A DNA stretch of 63,884 nucleotides, filler included, from Thraustochytrium aureum (Eukaryota), in the NCBI GenBank assembly GCA_012862495.1. It is 6 parts of 5 records of this genome, joined end to end, with 100 filler letters (N's around TTAATTAATTAA, not from the genome) between each part and the next. Parts side by side here need not be neighbours in the genome. Positions count along the whole stretch, not along the records: positions 41,596 to 48,689 come from BLSG01000022.1; 5 more parts are not named here. One strand, written 5' to 3'. The notes beneath the pieces are model-generated. The model did no database searches. It was not told where the DNA came from and was given only the letters and a program-made list of their open reading frames with translations. Positions 1 through 63,884 of this stretch are shown piece by piece. Each line of letters opens with the position of its first letter. Position 1 is the first letter of the stretch. The position numbers and the translations under genes were made by a program.

Positions 1-453
1 ATCAGCAACACAGCGATAAAGAGGTACTCGACCCCAAACTCCTCGACGAAAGCCGGCATCACCACCGCAAGCGCCCCAGCTGCACCGCTCACCATCCCCG
101 GTGCCCCCCCCAAAGAGGGCCGTGACGAGCCCCACGATCCACGCCGCCTGAAGAGAAACGATTGGGTCCACCTTGGCGGTGAAGGAGAACGCGACGGCCT
201 CGGGGACCTGAGCGAGCGAGGTAGTCAGCCCGCTCAGTAGCTCACGGACCAGTGCCTTCGACTTGGCCTTCGTGAGCGGCCTGGACAGCACCTTGCGCCA
301 CGTGTTGTAAAACATGGGGTCCTCCTCGGGACTCCCGCCGACGAACAGCACCTGCTTGGCAGGCCCCACACCAGCCCAGCCCGTCGCTCCATCGCTGCCA
401 AGGGCGAGCGACGGCGAGCCGCTCAGCCCGATCTCGCTCCCTTTCCCGTCCAT
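1..453 (-). CDS. SulP/SLC26 sulfate (anion) permease, 5' part; runs off the window start
   Basis: Not in the ORF track; translated by hand from ATG 453: ...ELLSGLTTSLAQVPEAVAFSFTAKVDPIVSLQAAWIVGLVTALFGG/APGMVSGAAGALAVVMPAFVEEFGVEYLFIAVLL, a typical SulP N-terminal TM region. The 8-C homopolymer at 104-111 is one base too long and shifts the frame. Confidence 0.9.
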   Translation of the reverse strand, partial: MDGKGSEIGLSGSPSLALGSDGATGWAGVGPAKQVLFVGGSPEEDPMFYNTWRKVLSRPLTKAKSKALVRELLSGLTTSLAQVPEAVAFSFTAKVDPIVSLQAAWIVGLVTALFGGGTGDGERCSWGACGGDAGFRRGVWGRVPLYRCVAD

Positions 454-570
454 GCGGCGCTCCGAAAGCAAGCCCGAGTCACGTACAGCAAGCGCGACAA
501 GCCAAGCAGAGTCAGCCCCGCCAACCCACGCGCGCGTCCAACCTGCCAGCCAAACAGCAGGCTCTGTGGC

Positions 571-613
571 CCCAGCAACGAGCCCAGCAACGAGCCCGGC
601 AACGAGCCCGGCA
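571..613. repeat. 12-bp tandem repeat (CCCRGCAACGAG) x3.6 upstream of the SulP gene
   Basis: Read directly: cccagcaacgag cccagcaacgag cccggcaacgag cccggca. Confidence 0.85.
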
Positions 614-1177
614 GCGGTATGCCTGGCTGCCAGGCTGCCTGTCTGGCCGCGCGCACTTTTGCCCAAGCGTTGCGGGTCTGCTCGAGCAAGAGGAACTGCT
701 GGTCGACTCGCACTCGCTCACCTCGTCAAGGCGTTCCCATCCCCTACCGCCCTTGCTTGCATTTCGCCGGCCGACGTTCCCAACTTCCCTCCCGCGCGCA
801 GGGGTGTAGATCCCATGGAGGGAACTCGCGCGATTGAGGGGCATCAGGCAAGTGTTCCTCCTCCGCAGGCGACTGCATGGCTGGTCTGCCGCACGCACGC
901 GGCGGCCTCGAAACGGCGGGGGCCCTGTGACGAGAAGATTCGCGAGCGTGGGAAAAAGAGGGGGGGTTAAGGGTTGGGTTAGGTTGAGGCCTGTATCTTG
1001 GCAAACGGGCCGTGTGCTTCCTGGACACGGCGCGGCGGCAGACACCGAAGGCGGGCAGCGGCGGCGAGAGGTTGGCTTGCACGAGTCTATCGCGCGCTTG
1101 GGCTGCGGCGGCGAGAGGTTGGCCCGCGAGGCTATTGCGCACTGGGGCGGGGGAGATCGCCGGGTTGGACGAGCGAG

Positions 1178-4100
1178 ATGAGGCCGGTCGCGGTCAAGTT
1201 CAACTGGAATGGGCTCACCAAGTCGCTGTGGATCAACCCTGGGATGGACAGCGAGGACCTGCGGTCGACGCTCTGCGCGTCGTTCGGGCTGCCAGATGAT
1301 GCGATCGATGGGGTTTTTGTGGCCGAGAATGGGCGCACGTTCGATCTGAGCAAGGTCTGCGAGTCGCCCTCACTGTTCGGCTCGTACCAAGGCATCCACG
1401 TCATTCTGACTGACGACGACGACGAGGACGACGAGGATGAAGAAGGAGAGTTTGACGAGGAGGACGAGGAGGACGACTTTGACGAGGACGACGAGGACGA
1501 AGAGTTTGACACGCTCGACGCCGACGGCCAAGTTGTGCGGGCCCGCAACCAGGCCCTGGCCATGAAGCAGCAGCAACAGCAGCAGGCACTGGCCACGCCG
1601 AACCTGTCGCTTGTGAGCAAAATGCTCAAGCTTGACCAATGCTCGGCGGAGGAGGTCTTTGACGCCTTCGCCGACATCGCGCACGACGGCACCTTGACTG
1701 TGAAACGGTTCATCGAGGCCTACTACAACCTAATGCGCACCAAAGGTATTGCCGTGGGCCGCGTTGACGAGCAGCTGCGGCGCTTGTTTGCCGTTTTCGA
1801 CCAAGACAACAACGACCTGGTCGACTTTGAGGAGCTTGGCTCGGGCGTGACGATCCTCACCGGCGGGTCGCGCGACGACAAGGTGCGCGCCGCGTTCAGC
1901 CTGTACGACTACAACAACGACGGGTACATCACAATGGACGAGATGGTCAGCTACATGAGCTCGGTCTTCCGCCTCCTGTTCGCCACCTCCAACGTGCAGG
2001 CCAGTATGGGCGTCGACAGCGACGAGCTCGCCGAGATCACCGCGCGCCAGTGCTTCCAGGAGGCGGACCTCGACCGCGACGGCCGACTCACTTTCGAAGA
2101 CTTCAAACGCTGGTACACCAAGCCCTCGACGATGCGCGCGACAGCGGGCCCGCCTGCCGCCGCCTCCCGAGCTCCGCTGCCGCCGGCGCCGCCGGTCTTC
2201 ATGCACAACACAGGCCGCGCAATTCCTGGCTCGCTCGCCGCGCAAGGGATCGGTCTTGAGCGCGTGCGCGCCGTCACTGGCATCGACAAGCTCGATATTT
2301 TCACGGTCTTCGACCAGTTTGCCGCGCGCGTTGACGAGCTTGGCAACCTCGCGTTTTCCTCGTTCCAGGACGGCCTCCAGGCCGTCGCAAAACTCGCCGG
2401 TGTGCGCCATAGCAGCTACGACGACGCTGACGCGTTCGAAAAGATTGCGCGCCGGCTCTTCCAGATCTTTGACCAGGACCACAACGGCGTCGTGGACTTT
2501 GTGGAGCTCTCCTCCGGCCTGTCTGTGCTGGCGCGGCCCCGCTCCACCCAGGACGAAAAGCTCCGCGCCGTGTTCAGCCTGCTCGATGTCAACGGGGACG
2601 GCTACATCTCCATCCCCGAGATGGAGACCATGCTCACCTCGGTGTTCCGCACGCAGTTCGAGGTCTCCCCTACCGCCATCTTGCGCGCCCAGGGCCTCGA
2701 TCCGGCCTCGCTCGCCCGCGTCACGACCATGACTATTTTCCAGGCCGGCGATTTGAACCGCGACCAGCGGCTCAGCTTCGCCGAGTTTGCTCGCATCATG
2801 ATGACTGACGCAGGCAGCGCGCTTCAAAACTTGGGCGGCCCGCAGCGCGGCCAGTCCATCGACCTCGCCCAGGTCGCGGCCATCACGGGACTCGGCAACA
2901 TCGAGATCGAGGACCTCTTCGACGCGCTCTCCGAGTTCATGGAGGCCGGCAAGGGCGGCCTCACTCGTCTTGGCTTCCAGCGCGGCATGAACGCCATCGC
3001 GGACCGCCGCGTGGACCGTACGCGGCTGAACCTTGTCCTCGACGACCTCTTTGACCTGTTTGTGCAGCCCGACGGGCTCGCGCCCTTTGAGGTCGTCGTG
3101 TCCGGCCTAAGCCTCATGTGCAAGGCGGACCTCATTGAGCGCACCGAAGTGGCCTTCAGCCTGTTTGACTTGGATGGGAACGGAGTGCTGTCAAAGCGCG
3201 AACTGGCCGTCTACTTCTCAGGGGTCTTTCGCGTCCTTTTCGCGGCCGACCCCTCTGCGCGGGTACGGGCAGGCACTGACCCCGACTCGCTCGCCGCAGT
3301 CACCGTCCAGTCCATATTTGACGAGTACGACACAAACAAGGACGATGTGCTCTCCTGGGAGGAGTTTCAGCATTGGAGCGTCAGCTCCACGGGTGGCGCC
3401 AGCCAACCGAAACCCTCGGAGCAGACACGGCAGCCTCCCCTCCGCGCCTCGCGTGGCTCCACCTCGAATCTCGTGGAGAGCGAGGACGCGCCGTGGCTCT
3501 CGCTGAAGGAGGTTCGCCGTCTCACGTGCCTCGACCAGTACGCCCCGGAGGAGGCCTTTGAGGTCCTGGCAGAGGTCGNNNNNNNNNNNNNNNNNNNNNN
3601 NNNNNNNNNNNNNNNNNNNNNNNNNNNNNNNNNNNNNNNNNNNNNNNNNNNNNNNNNNNNNNNNNNNNNNNNNNNNNNNNNNNNNNNNNNNNNNNNNNNN
3701 NNNNNNNNNNNNNNNNNNNNNNNNNNNNNNNNNNNNNNNNNNNNNNNNNNNNNNNNNNNNNNNNNNNNNNNNNNNNNNNNNNNNNNNNNNNNNNNNNNNN
3801 NNNNNNNNNNNNNNNNNNNNNNNNNNNNNNNNNNNNNNNNNNNNNNNNNNNNNNNNNNNNNNNNNNNNNNNNNNNNNNNNNNNNNNNNNNNNNNNNNNNN
3901 NNNNNNNNNNNNNNNNNNNNNNNNNNNNNNNNNNNNNNNNNNNNNNNNNNNNNNNNNNNNNNNNNNNNNNNNNNNNNNNNNNNNNNNNNNNNNNNNNNNN
4001 NNNNNNNNNNNNNNNNNNNNNNNNNNNNNNNNNNNNNNNNNNNNNNNNNNNNNNNNNNNNNNNNNNNNNNNNNNNNNNNNNNNNNNNNNNNNNNNNNNNN

Positions 4101-7100
4101 NNNNNNNNNNNNNNNNNNCGGCTGGCCAAGCCTTCCAGGGCATCGTGGAGAGCGCCCCGACCTTTGTCTCCATGGACGAGGTGCGCCGGCTCACGCACCT
4201 GGACAAGTTCACGGCCGAGGACGTTCGCGACCAGATCCAGTCGTTCGCCAACGCTAGCGGGGAGGTGTCTCGGACGGCCTTCACCCAGGCCCTTCGCGAG
4301 ATCGCGATTGAGGGTTCGGGCGGCAATGCGATGACGAGCAGCCAGGAGGCGCACTTTAACAGCGTCGTTCACCGCCTGTTCGATGTGTTTTGCACCGAGG
4401 GCAAAGAAACGCTCAACAGCGGCGAGCTCGTCGCAGGCCTCTCGGTCCTCACTAGCGGCGACAAGGACAGCAAGGCGCGCATCGCGTTTGAGGCGGTCGA
4501 TTACGATAACAACGGCTCGGTGAGCTTGCACGAGATGGAGCGCTACCTGCTCTCCGTCTTCAAGCTCATGTTCAAGTGCCAGCCCAACACGGCCAAGCAG
4601 ATGGGAGACGTCACGCCAGAGCAGCTCGCCAAGGCGACCTCCGACTCGATCTTTGTCGAGGCCGACCTTGACGGCAACGGCGAGCTCTCCTTTGAAGAGT
4701 TTCGCAAGTTTTACAACTCGCAAGACTCGTCCCAGGCGCCCGCGTTCCGCGAGATCACCGAGACGGTTCCCAACTGGGTCTCGCTCCCCGAGATCCGCAG
4801 ACTCACGCGCCTGGAGCAGTTCTCTCCCACAGACGTGTTCGAGCACTTTGCCAAGCAGTCCCGCGACGGCGAGCTTGGGCGCCAGGCCTTCGAGCGCGCG
4901 TTCCGCGACATCGCCGGGGCTGCCGGCGGGCCGCCCCTGTCGATCACCGAGCTTGACCGGCTGCACCTGGTGATCAACCGGCTCTTCGAAGCGTTTGACT
5001 CGGGAAGCGGCAAGGTCGAGTTCATTGACCTCGTTGCCGGACTCTCCGTCCTCTGCGGCGGTTCGCAGCGGGCCGAGTCGGCATTCCAGCTCTACGACTT
5101 CAACAACGACGGATTTATCGACCGCGAGGAGATGCTCTCTATGTTGGAGTCCATCTTCCGCGTCATGTTCGAGCTCCAGCCCGGCACGCGCGAGAGGATG
5201 GGCGGAGCGGCGCCCGAGTCGGTCGCCAAGGCGACTTGCGAAGCCATTTTCAACGAGGCTGACACCAACAACGACAACGTCATATCCTACCCCGAGTTCA
5301 AGGCTTGGATGGAGTCTGACAACTCGTCTGCCGGCTTCTTGCGGCCGGCCAAGGCTGGGGCCGGCCAAGCCAGGGTTGCTGTCTCCGTAGAGGACATCAA
5401 GCGCATCACGGGCCTGGAAAAGTGGAGCCAGAGCGATGTCTTTGAGGAGTTTGCGCTTGCAGTGGACGACGAGGGCACCTTGGACGAAGCTGGCTTCAAC
5501 ATGGTCTTCAGCAACCTCATCGATACGTCCAAGCTCAGTGCGGCCGACCGCCGACGCATCCCCGAGGTCTTGAGCCGTCTCTTCAGCATCATGGACGCCG
5601 ACAAGAATCGGCGCATTGATTTTAGCGAGCTGGGCGCTTGCCTGAGCGTGCTCTGCAACAACGACCGCGACGAAAAGGCAAGCGTGGCGTTCACGATGTT
5701 TGACGAGAACGGCGACGGCCGCGTTGACCGCGGCGAGATCCGGCGCTATCTGACCTCCATCTTCCGCCTCATGTTCGAGACAAGCCAGGAGGTGGCGGAC
5801 AGCGCGGAGGGGCTGACCCCGGAAGAGCTCGCCGACGCCACAGCCGACGACATTCTGGCGCGATATGCGGGCGGCGCAGGGGAGCTGACGTTTCAGCAGT
5901 TCAAGGCATGGTACGACGAGGGCGACGTCCCCGGCGCGCCCGCCGGCGGCGCCCCCGGCTTGTCGAGCCGGGACGATTTGCAAAGCCCCGGGCGCGTGAC
6001 GCGCGCTACTGGCAATCAGCCTCCGCCCGGCGTGATCCGCGCCGTCCCAGTTGTAGACGAGGACTCGTCTCCGGACTGGCTTTCCGTGGAGGAGGTCAAG
6101 CGGATCACCGGGTTTGGGCGCCGCGACGTGCACGAGATTTTCGAGGAGGTGGCGCTGTACACGAACGAGGAGGGCGTGCTGACCCGCGCCGCCTTCAACG
6201 AGGCGTTTGACAGGCTCGTTTCTGGCGAGCAGCGCGACGCCGGGGACGCTGCCAAGCTCAAAGTGATCAAGAGCCGCCTGTTCGACATCTTTGACGTTGA
6301 CGGCAATGGTGTTGTCGACTTTTCCGAGCTAGCGAGCGGTCTCACAGTGCTCGCAGGCAGCGGTGGCGCTGCGGGCGGCAGCCATGCAACCAAGGCCAAG
6401 ATCGACGCTCTCTTCACCCTGTACGACCTGAACGGGGACGGCTTTATCAGCCTCGAGGAGCTTCGTGCCAGCTTGTGCTCGATTTTCAAGGTCATGCTCG
6501 AGTGCGAGCCGGAAGCGGCCCGTCGCATCGCATCGACGGGCTCGCCCGAGCAGCTCGCGGAAGCCACGGCGCTCAACATCTTCGCCGAGGCCGACCTGAA
6601 CGGCGACAACAGGCTCTCCAAGGAGGAGTTTGCGCGCTACATGGAGGCCACCTCCGGTCTGCAGGGCCCGATCTCAACGCTGAGCGAGCACGCCATGCAG
6701 AGCTCGGTGATCACGCTAGACGTGGCCAAGGAGCTCACTGGACTCGGCGAGCTGAGCGCCGAGCAGGTCTTCCAAGAGCTGGCCTTGGTCACTGACGACG
6801 AGGGCCAGATTGACCGCCATTCGTTCTACACCGCCCTGCACCGCATTGCGGAGCGGACTCGGCCTCAGTCCTCTGCCGAGGACAAGTCCAAGTTGAACAT
6901 GACTCTCGAACGCATGTTCAACATCTTCGCGGGCTCGAGCGACTTTGCGGACTTTATTGAACTCGCTTCCGCGCTCTCAATCTTGTCGCTTAACGGCGGC
7001 CGTCTTTTGGACGGCACGGGGAGCGGGGGTAGCATGGCTGCCTTTCAGCTCTACGACCTGAACGGCGATGGCTACATCTCAATGGACGAGATGCGGACGT

Positions 7101-7257
7101 TCCTCACGAGCCTGTTCAAGCTCTTGTTCGAGTTCATTCCCGGGACGGCCGAGCGTGCCGGGACTGGCCCTGAGGCCCTAGCGGCGGCAACGACCGAGCA
7201 GTGCTTCGAGGACGCCGACTTGGACAAGGACGGCCGTCTGAGCGGCGTTGAGTTTTC
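1178..7257 (+). CDS. Giant multi-EF-hand Ca2+-binding protein with at least 9 tandem NCS/recoverin/calcineurin-B-like modules; true stop hidden in gap 7258-7816
   Basis: ATG 1178 (MRPVAVKF), acidic tract and polyQ, then ~190-200-aa repeats each starting SxxEV+RxTxL and carrying DxDxDGxI/L loops (e.g. DYNNDGYITMDE, DLNGDGFISLEE, DLDKDGRLSGVE). Internal gap 3579-4118. Confidence 0.9.
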
Positions 7258-7857
7258 NNNNNNNNNNNNNNNNNNNNNNNNNNNNNNNNNNNNNNNNNNN
7301 NNNNNNNNNNNNNNNNNNNNNNNNNNNNNNNNNNNNNNNNNNNNNNNNNNNNNNNNNNNNNNNNNNNNNNNNNNNNNNNNNNNNNNNNNNNNNNNNNNNN
7401 NNNNNNNNNNNNNNNNNNNNNNNNNNNNNNNNNNNNNNNNNNNNNNNNNNNNNNNNNNNNNNNNNNNNNNNNNNNNNNNNNNNNNNNNNNNNNNNNNNNN
7501 NNNNNNNNNNNNNNNNNNNNNNNNNNNNNNNNNNNNNNNNNNNNNNNNNNNNNNNNNNNNNNNNNNNNNNNNNNNNNNNNNNNNNNNNNNNNNNNNNNNN
7601 NNNNNNNNNNNNNNNNNNNNNNNNNNNNNNNNNNNNNNNNNNNNNNNNNNNNNNNNNNNNNNNNNNNNNNNNNNNNNNNNNNNNNNNNNNNNNNNNNNNN
7701 NNNNNNNNNNNNNNNNNNNNNNNNNNNNNNNNNNNNNNNNNNNNNNNNNNNNNNNNNNNNNNNNNNNNNNNNNNNNNNNNNNNNNNNNNNNNNNNNNNNN
7801 NNNNNNNNNNNNNNNNCCTCCAGGCCGCGTCCCGATGTGCGGCTCGGCAGCGGGTTG

Positions 7858-9999
7858 CTACGCAAACTTGATGACCTGGAAGACCCAGACGGCCATGATG
7901 CAGGCAGCGAGAGACAGAATTGTGCGCTGCCCGAAACACATCTCCTCGCTGCGACGAGTTGTTGTCCTTGACTCGGCAGAGGACCGAATTGGCACCGGTC
8001 TGGGCAAGCCACCCCCCTCGCTCTCGCTTGGGGAAGTGGCCGCCCGCGAGGGAACCGGGGGGCCGTTCAGTTTGATGCTCACATCTTGCAAAGTGAGCTC
8101 AGAAAGGTCGACGTCGAGGCCTGGGACGACGACCCGCGCCCGAGCCCCGCTCGCCCCCTCCTCGTCGTCCGTCAAGAAACCCTCGGCGCTGTTTTGCTTG
8201 CCAAGACGCGCAAGCTCAACCGAGCTGCTGCGCCCCGCGCCACGTCCGAGCGGGCTGGGGAAGCCGGAAAGGTCGTCCTCGAACATCCCGGCGTCCCCAA
8301 AATCGAGGTCGTCGGTTGCAACCTTCTTGCGTCCACCCGCCGCGTTGCTCTCCATGAGCTCCGTGTAAAGCGAAGGACGAAACAGGAGCGCCTGGTCCAG
8401 TTCCCCCCCTCTGCCGTCCGATCCAGCCGCAACATACGTTGTCGTGCGGGCAAACACCGCGCTGAGAAGAAAGAGCACCGCGGACCACACCCAAAAGCTC
8501 ACTGCAGCAAAGTGCAGGAAGTTGAGCGACGTAAACGCCCCAAAGTAGTGGACCTCGAACGCGTCCTCAAGGATCTCTAGAACAAAACGCAAGAGCCCCG
8601 ACATCAAGCCCAACGAGAGGGTCCAATTCCCTGCGCGCCGGTTGGGCCGTCTCGACAGCATGCCCCAGAGGTAGAGTGCGAGGATTGGCGGCGCCAAGTA
8701 TGACGGCGGCTTCTGGATGATGATAAACAGGCTCTTGCCCAGAAGGTGCATCGCAGGCAGCCACAGCAAGCTAAGAAGGGCCATGACCACCACGGTGACC
8801 CTGCCAACCAGCACGAGGCGCTTCTCTGACGAGTCCGGGTACAGCTCGCGCCAGATGTTGAGCGAGAAGAGCGTCGCGCAAGAGTTGAACGTGCTCGCCA
8901 GCGCCGACATGAGCGACGAGAGCATGCTCGCCACAATAATGCCTCTTGCGTTCTTGGGGATCACATTGAGCACGAGCCAGGGATACGAGTGGTCGTAGTC
9001 GAACGCTTTGACCTCATCTGGACTGAGACGCTGGTTGATGATCACCCTGGCGCAAAGCCCAGGCACCACCATCATGACGAAAGGAAGGAACTTTAAGGAG
9101 GCGGCGACGACGCAGCCGAGCTGTCCGTGCGCGACGTTGCGCGCTGCCAGAGCACGCTGGACAATGACCTGGTCGATGCACCAGTACCAAAGCGCTATGG
9201 CTGGGAACCCAAACGCATATCCGGTCCACGGGTAGAGGTCGTCTGATGGGGGCCGGAAGAAGTGCAGAAAGTCGTCGCCGATGCGGAGGTCCTCGTCCAC
9301 CGTCTCGAGCGTGAGGTTGTGGAGGGCCGCGGAGAGCCCGTCCCAGCCATCCACCTCGGCGAGGGTGTATGCAACGACGAGGACGCCCCCGAGGAGGAGA
9401 ACGACGGTCTGGAGGGTCTCTGTGTAAATGACTGCCTCGAGGCCGCCTAGGACGGTGTACACTGCGGTGAAGGCGACGAGGAGGATGACAGCCAGCCACT
9501 TGTTGACGTGGATGAGCTGGACGAGGATGATCTGTCCAGCGAAGAGGGTCGCGCTCACGCGGGAGAACACGTAGACGATCAGAGAGATGCCCACGATGAG
9601 CGTGCGGCAGTAGGCGCTGTACCGCTTCTCCAAGTAGTCTGGCGTGGTCTGCACTTGGGCGTTCAAGTAAATTGGCAGAAAGAAGAGCCCCGTGCAGAGA
9701 ACGATGGGGATGGCGCCGACCTCGTACCAGCCAACCGCAACGCCAGCTTTGGCAGCGCTGCCGGCGAGTCCGATAAAGTGCTCTGAGCCGATGTTGGAGG
9801 CGAACAAGGACGCAGCCACAGCCCACCAGCTCACGCTCCGCTCCGCGAGAAAGTACGAGTCTGTGCTGGAGGCGTTCGTCTGCGCTGCCTGGTGCCGCCC
9901 AACGAGCACCGAAACCAGCCCAAGCATGCAGAAGTACGCCGCGAGTACGACTAGGTCAACTGTGCCGAGCGCCGACTCGTCTTGTCCACCGCCCTCCAT
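7858..9999 (-). CDS. Sodium:solute symporter (SSS/SLC5, SGLT/SMIT-like)
   Basis: ATG 9999 (MEGGGQ); motifs YFLAERS, ASLFASNIGSEHFIGLAG, YTVLGGLEAVIYTE, WYWCIDQVIVQRALAA; about 14 TM segments. Confidence 0.95.
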   Translation of the reverse strand: MEGGGQDESALGTVDLVVLAAYFCMLGLVSVLVGRHQAAQTNASSTDSYFLAERSVSWWAVAASLFASNIGSEHFIGLAGSAAKAGVAVGWYEVGAIPIVLCTGLFFLPIYLNAQVQTTPDYLEKRYSAYCRTLIVGISLIVYVFSRVSATLFAGQIILVQLIHVNKWLAVILLVAFTAVYTVLGGLEAVIYTETLQTVVLLLGGVLVVAYTLAEVDGWDGLSAALHNLTLETVDEDLRIGDDFLHFFRPPSDDLYPWTGYAFGFPAIALWYWCIDQVIVQRALAARNVAHGQLGCVVAASLKFLPFVMMVVPGLCARVIINQRLSPDEVKAFDYDHSYPWLVLNVIPKNARGIIVASMLSSLMSALASTFNSCATLFSLNIWRELYPDSSEKRLVLVGRVTVVVMALLSLLWLPAMHLLGKSLFIIIQKPPSYLAPPILALYLWGMLSRRPNRRAGNWTLSLGLMSGLLRFVLEILEDAFEVHYFGAFTSLNFLHFAAVSFWVWSAVLFLLSAVFARTTTYVAAGSDGRGGELDQALLFRPSLYTELMESNAAGGRKKVATDDLDFGDAGMFEDDLSGFPSPLGRGAGRSSSVELARLGKQNSAEGFLTDDEEGASGARARVVVPGLDVDLSELTLQDVSIKLNGPPVPSRAATSPSESEGGGLPRPVPIRSSAESRTTTRRSEEMCFGQRTILSLAACIMAVWVFQVIKFA

Positions 10000-10060
10000 C
10001 ACCGCCCGCAGCAACGAGAGACCTCGCGAGGGGCCCGTCAGAGGAAACCGCAGGCGGCAC

Positions 10061-10540
10061 GCGCCGCAACAAGCGCCGCAACAAGCGCCGCAACAAGCGC
10101 CGCAGCTGGCCGGCGCGGGCCGTCTCCGCCACGCGCCACGTGCGGGCAAATGGGCTTGCTCAATTCGTGACCCCGCCGCTCCCCGCGGCCCGTGCGTGTC
10201 CGCGCAGCTGCCCTCGCTGCCCACTCGCCCCTGCCCACTCGCTCGCTCCTCAAGCGGGCGGGATCGCGCCGCGAGCTCGACGGAGTGGATGGATGGATGG
10301 ATGGATGGATGGATGGGAGAGTGCACATTGGTTGGATGGATTCGTGCGATGGAGGCGCGCTCGCGGCGACGGACGCGCTCGAGGCCTGCGCCGCGAGCCA
10401 GGCAGGCAGGCAGGCAGGCGGGCGGGCGGGCAGTGTTCGCTAGATGGTTTGTTTGTTTGTTTGTTTGCGGGGACTCTTGTGCACGAGCGAGCGAGCGAGC
10501 GAGCGAGCGAGCGCCGTCCGCTCAGCAGTAGTAGTAGTAG
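10061..10540. repeat. Cluster of simple repeats: (GCGCCGCAACAA)3.7, (GGAT)n, (GCAG)n, (GTTT)n, (GCGA)n, (GTA)n
   Basis: Read directly at about 10061-10104, 10286-10316, 10397-10419, 10447-10466, 10484-10512 and 10527-10540. Confidence 0.9.
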
Positions 10541-13500
10541 CTCGAGCCGTGCGCAGCGGCGGGCTGCCGGTAGTGCTGGCAGTAGGGCTGCGCGGACGGG
10601 CCGCCGGCGAAGGATGTCGAGAAGCCCGGCGGAGGGTAGCTGTTGAAGCGGTGGCGGTGGTGGAACTGCATGTCGTACTCCAGACGCTTGGCCGGGTCGC
10701 TCAGGACGTCGTAGGCGCCGTTGATTTGCTTGCAGAGCTCCTCGGAGCCCTCCGGCTTGTCCGGGTGGTGCTTGAGCATGAGCTTGCGGTAGGCCTTCTT
10801 GATCTGGTCTGGCGTTGCGTTCTGCGACACGCCGAGCACGGCGTAGTGCTCTGTCTCGGACGGGACCCCCTGGCTCGGCTGCTCAGAGGGCGGTGGCTCG
10901 CCGTTGGCCTGGCGGCGCTTGCGCTCGTACTTGTTCCAGCGCGCCTCGCTACGCTCTTGGTTTTTGGCGTCGCGCTTGCGGCGCTGTTGCTCCTTGAGGC
11001 TCTCGAGCTCGCGGAGGAGGTCCTCAGACGGCGCCAACTTGTGGGCCTGCTCGAGATCGTAGAGGGCCGTCTTGAGCTTGTTGAGGGCCACGTTGGCGCG
11101 CGCCCGCCGGATGCGCGCCTTGGTGTAGGTGGGCGCCTTGCGGAGCGCCGCGTCGCAGTCGGCGACGGCGCTGTCGTAGTTTTTCATGGCCATGTGCGCT
11201 GCTGCACGGTTGCAGAGCAGGATCGCATTGTAGGCGTCGTGATCGGTGTCCAGCTTGAGGGCCTCCTTGTAGCGAAAGATGGCCTGCGGGTAGAGTTTTT
11301 TGGCGAACAGCGCATTGGCAGTATCCTTGGCCGACTTGAGTTGCGCGAGAAAGTCGCGCTCCGCGCTGCAAGCAGCGCACAGCGGCAGCCCGGACTCGAC
11401 AAACACGCTCTCCACCAGGTCGAGGATCCGGAACGCCGTCTCGAAGTGGCTCGCACGGTGCACCTGGCGAACCAGCTTTGCCAAAATGGTGCCCGTTTCA
11501 GCGCCGCAGTTGTCGACCTTGTCCTCGGGCGCCTTGCCTGTTTCGGTGCCGGGAAAAAACGCAAAGACATAGTCGTGTGCTGCTTTCGTTTCAGCTTCGG
11601 CGCGCGCGTCGGCTCCAAGCCGAAGCTCGGGGCGGGTCTCCGCTTGGCAGAGGACGCTTATGGTTCGAAGGAGCCGGGCGCAGGGCCAGGCCGGGCAAAG
11701 GTCCACGAGCTGGTCGATCTTGGAGCGGGCGCGGTCGCTGGCAGGCGAGTCGCACAGCAGCTTGCATGTTTCTTTGTACAAAGTTGCAACCTCGTGCAGG
11801 AGCTCGGTCTCGCGCTGCGCCTGGTCGACCGCAAGCTCCTTGTCGCTTGACGCAGCAGCGCTCGCAGCTGCGACACGCTGGAGCCAGCGGGCCGCGAGGC
11901 GAAAGCAGCCGATCATGCGGAAAATCCTCGCACCACGCAGCCAAGCTTTGGTGTGTGTCGCGTCAAGGCCGACGACGCGGCAGCAGTCCTGGACGGCGCC
12001 AGGGAAATCCTGCAGTTTGCAGAGCACGCCGGCGCGGATAAAGTACGCGTCCGTCTCGGATGGGTGCAGCTTGCAGACTTGGTCCAGTCTCTGCGCTGCA
12101 AGCCGCAGCTGCCCGGCGTCGGCAAGCTCGCGAGCTTCTTGAAGGAGGACCTCGCCCGCGTCGGGCTTGTCCTCTGCACTAACGGGATGGGCCCACAGAT
12201 CCCCGCTCGCCCTTGGCGTGCTGATCCCAAACGTTCGCGGAGAGCAAGCCGCAGGCTGGCGCCCGAGGCTGCGCGGCCTGCGCGAGCCGCGCGCTGTCTT
12301 GCGCCGCGGGTCGGTGCTGCGTCGAGCTGCCTCCGCCGCAGCTGCAGCGCTAGCTGCCACTTTGCCCATTTGGAACATGAGCGGGCCAGGCGGCGAGGCG
12401 GCTTCTGGGCCGCCCTCGTCATCTTGGCTACGACCCGCTGACGGCGGTTTGGAGCGAGCTGCTGGGGGCTCGCGATCCGCTTTGGGAGACTCTTTGTCAA
12501 TCGTCAGCCCCTTGTTCGAGCTTGCCGGCGACGCCTCCGGTTTGGTCGCCGTGGGCACGCGCGGCTCGCTTGGGCTAGCCGGCGGCGTAGTCGCTTGTGC
12601 AGGGGCCGCTGTCCGAGCAGCAGGCACGTGCGGCTCGCCCGGGACCCAGCACTTTGCGGGAGCCCGCTGCGGAGGCGGAGGCGGTTGTGCTGGCGCCTCA
12701 CCCCCCGTTCCCCGCGCCTTCGCGTTGTCCGGTGGGGGTTGAGGCGCCTCGCCCTGAACAGGCGCTGGCTTGGCGCCCAAAACTGGGGACCGAAGGATGG
12801 GTAGCTCTTGCATGGTTTGCGCCTGCCGACGCGGCTTGCGGGGCTTGACGCGCATCCGCCCGGCGCTAAACTCGGGCTGCTTGCCAAGCGGCGGGCTGCG
12901 CAGTGACGCCTCGTCCTTGTAACCGCGCGCTAGATGCCGCACGTTCGGGGAGAATGGTGGAGCGGGAGGCGCCACCACTGGTGGGGTTGGTCTCTGGCGC
13001 GGCCCTGGTGGCGCGCTCAGCGGGATCTGGTGCCACGTCTCACCAGCATCGCTCCCGCGCGATCGCCGCCGCCTGTCGCTCGAGGATCTGCCGACTGGAG
13101 ACTGCGCCTGCCCCTGGGGCGGTTTCGAAGGCGTCTCGATCTCCATCGCGTTGTTGTCTAGGTTTTCCGAGGTGTGTCTTGTGTTTGGTGAGGGGCTCCC
13201 AGCCACCACTTCCTTCTGTGCTGCATTCGCATGCCTGAGTGGTGACGGGTTGTTTCCCCTATCGAGGCTACGGCGAAGGTTTCCTTTGCCGCGGCCAGGT
13301 TTCCTGGGCCGAGAGGCCCTCCCGACGGTCTTTCGCGCTTTTCCAGCGCTGCCAATATTTATAAAGCCACCAGGGGACTCCCCTTGACCTGGGGTTGTCG
13401 GCGGCGCACGACTTGGGTAGGGCGGTGTCTCCGGGTAAAGCCCGTTGTCGTCGAGGCCGTGCGGAATCAGGACCGGCCCGCTCCGGTTTCGTCCACTTGC

Positions 13501-13652
13501 ATCATGTCAAACGCCGAGGTGAGGAGCTCCGCCGCGTCATCCGCCTTGGACGCAAACCTGGACTCCCAATCTTGAATATCGTAAAGCGGGCTCTCCAGCG
13601 GGGCGAAGTCCGCGTGCTGTGCCAGCCCAGCCGGATCGACCCTCAAGCTCAT
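10522..13652 (-). CDS. DNAJC7: DNAJC7/Tpr2-like co-chaperone (disordered N-terminus, TPR repeats, C-terminal J domain)
   Basis: TPRs ([24 protein letters not shown]...[12 protein letters not shown]) and J domain HYAVLGV...[16 protein letters not shown]. The frame stays open up to ~13490 and probably joins MSLRVDPAG (ATG 13652) through one indel. Confidence 0.85.
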
Positions 13653-14439
13653 CGCGGCCTCCAGCCGGCGGGCCGGCCGGCCAGCCAGCCAGCCCTTCAA
13701 CCGACGCGAGCGTACACACCAAGACAGACACGCGCCGCCGCAGCCGGTCACTGCAAGCCGCCTTCCTTTCGCGCGAGGACCCCCGCGACCGCTCGGCGCC
13801 GGCCGCCTGCGCCCTCCGCTCCTCCGCTCCTCCGCAGCGCTCCTCCGCGTTGCGGGTCTGCTGCGAGGAAACGTACGTCACCGGAAAAACTACACCTTGG
13901 CGCCTAGTTCCGCCGGCTGCACCTTGCGCGCCTATGTGCGTTGAACACTCCAGCCAAGCAGGCGCAGATGTGATTATTACGTGATGACGGACTCGGCCGT
14001 TCTCGCCACCGTGTGGCGAAAACTGCGACGGGATGGCCGCCCGGCGCAGGCAGGCAACTCGTGAGGAAGTACCTACGCTACCTACGTGCTGTGCTGTACT
14101 TGTTCGAGATGGCATCCCTCGCGGCCCCGGGAGTCCGCGCTCCTGCGGCCTCGGCTTGTCTCGTGGTTTGGCGAAGGTTTTGACCCACCTTGCTGGTCTT
14201 GCGAGCCGGAGACTGCATTTCCTCGGCGGTGATGGACCAGCCCTGAACGCTTCAGCGAAAGAAAGACTCGTGATGGGGTGCGTATGAGGCTTGCGCCAAG
14301 CTTGCGCTGCTGCTCGTGGAGCTGATGGAGAGCTCGCTTGCTCACAGTCAAGCACCACGCACTGCAGATGTGAGGTTGATTGACGTTCTCCATCTGATCT
14401 GCTGGTTACGAGTATGTGAAGGGTCAGGGGTGCAGCCCC

Positions 14440-14539
14440 NNNNNNNNNNNNNNNNNNNNNNNNNNNNNNNNNNNNNNNNNNNNTTAATTAATTAANNNNN
14501 NNNNNNNNNNNNNNNNNNNNNNNNNNNNNNNNNNNNNNN
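14440..14539. other. Artificial scaffold linker (N44-TTAATTAATTAA-N44)
   Basis: 12-mer with stops in all six frames, flanked by Ns; the identical 100-nt structure occurs five times. Confidence 0.97.
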
Positions 14540-16238
14540 ACTCGAAGATGTTTTGGATCGACATCTTTGCCGTGAACCAGCACTACTCGACGACAAGAAG
14601 CTGCACGCGCGCGCAGAAAAGGAGCGCGCCGAGGACCTCGCTGGATTTGAGAATGTCGTGGCCAAGTCGCAAGAGGGGATGATTCTTTTCCTCAACCCGT
14701 GGAACGACCCTGGGAACAACATTCTTGGGCGCGCCTGGTGCTGGCTCGAGATCAGCCTGGCCCAATTGCACAAGAGAGAGATCAAGCTGGCCATGACGCG
14801 AAAGGAAGCCGCCGAGCTGCGCGAGGTGAGCAACGTCTACCTCAAGAAGGAGGAGGAATGGTCCCCCACCGAGCGCGTGCAGGGTGACCTTGTCAACAAG
14901 ATGCTGCGCGACATCGATGTGCAGCGCAGCGTGTGCCGGATCCCCGAGGACCAGGAGCGCATCCACAAGGAAATCGAGGAGCGCGTCGGGTTTCAAAAGG
15001 CCAACAGCGACATTATTCTCCAGGTCGCTTCCCTCATCATGACCACGGCAGACCAAATGCTCTCCTCGCACTCGGGCAACGGGCCGGAGAACCTGTACGA
15101 GGCCATGCTAAAGTTCTTTCCGAAGCGAGAGAAAGCTGCAAACAACAACAAGCTCGTTCGGGCGTACACCATCATGGGCTGGAAGACCAAAGCCGAAGCG
15201 CTCTGCAAGCGCGCGATTAAGGACCAGCGGGAGCTCATTCGCGAAGCGCAGGACACGGCGACGAAGGACGAGATTCGCAAGGAGATGGCGGCAAACCTCA
15301 ACAGCCTGGGGCGCCTGTACTGCGACTCGCGCGACGAAGGCGCTCTCGAGAAGGCGCTCGTTCTTCTAAATGAAGCGCTCGATATCCGCGGCCCCAACGA
15401 CGGCGAGGTTCTCTACAACATTGGCCGCGCCATCGTCCTCCACTGGGAGCTGTTCGACTCCAGAGCGGCGCGGAGTAGGCGCGACCGTGACGAAGACCTC
15501 ACGATGGCCCGGGAGAAACTGGAGCGGTCCAAAGCCGTGCAAGAGGGCAGCAAGAATGGCAAGACAATGGGCTCGCTTGGCGCTTGCTGCGTCTTCCTCG
15601 CGCGTGTGATCGAGTTGCAGGCCGCCGATGACGACAACAACGCCGATGACGAAACGCTTGACCAAGTCGAGAGCCTCTTCCGTCGCGGGATCGCGATACA
15701 ACAAAAGTGTTTTGGCGAGGCCGACCCGCGCGTTTTTTTCACCAAGGCCGACTTTGCGCGCATGTACGCGGAGCGCAAGCTCTTCGATGATGCCTGGGAC
15801 CTGCTTTGCGAGGCCTACGAAGGTCTGGTGCCAGCGGTGCAGCTCAAACTGGTCGACCCGGTCAAACTGCTCGAGTGCCTCGAGACGATGCTCAGGGTCG
15901 CTCTGGCGCACCAGCCACTCCGCCACGAGGGAGAGGCAGTGATCCAGTCCACGATGGGGCTCATCGATTGGCTCGAGGAGAAGCGGCCTCACATCCTCGA
16001 CCTGGACGACACGATGCACTTGGTGAACAAGCTGCACAAGCTCATCTTTTCGCATTCTTCCAAGTTTGACCTCGCGCTGGACTTTGTGGCGGCGCAGGAG
16101 GACCCCGCACCGGCGGCGGCTGCCGCCCAGCGCGACGATTCGCAAGCGTCGCGCCTGGGGAAGCGGGCGAGGATCAAGAAGGGGAGGAAAAGGGAGGAGG
16201 CCGGCTCGCAGCAGCGCGGCGCGGATGGGCCCGACTCG
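14540..16238 (+). CDS. TIR/HET-like N-terminal domain + TPR protein (protist family often annotated kinesin-light-chain/nephrocystin-3-like); partial
   Basis: FWIDIFAVNQH (different frame, indel near 14585), then FENVV...LFLNPWNDP...LGRAWCWLEI...IDVQRSVCRIPEDQERIHKEIEERVGF, followed by TPRs (AANLNSLGRLY, EVLYNIGRA). No stop before the gap. Confidence 0.75.
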
Positions 16239-16543
16239 ANNNNNNNNNNNNNNNNNNNNNNNNNNNNNNNNNNNNNNNNNNNNNNNNNNNNNNNNNNNNN
16301 NNNNNNNNNNNNNNNNNNNNNNNNNNNNNNNNNNNNNNNNNNNNNNNNNNNNNNNNNNNNNNNNNNNNNNNNNNNNNNNNNNNNNNNNNNNNNNNNNNNN
16401 NNNNNNNNNNNNNNNNNNNNNNNNNNNNNNNNNNNNNNNNNNNNNNNNNNNNNNNNNNNNNNNNNNNNNNNNNNNNNNNNNNNNNNNNNNNNNNNNNNNN
16501 NNNNNNNNNNNNNNNNNNNNNNNNNNNNNNNNNNNNNNNNNNN

Positions 16544-17594
16544 GGCCCTCCTGTCGATGCCCATGGAGACTATGCTCGACGCGTTGCCGAGCTTGATTGC
16601 AGACGTGATCATTTGCGACGCCCCGTACAACATCGGGATCAACCAGGTGTGGGATTCGCTGGGCCACGAGGCCTTTGTGGCGCAGGTGAGCAGGTGGGCG
16701 CGGCTGATGGTCCGCTGCCTGGCGCCCAACGGCGTTGGCTTCGCCTTCACCTCTGCTCACTACATGAGCTACTGGGTCAACGCTCTTCGGACCGCGCGGG
16801 GTGCGCCCGCGCTGAACGAGACCTCGACAAGCCCTGCGCCGCCGGTCATCGTCGAGTCGGCCGTCTGGTTCAAGCCGGACGCGCAGTGGCGGCACGAGTT
16901 TGTCCGCGACAACGTCGACAACCTCGCCTTTTCAAGCGAGTTTCGCAACCAACCGCAGCTGGTCAAGGACAGCTTTGAGGTCATGCTAATTTTTCGCCGC
17001 TCCGAAGCAGCCGCGACAGAGTTTACCGCTATTGCCGATCGCCTGCTGGCCCGAGACGCCGCCAACGTGTTTAAAATCGGCAAATGCAAGGGTGCAGAGC
17101 GCCTCCAGGGCGAGAGCTGGCACCCGGCGCAAAAGCCGCTTTCGCTGATGCGCGCCCTCGTCGCGGTTTGCAACGAGCGGAGCCGCCAGCCCTCGAAAGA
17201 CATGCTCGTCCTCGAGCCGTTTGCCGGGACAAGCTCTGGCCTGGTTGCTGCCGCGGAGGCGGGCGTTCCGTCAATTGGCTGCGAAAACGAGCAGCACTGG
17301 GTCGACGTCTCGCAGCGTCGTTTCCTGAGCCTTGACGCTGCCAAGTTGGCATGGCGCGATGGCGAGACGCCGAGGTCGGGCCGGTTCGGTCGGATCAAGT
17401 CATTTGCAGCAAAGTCTGGCGCGTGGCTCAAGTCGGCCGTCGCAGCGGCTTCAAGCGGCGGCGGCGAGACGCCCGCGAACAGCACGGAGCAAGAGCTGCG
17501 CAAGAAGCTGGACGAGCAGGCCAAGAAGCTCGAAGAGCAGACCAAGCTCATTCGCAGTCTTCAAGAGTCCCTCGCAAAGGCGCGGGCGGCTTAG
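16544..17594 (+). CDS. Beta-class amino-DNA methyltransferase (N6_N4_Mtase; N4-cytosine/N6-adenine) with C-terminal coiled coil
   Basis: Motif IV-like DVIICDAPYNIG (16617), RCLAPNG, VWFKP, SFEVMLIF, WHPAQKPLSLM (17121), motif I VLEPFAGTSSGLVAA (17214), SIGCE. Catalytic motif before the SAM motif is the beta-class order. Confidence 0.88.
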
Positions 17595-18727
17595 GCCGCT
17601 TGGAGCGGTGGCAGCCAGGCTGCCTGTTTGGGCCTGCATGCAAGCAAGCACAGGATGTTGATCTAGACTAGGAAATGACGTATCGCGCTTTTTTTTGGGT
17701 GGCAAGGCCGGCCACGGTACCTGCGAGTCGAACCCGAGCGTTGCGTGTTGCTCCTCTCGCCCCCGCGTCTCTAGAGCTAGACGAGCGAGCACGTCGTGGG
17801 CGCCAGCGCCGACTCTTGCCGCGCCGACGCCGTCCCCGGCGGCTGGGGTGAACGCCAGCGCGTGAAAGTAGAGGTACATCTGGAACGAGGCGACCCCGCA
17901 GAGCAAGTGCCAGGCCGCGTGGCCCTGGAGAAGCGAGTCCGGGTCGCAAACGATCCCGCGAATGTCGAGCGTCCAGATGGCGAAGGCGGCGCCAAAAGTG
18001 AGCGTGGCCATGGCAAGCGGGCGCAAAGGGGCCCGCTCCGCACGGCCGGGGATGACGGCGCGAGCGCGGGCCTCACACCCCATGAGAACCACCAGTAGGA
18101 CCAGGAAGATGTACCTGCGCGTGTCTGGAACGGCGAGACAGAGCCATCCCAGGGCGGCGTTACCGTGACGTACTCTGCCACAAAATAGGAGACAGCTCGT
18201 TCCATTCGCCAGCCGCCACGAACCCGCAAGGAGGCCAAGGAAAAGGGTGCCGGCGCGGAGGCCAACAGGTACATAGCGGCGTTGTCAATCCACTGCCCAT
18301 GGAGCGTCAAGCTTGCGTGATACCAGCCAGAGCCAGCGCCAAGGATGACGTTGCTGAGGCCGAACAGAACGCCAAAGACCACCCCGAGGCGGTCGTCATG
18401 GATCGCGCGCTTTCGAGTCGACGTCATCTGCTGTTGGACGCACTCGACGAGGATAACCGCCCCCGTGACGGTGAAGATGAGGTTGCTGAACGTGTTGGCG
18501 GGCTGCAAAACGAGGGTGTGCTTGCGCGGCCGTTCGCAAAAGCAGCCTCGCGGCGCGGCAAGACACGTCGCGGGCGTCCAGGCATCCCAGGAGGCATCGA
18601 TTGTGGCCAGCAGCGTAAAGAACCCGGCCGTGGTAATAAACACGGACAGCCCAAGCGTCGCCACGGGCAGCGACACCCCGTCCCGCAAAACAGCCAGCTT
18701 GCCCGCCGCCCCGCCCAACATGAACAT
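17451..18727 (-). CDS. Alkaline ceramidase-like CREST-superfamily membrane hydrolase (one indel near 18162; 3' end uncertain)
   Basis: FCERP...QPANTFSNLIF, GSGWYHASLTLHGQWID; after the frame switch IWTLD...QGHAAWHLLCG (SxxxH/D/HxxWH Zn-binding signature). Confidence 0.85.
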
Positions 18728-20712
18728 GGTCCGCTCGCGCTTCACGTCCTCGTGCCAACTCGCGCCGCAAGACTCGCCTCACGCGCGTTTACTCCGACTG
18801 CCAGCCCAGTCTGCCTGCCAAGCCAGGGCCGATCGGTCAATCGCTGGCGTCTACTTCCAGATCATCCAGCGAGCACCTCCAGCTGCACGACCGCCGCTCC
18901 AAGGAGGAGCCCGCGGGCTGCTCCGTCCCGACGCGCCGCGCCAACCAGGACTATCCTCCTGGTCGGACAGCTCTTGATCGCACCCTTCCTCATTGCTCTC
19001 TTTGTTCTCTTTCGCGTCCTGCAGGCTGCTGCACAAGCCAAATCCAACCGGACGGGACCCACGCGCGTGAATGCTCGGGAGCGGCGTTCGCTGCCGCTCC
19101 GCGTTGCGGGTCTGCTGCTTTTGCTCCCGCCTNNNNNNNNNNNNNNNNNNNNNNNNNNNNNNNNNNNNNNNNNNNNNNNNNNNNNNNNNNNNNNNNNNNN
19201 NNNNNNNNNNNNNNNNNNNNNNNNNNNNNNNNNNNNNNNNNNNNNNNNNNNNNNNNNNNNNNNNNNNNNNNNNNNNNNNNNNNNNNNNNNNNNNNNNNNN
19301 NNNNNNNNNNNNNNNNNNNNNNNNNNNNNNNNNNNNNNNNNNNNNNNNNNNNNNNNNNNNNNNNNNNNNNNNNNNNNNNNNNNNNNNNNNNNNNNNNNNN
19401 NNNNNNNNNNNNNNNNNNNNNNNNNNNNNNNNNNNNNNNNNNNNNNNNNNNNNNNNNNNNNNNNNNNNNNNNNNNNNNNNNNNNNNNNNNNNNNNNNNNN
19501 NNNNNNNNNNNNNNNNNNNNNNNNNNNNNNNNNNNNNNNNNNNNNNNNNNNNNNNNNNNNNNNNNNNNNNNNNNNNNNNNNNNNNNNNNNNNNNNNNNNN
19601 NNNNNNNNNNCGACCTCAGGCCTTGCAACAACAGGCCTTGCAACAACAAGCAAGGCAGCGGCGTTCCCAACAGGCGTTCCCAAACCCAATCTCGACGGGC
19701 GTTCCCAAACCCGTTCGGATGCCACACTGGTCCATAAATTCGTCCCAGACAGGTTTGTATGCTTCTAGCCAGGGACCCCACACAGACGCGCCAAAGCCGA
19801 TAGCATGGCCTTTTTCGCGGATTGGCGCAGGGAGCAACGGCCGCTCTCGTGCGAGCGGTTCGCCACCTCGCTCGCCTCCAGCCGCGGCAAGCGGGACTCG
19901 TGCGTCAACCATCGCGGCGCCTGGTCTGGCGCCTGCGCGCGCTGCACAGCTCCTCGCCTGGCTGCGCTGCGCCGAGCAGTTCCGCGTGGCGCTGGGCCCG
20001 AATCCGTTCCGCACCGGGAAAAAAACCGCGATTCGAAAAACAGCAAGCACGAAACAAACCAAAAAAACCGCGAGACGCGGAACAACACCAAAGCCAGAAG
20101 AAGAAAAGAAAGAAACCCCGACAAGCATCAACGCCAGGCAAACGATGCAAGGAGACCGGCCGCGCGGGTTCCTCTCCATCACATCTCGCCCGAAACGGAC
20201 GGGGGTTTCGTTGTGAGCCAGCGCGCCGCAAGAGAAGCCGACAGCTTGCGCAATTTGCTGCAATAGCTTCCGGTTTTCGATCGTTTTGTCTGAGGAGTGG
20301 CCTCGTGTCAAGGCGAACGCGGCAGACGCAGACACGGAACGCGAGCGTGCGTGCGTTGGGCGCGCAGCCGCGCAGAGTTGGGCGCCAAGAAGGCGAAGGC
20401 GAAGGCGAGAGCGACGGCGACGAGGACCCCGGGAGACCCGCTCTTACTGTTTGTTAGTAGTGCAAGCCGCGAGCGGGGCCGGCGCTCGGCGCGCGCGATT
20501 GTGGATAGAACTGAAGAAGGAAGGCTCGGGGACAAGTTACTCAGCAGAGAGTACTGCGCCCACTCTGCTCTTCGCTCCGGCGCTCCAGACGCGCAGACAG
20601 GGCGGAGGAGGGGGGCTGGAAGGGCTGCCGCTGGGGCCGGAAGGGGCCGCTGAGCAAGAGGCGCGTGGGCTGGGAGCCGGGGCTGGTATTCGCAAAAGAG
20701 GCACGCGGGGCG

Positions 20713-23647
20713 ATGGTCCCCGGCGGCGAGGGCGCGGCGCCTGGAGCAAGCCCTGGGAAGAGGTCTCTGTGGACCAAGCTAAGGTCCCTGGCGGCCAAAC
20801 ACCGCAAGCAGGCCAAGGCAAACCCGACAGCGAAGCGAGGGGCGCGGGCTCGGAGCTGCCCTTGCCGGGGGCGCCCACGACTTCGACTGGACGTCGTTCA
20901 ACATGGTCAAGGTCGGGCCCGGAGCAGTCTCCCTCTCGAGAAAGGCATCTAAGGCCGTGTTCGAGGCCCTGGAGCGCGATGCGCAAGGCGCTACGCTCTC
21001 CTCAATCCAATCGACGCGCGCCTCGGTCGCGATCCGGACCGCCCTGCTTGCGCTGAACAAGTCACGCTGCGAGTTTCGAGTCTTCAGCTTTGGGTTTAGC
21101 AGACGGCGCAAGGGCCAAGTCCCCGACCCCGCCGAGGTGTTTGGCGAGCAGAGGGTGCAGGAGCACCGCAGCGAGCACGCGAGCTCGGGCCTAATCTCGG
21201 CGTACGAGTGCTTTGCAGAAGCCTTTCGCGTCGTGGCGTGGATCGACGCGGAGCCGAACCGCGTCGCGCTTGTTTGGCGACCTCTGAGCAGCACCTCAAG
21301 CTCGTGCTGGGAGCCGTGCAGCTCTACTCCAGGTCGTTCAACACGCGCGAAGCCAGCGTCGCGGGGTCGCATGCCGCGTTTCAGCGCCTCGACGCCGGGG
21401 GTCTGGCTCTCCGTCGTCGCGCCGACGCGATCCTTCTTCAGGCTTTCGAGGCGCACTGTCTCCTCGCCTGCGTCTACAGGGAAAAGCGGAGCGCAAGCCG
21501 TGGAGGATAAGGCCCTCTCGAGCGCCCAGCTCGGGCTAGCGCCCCGCCACCGGTCAAGCGTTCGAGCAAGCGCAGCGACTCGTCCCATTGCCAGGCGCAC
21601 CAGCTCACCGCGATCGGGGAGCTACGGTGGGCAGCGCCGCTCGTGAACGGCGGGTTTGCAACGGGCGAGCTCTGGTGGCGGCGAATGGTCCTTCGAAAGG
21701 TCATCCTTTCCCACGCGCCGCGCGCCGCGACGCAGAGCGGGCCCCCGGGCATCCCTGGAACGCAGAACGGGTGTTGCCGGCCGTATATGATGTTTATGAG
21801 CGGGGACCAGACCGACTTTCTCTATTCGACCATGGTGCAGGGTATTCGCGAAGTGGCTTACGTAGAGGGCGAGGGCGTGGCCTTCCCGATCAACTGCCGG
21901 GTGCAGCGCGACCTGGTGCTCAAGCTCTACCACCTCGAGCCGGGCCAGGCTGGCGCCCTGATCCTAAAGGCGCATGTGGACGTGGCAACCGCAGAGCCTG
22001 TGGAGGACCCAGTGATCTTCAAGGCCAATCCTACGGGGGAACAGACCACCATCGTCACCCTAGGTCGCGACGCGATCGCCGAGGTGTTGCAGCCCTCCTT
22101 TCTGGACGCTGACTTTGCCATCCACCTCGTCTTTGGGATGGACGCTGAGAATAGGGCCCTAAACCCGTCCGGGCCCCACGCGTTCCCTTCCGAGGCGGCC
22201 AGTCGCCCACCAGTGAGCGAGCCGTTGTCTTCGCCGAGCGCGAGGGCCGCCAGCCGCAGCAGCGTGGCGGTGCCGCTCGAGTTTGGCTCCTACGGCTACC
22301 CGCCAATGCAGTTCAAGTGCCCGGCGCCGATGTGCGGCCGCGTGCAGTACATGGGCGACCTCGCTGCTTCGCAGGTCGTAGTCTGCGAGTGGTGCAAGAC
22401 AAAGACGCCCATGTCGCCCCTTGTGCGAGACATGCAGCAAGTACTTGCTGCCCTTCCACGCCCCCTGCTTTTGTGGGCTCTGATGGGCAGGCCGCCGCCG
22501 CCGCCGCCGGGAGCAATGAGCAGGACGTCGAGGAGGAGGAAGAAGAGGAGGGCGAGCGTAGTGTAGGCCTTACTCTGGGGCGTGAGGTTGGCGCGGACGA
22601 GGCGGCGCAAACAGACCAAAGGCCTCCGGATCAGGCGGGGTCCGGCAGAATGAGTCTAAGCGAGAGGCGTGCCAGAGCTGCCGACGCCCCGCATTCTGAT
22701 TCTGGCCGGTTTGTAGACACAGATTCGACCGCGGCACTTGACGACAGTGACGCCATGCCCGATCGCGCCGATTCCGCGGAAGCAATAGGGACGGAGGAAG
22801 AGCAGCTGCAACAGGCCATCAACGCGTCTCTTGCCGACATGGAGCAGTTGTTGGCCTTTGCAGGCGAAGGGGGCGACGCTGACGGCGGACCTGACGGCGA
22901 ATCTGGCGGCGGATCTGCCGACGTCGGAGCGGAGCCCCCGGTTGCTCCCGTCGAGACATCTGCTGCTTTTGACCCAGAGGCCGCGCTGGAGCGCCGGCTC
23001 GTAAACGTGCTCTCCTTTCTCCCGTTTGCNNNNNNNNNNNNNNNNNNNNNNNNNNNNNNNNNNNNNNNNNNNNNNNNNNNNNNNNNNNNNNNNNNNNNNN
23101 NNNNNNNNNNNNNNNNNNNNNNNNNNNNNNNNNNNAAACGTCCCGCGCCCATCTGGAAGCAGAGCTCCGAAACGCCCTTCGCGCCTGCTCCTCTGAGGAA
23201 GATGCTGACAGGTTGTCCAGGCGTGGGTCTCCGGGGCTCTTGATTTGGCGGACGACGAGGGCGCGCTGCATTTCGTCAGCTTGGACGAAGGCGCCGAGAC
23301 GAGGGCCAGGACCCGTCTGGCGTTTGCCAAGCATGCAGAGGGATGACGCAGTCCGCTTCAACCCGTTCGCGGCTTTTCCCGGTCGCTCGATAGAGTACCG
23401 GTCGAGCTACCGTCGGCGCACGACGGGCCTAAGTGCGGCTGACCTCTCGCGGCTTCCTGTGCGCGTGGTTGGCGAGGGGGGGGTAAAGGGGCAGTGCAGC
23501 GTCTGCTTGCTCGGCTTTGATGAGGGCGACGAGTTGCGCACGCTGCCGTGCTTTCACTCGTACCATACTGACTGCATCGACCGCTGGCTGGCTGACAACT
23601 CCAAGTGCCCCGTCTGCCAGCGCGACACGCACAACGTCAGCGACTGA
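20713..23647 (+). CDS. PTEN/tensin-like pseudophosphatase + C2, Zn ribbon, UIM and RING-H2 E3 ligase (several indels, one gap)
   Basis: VAWIDAEPNRVALVW (PTEN-like, no HCxxGxxR); C2 LRKVILSHAP...CRPYMMF...INCRVQRDLVLKLYH; CPAPMC...CEWC; TEEEQLQQAINASL; CSVCLLGFDEGDELRTLPCFHSYHTDCIDRWLADNSKCPVC. Joining these into one gene is inferred. Confidence 0.65.
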
Positions 23648-23878
23648 GAGCACCCGAACTGCTCGCCACCAAGACAACCAAAACAACCGAAACAACCAAA
23701 ACCACTTTGTATAAGCTTGCCGCAGGCTCTTCGAGTCTCCGCGCCTCCAAGCCCCCGTCGCCGGGCGCCGAGCCGTCTGGCGTGCGGGCGGTTTCTCGCT
23801 GGCTCGGGCTCCGCGCACGGGGCGTCAGCTGGTCGGGCGAGCGGGCGGCTGGCGGCCCGCTGGCCGCCGCCCTCGGCA

Positions 23879-24648
23879 ATGAGCAAGGCGCAACGCGCCA
23901 AATGGGCCGCGGAGCAGGCCTCCGCGGAGCGTGCTCGAGTCGCGGCGCGCTCGCACTTGGAGAGCAAAGGCGTGCTGTGGAAGGTCGGCGCCACCTCCGA
24001 GGCTGAGCAGGACCCGGCATCGGAGGCCGCGCGTGCCGTGGCGGCGCTCCAGGACAACACGTTGGAGCTCGTTCGAGCCCGGCGAGCAGCAGAGCTCGCC
24101 GCCGCAGAAGCCGGCGCCACAGAGGCAGCTCGGCTAGACCGGCGTCGGAAAGTGGGAGCGGAGGCGGTGCAACCAAAGCGGAGGCAGCGCTTCCTGCTGG
24201 TTGGGTCGTGCAGGAGGATGCCATAGACGCGCAAGGGGACAGTTTGGCGAGCGTTGCCTTTTGCCACCTCGCGTCTGGCTGTGCGACGCTGGCAAAGCCG
24301 GCCCTGGATTGCGGCCCTGACGAGGCGCAGGGCGCCGGTCTGAGAGTTCGGCCGGGCTGGAAGACGCTGAAGGACCCGGAGAGTGGTCGGTTTTACTTTT
24401 GGCACCCGACCAGTGACTCGGTGCAGTGGGATGTTCCAGTCCTCGAGTCGCCGGCAGAGGTCGAGCCCGCAGAGGGCGCCTGCGTGGACAAGCTGGGACC
24501 AGGAACGGACGCGGTGGACGCAAGGCTCGTCAAGGCGGAGATAACGGAGGCGGGCACACCGGTGCCGTCATCGTCATCGCCGCCCCAGTTTGCTGGCCTG
24601 AGTCTCCCGGTGTTGGCCAAGAAAAAGCGGAGGAAGCGAGCGGTGTAG
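23879..24648 (+). CDS. WW-domain protein with basic NLS-like tail (indel near 24180)
   Basis: RPGWKTLKDPESGRFYFWHPTSDSVQWDVP; degenerate WW at LPAGWVVQ; C-terminal KKKRRKR. Confidence 0.75.
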
Positions 24649-25029
24649 GTGGCGGCGTGGAAGGTATTTGCCCGTTGTCTGCCTAAGCAGCGGGTCTGAA
24701 TCTTTGTACATTTATTAAAATATAGAGCCGCTGCCGCTGCCGTTGCTGCTACCGCTGCCGCTGCCTTTGCTGTTGCTCTGCCGCTGCGCTACCCGGTGCA
24801 CCATCTGGCCTCGGGCTGCGGCGCTAGGCGGTAAGATTTGGAGAAAAAAAGTACAAATCATGATACGGCTCTTGCTGGTTGTTTCCACCATCGCGCTTCC
24901 GCCGATGCTAACGCATGCGGCGTGCGTTCACAAAATGGGAGATGCAAAATGTAAAACCTACAACAATACCTACCACCACTCCACTGCAATGCACATCAAA
25001 ACCCAGCCACCCCTACCAATACAGCGAAG

Positions 25030-25353
25030 CTATGCGAGAGCGATCTCCCTCTGGCGCGCCGCGGCCCGAGCCGAGCCATAGTCACCGCGACTTGTCCCGC
25101 TCAGGTCCTGCGACTGTGGCAGGGACTGCGAGCGGGACACCAGCGCCAGCCCCGGAGTGGATGGAGGTCTTGCGCCGCTCGCGAAAGCGCTCGACGCTCG
25201 CCGCGGCTCTGGCTTTTCCTGCGTGGGCCAGGTGCGCGGCGCGAGCTTGGACAAATTAGGGTCAGCGCCATAAAACTTGACCGGCTCCGCGCCGTCGTCT
25301 GCCTCCACATAATGCAGCGTCAGCTTGTCCGGCTTGCTCGACAAGCAGCCCAT
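25030..25353 (-). CDS. Small predicted N-myristoylated/palmitoylated protein
   Basis: Starts MGCLSSK (dual-acylation consensus); otherwise unrecognised. Confidence 0.5.
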   Translation of the reverse strand: MGCLSSKPDKLTLHYVEADDGAEPVKFYGADPNLSKLAPRTWPTQEKPEPRRASSAFASGARPPSTPGLALVSRSQSLPQSQDLSGTSRGDYGSARAAARQREIALA

Positions 25354-26506
25354 GCTCGCCAGCCCGCGCGCCGCGGCGGGTCCGCCAGCCCGCCACCGAG
25401 CCAGCAGCCTAGGGCCGCCCCGAAGCGCCACCAGTCAGGGCGCCCGATCTCCCCAAAACGTCGACAGCCTCCCGACGTGGACGCCGCCCAGACCCCTGCG
25501 CAGCCAAGTAGTTCGGGCGGGTCTTGAGGGAGGCTTGCGGGGCGAACCCGGCGTCGCGCGCAGCCGCCGCAGCCGCCGCTCCCGCGATGATGCCAGCCCT
25601 CGAGCCGCTCGGCACTGCCTACTAGCACTCCCTGCTGTGCGAAAGTACCATAGCGGACAAACAGACCAAAACACGGCATATTTCCGCAAAACCCCGGTAC
25701 TTCCGTCAACAACGGTACTTCACTTCAAATACGTCTCAGCGCGCAACGGAACAAAACGCACCCCGGGGAAACCGCCAGAGCCGCGCGCTTGTGCCAGCCG
25801 TTTCCCCGGTTTCGCCGTTTGCAGTTTTTAATTTTAATCCAACTAAATCGATTTATATCTTTAAATCGCCATGGCCGATTGGCGATGCGTTTCTGGTACG
25901 AGGCGTGGAGGGTGTGCGTGCTGGTTCTTTCTTTGGCAGACCCAGCACTCGCCTGCGCCGCAGTGCCAGGCGCCAGCAGGCCTGCGTGGCTGCGCGGCTG
26001 TGTGCGTGGGTGCGTGCGTGCGTGGCTGCGTGGCCCGTTTGCTTCCGACACGCTTCCGAGTCCTTGCTTTCGGCCGCTCGTGGTGCTGGCTGGCCTTCTC
26101 ACGATTCGCATCGGCTCGTGCACGTGCCACCGGTTGTTGCTCGCTCGCTCGCGGCGCACGAACTGCCGTCTGCTTGCTGGCCTTGCTGGACAAACTGCAA
26201 CGTCCTTGCTGGCTTGCATCAAGGGACTCCTCAACTGAGCAGAGCAGACCAACTGGAACCCTGGTGGCTAGCTACCGCGCCAGTCTTGATGCCTGGCTGA
26301 TCTCGGCTTGTGCAATTTGTGCAGGATCATCTCGGCACCACCGCCGCTGGAGGCTTGGATTCGAGGAGCAGCAGAAGGCTTGTGCATGATCGCACGCAGC
26401 AAGCCGCCTCGCGAACAGCAGACCTGCAAGAGCGGCTTGCGTGGCATTCAGGCTCTTGTTCCTCTCCCAAAGACCAAGACAGAGGTTGGGCAGCGCGACG
26501 GTGAAG

Positions 26507-27863
26507 ATGCAGCGCGCCGGCGCGGCTGCGCTCGTGCTCCTGGCGAGCGTCGTGGCCGTGGCGTTTGGAAACCTGGAGCTGGCCCAGGATCGGCCCATTC
26601 CAGAGCCAGTTCGCGACGGGCGCTTCGGTTGAAATGTCGGGGGACATCGTCGTCGTGGCGCTCGCGAAAGAAGCGCAAGCAGCTTTGGGCAAAGTGCTTG
26701 TGTTCAAGCGCGAGGGGCAGAACAGCTTCGCGCAAATGGCCGAGCTGGACCCGCCCGAAGAAGCTGTTTCGTTTCCGATGGGCGTTTCCGTCAGCGGCTC
26801 GACCATCGTTGTTGGCGCGACCTACAGGTTTGGCCAGTTTGAAACCCGTGGCTTTGGCGCTATCTACGAGCGGCGCGGGGAAGAGTGGGCGAACGTCGGC
26901 AAGCTAAACAGCACTCGGACTGGAGGGATTGGGCCTTCGTTCAAAGTTCGAGACGAGCGCATCGTCATTGCCGAGGCCAAGTCCACCTCTGGGGTAGAAC
27001 GATTCTCCTCGAAGCTGATGATGTTTGAGAGGCAGACCGACGGCGCGTGGGTCGAAACCGCCGTGCTCGACACTGGATTCGTGTCTATTGTGTCAAGTGC
27101 GGCATACAGGGTGGAGCTGAGCGATGGCGTCGTGACCGTCAGCTTGCTAGCGATCGAAAACGACGTTCTGATGACAGGGCTGCGTGTGTTCAAGGAGGAC
27201 GCGAGCGGGACCTGGGCGCCGCTCCCGCTCCCTTTGGAAGACTTTGTACTTGTCGTCCCACCCAACGAAGAAGACATTGGCACTGGGCTTCTGCGATCTG
27301 GAGTCTACTCGAACGGCAACCTTGTCGTCGTCGACGTCCCCATTGACTTCACACCTCCACCAGGCGTTCTGCCACCCATCACGCTGGAAGCTAGAGTGTA
27401 TGGGCTTAAGGCCGACAGCACGTGGACTGTGCCGTTTGAACTTGCCGCGGTCAGTAGCCCTTTGGAGTTTGGCACGTTTCTCTTCGACCTCTGGTATGAC
27501 TTTCAAGGCGACATGCTCATCCTTGGCGATCCCGCAAACTCAGACCGCGCCGCGAACGGGGGCGCCATGCGCATCTATCAGCGTTTCGGAGCGGATATCG
27601 GCGACCCCTGGGCGCTCGTCAACACCGCCTACCCTTTTGACGAGCAAGACGGCCTGCGGTTCGGTCGTCGCGTCGCCATCGACGGCCAAAACTTTGCGAT
27701 TGGCGCAGCGAATGAGGCCGAAGACAAGCCGATCGTCTACGTGTTTACCTACAACCCAGATACCCCTGTGCTGGCGTACCCGCGCGAGCACCGCATCGAG
27801 GGCCGCGTCATTGGCGAGTTTCAGAGCGAAGCCACCGATCCTCGCGAATTCTGCCGGCGCGCG
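26507..27863 (+). CDS. Secreted FG-GAP-repeat beta-propeller protein, 3'-truncated by scaffold end
   Basis: Signal peptide MQRAGAAALVLLASVVAVAFG (indel near 26600); repeats GASVEMSGDIVVVA, GVSVSGSTIVVGA, FGRRVAIDGQNFAIGA. Confidence 0.8.
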
Positions 27864-27963
27864 NNNNNNNNNNNNNNNNNNNNNNNNNNNNNNNNNNNNN
27901 NNNNNNNTTAATTAATTAANNNNNNNNNNNNNNNNNNNNNNNNNNNNNNNNNNNNNNNNNNNN
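27864..27963. other. Artificial scaffold linker
   Basis: N44-TTAATTAATTAA-N44. Confidence 0.97.
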
Positions 27964-28234
27964 AAAGCGGCGTAGGCGCGGCGCCAGTTTTCGTGGAAAA
28001 AGGGGTGCGCGCAGTAGGTAGCACTCGAGCGTCTTGTACTCGGAGTGGTACCAGAAGGCGTCGTTGGCGTTGGGGGTGTCGATCATCCGGTAGCACATCT
28101 CGCGCCAGCGCTCCTCGGGCACCGCGGGATCGCGCGGTAGGCGGCCTCGAGGGTGATCCGGTCTTCGATTGGTTTGGGGACTGCCAAAGGGGAAAAAAGC
28201 TGGGCGCGTGAAACCTCTGCTGCTGCTCGGCAGC

Positions 28235-29075
28235 ATGAGTGACGAAGAGGGGAGCTTGGACTATGGCGAGGCGTGCTCCGCAGGAGAAGGTGCGCGGAGC
28301 TTGGCGCGGAAGAACAAGAAGAACCGCACGATCAAGAGGGCCGCGCCGCAAACACAACAGGCCGCAGAGGAAGCCGCGGGTGGACAACTTGCGCGCCAAG
28401 CTGCCCGACGTCGATGCCGCGCACAAGGCGCGCGTGGCGGAGCTCGAGGCGCTGGTGGCGCGCAGCGAGGAGCAGCCGCAGCAGCTGGAAACCTACGTGC
28501 TCAACTATGACGCGTGGGTCTACAAGCGCGTTGGGGCGATGCAGGAGGCGCTAGAGGCGGACGAGGAGGAGCGGCGCCGGGAGGAGCGAGGTGCTCGCGC
28601 CAGGGGGAGGCCAAGCTGCTGCGCTTGCACCGGCGCGCATTCGAGCCCTCGCTTGTTGCCCTCGCGAAGACGGTGCCGCACGGCTCGGGCTCCGAGATCG
28701 GCCCAGACCCGTGGGCTACGTGGGCGGCGACGACATCCGCGACTTCGTCCCGCGCGCCGGCGACCAGTACCAGCGGCAGTGCCGGCGCGAGTTCGACCGG
28801 CTCTACCACGACACGATCCGCCACTCGCGCAGGGAGGTGGTCGAGTGGCCGGACACGCTCAAGTGCAAGCTCGAGGCGGCGCTGGAGCTCGGCAAGCCGC
28901 GGCGGGAGGACTTCGTCTGCGACGACTGCAAGTGCGAGATGCGCATCAACACCGCGGAGGGCGTGCTTGTCTGCACGGGCTGCGGCTCTCGGTCAAGGGC
29001 GGCGACGGCGTCGGCTTCAAGGAGAGTCGCAGATGGAGACGCGCGGCGCGGCTCCGTACGACCGCCTGGCTCACG
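28235..29075 (+). pseudogene. VLTF3: Viral late transcription factor 3 (poxvirus A2-like), about 5 frameshifts, C-terminally truncated
   Basis: Zn ribbon CDDCKCEMRINTAEGVLVCTGCG (28918-28986), then across frames GVGFKE-SQMETRGAAPYDRLAH, matching the YxRxxH motif. Similarity stops at 29075. Confidence 0.75.
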
Positions 29076-30594
29076 CAAGTTGGTTGGATGGCTCTTTCCT
29101 TTCATTAGGTCGATGACGCCGACGAGGGTCGCTTCGTCGCTGGTCTGGCCTTCCTCTGGCTGCTCGTATTGAGATGGCGTTGGCGACGACGGCCTCGAGA
29201 TCGCCGGGGTATACGACGGCACACTGGACGAGAGGATCCGGTAATCGCAAGAGCACTTTGTTCTAAACGAGGGAATCATGGACTCCATCATCCCCGGTGC
29301 CACTCCGGTTGCCGACACTAAGCCCCAGCGCACTGGAGCGTCAAAGAAGACCACCAAAGCCACACAGGGTGGTACCAAAAAAACGCCACGTTTTTGCGGC
29401 GCGTCACCCCAATAGGACCTACTAGTACCCAATTATAGGTGAGGTTTTCGCAAGCTTGTCTCTAAATTGACCCGGGATCGAATCCTAGCACAAAACAGAG
29501 GGAGCTACTTGGGGTAAATAAGAACTCTTAGTGGTTACTTAGCGCCGCGCAAACGTCAGAGGGGCATGACATGCGGCCGACCTCTCAGCGCATGCGGTCC
29601 AGGAGGCGGCGGTACGCGCCGGCCGCGGAGCATCACCAAAATCAGCGCGTGTCGTCGCGTTAGTCCCCAAACGACGCGAGTTGTCAAGAAGGCATGACGA
29701 AAGAGAAGAAGCTGCTGGGCGATTCGCCACGACACAGTCGGTCTTGGGGGAGTCGCGTATACATGACGCTGACTGATTTGAAAGGCGTGTGGCAGTCTCC
29801 AGAGGAACAGGAGGTTGTAGGGGATAGGCAAGACGGCCGAAGGCATCGCTCCTGGGATAGGCTCTTTTTAGCACCACTCGGGTTGGGGCTACTTGTAGAC
29901 GAAGCAAAATCCGGGTGTCCCTTTTTCTTGTCCTCAGCAGACCCCAAACAACGGGAAGCAAAATGTGACCCAAGTGCGAGAGNNNNNNNNNNNNNNNNNN
30001 NNNNNNNNNNNNNNNNNNNNNNNNNNNNNNNNNNNNNNNNNNNNNNNNNNNNNNNNNNNNNNNNNNNNNNNNNNNNNNNNNNNNNNNNNNNNNNNNNNNN
30101 NNNNNNNNNNNNNNNNNNNNNNNNNNNNNNNNNNNNNNNNNNNNNNNNNNNNNNNNNNNNNNNNNNNNGACTTGGCAAGAGCGACTCGAGTACGAAGGGC
30201 ACTCACTGGCGCTGAAGAAGCAAATGATCAAACTCCAAGAGACGAAGCGCAACACCGACCTTCAGACGATCGAGATGTTGCTAGACGAAAACGACGTCTT
30301 CTCGGACGAGCTTGGCAAGCTGGAGCGAAAGGCCATCGTTCCCAACACGACCAAGCGCATGAAAGCCAACACGTACAACCCGCAAACCAATCCCGCATCT
30401 CCGCTGAGCAACGTGAAGATCCCGCGACAGAATCGAAAACCTCAAAGGAAATTGCGGAGACCAGTCTCGGGCGACGCCTCGGCTCGTCTGAGGTTGTCGA
30501 GTCCGAGTCGAAGTTGGCCAGGGCTGAGCACGGCGAATGGCCGCCGAGTAGCAAGAAGTGAAACAAACAACACGTACAATCCTAATTCTTGATT

Positions 30595-31194
30595 CTATCT
30601 CGAGGGCAGACCAACGGGCGCGGGCATGGCGTTGCGCGAGGGCAGGCCGGCCGACAGGTTGCCCGCGTAGCTGCTCCCGCCATAGACGCCTCGGTAGCGC
30701 GAGTTGACCAAGACGACGATAGCGACGACGGAGAAGATTCCGACGGCCACGCCGCCGGCCAGCGCGCCGATCGCCAGGCCCGCGCCCAGGGACCAGGCGA
30801 TGAGGCTCGGGCCGAAGGAGTTCGTGCGACCGTAGCCCGAGTTGAGCAGGATCGCGTGCAGGGCGAACCCGGCGAAGAGCGCGGCCATGAAGAAGGCCGC
30901 CATCGCCCCCTTCTCCATGGCGAAGGCGAGCACGGTGCCGACGAGCGCGCCGGGGATGGGGATGAAGGACAGGAGGTGCAGCATGTAGTTGAAGCCGGAC
31001 CAGAGGCCGCCGGGGTAGGGCATCGCCGCCGTTGAGCAGGCCGGTCTGCGAGGCCTGCACGAGGGCTTTGGCGCGGCCGGCAGCCTGCCCCTGCTCGACC
31101 CAGCCGATCTGCTGCATCCTGAAGTCCACCTCCGCATCGAGCGGCATCGTCATGTAGTTGGAGTAGGAGCTCATCGAGCGGAAGAGCCCGCCAT
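30595..31194 (-). CDS. Hypothetical 3-4 TM membrane protein (viral segment), frameshifted
   Basis: MSSYSNYMTMPLDAEVDFRMQQIGWVEQGQ... joins PYPGGLWSGFNYMLHLLSFIPIPGALVG...VGIFSVVAIVVLV in another frame; strong C/G third-position bias. Confidence 0.55.
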
Positions 31195-31373
31195 GGCGAA
31201 GTTGGCTTTGTGCTTGCGCTACATTTTAGTCCTGGTCGCTGAGGTCGGAGGGCGGCAGCTCCTCGCCCGAATCGCTGGCCGAGTCTTCGGCCGCGTCGGT
31301 TCCCGGGTCGGCGGCGGGCGCCGCTTATCAACGGGAAAATCTCCCCTCGGGATTGCCAAGACCTCACTACCAA

Positions 31374-32546
31374 CTAATAAAAGAGCCAGGGCTGCCCAGC
31401 CTGTGGGCTCGAGCATACCTTTTCGCTGGGTGGTGAAGAACCCTCACATTCGTCACCAGTCCGCCCTCCGGTGCAAGGGTTTGTGCGTCGCATGCGGTGC
31501 TCGTAGTGGTCGGTCTCCTTGTTTTTGTCTCGGTTGCCCTGGTTGGCTTGGCCGCAGCGCGTGTGTTGGCTCTTGGCGCACAGTCGCGTCTCGCTAATCA
31601 GGTTCCGGGAAAGCGGGATCATGCTTCGGCCCTCCACCCGCGAGGGGACGGGCACGCCGATGGCCTCCATCACGGTGGGGTAGATGTCGACCATCTCGGT
31701 CATCTGCCAGCGCTTTTGGCCGCGGCGCTCCTGCGGCATGCCCGGGATGGCGATCACCATCGGGGTCCTGACGGCCGAGGCGCCTCGGTGGTCGAGTTTT
31801 TGCAGACCTGGCCCTGGTCGCCGTGGCGCCACCCGTGGTCCGAGAAGGCAACGAACGCCGTGTTCCTCTGGCCCATGAGCCAGTCCTCATAGCTGACGCA
31901 GGCAAAGTACATCTCGCGATGGCCGCGGATCTCCTCCATGGTGAGCGGTTGGCCCGACCTCTGCACGCGGCAGTTGAAGTAGGGGAGGTTGTAGGGTGCC
32001 TCGAGAACCGGCGGCACGGGCACCTCCAGCGCCCAGGGCGGGTCCGGGTCGAACCTGTCCGCCGCGAGCCCGACTTGTACATGTCCTCGAAGTAGGTGGG
32101 CGCGCGGAGTGGCGAGTGGGGCACGTTGATGGCCCAGAAGATGGCAAAGGGCTTCCCAGTCTTCTCGTACTCGTGCTTTTCAACTCGGCGAGCTTCTCCA
32201 AGACCCACGCCTTGTTCACCTCGTCGCGGCAGTCGTATTCGCCGCTCGAGATTTTCATTTCGCGGAGCGTGGCCGGCGAGGGCCCGTCCCAGGCGTCCTT
32301 GTAGGAGGGGGCGCCCGGCGCCACGCCGGGCCCGCCTCTGCAGCGTGTCAACTTTGGGTACTCTGTGCCCCTTTTCCTCGACTTGCTCTGCGTTGATCTT
32401 GAGGATGGGGTCGGGGTCGGCCGGAGCGAAATCCTTCCGCCGCCCGCCGTCGAGGACGCGGCCGTCGTCTGATTTGTGCAAGACTTTGCCGACGGAGATG
32501 ACGTTGTAGCCCTGTTCGCTGAGGTAGTTCATCATGAGCAGGTTTT
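31374..32546 (-). pseudogene. Sulfatase (iduronate-2-/choline-sulfatase-like S1 family), disrupted; 5' part in gap
   Basis: GYNVISVGKVLH, KPFAIFWAINVPHSPLRAP, YFACVSYED, FSDHGWRHGDQG..CK, VRTPMVIAIPG, EMVDIYPTV...VEGRSM, spread over several frames. Confidence 0.85.
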
Positions 32547-33016
32547 NNNNNNNNNNNNNNNNNNNNNNNNNNNNNNNNNNNNNNNNNNNNNNNNNNNNNN
32601 NNNNNNNNNNNNNNNNNNNNNNNNNNNNNNNNNNNNNNNNNNNNNNNNNNNNNNNNNNNNNNNNNNNNNNNNNNNNNNNNNNNNNNNNNNNNNNNNNNNN
32701 NNNNNNNNNNNNNNNNNNNNNNNNNNNNNNNNNNNNNNNNNNNNNNNNNNNNNNNNNNNNNNNNNNNNNNNNNNNNNNNNNNNNNNNNNNNNNNNNNNNN
32801 NNNNNNNNNNNNNNNNNNNNNNNNNNNNNNNNNNNNNNNNNNNNNNNNNNNNNNNNNNNNNNNNNNNNNNNNNNNNNNNNNNNNNNNNNNNNNNNNNNNN
32901 NNNNNNNNNNNNNNNNNNNNNNNNNNNGACCCGACAGGCGGACACCGAACACAAGTGCTGTGGTGCGAGACGCTGTACCGAAAGAGGCCACAGCCAGAGA
33001 GTCGCAGCGAGCTCAG

Positions 33017-34198
33017 ATGTCGGCGGGGGGGAATAGTCGGGGTGTTGTGGGCGACAGCGTGGCGGCCAGGAGGGCATCCAGTTCGCCGCCTGGCTCTCGT
33101 CGGGTGGTTTTCTCCGCGCCCTCGGCAGCGAGGGATGGTTCGCGTGGCGGCCCGCCAAATGAAGCCGCCTCGGGCGCCGCGCAGTTCTCTGTCCTCAAAG
33201 AGCACCTGCATGCGCTCGAGAAGCTGCTCTACATTGGCGGCTCAAGAGAGGCGAGCATGGAGAAATCGGCGAAGAGCATCTACGAAATGTGGCTGACAGA
33301 GTCCAGCAAGGTGCAGCGGTCAGAGGCCGATCACCAGGCGAGCTACATCAAGAGCAACCAGGACGTCTACAAAGCCTTGCACATAATCGAGGAGGTTTGT
33401 AGGTCGCCACAGATCCACGATGCGGTGGTAACCTCCCTCCAGAGGGTTTCGGGGTTGCCCATAGCCAAGCAAATGGTCGCACAGTCCGCGGAGCAAATCG
33501 AAGCTATTCTGGCAGCCATCGAGCCGAATGTGAGTAGCGTGGACATTCTGTCTCTAGCCCACGCTTTGCGTCCAGCGAAGCGGCTCAAGGGGATGGCCGA
33601 AATCGATGCGGCAAGGCGCATCAATATTTGGACCGTCTACGCCCAACCCATCTACGACCGAGTACTCCAAGTCGTCGAAACCGGGTTGGACCAGGTCGTC
33701 GCAGGGTTCGGGAGTGCGGGTGTTGGGCCCATGAGTGCGGTTTTTGAGCGCTTGGTGCGTGCGGTTTGCTTGAATGGCTCCTCGATGTCGAGTGTTTACC
33801 AGTGCCTTGCAGACGCTGGCGCTGGCGGCGAGTCGTCGCATGTGGAACCCGACCTGGCGCCCGAGGAGGAGGCGGAAGCGGTGGGCGAGAAGCAGCAAGA
33901 GGAAGGGGGGACGGCGGGCGAGAAAGAGCAAGAAGGGGAGGAGCGGCCCGCGGAGACCGGCGAGAAGCGGCAAGGAGAAGAGCAAGCAGGGGGGAATACG
34001 GGCGCTCGCGAGAAACGAGTAAGAGAGCCCGAGGGCGAGGACAGCGAGGACAAAGACGAACACCGGGTGCGCGGAAAGAAAAAGAAGGTCGTCTCGGACC
34101 GCGATTGTGTCATTGGCCTGGTGCGACTTAAAAAGGCGAGTGTTGGCGGCGGCGCCCCGCACAAGAAGAAGAGCAGCAAACAAGTAGCAAACAAGTAG
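33017..34198 (+). CDS. Intact hypothetical protein with helical core and acidic/basic tail (GEKxQxE repeats)
   Basis: Open frame from the gap edge to TAG 34198; ATG at 33017; family not recognised. Confidence 0.6.
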   Translation: MSAGGNSRGVVGDSVAARRASSSPPGSRRVVFSAPSAARDGSRGGPPNEAASGAAQFSVLKEHLHALEKLLYIGGSREASMEKSAKSIYEMWLTESSKVQRSEADHQASYIKSNQDVYKALHIIEEVCRSPQIHDAVVTSLQRVSGLPIAKQMVAQSAEQIEAILAAIEPNVSSVDILSLAHALRPAKRLKGMAEIDAARRINIWTVYAQPIYDRVLQVVETGLDQVVAGFGSAGVGPMSAVFERLVRAVCLNGSSMSSVYQCLADAGAGGESSHVEPDLAPEEEAEAVGEKQQEEGGTAGEKEQEGEERPAETGEKRQGEEQAGGNTGAREKRVREPEGEDSEDKDEHRVRGKKKKVVSDRDCVIGLVRLKKASVGGGAPHKKKSSKQVANK

Positions 34199-34216
34199 CA
34201 ACGTAGTTTTTTTTCC

Positions 34217-34874
34217 ATGTGGTTTGCGATGGGCAAGTTCAAGGTCAACCCAATCACGATAAAAGACGTCAGAGATGTCCGGGCGGGCGACATTCGATCC
34301 AGCCGATCGATGTGCGACACGGGCGGGGCGAGGGTCAAGTTCGAAATGCCCTTGGGCGAGCAGAGGCACGTGCTGCACTGCGCGCAAAAGTGCAAGGAAA
34401 TGTCGGCCAACGGATCCAGAGGTGAAGCGAGCAATTGCTTCTTGCACGCAGATTCCAAGGCGTGCCGGATCGCGGACTCCGGGGCAGGCGCGTCCCCGCC
34501 GAACGACGCATACGTTTACTTCTACTCGCCGGGCTCCGGCCAGGAAGGCTGGACGCCAACCGACAAATCCGCCCCAGGATGCGAACACGGACGCCACTCC
34601 GCCCCGCCGCCATCGGGTGGCGGCGGCGGCGTACTGTTGGCGCAACGGGGACCGCGAGTGGCCCACCCACGGAGACCACGGGCGGCGCAGCGCAGGCACT
34701 ACAGAAGAAGCAAAAAACTCCTCGAACACAATGATGATCATCGGTGGGGTCGTTGCAGCTCTGCTGGTCGGCGGGGGCCTCTATTACGTGCTCTCTAGTG
34801 GGCCGCCTGGTTCTTCTTCGGTTGCTGCGGCTGGTCAAGGTGCTTCCGGGCCAAAGAAAAAGAGGAAAGCGTAG
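34217..34874 (+). CDS. Hypothetical Cys-containing single-pass membrane protein (frameshifted)
   Basis: HCAQKCKEM...CFLHADSKAC ectodomain; TM MMIIGGVVAALLVGGGLYYVL and basic tail KKKRKA lie in a second frame. Confidence 0.5.
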
Positions 34875-35397
34875 GTAGTTTTTTGGGGAAGCGCCTCCCG
34901 GCAACTTTTCGCCAGAGTTGGGCGCCGAGCTGGCGGTGCTCCGGCGGGAGGCGGTGGCGCGGCCGTCGGAGGCACGCTTTCCCCAACCGCTACGCCCGAT
35001 GGCGGAGGCACATCCTCGCCTCCCGCCCCAACGGACGAGCCCGTCTTCCTTCCCAAAAGCGAGAGCAGGTCGCGAAGGACGGCCAGAGGGTGAGGATGCG
35101 GTCCTCGAACCCGTATTGGTGGGCGGCGGATGAGACTCTAGCTAGTGTTTGCAGCGACGTCTTGCCTGTTCTACTTGAAGGCGGGCTCTTCTGGGGACCT
35201 CGGAGCAGACACCTTCAAGGTAAACTATATGCCGGGCGGGATGGCAGTCTTGCGCGATGCCTTCGGTGACGTCTTGGGTTGGCGACGAAGCGATGGGCGC
35301 GCGCGGATCCTGACAGAAGGCAAGCCCGACTTTAGTGCGTTCATAGCAGCTAGTTAGTTTGGGCGTTTGGCCCTGATCAATGGATTCACTTTCACAA

Positions 35398-35943
35398 CTA
35401 GAAAAGCGTGGGCGCGATGGAGTCGTTGCTGGTCAGGCTCATGGGGTTCGACATCTCGACGGCCTTTCGGATGAGTTTTGGCGCTTCGTGCTTGCCGACA
35501 ATGGCCTTGACGGTGGGGGATGTGGCGAGCAGCAGCACCGGCACGTTTGGTCCAGGTTGCTCTGCAAATAGGCGTCTCGGGCAAAGTTGTGCACGACGAA
35601 CCACTCGATCTGGCACTGGAGGCGGGCGAGCATGGGGTTCCCGAGCGGCGTGTGGGTCCTCTTGTGCGTAGACTTGGATGCGATTGTGCGAAGCGTGCGA
35701 AGCGTTTGTCTCGAGCACCCGAATGAGCCTGTCGCGGTCCTGTCTCAGCGCGTTGTTCTCGAGGACCAGTTGCATGTGTTTCTCAGCCAGGGAATCGCGG
35801 TGGCGAGCGAGGCTGTCAGCGTGGGCGCAGGCGTTCTGCAGGCGCGCGTTCATGTCCCAGCAGAAGCGGCTCGCGTCGGAGCGGGCTCTCCAGACGGCTC
35901 TGCCCGCACGAGAGACCACGCGCCGCAGCTCCCTCGTCCTCAT
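35398..35943 (-). CDS. Hypothetical coiled-coil ORFan (viral segment), probably frameshifted
   Basis: ATG 35943 downstream of an A-rich tract; heptad-like LAEKHMQLVLENNALRQDRDRL. Confidence 0.45.
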   Translation of the reverse strand: MRTRELRRVVSRAGRAVWRARSDASRFCWDMNARLQNACAHADSLARHRDSLAEKHMQLVLENNALRQDRDRLIRVLETNASHASHNRIQVYAQEDPHAAREPHARPPPVPDRVVRRAQLCPRRLFAEQPGPNVPVLLLATSPTVKAIVGKHEAPKLIRKAVEMSNPMSLTSNDSIAPTLF

Positions 35944-36442
35944 TGTGCGCCTGGCCCAAGCCGTTTTTTAGCTTGGTGGCGGCGCAGCGCCTCCGGCGCT
36001 CCCGTCGGAGCAAGAAAGACTTGAGATTTTAGACAAGAGGAACNNNNNNNNNNNNNNNNNNNNNNNNNNNNNNNNNNNNNNNNNNNNNNNNNNNNNNNNN
36101 NNNNNNNNNNNNNNNNNNNNNNNNNNNNNNNNNNNNNNNNNNNNNNNNNNNNNNNNNNNNNNNNNNNNNNNNNNNNNNNNNNNNNNNNNNNNNNNNNNNN
36201 NNNNNNNNNNNNNNNNNNNNNNNNNNNNNNNNNNNNNNNNNNNNNNNNNNNNNNNNNNNNNNNNNNNNNNNNNNNNNNNNNNNNNNNNNNNNNNNNNNNN
36301 NNNNNNNNNNNNNNNNNNNNNNNNNNNNNNNNNNNNNNNNNNNNNNNNNNNNNNNNNNNNNNNNNNNNNNNNNNNNNNNNNNNNNNNNNNNNNNACGACT
36401 CATGGGATGATCGCGTGTCGACCCGGCTTGATTTCCGCATAT

Positions 36443-36916
36443 TCATACTGCGATTGCACGGGTCGAGGCCGGCTTTGAGAAACCCAAGTTGAACCACTGG
36501 AACGCGATCAGCCTGGGGAGCGGCAGGGCCAGGTCGCCGAGCTCGGCGCAGGCCTGTACGGGCGGGTTGCGCTGGCTCTCCCAGACCAGCTCGCCGCGCC
36601 CCGGCGCCGACTCGAAGTCGTAGAAGCGCTTCTTCAGGTTGGCCACCATGGCCTTGTACTCGTCCACGACGCAGCAGATGCCGCGGGGGTGCGCCCGAGC
36701 CTGCCGCGCCCAAAGTGCTTCACGAAGTAAGACATCACGGAGCCCATGCGCTCCCCGTTTGGTGCAGCGTTTCTCGAGGCGGTGGTACTTGTCCCGGAAG
36801 AAGGCCCGCATCTTCTCGCGGTGCGCGACCTGAAGGGCCGAAAAGTTCGTCTGCGGCCGTGCCGGCTCGGCCGCCTTCGGCCCCTCCTTCTGGGGGCTCG
36901 CTTCTGGCGCTGACAT
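36443..36916 (-). CDS. Hypothetical ORFan (viral segment)
   Basis: ATG 36916 (MSAPEASPQ); C/G-ending codons; divergent from the gene at 37059. Confidence 0.55.
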   Translation of the reverse strand: MSAPEASPQKEGPKAAEPARPQTNFSALQVAHREKMRAFFRDKYHRLEKRCTKRGAHGLRDVLLREALWARQARAHPRGICCVVDEYKAMVANLKKRFYDFESAPGRGELVWESQRNPPVQACAELGDLALPLPRLIAFQWFNLGFSKPASTRAIAV

Positions 36917-37058
36917 GGCGTTCGGGGTCTGCAGGCCTGGTACCACGTGATTACCGAGTTGGGGACAGCACAGATTTTTCCTCGCGGCCAGCCGAGGAAA
37001 CAAGTCCCTCGGCTTTTATCTCCCGAGCAGCAGCTAAGAGCCAGAGACGCGGCGGGCG

Positions 37059-37888
37059 ATGGAGGACTTGCTGAATGCATCATGGCCATGGCGCCCGCGC
37101 ACGTCGCGATCGCCTTCCTGACGAGGTGCATGGCCGACGACTCGACCGACTGCGTGGGAGAGGCGCCGCCGGACCAGGTGCGGGCCGCGCGGCTGCGTCT
37201 TGCACTCCGCCAGCAAGAGGGAGCTGGGCGGCGCGCCAGGCCGCGCGCGAGGCCACGGAGAGCCTCGAGGGGAGCAACGAGGGGCTGAAGAACGCGATCC
37301 AGGAGAACGCGTCTCTGCTGGCCGAGCTGCGCGCGGCCCGCGAGGAGGTGGTGGGCGAGAACGCTGACACCGCCAGGTCCTTCCGCAACGCGCTCGCCGC
37401 CATCGCGAAGCAGTTCTCGCTCGCCCTGCACGGCGCGATTCGGGGCGAGGAGCTCGAGGAGTTTTTCGCCGAGCCCCTGGAGAACGAGGCCGGTCGCGGA
37501 CGGCGCGGGCGTGGTCGAGGAGCTGGGCTACCCTCCTTTCCGGGAGGAGCGGTGCCCGCTCGGCCACCTGTTCGAGGTGGAGCCGACAGCCGACGGGAGG
37601 CCGCCCCCGGCGTTCTTCGATGCGCGGCGCGAGGCGCACGAGGCGGCCAGCAGAGAGCTCAGCAGCAAAGCCGGCAGCAAGGACAGCGAAGGCGAGGAGA
37701 GCAGCGGCGAGAGCGAAGCGGGGAGCGACGAGGAGGGCGGAGGCGACGGCGGCCGCGACGAGGCGCCAGGCGGGGCAAAGGCCGGAGCCGCAGAGCTCCA
37801 CGCGCGCAGGCTGCGCCCTCTCCCGGCCAGGCTGCACCGCACCCTGACTGGAACGAATGTCCTGTTGCTCGGAACAGAGCGAACTTAG
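37059..37888 (+). pseudogene. Frameshifted coiled-coil/acidic ORFan (viral segment)
   Basis: Protein-like pieces in successive frames: MAMAPAHVAIAFLTRC / ESLEGSNEGLKNAIQENASLLAEL / VEELGYPPFREERCPLGHLFEVEP. Confidence 0.5.
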
Positions 37889-38206
37889 TTTTCCGAGGTC
37901 TTTTCCGCCCTGTTTCGAGAACAGTTCAGGAAACAAAACGGAAGGTCATCTCAGACTCATCTGGCGCGCGTGAGTGGAGCGCTGCGCCGGGCGCGCTTCA
38001 GCGGCGGCGGGCGCGCGGGCGCGAGTGGGTGGGCGGCGNNNNNNNNNNNNNNNNNNNNNNNNNNNNNNNNNNNNNNNNNNNNNNNNNNNNNNNNNNNNNN
38101 NNNNNNNNNNNNNNNNNNNNNNNNNNNNNNNNNNNNNNNNNNNNNNNNNNNNNNNNNNNNNNNNNNNNNNNNNNNNNNNNNNNNNNNNNNNNNNNNNNNN
38201 NNNNNA

Positions 38207-39311
38207 GCTGAAAGGCGAGCCAGAGCGATAGTCAAGACGCAAGCCAAAGCTTCGAAGCCGGTATTGGACCACGAGTGGCCTGGATTTGTCGTCCCCGGCG
38301 CAGAGCGCGCCCCGAACTGGCGCGGCGTCGTCAGCCACACGCTCCTCGTGCGGCGAAGCAGAAGGACGAGCCAGAGTAGAAGGAGAAGGAGAAGCCCGGG
38401 CGGGAACAGGCGACGAAGTAGGCGACGAAGGAGTCGACGGAACCGACGACGAAGCCGACGACGGAGCAGACGAAGAAGCAGACGCCGAAGCAGACGACGA
38501 AGCAGACGCCGAAGCAGATGCAGCGCGCCGCGTCGACGCCGAGAGCTCCGGCGAAAGCTCCGGCGACGATGGGGGCGCTTCCGGCGCGGCGAGCTCCAGT
38601 GGCGACGAGGCCGAAGCAATGCCTGCCACCAGCCTGGCTCCGAGCCCCCGCCGCCCGCCGGCCCGAGGCGAGGAGGAGCGAGGGGCGGCGCTCTTGCTCT
38701 CGCTCGGCGGGCCGCGCAAACCCGCCGAAGGCGCCGAGGCGCCGCCCAGAAAGCGCCCCAAGCTCGACGCCCCCGACGGCGGCGACGACGGACCTGCGCA
38801 AAAGCGGCTGGTGCGGCGAGTGACCCGAGCGAGCGTCCTGGACCTGACGGAGAAGGACATCCTCGACGCGGTGGCGCTCGTGCGGGGCGACCCGGCTGCT
38901 TTCAAGTCCTCCGTTGTGGACAAGCAGACCTCCATGTGGGGCCACCCGGTGCGCAGCGCGCTCTTTGATGTGATACTCGACGACACGAAGCGCCGAGACA
39001 AGTGGCACAGGAGCAAGCCGACGGAGCGAAAGCCGGCGGGGGTCTCGGAGCTCCACCTCTGGGTGCGGTGCCCCTTCGGGACCAAGGGCTACGGCATCTC
39101 GAGCTTCCACTACTGGATCAACGCCTACCCCATGAAGGAGGCGCAGGCCCGCGTGGCCAAGGAAGACGAGCGCCTCCGGCGCCGCCAGCCCACGGACAGC
39201 GACGTCGAGCGCGAGAAACAGGCGCGCGAAAACAAGAGGCACATGCTCAAGCTCAGGAAACAGTGTCTACTCAAAGACAAAGTGGGCGTGGGTGTCTCCG
39301 CAAGTAGTTAG
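38207..39311 (+). CDS. Hypothetical protein with acidic (DEEADAEAD) repeats, NLS-like RKRPK and a globular C-terminus; 5' end in gap
   Basis: ORF 38286-39311 plus an upstream piece in another frame. Confidence 0.55.
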
Positions 39312-39394
39312 GAAGGAAGGGAGGGCCGCAAGTGTATTGTATTGGCGCGCCGTGCTAGTAGCAAACCCAAGGCGCCGCTCCCGGCGACGAGCGC

Positions 39395-40200
39395 CTAGTC
39401 CTCCATGGGCTCTGCCTCCTCGGCGGCGGCCTCCTCGGCGGCCTTCTGCTCGGCGATCTTGAGGCGCTCCTGGATCTCGTTGGCGAGCGTGTAGACCCTG
39501 ACGCCCTTGTCGTCCGGGCCGTGCTCCGCGTCGGCCTTGCGGATGGTCAGGAAGGTGCCCTTGGCCACGCCGAGCTCCTCCTTCGCGAGCCGCAGCGACT
39601 CGATCCACACGTTGCGCCGCTTGGGGGCGCGCGCGCTTCGCGCACACCTTGCGGACGCGCACCTCGTGCTCCTCGCACTTGGCGTCCTTCCACACGGCCT
39701 TGGTGTACTTGTGGCCCGCGCGGCCGGCCTTGCGGTTGGCCGGCGTGTCCTTGTACTCCAGCTCGACCAGCTCCTTGCGGCCGGTTTCGGGCTTGTGGCG
39801 GCGCGCCTTGACCGCCTTGGCCTGCGAGAGCTCCGGCATGCGGCGCTCGATCGCGCAGATCATGCCGAGGTTCTTCCCGCCGGTGTGGTTGAGGCCTCGG
39901 CACGCGCAGTTGAGCGCGTTGAAGCCCTCCGAGGTCTTGATGCGCGCGGATCTCGCGCAGCAACCGGTTGATGCGCTTCTGCACCACCTCGCGACTCTTC
40001 CTGTTTTCGTCCTCGTCCGGGATGCGCTCCAGGACGCGGCCGAGGTAGGTCTCGCTGCTCGTCTCGGCCACGACGCCGCGCAGGGCCATTGGCGGCAGGA
40101 GGGCGGCGCGGCGCGGGTTCACGGCCGGGCGCGCGCGCTCGCCAGCGAGCGAGATCTCAGCGGCGCCCACGGCAGTCGGGGCGGAGGCGACGTCGGCCAT
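39395..40200 (-). CDS. Basic protein with DVNP-like C-terminal motif (2 frameshifts)
   Basis: MADVAS...RINRL / ARSARIKTSEGF...YKDTPANRKAGRAGHKY / RRNVWIESLRLAKEELGVAKGTFLTIRK...GVRVYTLANEI. Confidence 0.5.
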
Positions 40201-40680
40201 CTTGGTGCTGGGCTGGCTGTGCTGGCTCGGTGCTTTGGCGGAGTGCTTGCTTCTTGCGGCTGTGTGGGTGGCTTGGTGCTCAAAGTCTCTTGGGCGGGTG
40301 GGCGAAAAGGGTTTTGCTGCTTGGCCTCAGGCGCATTTTGTTTCCTGCTTNNNNNNNNNNNNNNNNNNNNNNNNNNNNNNNNNNNNNNNNNNNNNNNNNN
40401 NNNNNNNNNNNNNNNNNNNNNNNNNNNNNNNNNNNNNNNNNNNNNNNNNNNNNNNNNNNNNNNNNNNNNNNNNNNNNNNNNNNNNNNNNNNNNNNNNNNN
40501 NNNNNNNNNNNNNNNNNNNNNNNNNNNNNNNNNNNNNNNNNNNNNNNNNNNNNNNNNNNNNNNNNNNNNNNNNNNNNNNNNNNNNNNNNNNNNNNNNNNN
40601 NNNNNNNNNNNNNNNNNNNNNNNNNNNNNNNNNNNNNNNNNNNNNNNNNNNNNNNNNNNNNNNNNNNNNNNNNNNNNNNN

Positions 40681-40986
40681 CTCGTCAGGCGCATGCGGGC
40701 CGAGCTGGACACGCTGGGCCGCGAGGCGGAGGCCAGCGGCGAGCAGCTCCGGGTGGTGATCACGCAAGTCCGCTTTGAGAACGAAGCGCGCTTTGGCCTC
40801 GACGCGGGCGGCATCGTCGTCGCGGTGCGCCCAGGCTCGCGCCAGACGCAGGCGTCGGCCAACGGCGGCCAAGTCTCCGAGTCGGGCTTCCCGGCAGCGC
40901 TCATCAGCGACTCGCTGGACAACTCGGGCTCTCTGCTGCGCCTCGAGGAGGAGGTGCGCGCGCTGGTCGCCAGGCAAGTGATTTAG
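40681..40986 (+). CDS. Deoxynucleoside monophosphate kinase (phage T4 gp1/NCLDV type), C-terminal half; 5' part in gap
   Basis: VVITQVRFENEA...GGIVVAVRP...QVSESG...LDNSGSLLRL matches the family pattern VVIxDxRFxNE...GG.v..i.R...H.SE...i.N.gsl..L. Confidence 0.75.
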   Translation, partial: LVRRMRAELDTLGREAEASGEQLRVVITQVRFENEARFGLDAGGIVVAVRPGSRQTQASANGGQVSESGFPAALISDSLDNSGSLLRLEEEVRALVARQVI

Positions 40987-41037
40987 CTCGACTTCCAAGC
41001 CCAACAAACGGTGGTTCGCCGAGAAGCAGCGACAAGC

Positions 41038-41298
41038 ATGCCTCAGCGCTCGCTGGCCGCGAAAGGCCAGGCGTCGCTCATCAGCGCCCTGCGATCCGCG
41101 ACCGAGCGCCACACCGACAGCCCCGAGGTGTTCCTCGGGGACAAGCAGGTCGACCGCGTGCTGGCGCGCGAGCTGGTCTTCCAGAACGGCAACTTTGCCC
41201 CGCGCGACGTCTTCGAGGTGGCGCCCGCCATGGCGGCCGAGCAGGAGTTCGACCACAGCCTCGAAGACCTGCTGCCGATGTTCAGCAACAAGGCGTAA
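41038..41298 (+). CDS. Small hypothetical ORFan (viral segment)
   Basis: ATG 41038 to TAA 41298, strong C/G third-position bias. Confidence 0.55.
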   Translation: MPQRSLAAKGQASLISALRSATERHTDSPEVFLGDKQVDRVLARELVFQNGNFAPRDVFEVAPAMAAEQEFDHSLEDLLPMFSNKA

Positions 41299-41495
41299 AT
41301 GCATCCGAGGAAGGCTTGCTCCTAGTATTTAGCTCAATGGGTCGTAAGACCCCTCCCGCAAACTTGGCTGAGTTTCGCAGAAACGAAACCAGCTTCGGGC
41401 GTGGGACAAAGATCCAAGCCGCATCCTTTGGCCCGTCTACTGCGAGCGACTCTTCCAGTGTAGAGCCAGAACGGGCGTCGAGGGGCGGGAAAGCG

Positions 41496-41595
41496 NNNNN
41501 NNNNNNNNNNNNNNNNNNNNNNNNNNNNNNNNNNNNNNNTTAATTAATTAANNNNNNNNNNNNNNNNNNNNNNNNNNNNNNNNNNNNNNNNNNNN
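41496..41595. other. Artificial scaffold linker
   Basis: N44-TTAATTAATTAA-N44. Confidence 0.97.
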
Positions 41596-43613
41596 TTTTG
41601 GGCCTTTCAGACTCGAGCAACTTGAACGTGGAATGCACGGAGTCCGCTCCCAGTATGTTGGAAGACACGTGCTTTCGATGCTCAGCTGACTCAGCTGGCT
41701 GGCTTGGAGCCCAAGGCGATGGTACTCTACCGAAGTATTGATCAAGAGTACCCGAACAGCAAACGCCAACGCCGCAGTCGCGACGAGACGAACGCGCCAC
41801 ACTCCGTGCCGCACTTGGCGCCAAGGTGGGAAACAAGGTGCCAGGCACCTTGGAGGCCTATACGGGCCGGCAAACACAAGCAGAGCGCGAACTGCCGCGG
41901 TCGCGTTGCTCTGGGGCGGCGGTAGGGACGAGAACTGCGTTGACGAGTGCAGACGCAGTGTTCGGTGTGTAGGCCAACGCCTTGCAAGCGTGACCGAAAG
42001 CGTTGTGGCGACAATTTCACCGCAGCACTGCACCAGGTGCGACACCGAAGGGCGGCAACAACTCGGCCATTGTTTGAAGTCGACGAGCACGAGGGGCTGA
42101 CATTTGATCACCACGAAGTGGCTGGCTGCACCACTCGTCGCCAGCCGCTGTGCGAACCCAACGCGAGAGCGCTTCAACCACTTTGGACTGAGCGAATCGA
42201 ATCCCCGCCACTTCTCGTCGGTCTCGCGCCGGAGAGGCTGAGATCTGAATGAGGGTTCGTGGTTCATGGTGGTTGGGGCGGCGTCAGCGATCTTTCAGTC
42301 TGCAACGACCACACTGATCGAGGCTGATCCTGACGCCCTTTTGCGGGCGGCACTATCGAGGATTTGGCAGTCTTTAGCCTTTGTTTGAGGACGAGGTGAA
42401 GCCCTTAGCGACAAACGCGCTCAGAAAGATTCGCGCAGGCACGCTTTTTAAATCGCTTGAACACAGGGCTTTTGACGGTGTTGGTAAGGATATCCTTCGC
42501 TGAGCGTCGTCTACGAGTCCTGGGCCAGGCTCTTTCTGGTGCGACAGCGGGCGTTCGTGGACAGCGTCACGCGCCTAGAGTTTCGGGTGCAGCTGCCATC
42601 ATGAGCGGCAAGAAATTTGCAACCGTGATTGGGTTTGAGATTTGCAAAGAGAGGGATGACCAGCCTGTGTATTCTGATGTGGACTCTTGCCTCGTTGTTG
42701 GACTCTTTCGGACAACCGGCACACGACCTGCTCAGGTCCTGCTGCAATCGGGGTGAACTCTTCGTGCAAAGCGGGAACTTCGTATCGCCATTTTTTTTCT
42801 GAGGAAGGCGATGACAAGCAGGCCGCACCGTGAAAGCTTGAACGGCTCGTGAGAGACCGCAACAGGACCGGAGGTCACTAAAGTCATCAACCGTGATCGA
42901 CNNNNNNNNNNNNNNNNNNNNNNNNNNNNNNNNNNNNNNNNNNNNNNNNNNNNNNNNNNNNNNNNNNNNNNNNNNNNNNNNNNNNNNNNNNNNNNNNNNN
43001 NNNNNNNNNNNNNNNNNNNNNNNNNNNNNNNNNNNNNNNNNNNNNNNNNNNNNNNNNNNNNNNNNNNNNNNNNNNNNNNNNNNNNNNNNNNNNNNNNNNN
43101 NNNNNNNNNNNNNNNNNNNNNNNNNNNNNNNNNNNNNNNNNNNNNNNNNNNNNNNNNNNNNNNNNNNNNNNNNNNNNNNNNNNNNNNNNNNNNNNNNNNN
43201 NNNNNNNNNNNNNNNNNNNNNNNNNNNNNNNNNNNNNNNNNNNNNNNNNNNNNNNNNNNNNNNNNNNNNNNNNNNNNNNNNNNNNNNNNNNNNNNNNNNN
43301 NNNNNNNNNNNNNNNNNNNNNNNNNNNNNNNNNNNNNNNNNNNNNNNNNNNNNNNNNNNNNNNNNNNNNNNNNNNNNNNNNNNNNNNNNNNNNNNNNNNN
43401 NNNNNNNNNNNNNNNNNNNNNNNNNNNNNNNNNNNNNNNNNNNNNNNNNNNNNNNNNNNNNNNNNNNNNNNNNNNNNNNNNNNNNNNNNNNNNNNNNNNN
43501 NNNNNNNNNNNNNNNNNNTTGATCAACAAATAAGTAGGCCAAAACAAGGTGTGACTCGGAGAAGAGACAAAGGCGAAACGGACTCATCGTCACGCGAGAC
43601 GCCTGCGTCCATC

Positions 43614-43684
43614 GAGCAGCAGCAGCAGCAGCGGCAGCAGCAGCAGCAGCAGCAACAGCAACAGCAGCAATAGCAGCAGCAGCA
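43614..43684. repeat. Imperfect (CAG)n microsatellite
   Basis: About 23 CAG/CAA/CGG units, read directly. Confidence 0.9.
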
Positions 43685-43795
43685 CGAGCCGCAGCGGCGA
43701 AAGAAGCGAACGCGGCCACGGCTGCGTGCGAGCAAGCGTGCGAGAATCAGCACGGTCGATACCTTGTCCCAAGCAGCGCTCGTGCTCTTGTGACG

Positions 43796-45001
43796 ATGAT
43801 GGCGGCTGTTGGCGCTCGCGAGACTGGCGACGGCGGCGAGGAGGACGAGCTGGGTATTCTGATGGCGAGCGGAAGGCGGCATGCGGAGAATAGGGCCGCG
43901 TCTGGGCCGAACAGGGCGGGACGCAGGAGCTCGACTTGGGACGATCCGCTAGCTGAGGTGGGCTGGCTTGTGTCGAGGGTCTCGGCGCTCTCCCTCGCGC
44001 TTGTCGCTGCCACAGCGATATGGCTTGTGATCGCGTCGGCGCCGATGCTGCGCGCACGGGCGTCAAGGATCGAAAAGCGTGAACTCTCTGTCGCCAACCC
44101 GTCCTTCCCCAAGGCCGTCGACCTCCTGCCGCTCGGCGTTCGTGCCGCGCCTGCTTTACGCTTGGTCGAGCCTGGCGTGGAGCGCGTACGCTTGAGCTGG
44201 GATCAGAGCGCTGCTCAGACAAGCCTGCAAGCCGCCTATGGCGTTCACCTCGTTGGGTGTGGAACCCGGGCATCGACCGGGTTTCTGGGACGAGCCAAGG
44301 GGACGCCTGCAAAGGCAAGCCAGCTGCGCCATGCCTCCCACGGCATTGAGGCTGCGCTCCTGACGAGCCTTGGGGGAGCTATGTCGCGCTCGCCTTCTGT
44401 CCGCAAGGCCAAGCAGTAGTAAGTTGGGCTTGCAAGCAAACTACCGATGTTGGGCCCCGCGGTCTGCGCTGTGCTGACGCGCAACCGAAACGGGCCGCAG
44501 CACGCCGCTTCGTCGCTCGTTGGCGGCTGTCACCTGCTCGTTGCGCTCTTCCAGGATGTCGCGCTGGGCAGAAAGCTATGGCAGAGACGGTTGCGGTCGC
44601 ACAACTCTACTCGTGTTTCTGCGCGCATGGCTGCAGCGGCGCTTTTGCTGTTGTGCGCGCTGCTCTCCATTGCCAGAGGTGTGTTGACCGTGGGTCGTCT
44701 GCAGCTTGGGGCGTTCCCGCCACTCTCCGCGCTATCAGCAGTGTGGCTTGCCGCGGCCTGGGTTCGCCCTGGGGTTGCGCCCAGCGCGAGCGAGCACTGC
44801 CAGCTCGCGCGCCTTTCGCTTGCCGATCTGGCTGCTGCGAGCGCGCTGCTTTCGACGGCCGTCTTGTGGTCCGGTGCCACGCATGCTTACGAGCACTCGT
44901 CTGTCCTGGGGACGCATCAACTCTACGTGGTTTTCTCGGCGTCGTTCCTGGCGTTGCGGGGCGCATCACTGGAAGCCAAACTGCGGGCCTCGAAGCTGTA
45001 A
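43796..45001 (+). CDS. Hypothetical multi-pass membrane protein (two ORFs, probably one gene with an indel)
   Basis: Hydrophobic segments in ORFs 43790-44419 and 44447-45001; family not recognised. Confidence 0.45.
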
Positions 45002-45212
45002 ACAAACGCCGAGCAGTCTGGAGTTGTAGTAGGTACTCTACTCGACTACCAACCACGCGGAAATGTAAAAATGCACGAACATGTTGGCAACCGCTTCTCC
45101 TGGGGCGCGCTTGACTTGAACCTCCTACTGGAAGCTATGGGCGGGCGTGACGCAGCCACCCGCCTTCATTGTTCTCAAGCCCGACCTCCGCCGGCCGCGG
45201 CAACTCATCTGA

Positions 45213-48200
45213 CCCGGCCTGTACTCACAAGACAACGAATCGCCCGCCGAGACAAAGTCAAGGCCGGCGTCTCCGGCGCGCGAGCTGCTCGAAGTGACAT
45301 CGTGTGTAGATGAAGTGCCGGTGCTTCCAGCAAAGTGCGCGCATGTACCGCAAGTAGACCAAGTACCTACTACATACTCNNNNNNNNNNNNNNNNNNNNN
45401 NNNNNNNNNNNNNNNNNNNNNNNNNNNNNNNNNNNNNNNNNNNNNNNNNNNNNNNNNNNNNNNNNNNNNNNNNNNNNNNNNNNNNNNNNNNNNNNNNNNN
45501 NNNNNNNNNNNNNNNNNNNNNNNNNNNNNNNNNNNNNNNNNNNNNNNNNNNNNNNNNNNNNNNNNNNNNNNNNNNNNNNNNNNNNNNNNNNNNNNNNNNN
45601 NNNNNNNNNNNNNNNNNNNNNNNNNNNNNNNNNNNNNNNNNNNNNNNNNNNNNNNNNNNNNNNNNNNNNNNNNNNNNNNNNNNNNNNNNNNNNNNNNNNN
45701 NNNNNNNNNNNNNNNNNNNNNNNNNNNNNNNNNNNNNNNNNNNNNNNNNNNNNNNNNNNNNNNNNNNNNNNNNNNNNNNNNNNNNNNNNNNNNNNNNNNN
45801 NNCGCTGCGGCTGGAGCGCAGGGGGCTTCCGTGCGCGAGCTGGCCGCTGGGGACCTTGTCGTGCCGCCGGTCAGCGAGTGGGCGACCGTGGTGGATCGGC
45901 TCATGAACGAGACGCAGCCGTGGGGGGGCGATGAAATCTACGACGAAGACAACCTTCCTGGCACGGATGCTGGGTACGCCGACGTGGCGGAACTGGCGCG
46001 TCGCCATGTACCGCAACTGCTCCAGACTGGCGCCGTTGACTTTGTCTGCGTGTCCCGCACGAGATGGATTGGGCGGAGCCGCACGTTATCGAGACCGTGT
46101 TTGTCCTGGACGCACGCGGCGCTGCCATATACGTTGCAAACCTGCAGCCTGGCGCGGACATCGTTGAAGCAAAGTTCAGCCACAAAGCCAATGTCGGCGA
46201 GATTTTGGTGCCGTTCTCGTTCTGCAACAAGCACGGCTTGTGGGCTGGGAACGAGCTCCTGGCCGTGGACCCTGTGAGCTGGAACGCGACGAGCGAGGCC
46301 CTTTCCAAGCTGGAAGTCACAGAGGAGGAGTGCTCGTCAGGCGGCTCGCCCAGTCGCTTCGTGCTCGACGAAAAGGCCGTCCTCTCGTTCCGCTTGCTTG
46401 GAAGCACTTTCTTGGCCCTGTCCTCGGAGCTGGAGGAACCAGCATACCTCGAGCTCAACCTCGAGATAGCGCTAGAGTCTTTCATCGGGATCGGGTTCAA
46501 CACCAGGATGACGCCGACAGACATCGTTGCCTGCGCGCACTCCGGCGATCAAGTATGGTGCGACGACTTTTTTGCAATCGACCGTGTGGACGGCCCGCAA
46601 CTTGACACTGCCCTTGGCGGCAAATCCAATGTCAAGATGGTCAACACCACCTCCGTCCCGTCTGGGCTTGTCAAGGGCAGGACTATGTCGATCGTCGCGC
46701 GAAAAGACCTTCGATTCCCAGACCCGCGCTTCGACGCCGTTTTGCAAACCGGGAAAGGCGAAATCCAGCCTCTTATCTTTGCACTGGGCAAGTTGAATCC
46801 GGGCAGGTCAGAGTCCCTCGAAGCGGGCGATTTCCTCTTCTACCACGGCCTTGACACGCGTGGATACCTCACCGCCGCGCTGAGGGACAGCGGAGCGATC
46901 GGGTCGTGCTCGACTTCAACAGAGCGGGATGATCGAGACCTGCAGATTATGCACGGCGTATTGATGTACTTGCTTTGGGCCATCAACATCACAATTGGCG
47001 CCATTTTGGCGCGCTACTGGCGCAAATCGACGTGGTGGCTGGGTGCCCACCGCGCTCTCCAGAGCATCGGCACGATCATAACGATCCCGGTATTTTACCT
47101 CACGTTCAAGTGGGAGAAACAAACCTCGTCGCCGCACCGAATCATTGGCAAAGTGATTGTGTATACGTCTTGGTTTCAGGCCGCGATGGGTACCATTATG
47201 TACCGCTCCTCCCAGTTCTCCAAACAGTGCCTCAGGGAGGTGGCCGCAGGCGAGACCTCGCTTTCCGACAAGGCGCGCGCCGAGCTCTGCAACATCGGAA
47301 CCTTTGGCGACAACGGCAACATGGAACTCTTTCGCAACTACTACAAGCATCGCGACAGCCTGGATCCGACCGTTCGCGGCGAGATCGACCTCTACCTCCG
47401 CCAGTTTTTCGAGCGCCTTGCCATTCCCTGCGTGCCTGCTTCCTGGGTGCTCCACGTCGCCGTTCACTTTCGCCAGCGGTTTGCGCGCCCCGTGCACCGT
47501 CTCCTCGGGAGGGTGCTGCCCATGGTGGCATTCGTGCAGATATTCTTCGGGGTTGCAATTATCGAGGCAAACCAAGTCGTGAACGACATGTTTATTGGGT
47601 GGACGGTGCTGATTGTCGTTTTGGTGGTCTACAAGGAGCTCGAGCTGCAGCTCGACCTGCCGCACACCTTGTCTGGCAAAGCCGCCTGGCTGCGCCGTGT
47701 TCTCTCGGACGCGACTTGCTGCCGTTGCTTTCGCAAGCATGGCTCGAAGGCAAAGCAGAGGATGGAACTCTCGAACGCGCCAAGCGTGGCGGAAGCAGCT
47801 CTGTCACAGCGTTCACCAAGCGCAGGTGCTGAGCGGGAGCGGCGCCTGACGCCCCGCTTGCATGCAGCGAACCGCAGCGCTTCAGCAGAATCTGTCGTCG
47901 TGGATGATCGCAGCAGTTCAGCCGAAGACGGGCAAGATTCGACGCACGCCAGCTCGAGTGCGGGGATTGCTCGGGCTGGCAAGAAACTGAGCGAGGAAAC
48001 GCGCCGTGCTCGTCTCGGTGCCAGCCCAAGTGGCCTCCCGCCGATGCAGTCGGGCTTGCCGAGCGAATTGTTGCTGGCGCCGTTGCCGGGGGGCGTCGAG
48101 CTTGACAGCAGTGCTGTTTCTCCGATGCTTGAATCTGGCGCCGACCTCGAGTCCCCAGCAACATCGAACGGATCGTTATCGCATCCTCAGAGCCCAGCGG

Positions 48201-48265
48201 CGTCGCCGACGTCGGGCCACACAATGTCGTTTGCCATGCCCTCCGACTCGCTTCATTTGTCATAG
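45213..48265 (+). CDS. Superoxide-reductase-like domain(s) + DOMON + cytochrome b561 (FRRS1-like) fusion; one indel near 46040-46055; start uncertain, gap 45380-45801
   Basis: SOR ligands RHVP (46005), VPHEM (46058), PHVI (46082), FCNKHGLW (46223-46243). DOMON FIGIGFNTRMTPTD (Met 46508) and FYHG (His 46844). b561 His at 46952 (HGVLM), 47048, 47135 (HRIIG) and 47495 (HRLLGR). Confidence 0.85.
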
Positions 48266-48689
48266 AAACGGAGTGCCATGAAGAGGACGGAGGTGCGCAT
48301 GTACTCTACCTACAATTCAACTGAACAACCCCTGAACAGGCACTGTTTTCCTTTCCTATGATCCTGCCAACGACGATTCATTCAAGTCGGCGTTGTAGAT
48401 GTTGTACTCTACCTTCTTCTCCTTGTGCTGAGCTGGTACAACAGGTACAACACAAGAGACGGACGGCGCGACCTCGAAGAGTTGAATGACATCAAAGTTC
48501 CTGCAAAATCGTCGGCAGCGCCAAATGGCGACTCGCTGCGCCGTCGTCGAAAAGCTGCTAAATGATTTGGCGTGAATCGTTGTGTTTTTTGATTTGAGAA
48601 TGGAAAACCTACCTCCAAGAGCCCTGGCAAAGACGACCCGTCCGCAAACCCATCTCCGGGAGCAAGTTCAACGCAAAGTAGATGATAAA

Positions 48690-48789
48690 NNNNNNNNNNN
48701 NNNNNNNNNNNNNNNNNNNNNNNNNNNNNNNNNTTAATTAATTAANNNNNNNNNNNNNNNNNNNNNNNNNNNNNNNNNNNNNNNNNNNN
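48690..48789. other. Artificial scaffold linker
   Basis: N44-TTAATTAATTAA-N44. Confidence 0.97.
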
Positions 48790-49705
48790 TCTAGAGGGTA
48801 CCCTTCGTGATCCAGGCCACTGGTGCCTGGGGCACGCAGGCTTCTGCTGGCTATCTCCGGCTGCTCCACCAAGCGGTTGGTTTCTTGGTGCAACTATTTC
48901 GGTCCGAGGGTCGTCGTAAACAAGTTTGTCACGGACGTCTCGTGTCGACATCGCAAGTCAGGTTCTTCGCCATCTTCAGACTTTTGGGGGTCAGTCTGGT
49001 TGGTTCTCTGGGGGCTCTTCAGCACGCGATTCCGTCGCGAGCAGAGATGTCCCGTCATCAATAGCTGCCTCAAACCGGTGCAAGCGGCCAATAATTCACT
49101 ATCTGGTTTCAACGCTCGAAGCCAATAATTCAAGCTTCCGTGGGATGGGCAGGGCCCGCTGAATCTGAATTTTGCTGCAGACCGGTTCTTGTAGAATTCC
49201 AAGGAAACGGTTCGCGTCGCCGTTTGCTTCGTTTTGTCTACAGAAAAAGGTTCGCATCGCCGTTTGCTTCCATGTTTGACGCGTCCAAAGTGGGAGAGCC
49301 CTGGCAACTGTGGTGTCCCCCAACCCTGTTGCGGGACGCAACCGTCGCGCTGCAATGGGCTGGCATCGAGACTCGCTCGGCTGGCGCCCAGCGAGCGAGG
49401 CTCAAAGTCAGTCTCTCGTATATCCCAGGGGGTCCGACCGGTGGCGGTGGCGCGGTGATCGATCGGTGCGCCTGCCTGACTTGGGCCCGCGCTGTCCAAG
49501 TTTGGACAGGGCGCTGCGGTTTGCAAGCGAGTCGGGCCGGCCTCCGGCGGAGTCCCGTCTGCAACAAACAAACCCCTCTGCCTTGCCTCAGGCGCCTGCG
49601 TCGCGGCCGACAGGGTGGCGGTCTCTTGACCAAGCAGACGCCAGGCCGAGGCTCGGTCACCGCCGTCTTGACGCGTGAGCGCCCAACCAGCCAGCCAGTC
49701 AGGCG

Positions 49706-50665
49706 ATGGAAGACCACGCCAGCGCCCGGAGCAGCCAAAGCAGGACTTTGCCACGCCTGCGGAGAGCGCCAGTGAGGAGAGCGACGTTGCTACTGTGGAC
49801 TCTCGCTGCGTTCCTGCTGCCGTGCGCAGCGTCGAACGAGTGCAGCTCGTTTGAGCGGCAAGTGGACGGCGTCACAGTGACGTGCAGTGGACATGGTACT
49901 TGCACATCTCAGACGAAGCGATGCAAGTGCGAGACGGGATTCGGCTCCGATGAAGAGTTTTCAACGCGACTACAGCCGCCGCTTCCCGCCCCAGACTGCA
50001 GCGAGAAGATTTGCCCTTTTGGAAAGTCATGGAGCGACATTCCCACAGACGCAACCACCGCGCACGCCTCGGTCGAGTGCAGCGACCGAGGGACGTGCGA
50101 CCGCATACTGGGCGTATGCAAGTGCCTTCCTGGGTTCACAGGCGCGGCTTGCCAACTGCGCTCCTGCAAACTCAACCCCACCGAGGAGGACTCGGCCGAC
50201 TGCAGCGGCCATGGCCAGTGCCTTACGCTTGCCGAGGTGGCCGCAAAGCCGGACGCTCAGCCAATTAGCCGCGCAGACGAGTACGGAGGGTACCCGCTCA
50301 CGACGACTTGGGACGAGGACATGATCACGTCCTGCTATTGCGACTCGTCTTGGAGCGTGGGGTTGGACGCGGGACAAGTCCAGCTGTCAGAATACTTTGG
50401 CCCTTTTTGCGAGCGCCGCCGTTGCCCGAGCGGGGACGATCCGATGACTTCAGAGGACGAGCGTGACTGCGAGAACAAGGTCCAGGACCCAATATGGGGC
50501 TCCACAACCGAGGACCTTGTTGGCGGGGGCTCAGCTGGCAACTTGTGCCACGTGGATTGCTCGAATCGAGGGATATGCAACTACGATTCCGGGGTGTGCT
50601 CGTGCTTCACCGGCTACGCCGGCGAGGCTTGCAATAGGCAGGATGCGCTCGCGGGAGGGAGCTGA
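49706..50665 (+). CDS. Secreted EGF/tenascin-like protein of the stramenopile Sig/Ocm (mastigoneme-related) family
   Basis: Signal LLLWTLAAFLLPCAAS; CPFGKSWSD...AHASVECSDRGTCDR, CSGHGQC, TWDEDMITSCYCD, CPSGDDP, CSNRGIC. Confidence 0.8.
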   Translation: MEDHASARSSQSRTLPRLRRAPVRRATLLLWTLAAFLLPCAASNECSSFERQVDGVTVTCSGHGTCTSQTKRCKCETGFGSDEEFSTRLQPPLPAPDCSEKICPFGKSWSDIPTDATTAHASVECSDRGTCDRILGVCKCLPGFTGAACQLRSCKLNPTEEDSADCSGHGQCLTLAEVAAKPDAQPISRADEYGGYPLTTTWDEDMITSCYCDSSWSVGLDAGQVQLSEYFGPFCERRRCPSGDDPMTSEDERDCENKVQDPIWGSTTEDLVGGGSAGNLCHVDCSNRGICNYDSGVCSCFTGYAGEACNRQDALAGGS

Positions 50666-51256
50666 GCAGTCAGTCCTTCCTTCATCACCGACCGACAGCA
50701 GAGTTTTAGCGGCGCACTCCAGGAAAGCAAATGCTGTCGAGACTCTAGCTAGCTAGCTAGAGCCAAGAGCAAACTACTAAGCAGTAGAGTCAGTAGAATA
50801 GTTATCTCTGCGCGTTTTCTCGTTCAACCCAGCAAGCGTGCAGCGGCGCGTCGAGGCTCGAAGCGAGTCCGCGCAGCGCCCAGCTCAATTGGATTCGGAA
50901 TTTTTGGCGAACAACCGGAACGGAAGCGAACAGCCGGCAGCGAACAAGTAGGCGAAGGAGGATACTCCGTTGTCAGTAGGCAGAGCCCTGAGCAGCGATC
51001 GCAGCGGCGCGCGGGCGAGCCACCGAGCCTGACCAGCTCACGCACGGACAGCACGAGCACAGGCGCAGTGGCGCGCAAGCGAGCCCTGCGTCCCAGCCGA
51101 ACCGCTCACTGTCGCACAGGGCAACGTCGCGGGACTCCAGACCGACCAATCCGAGGCGCCTCGGAAAGCCAAGTGCAGACAGCGCGAGCGAGAGAGCCAG
51201 GCGCCCAACACAGGACCTTGGGAAGGTGCTCTTCGGATCTGCCGTTTTTTGCAGCG

Positions 51257-51348
51257 ATGGACTTTTCACACGGTTACCAGCAGCAGCAGCCACTCCACCT
51301 GCCTCAACAGCCGTTCCAACAGCAGCAGCCCAGACTGCAGCAGCCGTT

Positions 51349-51380
<32 letters not shown>

Positions 51381-53379
51381 GTTCCATCCGCAGCAGCAGC
51401 AGCAGCAGCAGCAGCCGTTTCACTCGCAGCAGCATTTCCACCAGCCGGCGCACTTCGACCCGACGCAGAGCACGACCTATGGCTCGCCGCAGTTCGCTCA
51501 CCAGCCTGCAATGACGCAGCAGCAGCCGCAGAAACAAGAGCGCGGCGCACCGTCCGCGGCCCCAACCGCTCCGCCGCCGCAGCAGCAGCAGCAGCAGCAG
51601 GGCGGGCAGGGACAGCGTCAGGTGACGCAAGCATCTATCGATGCAACGGTGTTCGCCTCAATCCAGAAGGAAAAGTCGATTGTGGTCCCGACCATGGCGC
51701 AGCAAACGATCGAGGAGTTCAACAAACGCAACATGGAGCGCATGGAGCGCATGTCGCTTGCCGCCGGTGGACAAGCCGCGCCTGCGAAAAGCACAAACCC
51801 GTTCGACGCCATTGCCGGCGCATCCCCTGACGCGCCAGCTACGTTGGAGCCCTTATACGGCATGCATCAGCCCCAGCGCAATGCTGCGCAGGAAGCGAGC
51901 CAGCTCGTCGGTGTGCTCGTCGGGCTGCTGAAGAGGAGGCGCGAGCAGATGGGGCCGGGAGCAGAAGCCGCGCAGATCGGAGAGCTCACCGGGCAGATCC
52001 AGGATGCAACTGGCAAGAGCTGGAGCGGATATTGGGAACAGGTCCACGGGCTGCTTGCCGACTTTGTCGGAGCGCACCCAGAAGCCCTGACTCTGATCCG
52101 GAACAAATACGTCGTCCTCAAAGGGTTTGAGCACGAGGCAAACGTCCCAGAGCTGCAGCAGCAACACCCGAGCTTTGAGTCTGCAGCTCCGTTCGGTCAG
52201 TACGACCAGTTTGCCCCGCCGAGCGGATTTGGTAGCGGGTCTTTCCAGGACGCCGGGCCCTCGTACGGCGGGTATGCCCCGCAGCAACAACCAGTCGACA
52301 TGTACGGACAGTATGCTGGGCCGTCGTCCTCGTACAGCATGCCGCAACAACAGCCGATGCCGCAGACTGGGGCCTTTTACGGGGCCACCGCGAGCGACGC
52401 GGGCAACCCGTTTGCCGCACCGGCTCCTGCTCCGATCTACAACCCGAGCGCTTATGCGATGCCGACCTATGCTGATGCTCAAGCGCAGTTCCCAAACGTG
52501 CCTTTTCCTCACAACCCGATTCCTGCGCCTAGCCTGCCTGCGGCTGGTCTGGATGACGACTGGGTCTTATTCGACGACGCGAGCGTGAACGCCCCGCTTG
52601 CCAACCCGTTCGACCAGGGCCTCGGGGACCCGTTCGGGTTTGGTGCGGACTCGTTCTCCACGATGCCCGCCAGCTTTAGCGCCAGCCTAAGCGACAACCC
52701 GCTGGCTGCGTTTGAAGGGGCGAGCTCGGACGACCAACAGCGCGAGGAGGAGGAGCGGAAAGCGCGCAAGGCCAAGAAGAAGGAGGAGAAGCGCAAGAAG
52801 AAGCAAGAGTCCGAGGATGAAGCTCTCGCTCGCAAGCTCCAGGAAGAGGAGGACGCTCGCGCTGCAGCGGCCGCCGGAGGTGACGCGTCCGCATCTGCTG
52901 CGAGCAGCTCGGCTGGGCCAAGCGGCCCGAGGACGCCGCTCTCGCACCCCGAGCTCCGCGAGCTGGCCGAGTCTGAGATTGGCAAGGACAACGTCCGCAT
53001 CTTGGCCGGGTTTTCGGTGATCAAGTTCGGGCGCGAGGGGCGCCCGCACCAGCGCAAGATGTGGATCAACTCGTCGCTGACGCATTTGGCCTGGGAGAGC
53101 GCGCAGTTTGATGGGTCTCACCGCGGCCTGGAGCTCGGCAAAGTGGTGGGCATCCGCGTCGGCGAGATGACGCCGACAATCAAGCGGTCCACCAAGGACT
53201 ACCGCAAGGTCAAGAACCTCTGCTTTTCCCTGGAGACGCACGCGCGCACGCTAGACCTCCAGGCTTGCAGCGTGATCCAGCGCGACGCCCTTGCGGCGGC
53301 CCTGAAGCGCGTTGTGGAGTTCAACCACAAGCACAAGCCGCGCCGCATCGACAAGTTTCGCACCGAGATCATCCTGTAG
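51257..53379 (+). CDS. PolyQ/NPF-rich protein with ubiquitin-binding-like helix and C-terminal PLC-type PH domain (indel near 51349)
   Basis: ATG 51257 MDFSHGYQQQ; three NPF, DPF, DDDW; EDEALARKLQEEE; PH KFGREGRPHQR...CFSLETHARTLDL. Confidence 0.8.
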
Positions 53380-53772
53380 AGCGGTCTGGTCGAGCAGCGC
53401 GTAGAAGGAGCGAGCCCAGTCTCGGCGAAAAGCGAAAAGAAAGAATCAAAGTGAGTATGATGGAATGAACATGAAACGTACTCCTCGAGTACGCTTGCTT
53501 CAGAGGGGCGAGCGCGGTCGACCCTGCCAACGCGGCACCCGCCCCACGCCCCTCATTACAAAGCGAGACAACTGCCGCGTGGCGGCAGTGAGCGCAACAG
53601 GGCAGCCTATTTTATATAGTTGTGAGCGCAGCCGCAGCGCTGCGCGCGAATACAGTGGGTTGTGTCCATGGAGGCCGCCCCCCCCACCCCTTCGACCAGC
53701 ACGCGCCAGGGGGCTCGGCCCGCTTGCGGCGCAACGCTGCGGAGGCAGATGGAAAGCCGACCGCCCAGCGCC

Positions 53773-56392
53773 TCAGGTCATGTCGACCGACTCGCTTGGC
53801 GCCGCCTGAGAGATTTCGCCAGTCGCAGTGTGGAGCCAGAACGACTCGCCCGTCTCTCGGTGAACGTACTCCTCCCAAGGCCCGCGCTCTCCGATCTTGA
53901 ACCCATTTGATATGATAGTTTGCTGTGTCAAGCCGCCGAGCGCGCTGGCCGATGGCGGCGTCGACGGGACTTTGGGCGAGCTGGGACTCTCGGCGGCCCT
54001 CTTGGGATCCTGGGCTCGGCTGTGCTGCTGCAGCTTGGGGCTGCCCTTGGGGCTCGCACCCAATGCCTCCCGATTCAGTGGCGACGCTGCTCCTTCCGCT
54101 TCCGCTGCGCCCCCCGCTTCGGCTGCGCCAACAAGACTATCAGCCTCAGGAAAGGCGGAGAGCGGGCGTATCGTAGACCGCGCCGCCTTGCCGCTCCCCA
54201 GCGCGCTGGTGCTGGCACGGAACAGGACCCTTTCCTCTCGCAAGCCCGGGACCTCTGTGGGCGCGCTGGTGCCTCCACGCTCACTAACGGCACGCCGCGG
54301 CCAAGCCGCCCCGGAGGACATCCCGGGCAAGCCGTCCGCTTCCTGGTATTGGCCCCCCATCCCGCCAGTGCTTGTCCTGAAGATGCCCTTCGGCGGACCC
54401 GACGCAAAAGGCGCCGACGCGGTCTCGTCGTCATAGCGTGAGAAGCTTGTGCGGTTTGAGAACGCTCCGTCGTCCCGAAAGGTAACGCGCGGGGCACTAT
54501 CAGTGTTTGGGCGAGAGTAAAAGTCGTACAGGTCCCGCTCCGCGACATGAGGAGCGTACGAGGTCTTTGACGCCATTGTGGGCTTGGCATTAAACCGCAT
54601 CGAGACACGCTGGGCGTTACCAGAGACGTTGATGACCTCGCGCTGGTCGAGGAAACCCGTGTTGCCTGTGGCAGCAGTTTGACCCGTATTCATCGATGTC
54701 GAAGGCCCGTCGCCATCGCCTGGGCCGCCGGCGTAGCTGCTGCCACCAGCTTGCGATCGCTTTTTCTCCGTCGCGGAGCGCAAGATTTCTTCGCGCGAGA
54801 GATGAAACCGCTCGTACTTGGCCTGGAGCAAGACGAGAAGGCCCACAATAGTACACCAGAACACGCTAAACGTAAACACGAGAATGCGGACCGATTCGGC
54901 GGCCGATTCTGTGACAGCGAGGATGATGTTGAAGACGCCGAACACGAGGATGTTGTTGGTCACGATGAAGATCTGCTTGGACTCGCCGAGCACGCTGCCA
55001 AGGTCCTTGACGCGGCACGCGAAAAAGGCGGTCGCGAGGACGAGAATGACCACGTACACGTATGAGAGGGCGAGAAACACGGCGCCGAGTCCGTCTGATT
55101 CGCACACGTTCGCTTCACGGACGGAGCTGTAGCGCATTACGGGCCCCTCCACAAACGACCAGAGGAGGAGAAGCACGACATCGATGAAGACCAAGGAGGG
55201 CTATCCCCTTAAGGAGGTACTGGTTGGTGATGTGAGACGTCTTGGCCACGGGCGCGTTGAACACGCGCCACACGCGCCAAACCTTGAGCAGCATCACCGA
55301 TAGAGTGAACGTGAAGGCGAGGTCGAACCACCATTTGCGAACTATGCACAGCGCCACGGCCTGGGGCTCGAACGCGCTCGGGAAGATGGACGTGTTGACC
55401 AGCAGAGCGCCGACGCAAATCAGCTTCAGGAACAGCGCCTGGCTGAGCTGGATCACGGGCTTGAACCGGTGAATATGGATGAACACCAGCGCACTTATCG
55501 CGAGCACGATGCCGAGAATGGCCACGTTGGTGGACAAAATGGCGACCCAGCCTATAGCGCTGTCCGAGCCTTGCGTTGGCGCGGCAGCGGGCGCCCCCGT
55601 CGGCTTTGGCGCTGTGGCAACCAGGAGGCAGCTGTTACTTGTCCACTCGCACCCATCCGCAGCTCCGCATTCCGACGCGTTGGCCTGACGGAGGCACCAA
55701 AGGAGCGGGTCGAGGGTGGGGCTCGCTGTCGGCAATGGAGAGGGGCGCATCGAAGGTGACGCTGACGGCGAATCGGTTGGGACGGGCGTCGCCGTTGGCA
55801 CAGGAGCTGGCGTTGGCGATGCAGATGGCCTGCGCGAAGGCGATCTCGACGGCGAGCGGCTCGGCCCCACGCTGGGGCTCCGAGTTGGGGAAAGAGTCGG
55901 AAAGCGCGTCGTCGGAAAGCGCGTCGGCGCGCGCGTCGGCGAGCGAGTGGTCGGGGATGCCGACGGCCGTCGCGAGGGCGAGCGCGACGGGCCGGTGGTT
56001 GGCGCGAGAGTTGGCTCGACGACGTTGATGTCGCAATCCTTTCGAATTGTTGGAAGAGGGTCGCTGCCAAAAAACTCGTTCGAGCACAGGAATCGCGTGC
56101 CCTGAGGGATGAACGTCGACCAGACGTATCTGTTTCTTATCCCGTATCGAATGTAGCCATCTCGTGCCATCACGCACTCGACGCGCTCAACGCAGCGCTC
56201 GCCATTCTCCAAGAGAAAACTCTCGTACCGAAGCGTCTCGGCATACTCTGGAGTTCCAATGATTTGCAGCTGCCGGGGCGGTGGGCTCGCGGCCACGGCG
56301 GCGGCGGCAAGGACTGCCGCAAATAGCCACGTTAGGGTGCGCTGGCGTGGCGCGCTGGCCCTCGCGGCGCGGCGCCGCGTTGTGACTGCCAT
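53773..56392 (-). CDS. Class C (GABA-B-like, 7tm_3) GPCR with a small Cys ectodomain, PT/PS stalk and C-terminal WW-like domain (indel near 55195)
   Basis: Signal peptide; IRYG...CSNEFFGSDP...KDC; SPT repeats; PVIQLSQALFLKLIC, LLKVWRVWRVF, ESKQI; tail WEEYVHRETGESFWLHTATGEIS. Confidence 0.85.
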
Positions 56393-57125
56393 TCCCTGCG
56401 CTCCCTGGCAACCGCACGCACACAACTCCAGGGCCTCTCTGGCGCCAAGCCGTCAGTCCCAGCCTCTGGCCCGAAGTCTGAGCTGCCGCAGCGGGTGCGC
56501 ACGGGCCGGGTCGCTCGCCCTCCGCAAAGTGCACGGGTTTCTCGTCCCCGATGGACTGACTGACAGGCTGACTTGACTGATGGATGGATGATGGATGCTC
56601 ACTGGTCGAACTTTGCTCTTTCTTCGTTACTATTCCTTTTGATCCTTGCTTTCTTTGTGCGTCACACTGGCTGTGCACCTGCCAGCCTGAGATCGCACGT
56701 GAGTGACAGTCAGCGCTGCTCGCTCGGATCTCCGACCAAGCGCAAGCCAAAGTCCCAGGCGTCGCATGCGGCGTCGGGTTCTTCTGGCTAACTCTCTTAG
56801 AGAGCTCGATGCGCCTGGCCGAACCCGATTTGGTCGTGCTGGTCGCTGCCGCCGCGCCGCTCGCGAAGCGCTTCCTGAAGAGACTAAGAGCGGGATCAGC
56901 CCTTGGTTTGAGCAGCGCGGGTATGGCGTCCCTTGGCCAGCTAGTACGGACGTTCGTCCGGAGGCTTTTTTGGGCCTGCCTGCCATGCCTCGCACCTTGC
57001 AGAATTGGCTCCGCAAGCGGGCCTTCCCCACTGGCTGCCTGGCTCGGCGCCGCCTTTGAAAGAAACCAATGAAAACGTGCACTTGCGCTGCCGCGGCCAG
57101 TGGAGATGATGTGCTCTGCTGCTAC

Positions 57126-58406
57126 TCACTTGTAGTCAGCTGCTGTCATGTACAGGACTTTGTTCCTGCCGTCGATAGGCAAGAAGGTCTGCCGCATCCC
57201 CGAGTGGTGGCCCCGAAGCCAATCGATCAGCTGGTTGAGCGACTCGACCGTGTTGCCATCGACTGTGCGGCGCTCAGGAAAGTCGCGCGTGAAAACACAG
57301 CACGGAACCACAGCAAAGGGACGCTTGTAGCGCACTGCCATCTCAACAATGGCCCCTGTTGCCTGGTCCGGGTGCATACCGATAACCAGTCCAGCCCCCG
57401 CCAAAAGGCGCTCCTGCGCTGGGTCCGCCACAAAGGCGTCGTCCAGCGTCGTGTGCAAAAAGGTGGGCGCCTGCAAGCCCATCTGTTCGAGCGTCTTGCG
57501 GTTGCGCTTGGAAACTAGCGTGCGCCGCCGGAACGGGTCGATCACCGTCGTCCTAAGCGACTTTGATCCCGTGCGCTGCAGCAGTTCAATGCAATTCAGT
57601 CCCTTACCGCCAGCGACGTCCACGACCCCCGTGCCGGACTCTAGCGTGTCGAGGCCAAACGTAGCGAGAAGCCAGTCGGCGAACGTGCCCGCGCGGAGGC
57701 GCTTGCTTTTCAAGTCAGACTGGGGGTGCCCGTCCTGGTACTCGGAGCCCTCTTGCTCTGACGCCACGCGCACGCGCTCCCTCTGCTCGCGCAGCCGCTC
57801 AATCCGAGCGTCCTCCGAGGGCCCCAGCGACGCGTGGCGAAACTTGCACTTTTCGTGTTACATTCGCGCTCGTACAACCAAACCTTGCACAGCGGCGCCG
57901 CGCTGCGAGAAGGCTTGGGGCGGCCGCCTCGGCGGCACATTCTCGGCGCTTCTCGGCGGTGCGCGCTCGCTTTGCACGGGGGCTTCGACGTTCTCAGGGG
58001 CTTGCTCGGCTCGCTCGACGAGCTCCCAGCCGCATCCAGTAAAGATGTCTCTGTCAGAGAGTCCGTTGATGGCTTCGGTTTGCCTTACCCAGGCCAAGTC
58101 CACTCGGCCCAGGTCCCCCACGCGCACGTCGTGCCTGTGGGAGGGAAACCGTGCGGCGCTCGTCCAGGTCTGGATTCGCATCACCACTTCTATCTGCCGC
58201 CCGACTAGAGCGGCGGCGTCTGCCTCGCTCACCTCTGTGGCGTCGGCCGGGGTTTCGAGCGGCGCTCTGGCCTCGCCGAGCTCGAGTGCCCGCTTCACGC
58301 TCAAGTCAGTGAACCGCAGCCGCTTCCCCATCGCCCGCGTGCGGACCACGACACCCTCAACCCGAGCGGCAGCGCGCGGCGCTCTGACCGCATCTCGGCC
58401 CTCCAT
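57126..58406 (-). CDS. OB-fold + CCCH zinc finger + SAM-dependent (Trm44-like, putative RNA) methyltransferase (indels near 57850-57900)
   Basis: GVVVRTRAMGKRLRFTDL; LCKVWL...C...CKFRH across frames; VVDVAGGKG, GMHPDQAT, FAVVPCCVF. Confidence 0.8.
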
Positions 58407-58422
58407 GGACGAGGTCGGTTCG

Positions 58423-58527
58423 CCGTCGAGCAACAGCACCGTCGAGCAACAGCACCGTCGAGCAACAGCACCGTCGAGCAACAGCACCGTCGAGCAACAG
58501 CACCGTCGAGCAACAGCACCGTCGAGC
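58423..58527. repeat. Perfect 16-bp minisatellite (CCGTCGAGCAACAGCA) x6.5
   Basis: Identical head-to-tail units with no spacers. Confidence 0.95.
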
Positions 58528-59532
58528 GCTTGAGGAGCAACAGCGCCCAACGAGGCGAGGCGCCCAACGAGGCGAGGCGCGCCACGCCGCTCGCGTGCTC
58601 TTTGGAAGCCAGCCATTTCACACGCGGGACGCCAGCCTCGTGGATTCCTCTCGCGCGCAGATCGCTCTGTTCTGCTCGCCGAGTGTGAGGGGCCAAAAAC
58701 CGACTCGTACTCACTTGTGCTCACTCGTTCTTGATCTTGATCAATCGAAAGAGTACCAACTCCAAGTCGCCGAATTGCGACGAGCTAGCGCAAGCCTCGC
58801 TCCGCGCGCAGGCAACCGCGCTCTCCCGGCGCCATGGCAGCGTCAAAGTGCTTGACAACGCCTGCGCCAGACATTGCGATGGGTCCCAACCCGTCTGCTG
58901 CGAGCACAACGCGACATCGATTCGGAGCCAACAAGGCCTGCCTGTCAGGATGGGCAACGCCATCGAACACTCACGGGCAGGGCAATCAAGTGCCTTGAGC
59001 GTTGGCCGGACAACAACGCCACTTTCTCAGGGATTGCTTGGCCGGGATCACTGCCGACCTTTAGCACCCAGCTTGCACCGTTTTCGAGAACTGCAAGGCT
59101 GGTCCATGCCATCGCCCTGAACAGCTCATCCGAGGCATGCCACGATCCCACGATCGGAATCCTTCAGTTTGTAGCTGGGTCAACGCCAGCCTGCAATGCA
59201 AGACGGTTTTCTTGGTCAAAAGAGTGCGCCTCAGGTCAAAGAGGACACGCTGTAAGCTCGACACCTCTAGCGTCAACGCGCTGGCCAGCGGTCGCTGCAA
59301 CGCACGACACTCGCTCAGAGTGCAGCTAGTTTCCTCTGGTGGTCCACGCACTTCGGGACTGAGTGCAACTTAAGGTCGAGCTCTGGAGCTTGTTTGCATG
59401 TTTCGAGGCTGGGTCCTGGGACAAGGTGCCCAACCAGCAATTCACGCGTTTCGACATCGGCCAACCGCGCTCAATTGCTGCGCTGAGGTCACGGTTAGTC
59501 GTGAGAGAGGACCTGGACAAGACGCAGGGCAG

Positions 59533-59626
59533 AGTCGCTGACCTGAGTCGCTGCCCTGAGTCGCTGACCTCAGTCGCTGACCTGAGTCGCTGACCTCAGT
59601 CGCTGACCTCAGTCGCTGACCTGAGT
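59533..59626. repeat. 13-bp minisatellite (AGTCGCTGACCTS) x7
   Basis: Read directly; one internal A>C variant, last base G or C. Confidence 0.95.
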
Positions 59627-59711
59627 GCGAGCCTGCCAGCTTCCCGCGGCTCAGCGAGCAATCCCATATCTCGAGAATGGGATCCCAGCTCGATCTCACG
59701 TCAGCCACAAC

Positions 59712-59811
59712 NNNNNNNNNNNNNNNNNNNNNNNNNNNNNNNNNNNNNNNNNNNNTTAATTAATTAANNNNNNNNNNNNNNNNNNNNNNNNNNNNNNNNN
59801 NNNNNNNNNNN
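59712..59811. other. Artificial scaffold linker
   Basis: N44-TTAATTAATTAA-N44. Confidence 0.97.
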
Positions 59812-62800
59812 ACAGCCAATCGAACCTGTTATCTGCACATTAAACATATAAAAAGAACAAAATGAAGCTGTTAACCCTTGTCTGTCAATTGAATAAGGTG
59901 TAGGTTTCCGTTCACGTAAATTATACTGTGAAGTGCTTGCTCAGGCACACTTCGCTTCGAATGCGGCATTGAAGACGAGATGGGACACCATAAGCGCTTC
60001 CGGTTTGCTTTGATGTATGTTCGATGGGATAGAAGTTTGCTTTTTCCCCATGCAGGCGCCAGTATTCATGCCCACCCAAATATATCTTGGGAATTTGACG
60101 GCAAACCAAGCACTATCGACTTTGAGCAAAATCTGCTCCGCTCGTGTCATCTCAGGGCTAGCGAGGCGACTCATACGTATAGACCAATGTATAAGCTCGG
60201 CGTATGACGAGTTTGAGAACCTGTATGCAAAGGCCTGCAGCGCCACACAACCTCGCGTCGGGGCTTAAAATTTTNNNNNNNNNNNNNNNNNNNNNNNNNN
60301 NNNNNNNNNNNNNNNNNNNNNNNNNNNNNNNNNNNNNNNNNNNNGAATTTTGGTGTTCCCGGTTTGCAGACGATGCAAATTCTAAATGGTCGACTCTGGC
60401 GCAATGAGCAGCTGCACATAGTCACAGGATAACCTAATGGGTTGTTTGCCGAGAGATGGCTGAGCAATGTCTTAGTGTTAGCTCGTAATTTTTGCTCGCG
60501 GCTCTAGATGGTGGGCTCGTGACTCTGTGTGTTGAGCACCTTCGTTGCGAACGGTTTAGCGAGGTCCAGCTTGCCATCTTTTTTGCTCATTCTCATGAGC
60601 TGCCCGGCCTCCTCCATAGCCGCAAAGTTACGCTGCTCCTTGAGCCGTTGCATGGTCAATTTAAGCCAGTCGTTGACTGTCTTCGTGGTTATTTGGCCCT
60701 GGTGGAAAACCCATGCGCGCACTGCGGCTTCAGGGTGAATTTTCGTGGGACCAGGAGAGGGCGGGGAAGAAACACCAAGGCTAACCTGCTCTGTAGCCAG
60801 ATACGGTGGTGAATGTGAGGTGGACGAGAGAGGAACGGCACGTGGAACATGCGGATTGACGTCGAGCTGGTCGTTCAAAATCGGTGAACTCACTCCCCGG
60901 ATGGCAACCCCAGCATGGTACCAGTTTGGCGTCCGTCCCCGGGAGGCGGTAGGGGTATTGGCTTGGAGGACTTGCTCAACAATTGAGCTTTCGAGCGCAG
61001 AACTGTCACACCCGCGTGCGCTTGGCAGTTTGAACGCCGACTTGGCAATTGAAACATCATCCAGTGGGATGCCGAATTCGTCGCGCTCGGCCTTGTCGAT
61101 GGCCGTCACTATCTCTAGGCTTTTTGCTGTGTCCACTCGAATTTGGGCAAGAGCTTGGCGTCGATCCTCCTCGCTCATAGACTCAAGGGGAATGCTCGCG
61201 CTCTTCTTCGTAAGCAGCTCCGAAATCGTGCCCTCTTCTGCCGCAAGCTTGCGTTTCGATGTCTCTTCCCACGTTTGCAGTTTGGCCTTCCTCCTTTCCG
61301 CGTCTTCGTGGGCCTCGATCTTGCGTTTTTTAAACTCCAGATCGAGCTCGACTTGGAGCTCCACTATGCGCCTTTTGATCTCGCTGTCAAGCTCCAACCT
61401 TCGCTGCTCGAACTCTCTGTCGATCATGAGATTTAGCTTGTCCACATCGCGGTCTACCTTGGCGCCCTCCTCCGTCACAGTTTTGGCAATCCGCTCTCGG
61501 TATTTCGGGAACTGGTCCTTGTACCACAACGCTGTAGCGCGAATCTCGCGACGCGTCTCGCGGCACTCCTCTAGAGTTCCGGACGACTTGATGACCGCGG
61601 CTCTGCCGAGGTTTGGGCCGTGTGCGTCGATCCTCTCGCTAATTGACGTCCAGTTCGAATATTGCGTGCTTGCAGCACCGGAGGCGCCCTCGTCGCAGCT
61701 GTCGCGAGACCCTGGAGGTTGAGGCGGCGGGTCGTGAGGCACCAGATCGATCGATGAGACACGCTGAACCTCGCTTAGGGCTCGCGCGTATCTGAAAGGA
61801 CGCTCTGTGGAGTTGAACTGAAGCGTGTTTTGCTTGAGAACGCCGTCATTGAGATGAATGATGCGAGTAAATGGCACAATTCCGGTCGCACGCATGGATT
61901 TCCTCAGGACAGCACTTGACATGGCGTCGACGAGCGCCGCGCCAGCGGCTTTGAGCGTATTTGCCCTGTCTAGTTTCTTCCCTTCCCGCACAAGCGCCCT
62001 TTTGAGCGACTTGAACTTGGACGAGAAAGGGCCAAAAAGAGCCACATCCGGGCCCTGCATAACGCTGGTGCAATTTGGCAGCCACATTGACACGATAATC
62101 CCGAGACTGTCCAGAGAATTGACGAACTGGGGCGACAGTCTGCTGGGGTGAAAGTCGAGGAAAAGTACCACCTTGGTTTTGGGGTCGTCAGGCGAGAGGT
62201 CTGGGAACTTGACCTTGAGGATACCGTTGACGATCAGGTCGCAAATGTTCGATTGTTCAACGCTACCGTTGGGCGAGACAGCCACAATGGGCTCGTGATT
62301 TGGGACGCCAAGATCGCGCATATCTGGCGCGTGAGTTTTTAACTCGTCGAGCAGTCGCTTCGGCACCGCGCGAGTCGAGCTCTTGGACGGAAACACCCAG
62401 CCGATTGGAAGAGCGTCCAATGCTGCCGTATGCCCAACGATCATCGTGATGTGCTTCTCGTATTGCTTTGGTGCGACGACTCGACGTGCTTTTGCGACCT
62501 CGCGCGACTTGGAGTCGAACCCAATTCCTTTCAGCGCAGGCTGCCGGCCGCGGCGCAAGAGTGCCTTGCCGTCGTGATCAGCAATGCTCGTCTCATCCAA
62601 GACGCATACACGGTTTGGGAACTTCCAAATCAACTCTGGCACTTCTTCCCCTGAATCGCGGCTCCAGTCAGGATTGATCTCTGCAACGCCCTCTCTCGCG
62701 AACCTGCGTTTGTTCGAGTCGTACCAAAACTCTATGTTGTCCGCGATATACCACCGCGCCATCTCAGCCTTCATGCCTCGACCACGCGCCATCCCAATTC

Positions 62801-63884
62801 GTGGGTCGCGCTGCTCAGCTCGCTTCATAAAGCCAAGGTACCACTGTTGCGATAGACCTTTTTGCATACGCTCTTGCAAGACTGGGTCCTCGTCCGTGAC
62901 GAACGTTCTGGCGGCTTTAATGAGCGTGACGTCATCCAACCCAGCATTGATCTCAAGCAACTTCACCATGTATTCGCGCAAAACTCGCTCTTGATCATCA
63001 TTGAGGATGGACCTGCGTCCTGTGCCCGAGGATGTCCTTCCCGTCGCCCGCCTGAAGATTGTCATGGGCGTGATGTTGGTGCCTGTATCCTGCAAAGTCC
63101 GTGCCACCTTGGCGTTTGTGCCAAAGGACTCGCGGAGGAATTGGACGAGTGCGTTGGACTCGATGGCCGTCCGCGCTTGCTTGATTTTGACACGGTTTGC
63201 CTCATTCCGCTGAAGGCGGGATTGAAGGTCTTCTTTCTTGCGCTCGTATTGCTCCTCCTCGTCCTTCCTGTCCTCCAACGTCGTCAGGAGATGCTCGAGC
63301 TTGTTCCGGAGCCTCTTGTTCTTTTGTTGTCGCCCGTCCAGCGCTTTCAGCCCGTCACCAGCCACTTGCGCCGCGAGAAGCAGCTTGACCGCAAAGTCGA
63401 TACAGGCGTCGTTTGCCTCTTTCTTGCACAAGTTGGGCTTGTTCTTCTTGAGCCAGGCGAAACGGCTGCGCACGACCAGGTGCAAGTGCGACCTGGTCTG
63501 GGATTCCCCTGCCCGAGCAACATACGCAAACCCGTCGCTCGCCACAGACGCGACGACCCTCTCGTAGCCGTTATGAATCACCAGCGCATCGCGCAGTGCT
63601 TCCTCCACACGCTCCAGCACCTTCTTGATGGTGTCCTCGGCTGCTTCCTGCGCCTTTGCCATGGCTGCGGTTCTCTGACTCCGGGGTCTGCAACCCAAGC
63701 TCTCTGGTCTGGACGTCGGTCAGGCTGGGTTAAGGGTTGCCCTCTATTTTCTAGGGTTTTGTATTGACAGGTCCTCTATATTCAGACACAAAAGAATGTC
63801 AAAATGTGAACAGCTTTCCCCAAGGTGGCAGGCCTATTTACAAGGTGTAAAATTTGCGAGGATAACAGGTTCGATTGGCTGTGG
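59812..63884 (-). mobile_element. pogo-superfamily DNA transposon occupying the whole scaffold
   Basis: Perfect 22-bp inverted repeats at 59812-59833 (ACAGCCAATCGAACCTGTTATC) and 63861-63882 around a DDD transposase; visibly lower GC than host genes. Confidence 0.9.
60504..63662 (-). CDS. pogo/Fot1-like transposase (CENP-B/Tc5 HTH + DDE-1, DD35D), uninterrupted, about 1052 aa
   Basis: GRRSILNDDQERVL...SQQWYLGFMKR; VLDETS; LFLDFHPSR; LPNCTSVMQGPDVALFGPF, with 35 residues between the second and third Asp. Confidence 0.9.
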   Translation of the reverse strand: MAKAQEAAEDTIKKVLERVEEALRDALVIHNGYERVVASVASDGFAYVARAGESQTRSHLHLVVRSRFAWLKKNKPNLCKKEANDACIDFAVKLLLAAQVAGDGLKALDGRQQKNKRLRNKLEHLLTTLEDRKDEEEQYERKKEDLQSRLQRNEANRVKIKQARTAIESNALVQFLRESFGTNAKVARTLQDTGTNITPMTIFRRATGRTSSGTGRRSILNDDQERVLREYMVKLLEINAGLDDVTLIKAARTFVTDEDPVLQERMQKGLSQQWYLGFMKRAEQRDPRIGMARGRGMKAEMARWYIADNIEFWYDSNKRRFAREGVAEINPDWSRDSGEEVPELIWKFPNRVCVLDETSIADHDGKALLRRGRQPALKGIGFDSKSREVAKARRVVAPKQYEKHITMIVGHTAALDALPIGWVFPSKSSTRAVPKRLLDELKTHAPDMRDLGVPNHEPIVAVSPNGSVEQSNICDLIVNGILKVKFPDLSPDDPKTKVVLFLDFHPSRLSPQFVNSLDSLGIIVSMWLPNCTSVMQGPDVALFGPFSSKFKSLKRALVREGKKLDRANTLKAAGAALVDAMSSAVLRKSMRATGIVPFTRIIHLNDGVLKQNTLQFNSTERPFRYARALSEVQRVSSIDLVPHDPPPQPPGSRDSCDEGASGAASTQYSNWTSISERIDAHGPNLGRAAVIKSSGTLEECRETRREIRATALWYKDQFPKYRERIAKTVTEEGAKVDRDVDKLNLMIDREFEQRRLELDSEIKRRIVELQVELDLEFKKRKIEAHEDAERRKAKLQTWEETSKRKLAAEEGTISELLTKKSASIPLESMSEEDRRQALAQIRVDTAKSLEIVTAIDKAERDEFGIPLDDVSIAKSAFKLPSARGCDSSALESSIVEQVLQANTPTASRGRTPNWYHAGVAIRGVSSPILNDQLDVNPHVPRAVPLSSTSHSPPYLATEQVSLGVSSPPSPGPTKIHPEAAVRAWVFHQGQITTKTVNDWLKLTMQRLKEQRNFAAMEEAGQLMRMSKKDGKLDLAKPFATKVLNTQSHEPTI

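Follow-up and report, generated by a model that had tools for sequence, protein, structure and literature searches.

The window, a stretch of 63,884 nucleotides, includes scaffold 3 at 27,964–41,495, limits which proved correct and which are flanked by linkers. The scaffold has the composition of the host (GC 64%, trinucleotide distance 0.09) and shows no CpG depletion, the observed/expected ratio being about 1.1. No tRNA genes were found in the scaffold search, Rfam gave no match at the gathering score, and nothing notable was seen among the repeats listed. The host is thraustochytrid-like, the named relatives of one scaffold-5 protein being labyrinthulomycetes, and the public runs X1 and X2 contain host DNA and element DNA together. 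Contigs of X2 cover 24 of 30 bins of the element; that X2 and X3 are RNA is only a guess.

One gene is a skiavirus-type VLTF3 (28,235–29,074, plus strand). It was confirmed, as exon 1 only, by frameshift-aware alignment to a generic and a subfamily profile. The alignment covers profile positions 25–311 of 311 and passes through about six frameshifts, near 28,296, 28,342, 28,590, 28,736, 28,987 and 29,025. The score to the subfamily profile is 239 bits (19.8±2.4 in 20 shuffles), that to the generic profile 37.6 bits (14.8±1.8 in 25 shuffles), while a Pfam search of 140 single frames missed the gene. The subfamily profile is partly circular, because the search behind it started from a portion of the gene itself. 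With an exon-1 profile, three window frames score 74, 55 and 34 bits, and the best of 117 generic VLTF3 proteins scores 18. Directly 3' of the last aligned codon lies a putative degenerate (GC) splice donor (29,075–29,080, plus strand).

The remaining genes are mostly ORFans, about a dozen on both strands, as predicted and as borne out by frame analysis and family searches. On the minus strand there are a fragment running off the scaffold end (27,964–28,158; frame track, no family), a hydrophobic ORFan (30,598–31,185) with a frameshift near 31,019, either side of which different frames have third-codon GC (GC3) of 0.93 and 1.0, and a 181-aa ORFan (35,398–35,943). A gap-free X1 contig spans the 31,019 site. 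Also on this strand, the ORFan at 36,443–36,916 has two compensating frameshifts (about 36,758 and 36,687) where GC3 of 0.9–1.0 flips frame; contigs of X2 and X4 run through the 36,687 site with no gap. A basic ORFan (39,395–40,200) has GC3 of 0.94–1.0 in three successive frames, with shifts at 39,638 and 39,945 that contigs of X4 and X2 cross without a gap; a suspected likeness to dinoflagellate viral nucleoprotein found no Pfam support. On the plus strand lie an ORFan whose 5' part is inside an N gap (30,170–30,589; no family), an intact 393-aa ORFan with a helical N-terminal half and an acidic/basic tail (33,017–34,198), and a Cys-rich frameshifted ORFan with a C-terminal hydrophobic segment (34,217–34,874; indels at 34,566, 34,630 and 34,685). 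They are followed by a frameshifted ORFan of approximate limits (34,879–35,357; three-frame reading, indel at 35,120) and by an ORFan with four frameshifts (37,059–37,888), of which the middle two (about 37,192 and about 37,240) are common to X1 and X2 and the outer two (37,076 and 37,486) vary by run. The last two on this strand are an ORFan whose middle is acidic and of low complexity and which has a C-terminal domain (38,206–39,311; low-confidence structure model) and an intact 86-aa ORFan (41,038–41,298). The 393-aa ORFan had no homologue in a word-index protein search or a metagenome scan, and none of 10 window proteins occurs in an exact-sequence collection. Single-sequence folds had unusable pLDDT values of 38 and 45, and one fold search returned nothing at E≤0.001.

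Two further genes belong to known families. The predicted dNMP kinase is present as its C-terminal half (40,681–40,986, plus strand; PHROG 139 E 4.9e-7, local HMM E 2.5e-13), with Gln where the profile has its Asp and His motif residues. Among the 12 best matches to IMG/VR viral kinases its identity is 34–44%, and it is therefore not diagnostic. IMG/VR scans with the kinase and with the basic ORF found no relative. The statement that no host-type gene is present has to be given up, since a sulfatase-family gene lies at 31,377–32,546 on the minus strand (Pfam SGSH_C E 6e-7, Pfam Sulfatase, NCBIfam arylsulfatase E 8e-10, PDB sulfatases). It has four frameshifts, at 31,780, 32,068, 32,182 and 32,337, and its 5' part is inside an N gap.

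True relatives of the VLTF3 are rare. Only five were found among 1.84 billion proteins (E 1e-9 to 2e-5), a sixth match, an ankyrin protein (P0019), being dropped as a chance hit. A word-index protein search with the VLTF3 piece found nothing, a GTDB scan with the VLTF3 alignment was empty, and IMG/VR scans with the piece, the alignment and one motif gave no relative; the single IMG/VR match to the piece lies in a phage-like contig (L001) and is due to chance. An atlas search gave no more than leads, namely two Pox_VLTF3 clusters at 0.83 and ankyrin matches with low overlap. The five relatives lead to a 67-kb metagenomic contig, G001, the one relative with genomic context, which carries a double-jelly-roll MCP (Capsid_NCLDV), A32, WLM, Herpes_ori_bp, YqaJ and PCNA. 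This contig is named among those with skiavirus hits by Latimer et al. (bioRxiv 10.64898/2026.07.28.741200), whose Skiavirales are the Ariadnavirales of Yutin et al. (bioRxiv 10.64898/2026.08.29.747986); the prototype is SmDNAV (PMC8354545). Since the relatives lead to a contig with skiavirus core genes, scaffold 3 is, as read from its sequence, a remnant of Nucleocytoviricota of the Skiavirales/Ariadnavirales type in a labyrinthulomycete assembly. Its VLTF3 falls with the SmDNAV-related clade by similarity and a common intron site, not by a tree, and is the sole link, as no other scaffold-3 frame matches G001.

The proposed origin from a large DNA virus is thus supported, by the VLTF3 relatives and by a contig with viral core genes, and two qualifiers in the original prediction fall away. 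"Mirusvirus-like" does not fit a relative whose context includes a double-jelly-roll capsid, a judgement made on that context rather than by direct comparison with a labelled mirusvirus VLTF3, and "unsampled lineage" is outdated by the two 2026 preprints. Skiavirales share with scaffold 3 the thraustochytrid host, the VLTF3 core gene and a content mostly of ORFans. They lack RNA polymerase and topoisomerase II, and most of them lack PolB as well; no capsid, polymerase or A32 was found in the 13.5-kb scaffold. The described genomes differ: they are 190–252 kb long, map as circles or, when taken from virions, are linear, and erosion has not been reported for them. Scaffold 3, with its inherited frameshifts and broken VLTF3, is a remnant of such a virus and not a working member.

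In the relatives the VLTF3 subfamily has a conserved predicted GT-AG intron with an antisense gene inside. The intron is 603 nt long in L242 and 266 nt in L243, the predicted splice is in frame, and both GT donors lie at the same codon as the scaffold-3 exon end. It would be a phase-0 intron cutting the motif YxRxxH|F, with an exon 2 that matches Pox_VLTF3 (E 2e-33). Because the phase-0 intron cuts the motif and holds an antisense gene, intact relatives are predicted to depend on the host's spliceosome for their VLTF3 message. The ORFs nested in the two introns are 39% identical and belong to no PHROG or Pfam family. Exon 2 is absent from scaffold 3 (at most 22.6 bits, which is noise, vs 198 for the control), and looking through the window for the intron-nested gene gave nothing. 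In G001 the A32 ATPase has seven predicted introns, one with an endonuclease ORF. Predicted intron 4 (557 nt, GT-AG) would leave a spliced, in-frame A32 of 301 aa, and its nested ORF matches PHROG endonuclease VII (E 1e-18). Such a putative intron has the features by which shintrons are recognised, namely GT-AG borders, a morphogenesis gene and a nested endonuclease ORF. Five intron patterns cluster within 1.2 kb in A32, a density reached by 0 of 200 shuffles. The idea that G001 is intron-rich overall was rejected, with 9 pattern matches against 10.9 in shuffles.

Yutin et al. saw no sign of intron invasion in the order, and Latimer et al. describe one intron, in an ORFan. Predicted spliceosomal introns in core genes of the skiavirus group, some of them gene-carrying, would be new, and they differ from both accounts in splitting VLTF3 and A32. 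The conserved intron in the VLTF3 motif and the seven in A32 would imply that these messages are spliced. This bears on a disagreement between the preprints. One deduces that replication is cytoplasmic, with breakdown of the nucleus, and calls the lack of introns enigmatic; the other deduces that the viruses depend on the nucleus. If the introns are as predicted, prokaryotic gene callers would truncate two of the three marker genes that place the order, at least on G001.

The excess of frameshifts on scaffold 3 was confirmed: 5.2 kb of its predicted coding sequence contain 8, and 21.4 kb from four scaffolds of the host contain 5 (p=0.001), which makes the rate about 6 times that of the host. 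The contrast drawn with a host EF-hand gene was overstated: the excess itself stands, but host genes are not frameshift-free. One host shift, at 13,482 in a DnaJ-TPR gene, is absent from three of four runs (the fourth has no coverage there) and is therefore an assembly error, and further 1-bp host errors were seen against X1 at 537, 784, 905 and 14,342. On scaffold 3, at least six frameshifts recur in public runs, where separately assembled contigs cross the position without a gap; four of these recur in another study (P2). They are therefore inherited. These six common lesions, four across studies, amount to inherited pseudogenisation, as expected of an endogenous element. The comparison of indels draws on 12 of 69, most of the scaffold-3 indels among those listed lying outside long homopolymers; indels private to the window are indistinguishable from assembly errors, and it may be that X1 and the window represent one strain. 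Short introns were rejected as a cause, there being no GT[AG]AG[TC] donor at the frameshift sites.

It is worth adding that some lesions differ between runs, which suggests that decay is ongoing. A lesion at 36,599 in X2 is absent from the window and X1, and one at 37,486 is in the window and X1 and absent in X2. In the X2 pieces listed, frame-changing indels number 5 in 4.4 kb of scaffold 3 vs 1 in 7.8 kb of scaffold 1 (p=0.03), and substitutions 0.8% vs 0.4%. Genuine decay of the element is thus supported, by recurrence across runs and by a rate above the host baseline.

In X1 the coverage of the element exceeds that of the host by a factor of 4.6 when taken from bins and 3.2 when taken from contigs, which is not a copy number, and the depth is even across scaffold 3. 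It is not the depth of a single-copy host sequence, and at 3–5 times the host's it argues against a single-copy insertion; it allows a multi-copy insertion or an episome equally. No host junction was seen within scaffold 3, and none of the contigs listed spans one. In X6 there are short element pieces at a thin depth of 2–3.5 and no long host piece.

The reading that we favour, with a probability of about 60%, is that scaffold 3 is a frameshift-broken skiavirus-type piece, likely present as several inherited chromosomal copies in a thraustochytrid-like host and losing its genes; a multi-copy chromosomal state, as against a defective episome, is given similar weight. A persistent, nucleus-dependent virus would have entered the host genome, and the inserted segment would have been duplicated to about 3–5 copies. 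Selection would then have lapsed and indels of 1–5 bp piled up, probably recently, since GC at third codon positions remains at 0.9 or above. This copy, its VLTF3 broken and exon 2 missing from the scaffold, would be unable to form virions by itself. The wider proposal is that skiavirus hallmark genes depend on the spliceosome, through an ancient gene-carrying VLTF3 intron found lineage-wide and mirusvirus-like homing-endonuclease introns in A32, and that the scaffold is the amplified, decaying end-state of such a persistent infection, inherited by strains of one thraustochytrid species; we hold this to be slightly better than an even bet.

A less probable alternative, which we would still take seriously, is a defective skiavirus episome, a circle present about 3–5 times for each host genome. 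Enzymes of the host or of a helper virus in the same cell would replicate it, and daughter cells would receive it while its late genes rot. The even depth of 3–5 times the host's would suit it. So would the known persistent skiaviruses, which are circular and mostly lack PolB, AurliV-1, which is kept at about 9 times the integrated copy, and a more diverged, rearranged variant in X1 at depth 8. The long-read skiavirus genomes, circular as well and with no reported erosion, count against the favoured chromosomal reading. An eroded skiavirus episome, for its part, is not described in the texts consulted. The broken core gene, the host-like composition and a divergence between window and X2 of the same order as in host genes also speak against an episome.

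A remnant or mosaic of a mirusvirus (Soporavirales-type) with an acquired skiavirus VLTF3 exon, its sulfatase and dNMP kinase coming from the mirusvirus pool, is improbable. Aurantiochytrium limacinum's AurliV-1 and AurliV-2 (PMC12606086; bioRxiv 10.1101/2023.06.15.545109) are likewise large DNA virus elements of a thraustochytrid, persistent, one episomal and one chromosomal. Like scaffold 3 they encode sulfatases, and AurliV-1 has a dNMP kinase and three arylsulfatases. Exchange of genes between skiaviruses and mirusviruses, and a possibly degrading mirusviral genome, have been reported in thraustochytrids, and one gene alone ties the scaffold to skiaviruses. But no mirusvirus hallmark (HK97-fold MCP, portal, terminase or triplex) was found in scaffold 3, and the kinase fragment is not diagnostic. 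The AurliV elements belong to another realm (HK97-type capsid) and show no obvious erosion, their tables have no VLTF3 annotated and no "iduronate" or "choline-sulfatase" entry, and two of their sulfatases look, by eye, like another subfamily. That an intact co-cultured virus was present and the frameshifts are sequencing or assembly errors is very improbable: such errors do exist in host DNA and several scaffold-3 indels (28,585, 37,076, 35,120, 31,776 and 34,566) are missing from X1 and/or X2, but the gap-free common lesions largely refute it, and the roughly sixfold rate, the position of most listed indels outside long homopolymers and the missing exon 2 also count against it.

Descriptions of skiaviruses date only from 2026 and are of intact, persistent genomes, and the string "integrat" does not occur in the main text of Latimer et al. 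An eroded copy inherited across strains, if that is what scaffold 3 is, would show where persistence ends and offer datable lesions in an industrially used group of protists. Giant endogenous viral elements in Euglena (PMC12455990) and Acanthamoeba (PMC12210455) are, in the portions of those accounts available, likewise eroded giant-virus DNA in protist assemblies. They concern other hosts and virus groups, and scaffold 3 differs in showing no junction and no CpG depletion. Medusavirus (Mamonoviridae, a sister lineage; PMC6450098) is likewise a nucleus-dependent nucleocytovirus, with seven putative spliceosomal introns; the available part of its description makes no mention of nested genes or a VLTF3 intron. 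Further parallels are the shintrons and MING-1 of mirusviruses (PMC12768974), where spliceosomal introns that carry a nested gene occupy a fixed position within a hallmark gene, and endonuclease-bearing introns occur in morphogenesis genes. These have been described for Mirusviricota, whereas the predicted cases here are in VLTF3 and A32 of a nucleocytovirus. An endonuclease-bearing spliceosomal intron outside Mirusviricota, if correctly predicted, would extend shintrons to a second viral realm, and the shintron-like intron in A32 suggests exchange between co-infecting viruses.

Scaffold 3 (27964-41495) is a genuine viral remnant in decay; the virus order it comes from, the skiaviruses, was described only recently. 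It is one of the six small scaffolds of the window, which are joined by linkers flanked by N's, and has five internal gaps. Among its 140 stop-free frames (all of at least 55 aa) a sulfatase is the sole Pfam match, which contradicts the original prediction of an element with no host-type gene; the dNMP kinase that had also been named is present as a half-gene. The explanation we favour, with a probability of roughly 60%, is that a persistent skiavirus genome would have entered the host's chromosomes, that the inserted segment would then have been duplicated a few times, and that these copies would be decaying as selection was relaxed. We infer, as part of this explanation, integration itself as well as the copy number and a dependence on the nucleus.

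The depth of scaffold 3 is raised. In X1, one of the public runs whose contigs were aligned to the window, median depth is 21.4 on scaffold 3 (24 of 30 bins, six gap bins left out) versus 4.65 on scaffold 1 (23 of 30 bins, leaving out four gap, two low-complexity and one repeat bin), and long contigs have a mean depth of 14.1 versus 4.5. With all identity bands pooled, 183 X1 contigs fall on scaffold 3, and therefore several variants exist. A 5-kb X1 contig of depth 8 is a more diverged and rearranged variant of 29172-30588, possibly a second copy or a related virus. Depth is not equal to copy number, and a single-copy insertion is unlikely. A defective episome present in multiple copies would be compatible with such depth; scaffold 3 has the GC content (64%) and the trinucleotide make-up of the host, which speaks against it, and we consider this alternative rather doubtful. 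Where the two genes of a divergent pair have their 3' ends, a short stretch (36398-36467 and 37856-37894, respectively) reappears in other contexts, at loose ends of X1, X2, X4 and X6 contigs. Both are dispersed repeats, and Rfam has no match for them.

The virus assignment comes from VLTF3. In the window, a generic profile built from 117 IMG/VR VLTF3 proteins matches the zinc ribbon and the motif that comes after it, but no further part of the gene. When 1.84 billion representatives were searched in full by HMMER with a 95-aa piece, six matches came up, five of them true homologues, and the alignment of these five as query led to two metagenomic loci, L242 and L243. L242 is located on Ga0206131_10000343, which has been listed with skiavirus gene hits but not resolved as a genome (10.64898/2026.07.28.741200). 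This 67-kb record (G001, IMGVR_UViG_3300020185_000043) encodes a double-jelly-roll capsid (E 9e-40), Herpes_ori_bp, WLM, YqaJ, A32 and S8 peptidases, together with a weak PCNA match. The window aligns with the exon-1 VLTF3 profile over nearly its full length, including ∼150 residues outside the original query; the viral affinity of the scaffold 3 gene is shown by sequence comparison. The remaining scaffold 3 frames have no match on the 67-kb contig, so that the skiavirus assignment is carried by this one gene; the skiavirus pangenome is reported as large, which fits this absence. A mosaic with mirusvirus parts would leave room for such unmatched frames, and the capsid on the related record is of the double-jelly-roll type; we hold such a mosaic to be improbable. 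L243 is another skiavirus-like locus, whose composition differs greatly (contig GC 28%) and where a DUF5871 gene (L243:422-1195 (-), E 1.5e-15) lies head to head with VLTF3.

All five homologues have His-Val-Ser right behind the YxRxxH motif, where similarity ends because of a predicted intron in the L242 and L243 DNA. In both loci a GT donor directly follows that codon, and the predicted introns (603 nt in L242, 266 nt in L243) end with a pyrimidine tract and AG. Predicted splicing rejoins the motif in frame, and exon 2 of L242 is the Pox_VLTF3 domain. Each intron has a conserved small antisense ORF nested in it (L242:10873-11373 (-), and within L243:2329-2594), with 39% identity over 59 columns; PHROG and Pfam searches assign the L242 ORF to no family. 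Of eight proteins tested, one (P0018) has a tail consistent with this antisense motif, whereas 162,909 control residues gave 0 matches. The window VLTF3 has a GC dinucleotide where the donor is expected; exon 2 and the nested gene are both absent from the sequenced part of scaffold 3. The A32 packaging ATPase of G001 has seven predicted GT-AG introns with branch-point motifs (L246:4971-6800), 55-70 nt long apart from one of 557 nt. The shortest exons are 7, 11 and 12 nt; one 7-nt exon, missed by the automatic chain, was set by hand, and the eight joined exons give a 301-aa protein without stops. An endonuclease VII-like ORF lies antisense inside the 557-nt intron, which would be a shintron-like arrangement, here in a nucleocytovirus. 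The capsid ORF (L247:16819-18700 (-)) lacks the Capsid_N start from the first ATG onward and has donor-like sites upstream, so an intron is possible there too. The record as a whole is not intron-rich.

The excess of frameshifts originally predicted for scaffold 3 is borne out, with 8 in 5.2 kb of coding DNA, where four host scaffolds together have 5 in 21.4 kb (p=0.001). The calls come from a codon model that had host genes as its training set, and they are an undercount for scaffold 3: VLTF3 by itself shows about six. Parts of a 3.1-kb probe are present in eight runs from five studies; contigs were compared for scaffold 3 in X1, X4, X2 and X6, and for scaffold 1 in X1, X2, X3 and X6. Host-gene frameshifts lie at 13482, 46060 and 55201, and the first is an assembly error, as three runs differ from the window there by 1 bp. 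Several scaffold 3 frameshifts (28585, 37076, 35120, 31776 and 34566) are also missing in other runs, and each of these could be an error or a private lesion; this indel comparison rests on 12 of 69 indel rows. Contigs that show no gap at the site, and have at least 61 bases on either side, cross six others: 31019 (X1), ∼36687 (X2, X4), ∼37192 and 37240 (both X1, X2), 39638 (X4) and 39945 (X2). In contigs with gaps, each gap was paired to a listed indel row of equal depth. Third-position GC of 0.9-1.0 switches frame at each of the six sites. X1 and X4 are a single sample, which may be the window's own strain; X2 is from a different study and has four sites in common with the window. It also has a private lesion at 36599 and lacks the 37486 lesion that X1 shares with the window. 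The decay is therefore inherited and ongoing, and an assembly artefact, for all the errors seen at single sites, is very improbable. Depth unlike the host's, together with intact frames restored by reads, had been named as the mark of a co-assembled free virus; the depth is indeed raised, but the six frameshifts persist in the run contigs.

In the parts of the literature covered, the eroded state of this virus order is undescribed, and no eroded skiavirus copy, VLTF3 intron or nucleocytovirus shintron was found reported; supplements or figures of the preprints may already annotate introns or list the assembly. The sources were, for skiaviruses, 10.64898/2026.07.28.741200, parts of 10.64898/2026.08.29.747986 and PMC8354545; for mirusviruses and introns, PMC12606086, PMC12768974 and 10.1101/2023.06.15.545109, in part; and PMC10827195, PMC6450098, PMC12455990 and PMC12210455, also in part. 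A figure legend in PMC10132985, the portion consulted, names VLTF3. Scaffold 3 has in this way led to putative spliceosomal introns that carry genes, within marker genes of the skiavirus order.

The host is taken to be a labyrinthulomycete, probably a thraustochytrid, given the eight relatives (35-50% identity) of a scaffold 5 protein; among the cluster members, those with names are Aplanochytrium stocchinoi and an MMETSP0958 transcript. The header taxid of the latter resolves to a fungus, which we take to be a slip for 87102, Aurantiochytrium limacinum. Scaffold 6 (59812-63884, GC 54%) has the appearance of a complete DNA transposon, with terminal inverted repeats of 22 nt and a single 1052-aa ORF that has no Pfam match at E<1e-3 and no NCBIfam match. 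On scaffold 2, an N6/N4 DNA methyltransferase gene (16557-17591 (+), Pfam E 2e-17), of a mostly prokaryotic and viral family, has host genes around it. At the end of the same scaffold lies an FG-GAP repeat protein (26505-27863 (+)); ORF 1 of AurliV-1 is annotated as FG-GAP-like as well, in the part of PMC12606086 consulted.

What the first reader, a model, noticed from the sequence alone, without database searches (positions are those of the whole stretch)
45930..47650. Superoxide reductase-DOMON-cytochrome b561 fusion: a candidate transmembrane electron wire to an extracytosolic SOR
Seen: once one indel near 46040-46055 is corrected, the N-terminal region reads ARRHVPQL...LRVPHEMDWAEPHVIETV...FCNKHGLW. 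That is the full 4-His/1-Cys iron ligand set of superoxide reductase/desulfoferrodoxin (HVP, HxM, HxI, CNxHGLW); the ORF track splits it. It continues in frame into a DOMON domain with both heme ligands (Met 46508, His 46844) and a b561 with all four His. Known: SORs are normally small soluble enzymes of anaerobes, reduced by rubredoxin; DOMON-b561 (FRRS1/CYBDOM) proteins pass electrons from a cytosolic donor to a DOMON heme on the non-cytosolic side. Inference: one polypeptide forms the chain donor -> two b561 hemes -> DOMON heme -> non-heme Fe, reducing superoxide to H2O2 (or reducing iron) at the cell surface or in a lumen. I know of no characterised protein like this but cannot confirm novelty. 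The Glu/Lys normally just before the first His are replaced (ARRH), so the chemistry may differ.
Basis: partly seen in the sequence, partly recalled or inferred. Interest (0 to 1): 0.9.

Follow-up and report, generated by a model that had tools for sequence, protein, structure and literature searches.

The report
Membrane-wired superoxide reductase in aerobic protists
This is a real, conserved protist gene that joins the iron-binding fold of superoxide reductase, an enzyme known mainly from oxygen-avoiding microbes, to a haem-protein module of the kind that carries electrons across membranes, so it likely lets an oxygen-breathing cell use its own internal electrons to remove superoxide outside the cytoplasm, an arrangement I found described nowhere.

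Summary
Observation confirmed. The frameshift is a missing base in this assembly. All 4 runs that cover the site (2 studies) carry one extra T behind 46044, which restores one frame from ARRHVP to the stop at 48265. The fusion is a conserved family: 12 SOR-DOMON-b561 relatives, best 35-39% identical, two from the labyrinthulomycete Mucochytrium. All five SOR iron ligands and both DOMON haem ligands are invariant, and the four b561 histidines are kept. Most relatives start with a signal-peptide-like segment. A model of a homologue matches SOR (Z 11.5), the CDH-type haem domain (Z 14.7) and cytochrome b561 (Z 11.2). Related diplonemid proteins add cytosolic cytochrome b5. Sister chassis carry a haem peroxidase outside and b5/b5-reductase inside, which supports an outward electron wire. 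SOR-like units also occur in tandem arrays and receptor-like proteins with no b561, so iron capture or sensing remain rivals. Iron binding, activity and location are untested. Ten paper searches found no description.

The parts
45804..46044 (+). N-terminal segment in frame 45804: possible end of a signal peptide (AAAGAQG), conserved helix (VPPVSEWATVV) and start of the SOR-like domain. The true start lies in the N-gap 45380-45802.
   Evidence: matches family HMM positions 18-78, E 1.1e-10
46005..46007 (+). First iron-ligand His (ARR-H-VP); Arg at -1, no Glu at -2
   Evidence: His in this column in 13 of 13 homologue rows
46044..46045 (+). One base missing in this assembly; independent runs carry an extra T here and have no frameshift
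   Evidence: 4 of 4 covering runs, 2 studies
45990..46270 (+). Superoxide-reductase-like domain; ligands His 46005, His 46058, His 46082, Cys 46223, His 46232
   Evidence: Pfam PF01880 E 0.0012 on the piece after the break; PDB 4bff E 1.6e-4; family profile vs 1y07 E 6.5e-13 with all five ligands in register; homologue model vs 4brv Z 11.5 and 4d7p Z 10.9, rmsd 1.8 A
46330..46900 (+). DOMON domain with haem ligands Met 46508 and His 46844
   Evidence: Pfam PF03351 E 0.0034; ligands 14 of 14 rows; homologue model vs 6jt6 Z 14.7 and 1d7b Z 14.5
46930..47650 (+). Cytochrome b561 domain: five membrane helices in the homologue model; His 46952, 47048, 47135, 47495
   Evidence: homologue model vs 4o6y Z 11.2, rmsd 3.3 A over 159 residues, and Dcytb 5zlg Z 11.1; profile vs 5zle E 3.8e-4 and 4o6y E 8.3e-4
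47210..47470 (+). Helical insertion on the predicted cytosolic side between b561 His3 and His4 (spacing 120 residues, against 36 in Arabidopsis CRR)
   Evidence: spacing 115-171 in 12 rows; helical at high pLDDT in the model; CRR His numbers from PMC10784552
47651..48265 (+). Poorly conserved, predicted disordered cytosolic tail; stop codon ends at 48265
   Evidence: pLDDT below 50 in the homologue's tail; contigs of the guessed-RNA runs end at 48312-48338

Best explanation
The gene encodes one protein with a superoxide-reductase-like domain that keeps all five iron ligands, a DOMON domain that keeps both haem ligands and a four-histidine cytochrome b561, and it likely works as a membrane-spanning superoxide reductase: electrons from a cytosolic donor would pass through three predicted haems to a predicted Fe(His)4Cys site outside the cytosol, which would reduce superoxide to hydrogen peroxide. 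Shown: the single frame, domain order, ligand conservation, and fold matches for a homologue. Inferred from homologues: signal peptide, with the SOR and DOMON domains on the non-cytosolic side. Inferred from plant CYBDOMs: outward electron flow through the haems. Inferred from fused relatives: the donor is ascorbate or cytochrome b5, the latter perhaps docking on the cytosolic insertion. Least certain: DOMON-to-iron transfer, and superoxide as the substrate. The wire would replace rubredoxin, which is a cytosolic carrier.
For: 1. Ligands: the five SOR ligands, Met/His and b561 His1-3 are invariant in the full-length alignment. His4 is in column in 12 of 14 rows, and the other two have it at normal spacing. 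113 of 136 SOR-like units among the hits keep H-H-H-C-H; many misses are cut fragments.
2. A basic residue stays before His1 in 98 of about 116 units, as in SORs, where it is linked to catalysis (recalled; title of ref. B98 in PMC3116461).
3. Folds: SOR Z 10-11.5, including the Glu-less Nanoarchaeum enzyme 6gq8 (Z 10.3); haem-binding CDH/PDH cytochrome Z 14.7; b561 Z 11.2.
4. Topology: 10 of 12 full-length relatives have a strong N-terminal hydrophobic stretch; one is weak and one lacks its start (hydropathy only).
5. Plant CYBDOMs move electrons from cytosolic ascorbate to outside acceptors (passages of PMC10784544; PMC10784552).
6. Chassis logic: P0009 and P0056 (diplonemids) are SOR(n)-DOMON-b561-cytochrome b5. 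Of 50 longer proteins I chose to scan, 13 carry a haem peroxidase in the slot before DOMON, 11 carry cytochrome b5 and 6 an FAD- or NAD-binding domain. So that slot holds redox enzymes and the inner end holds donors.
7. The order of redox potentials (b5 < b561/DOMON < SOR iron < superoxide/peroxide) would be downhill (recalled, no call).
Against: 1. No biochemistry exists; a conserved metal site does not name the substrate.
2. Only 14 of 45 proteins with SOR-like units have a four-His b561. About ten that look complete have none: single-helix or anchored arrays (P0018, P0064, P0070, P0168), multi-helix receptor-like proteins (P0014, P0024, P0127, P0031) and one 7tm_3 protein (P0167). The domain is therefore kept without a fused wire.
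3. Mucochytrium has six SOD sequences (PMC3986615), so it does not lack superoxide defence. SOR chemistry also costs electrons and gives more peroxide per superoxide than SOD (PMC3116461).
4. The window piece is under Pfam's cut-off for all three families. P0001, P0002, P0011 score far under the NCBIfam SOR cut-offs, and the window piece, P0003 and P0005 have no NCBIfam hit.
5. The Glu of the EKH motif is lost.
6. The useful model is of homologue P0001 (35-38% identical), without cofactors; I could not measure distances.
7. The window's own signal peptide is hidden by a gap.
Confidence: 0.5

Rival explanations
1. It is a ferric reductase with a built-in iron trap. The b561-DOMON part reduces outside Fe(III), and the His4-Cys site binds the resulting Fe(II) reversibly for hand-over to a transporter. 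The tandem arrays in other protists would be surface iron sponges.
For: All characterised CYBDOMs in the passages I read are ferric or cupric reductases. Arrays of up to 10 units, some only membrane-anchored, suit a scavenger. One sister chassis carries a multicopper oxidase (P0022). Superoxide and iron uptake are linked in plankton (PMC6247811).
Against: The basic residue before His1 and the CNxHG motif are kept as in catalytic SORs. A five-ligand site in a beta-sandwich would be expected to hold iron tightly rather than release it (inference). I found no iron-limitation expression data.
Confidence: 0.2
2. It is a redox sensor. The outside iron reports superoxide, O2, NO or iron, and the haem chain resets it or passes the state to the cytosolic insertion or tail.
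For: Relatives end in signalling domains: a class III cyclase in P0009, TIR-like tails in P0043, P0079 and P0024 (recognised by eye, no Pfam hit), and 7tm_3 in P0167. Their DOMON Met/His look retained even without b561 (read).
Against: The window's own family has no recognisable output domain; its tail is unconserved and predicted disordered.
Confidence: 0.15
3. The chemistry or direction differs. Superoxide reduces the DOMON haem, which feeds the iron (net dismutation) or sends electrons inward; or the protein makes peroxide on purpose, for a partner peroxidase or for breaking down polymers.
For: SOR plus DOMON without b561 recurs. The nearest DOMON structures are fungal cytochrome domains that feed oxidative enzymes (function recalled). 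Peroxidase-bearing chassis are the nearest tree neighbours (support 90). A bacterial b561 that oxidises superoxide is known (recalled).
Against: Fused b5 and b5-reductase domains in relatives point to outward flow. Measured CYBDOM currents are outward.
Confidence: 0.12
4. The locus is a pseudogene, or the SOR-like part is a chance or decayed sequence in front of an ordinary CYBDOM gene that starts at Met 46064.
For: The window has a frameshift, and the Pfam scores are below cut-off.
Against: 4 of 4 covering runs lack the frameshift. Variation is mostly synonymous. There are 12 full-length relatives, some from transcripts labelled complete.
Confidence: 0.03

Closest known systems
Superoxide reductase centre II (neelaredoxin/desulfoferrodoxin; PF01880; Treponema pallidum 1y07, Ignicoccus 4brv, Giardia 4d7p, Nanoarchaeum 6gq8)
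   Same: Beta-sandwich fold, four His and one Cys in the same order and register, CNxHGxW motif, basic residue before the first His.
   Different: Fused to a membrane haem module, apparently sent through the secretory pathway, found in aerobic eukaryotes, Glu lost, longer His2-His3 loop. The 78 bacterial ORFs recovered from 80 GTDB loci have a median of 127 aa; 72 have a desulforedoxin motif and only 1 exceeds 250 aa. None of the SORGOdb classes named in the passages I read has DOMON or b561.
CYBDOM / FRRS1-SDR2 ferric reductases (Arabidopsis CRR and HYP1)
   Same: Signal peptide (in homologues), DOMON with Met/His, five-helix b561 with four His; basic loop ARYxR/K before His2.
   Different: An extra N-terminal non-haem iron domain as a built-in acceptor, an insertion of about 84 residues before His4, and a long tail. 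The donor is untested.
TAT-exported bacterial SORs (SORGOdb TAT-SOR class) and tandem-SOR bacterial proteins found here (L037 Oligoflexales, P0045 Myxococcota)
   Same: SOR domains predicted to act outside the cytoplasm. L037 and P0045 are tandem, lack the Glu, and fall outside the desulfoferrodoxin clade together with the eukaryotic units.
   Different: No fused DOMON or b561. The tree does not resolve whether they are the source of the eukaryotic units.
Cellobiose/pyranose dehydrogenase cytochrome domains; DOMON-containing FRE reductases
   Same: A DOMON-type haem used as an electron shuttle outside the cell (PMC3591440).
   Different: CDH is soluble and flavin-fed (recalled); FREs use a different membrane domain. 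The FRE paper mentions no SOR (0 occurrences).

Membership tests
Superoxide reductase (PF01880) | Four His and one Cys iron ligands in order | tested here: met
   H-H-H-C-H in column for the window read through its break, and for 113 of 136 units among the hits; in register with 1y07
Superoxide reductase (PF01880) | SOR beta-sandwich fold | tested here: met
   Model of homologue P0001, residues 80-201, vs 4brv Z 11.5, rmsd 2.4 A over 110; 4d7p Z 10.9, rmsd 1.8 A over 87; next unrelated fold in that run Z 7.7. SoxZ scores Z 9.4 in the wide run.
Superoxide reductase (PF01880) | Curated profile cut-off | tested here: inconclusive
   Window piece without His1 scores 19.8 vs 22.2 bits. 6 of 12 full-length relatives pass Pfam. 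None of the 4 single-domain relatives tested, nor the window piece, reaches the TIGR00332 cut-off; only the tandem proteins P0018 and P0045 do, on summed scores.
Superoxide reductase (PF01880) | Glu-Lys before the first His (typical, not universal) | tested here: not met
   Window has Arg-Arg. Glu in 13 of about 116 units, against 75 of 79 bacterial units; Lys or Arg at -1 in 98. A Glu-less SOR is known (ref. title).
Superoxide reductase (PF01880) | Binds Fe(II) and reduces superoxide to H2O2 | not testable with these tools
   needs protein
CYBDOM / FRRS1 | DOMON with Met and His haem ligands | tested here: met
   14 of 14 rows; Z 14.7 to a haem-binding cytochrome domain
CYBDOM / FRRS1 | Five-helix b561 with four His | tested here: met
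   Z 11.2 to 4o6y over model residues 405-644 (a Z under 13 for helical bundles is weak alone, and the His pattern carries the case)
CYBDOM / FRRS1 | Signal peptide placing DOMON outside the cytosol | tested here: inconclusive
   Window start is in an N-gap; strong N-terminal hydrophobic stretch in 10 of 12 full-length relatives; no signal-peptide predictor available
CYBDOM / FRRS1 | Ascorbate-dependent trans-membrane electron transfer | not testable with these tools
   needs oocyte or yeast assay

The most novel reading that the evidence does not exclude
Aerobic protists have an undescribed reductive system for reactive oxygen at the cell surface. SOR-DOMON-b561 proteins spend cytosolic electrons to turn outside superoxide into peroxide, and sister peroxidase-DOMON-b561-b5-reductase proteins take the peroxide on to water. 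The same non-haem iron module has been multiplied up to tenfold and recruited into cyclase-, TIR-like- and GPCR-type receptors as a superoxide or iron sensor across labyrinthulomycetes, diplonemids and dinoflagellates.
Probability: 0.3. Interest if true: 0.93.

Novelty: new variant of a known kind. Interest (0 to 1): 0.82.

Why it matters
SORs are treated as small soluble enzymes of anaerobes and microaerophiles; SORGOdb held 3 eukaryotic genes among 325 (PMC3116461). A conserved, membrane-wired SOR-like domain facing out of the cytosol in aerobic protists would change that picture. Superoxide is unlikely to cross membranes and is made at the surface of many plankton (PMC6247811), so a named cell-surface enzyme that consumes it would make the biological sinks of seawater superoxide testable gene by gene. 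The protein also supplies what CYBDOMs lack, a built-in terminal acceptor, and so a single-chain model for three-haem-to-iron transfer. If the iron-trap or sensor reading wins, it is still a new use of the SOR fold.

Tried and rejected
Searches that found nothing:
- No whole genome is held for the window, so I could not ask whether the same organism has the peroxidase-type chassis, SODs or ascorbate synthesis.
- Word-based homologue search with the window piece: none. With alignments: 5 known hits and 3 hits. Only the exhaustive phmmer search found the family.
- Metagenome contig scan: 28 pattern matches, none a relative.
- No RNA holder is on record among the runs; X1, X2 and X4 are guesses. 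X7, X9 and X11 laid nothing on 44900-46500, and no contig filled the N-gap. X3 does not cover the indel.
- ESM Atlas: only CYBDOM clusters at scores of 0.83 or lower, leads only. The SOR-only query did not complete.
- Earlier findings: none by architecture words or by sequence.
- Papers: no description in searches. A review on SODs and SORs was not held. The 2007 DOMON survey (Iyer et al.) was seen only as a reference and may list such fusions. No supplements were read.

Models:
- Single-sequence fold of the window piece failed (pLDDT 35) and was not used.
- Complex prediction of the SOR domain on DOMON-b561 with haems and iron gave no verdict (score 0.00 twice, alignment not used). It is not counted either way.

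Readings considered and rejected:
- Intron or programmed frameshift at the break: no joints in any run, and the runs carry the extra base.
- Recent transfer from gut-type desulfoferrodoxins: the 25 sampled form their own branch (99*) in a quick tree of 102 of 217 units with 118 columns. The careful search did not finish and deeper forks are open.
Full report
Observation. The window is eukaryotic, intron-poor and gapped. Translation shows ARRHVPQL in frame 45804+3k and LRVPHEMDWAEPHVIETV...FCNKHGLW in frame 46040+3k. The second frame runs to a stop at 48265 through a DOMON and a b561. Ligand codons are His 46005, 46058, 46082, Cys 46223, His 46232; Met 46508, His 46844; His 46952, 47048, 47135, 47495. 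On the piece after the break Pfam gives Desulfoferrodox E 0.0012, DOMON 0.0034 and Cytochrom_B561 0.3, all under cut-off. PDB gives superoxide reductase 4bff at E 1.6e-4.

The frameshift is most likely an assembly error. Of 8 runs laid, 4 cover the site, and all 4 have one T put in behind 46044: X1, X2, X4 (guessed RNA, study P1) and X5 (guessed DNA, study P3, low depth). No run shows a joint. The guessed-RNA contigs end at 48312-48338 while the DNA run X3 goes on, a weak hint of a 3' end from one study. No single contig spans the gene: X1 covers 45841-46398 across the break, and two X2 contigs overlap at 46456-46484. The upstream piece matches a family profile built without the window at E 1.1e-10, and 19 of 24 changed core codons are synonymous. 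A neighbouring 7tm_3 gene is split in the same way. The start codon lies in the gap 45380-45802.

It is a family. phmmer over 1.84 billion representatives gave 209 hits at E <= 0.001, of which 150 were listed. Twelve have SOR-DOMON-b561 in one chain (P0001-7, P0011, P0012, P0015, P0043, P0079), the best at 35-39% identity. P0002 and P0005 are from the labyrinthulomycete Mucochytrium quahogii, and P0002 and P0003 are transcripts labelled complete. The window's host is likely a labyrinthulomycete, but that rests on these distant matches only. In the 14-row alignment, which includes the window piece and one cluster-mate, the SOR ligands, DOMON Met/His and b561 His1-3 are invariant. His4 is in column in 12 rows, after an insertion of about 84 residues; P0043 and P0079 lack the insertion. 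Ten of the 12 relatives have a strong N-terminal hydrophobic stretch.

Folds. The family profile aligns to Treponema pallidum SOR 1y07 at E 6.5e-13 with all five ligands in register. AlphaFold2 on P0001 with a 64-row alignment gave pLDDT 81 and pTM 0.66. Residues 80-201 match SORs (4brv Z 11.5; Giardia 4d7p Z 10.9, rmsd 1.8 A; Nanoarchaeum 6gq8 Z 10.3). Residues 223-399 match the haem domains of pyranose and cellobiose dehydrogenase (Z 14.7, 14.5). Residues 405-644 match cytochrome b561 4o6y (Z 11.2) and Dcytb (Z 11.1). No coordinates were returned, so ligand clustering and Fe-haem distance were not measured.

The wider picture. 45 proteins among the hits carry 136 SOR-like units, and 113 keep all five ligands in column. 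Lys or Arg precedes His1 in 98 of about 116 and Glu at -2 in only 13, against 75 of 79 in GTDB bacterial SOR units. Named members include diplonemids (Artemidia P0009: 10 units, DOMON, b561, cytochrome b5, class III cyclase; Lacrimia P0056; Flectonema P0093) and dinoflagellates (Biecheleria P0024, Gymnodinium P0127: 4-8 units, ephrin-like repeats, several membrane helices, DOMON in P0024). P0167 has 4 units, two DOMONs and a 7tm_3 domain. Fourteen of the 45 have a four-His b561 (13 by the pattern, plus P0056 by Pfam). About ten that look complete have none; most of the rest are fragments. In GTDB the best 80 loci gave 78 ORFs, nearly all ordinary desulfoferrodoxins of about 127 aa; one, L037, is a tandem three-unit protein with a lipoprotein-like start. 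A quick tree separates desulfoferrodoxins (99*) from the eukaryotic and tandem bacterial units but does not resolve an origin (102 of 217 units).

The chassis swaps its ends. I scanned 50 longer proteins, chosen mainly as hits over 500 aa with a DOMON or b561 match. Thirteen have an animal-type haem peroxidase before DOMON, one a multicopper oxidase, 11 a cytochrome b5 after the membrane part, and 6 an FAD- or NAD-binding domain. P0023 has the whole chain from peroxidase to b5 reductase. In a tree of DOMON plus the first b561 helices (78 rows), the SOR label needs 3 changes, at least 2 of them forced by starred branches. Peroxidase-bearing rows lie next to the window's clade at support 90. The slot before DOMON thus takes different redox enzymes and was filled with SOR probably more than once, which fits selection for an outward wire ending in a catalytic metal centre.

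Mechanism. Most likely (0.5): cytosolic ascorbate or cytochrome b5 passes electrons through two b561 haems and the DOMON haem to Fe(His)4Cys, which reduces superoxide to H2O2 outside the cytosol. The first half follows measured CYBDOM behaviour (passages of PMC10784544 and PMC10784552); the second half is inference from ligands and fold. Against it: many SOR arrays lack a wire, Mucochytrium has six SODs (passages of PMC3986615), and nothing is measured. Rivals are an iron trap on a ferric reductase (0.2), a redox sensor (0.15), other chemistry or direction (0.12) and artefact (0.03).

Membership and novelty. It meets the sequence and fold tests for a CYBDOM and for a SOR centre II domain, lacks the usual Glu, and is unproven as an enzyme. 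SORGOdb lists seven classes, seven predicted TAT-exported bacterial SORs and three eukaryotic genes; the passages I read name no DOMON or b561 fusion. Ten full-text searches found no paper on this architecture. For papers other than the six read in passages I saw only search listings. Subscription papers and supplements were not searched. Databases label members only by one domain. Unchecked earlier notes of this scan describe exported three-His SOR-like proteins with a small membrane partner in anaerobic bacteria, which would be a parallel design; I did not test them. Verdict: real, a new variant assembled from known parts, with a plausible new physiology; interest 0.82.

Noticed in passing
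P0023, P0025-28, P0050, P0054, P0058, P0066, P0074, P0085, P0112, P0117 (hits): A family of haem peroxidase-DOMON-b561 proteins, several with cytochrome b5 and b5-reductase domains: possibly a complete NADH-to-outside-peroxidase wire in one chain. One paper search listed no description.
   Followed up: partly
P0009, P0014, P0024, P0127, P0167: Receptor-like proteins whose ectodomains are 4-10 SOR-like units, most with DOMON, ending in a class III cyclase, multi-helix/TIR-like or 7tm_3 modules.
   Followed up: partly
P0018, P0064, P0070, P0166, P0168: Arrays of 4-9 SOR-like units, most ending in a single membrane helix or GPI-like tail, with no haem domain; P0166 is near-identical repeats and may be misassembled.
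   Followed up: partly
L037:490-1629 and P0045: Bacterial tandem SOR-like proteins (Oligoflexales, 3 units; Myxococcota, 4 units) with twin-arginine/lipoprotein-like starts. No obvious membrane haem partner among the L037 neighbours (ORFs listed, judged by eye).
   Followed up: partly
window 53773-56392 (-): 7tm_3 (class C GPCR-like) gene split between two frames at profile position 124/125; probably another assembly indel.
   Followed up: partly
window 14679-17594 (+): TPR-containing ORF running across an N-gap into an N6/N4 DNA methylase domain (E 2e-17), a bacterial-type methylase in a eukaryote; may be two genes.
   Followed up: no
window 1178-8368 (+): Very long protein of many EF-hand repeats, interrupted by N-gaps.
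   Followed up: no
window 60504-63662 (-): 1052-aa ORF with no Pfam hit at E 0.001 that looks by eye like a DDE/pogo-type transposase.
   Followed up: no
window 17777-18727 (-) and 31594-32535 (-): Ceramidase-like ORF (E 3e-10) and a sulfatase-looking ORF (no Pfam hit), both appearing to lose frame part-way.
   Followed up: no
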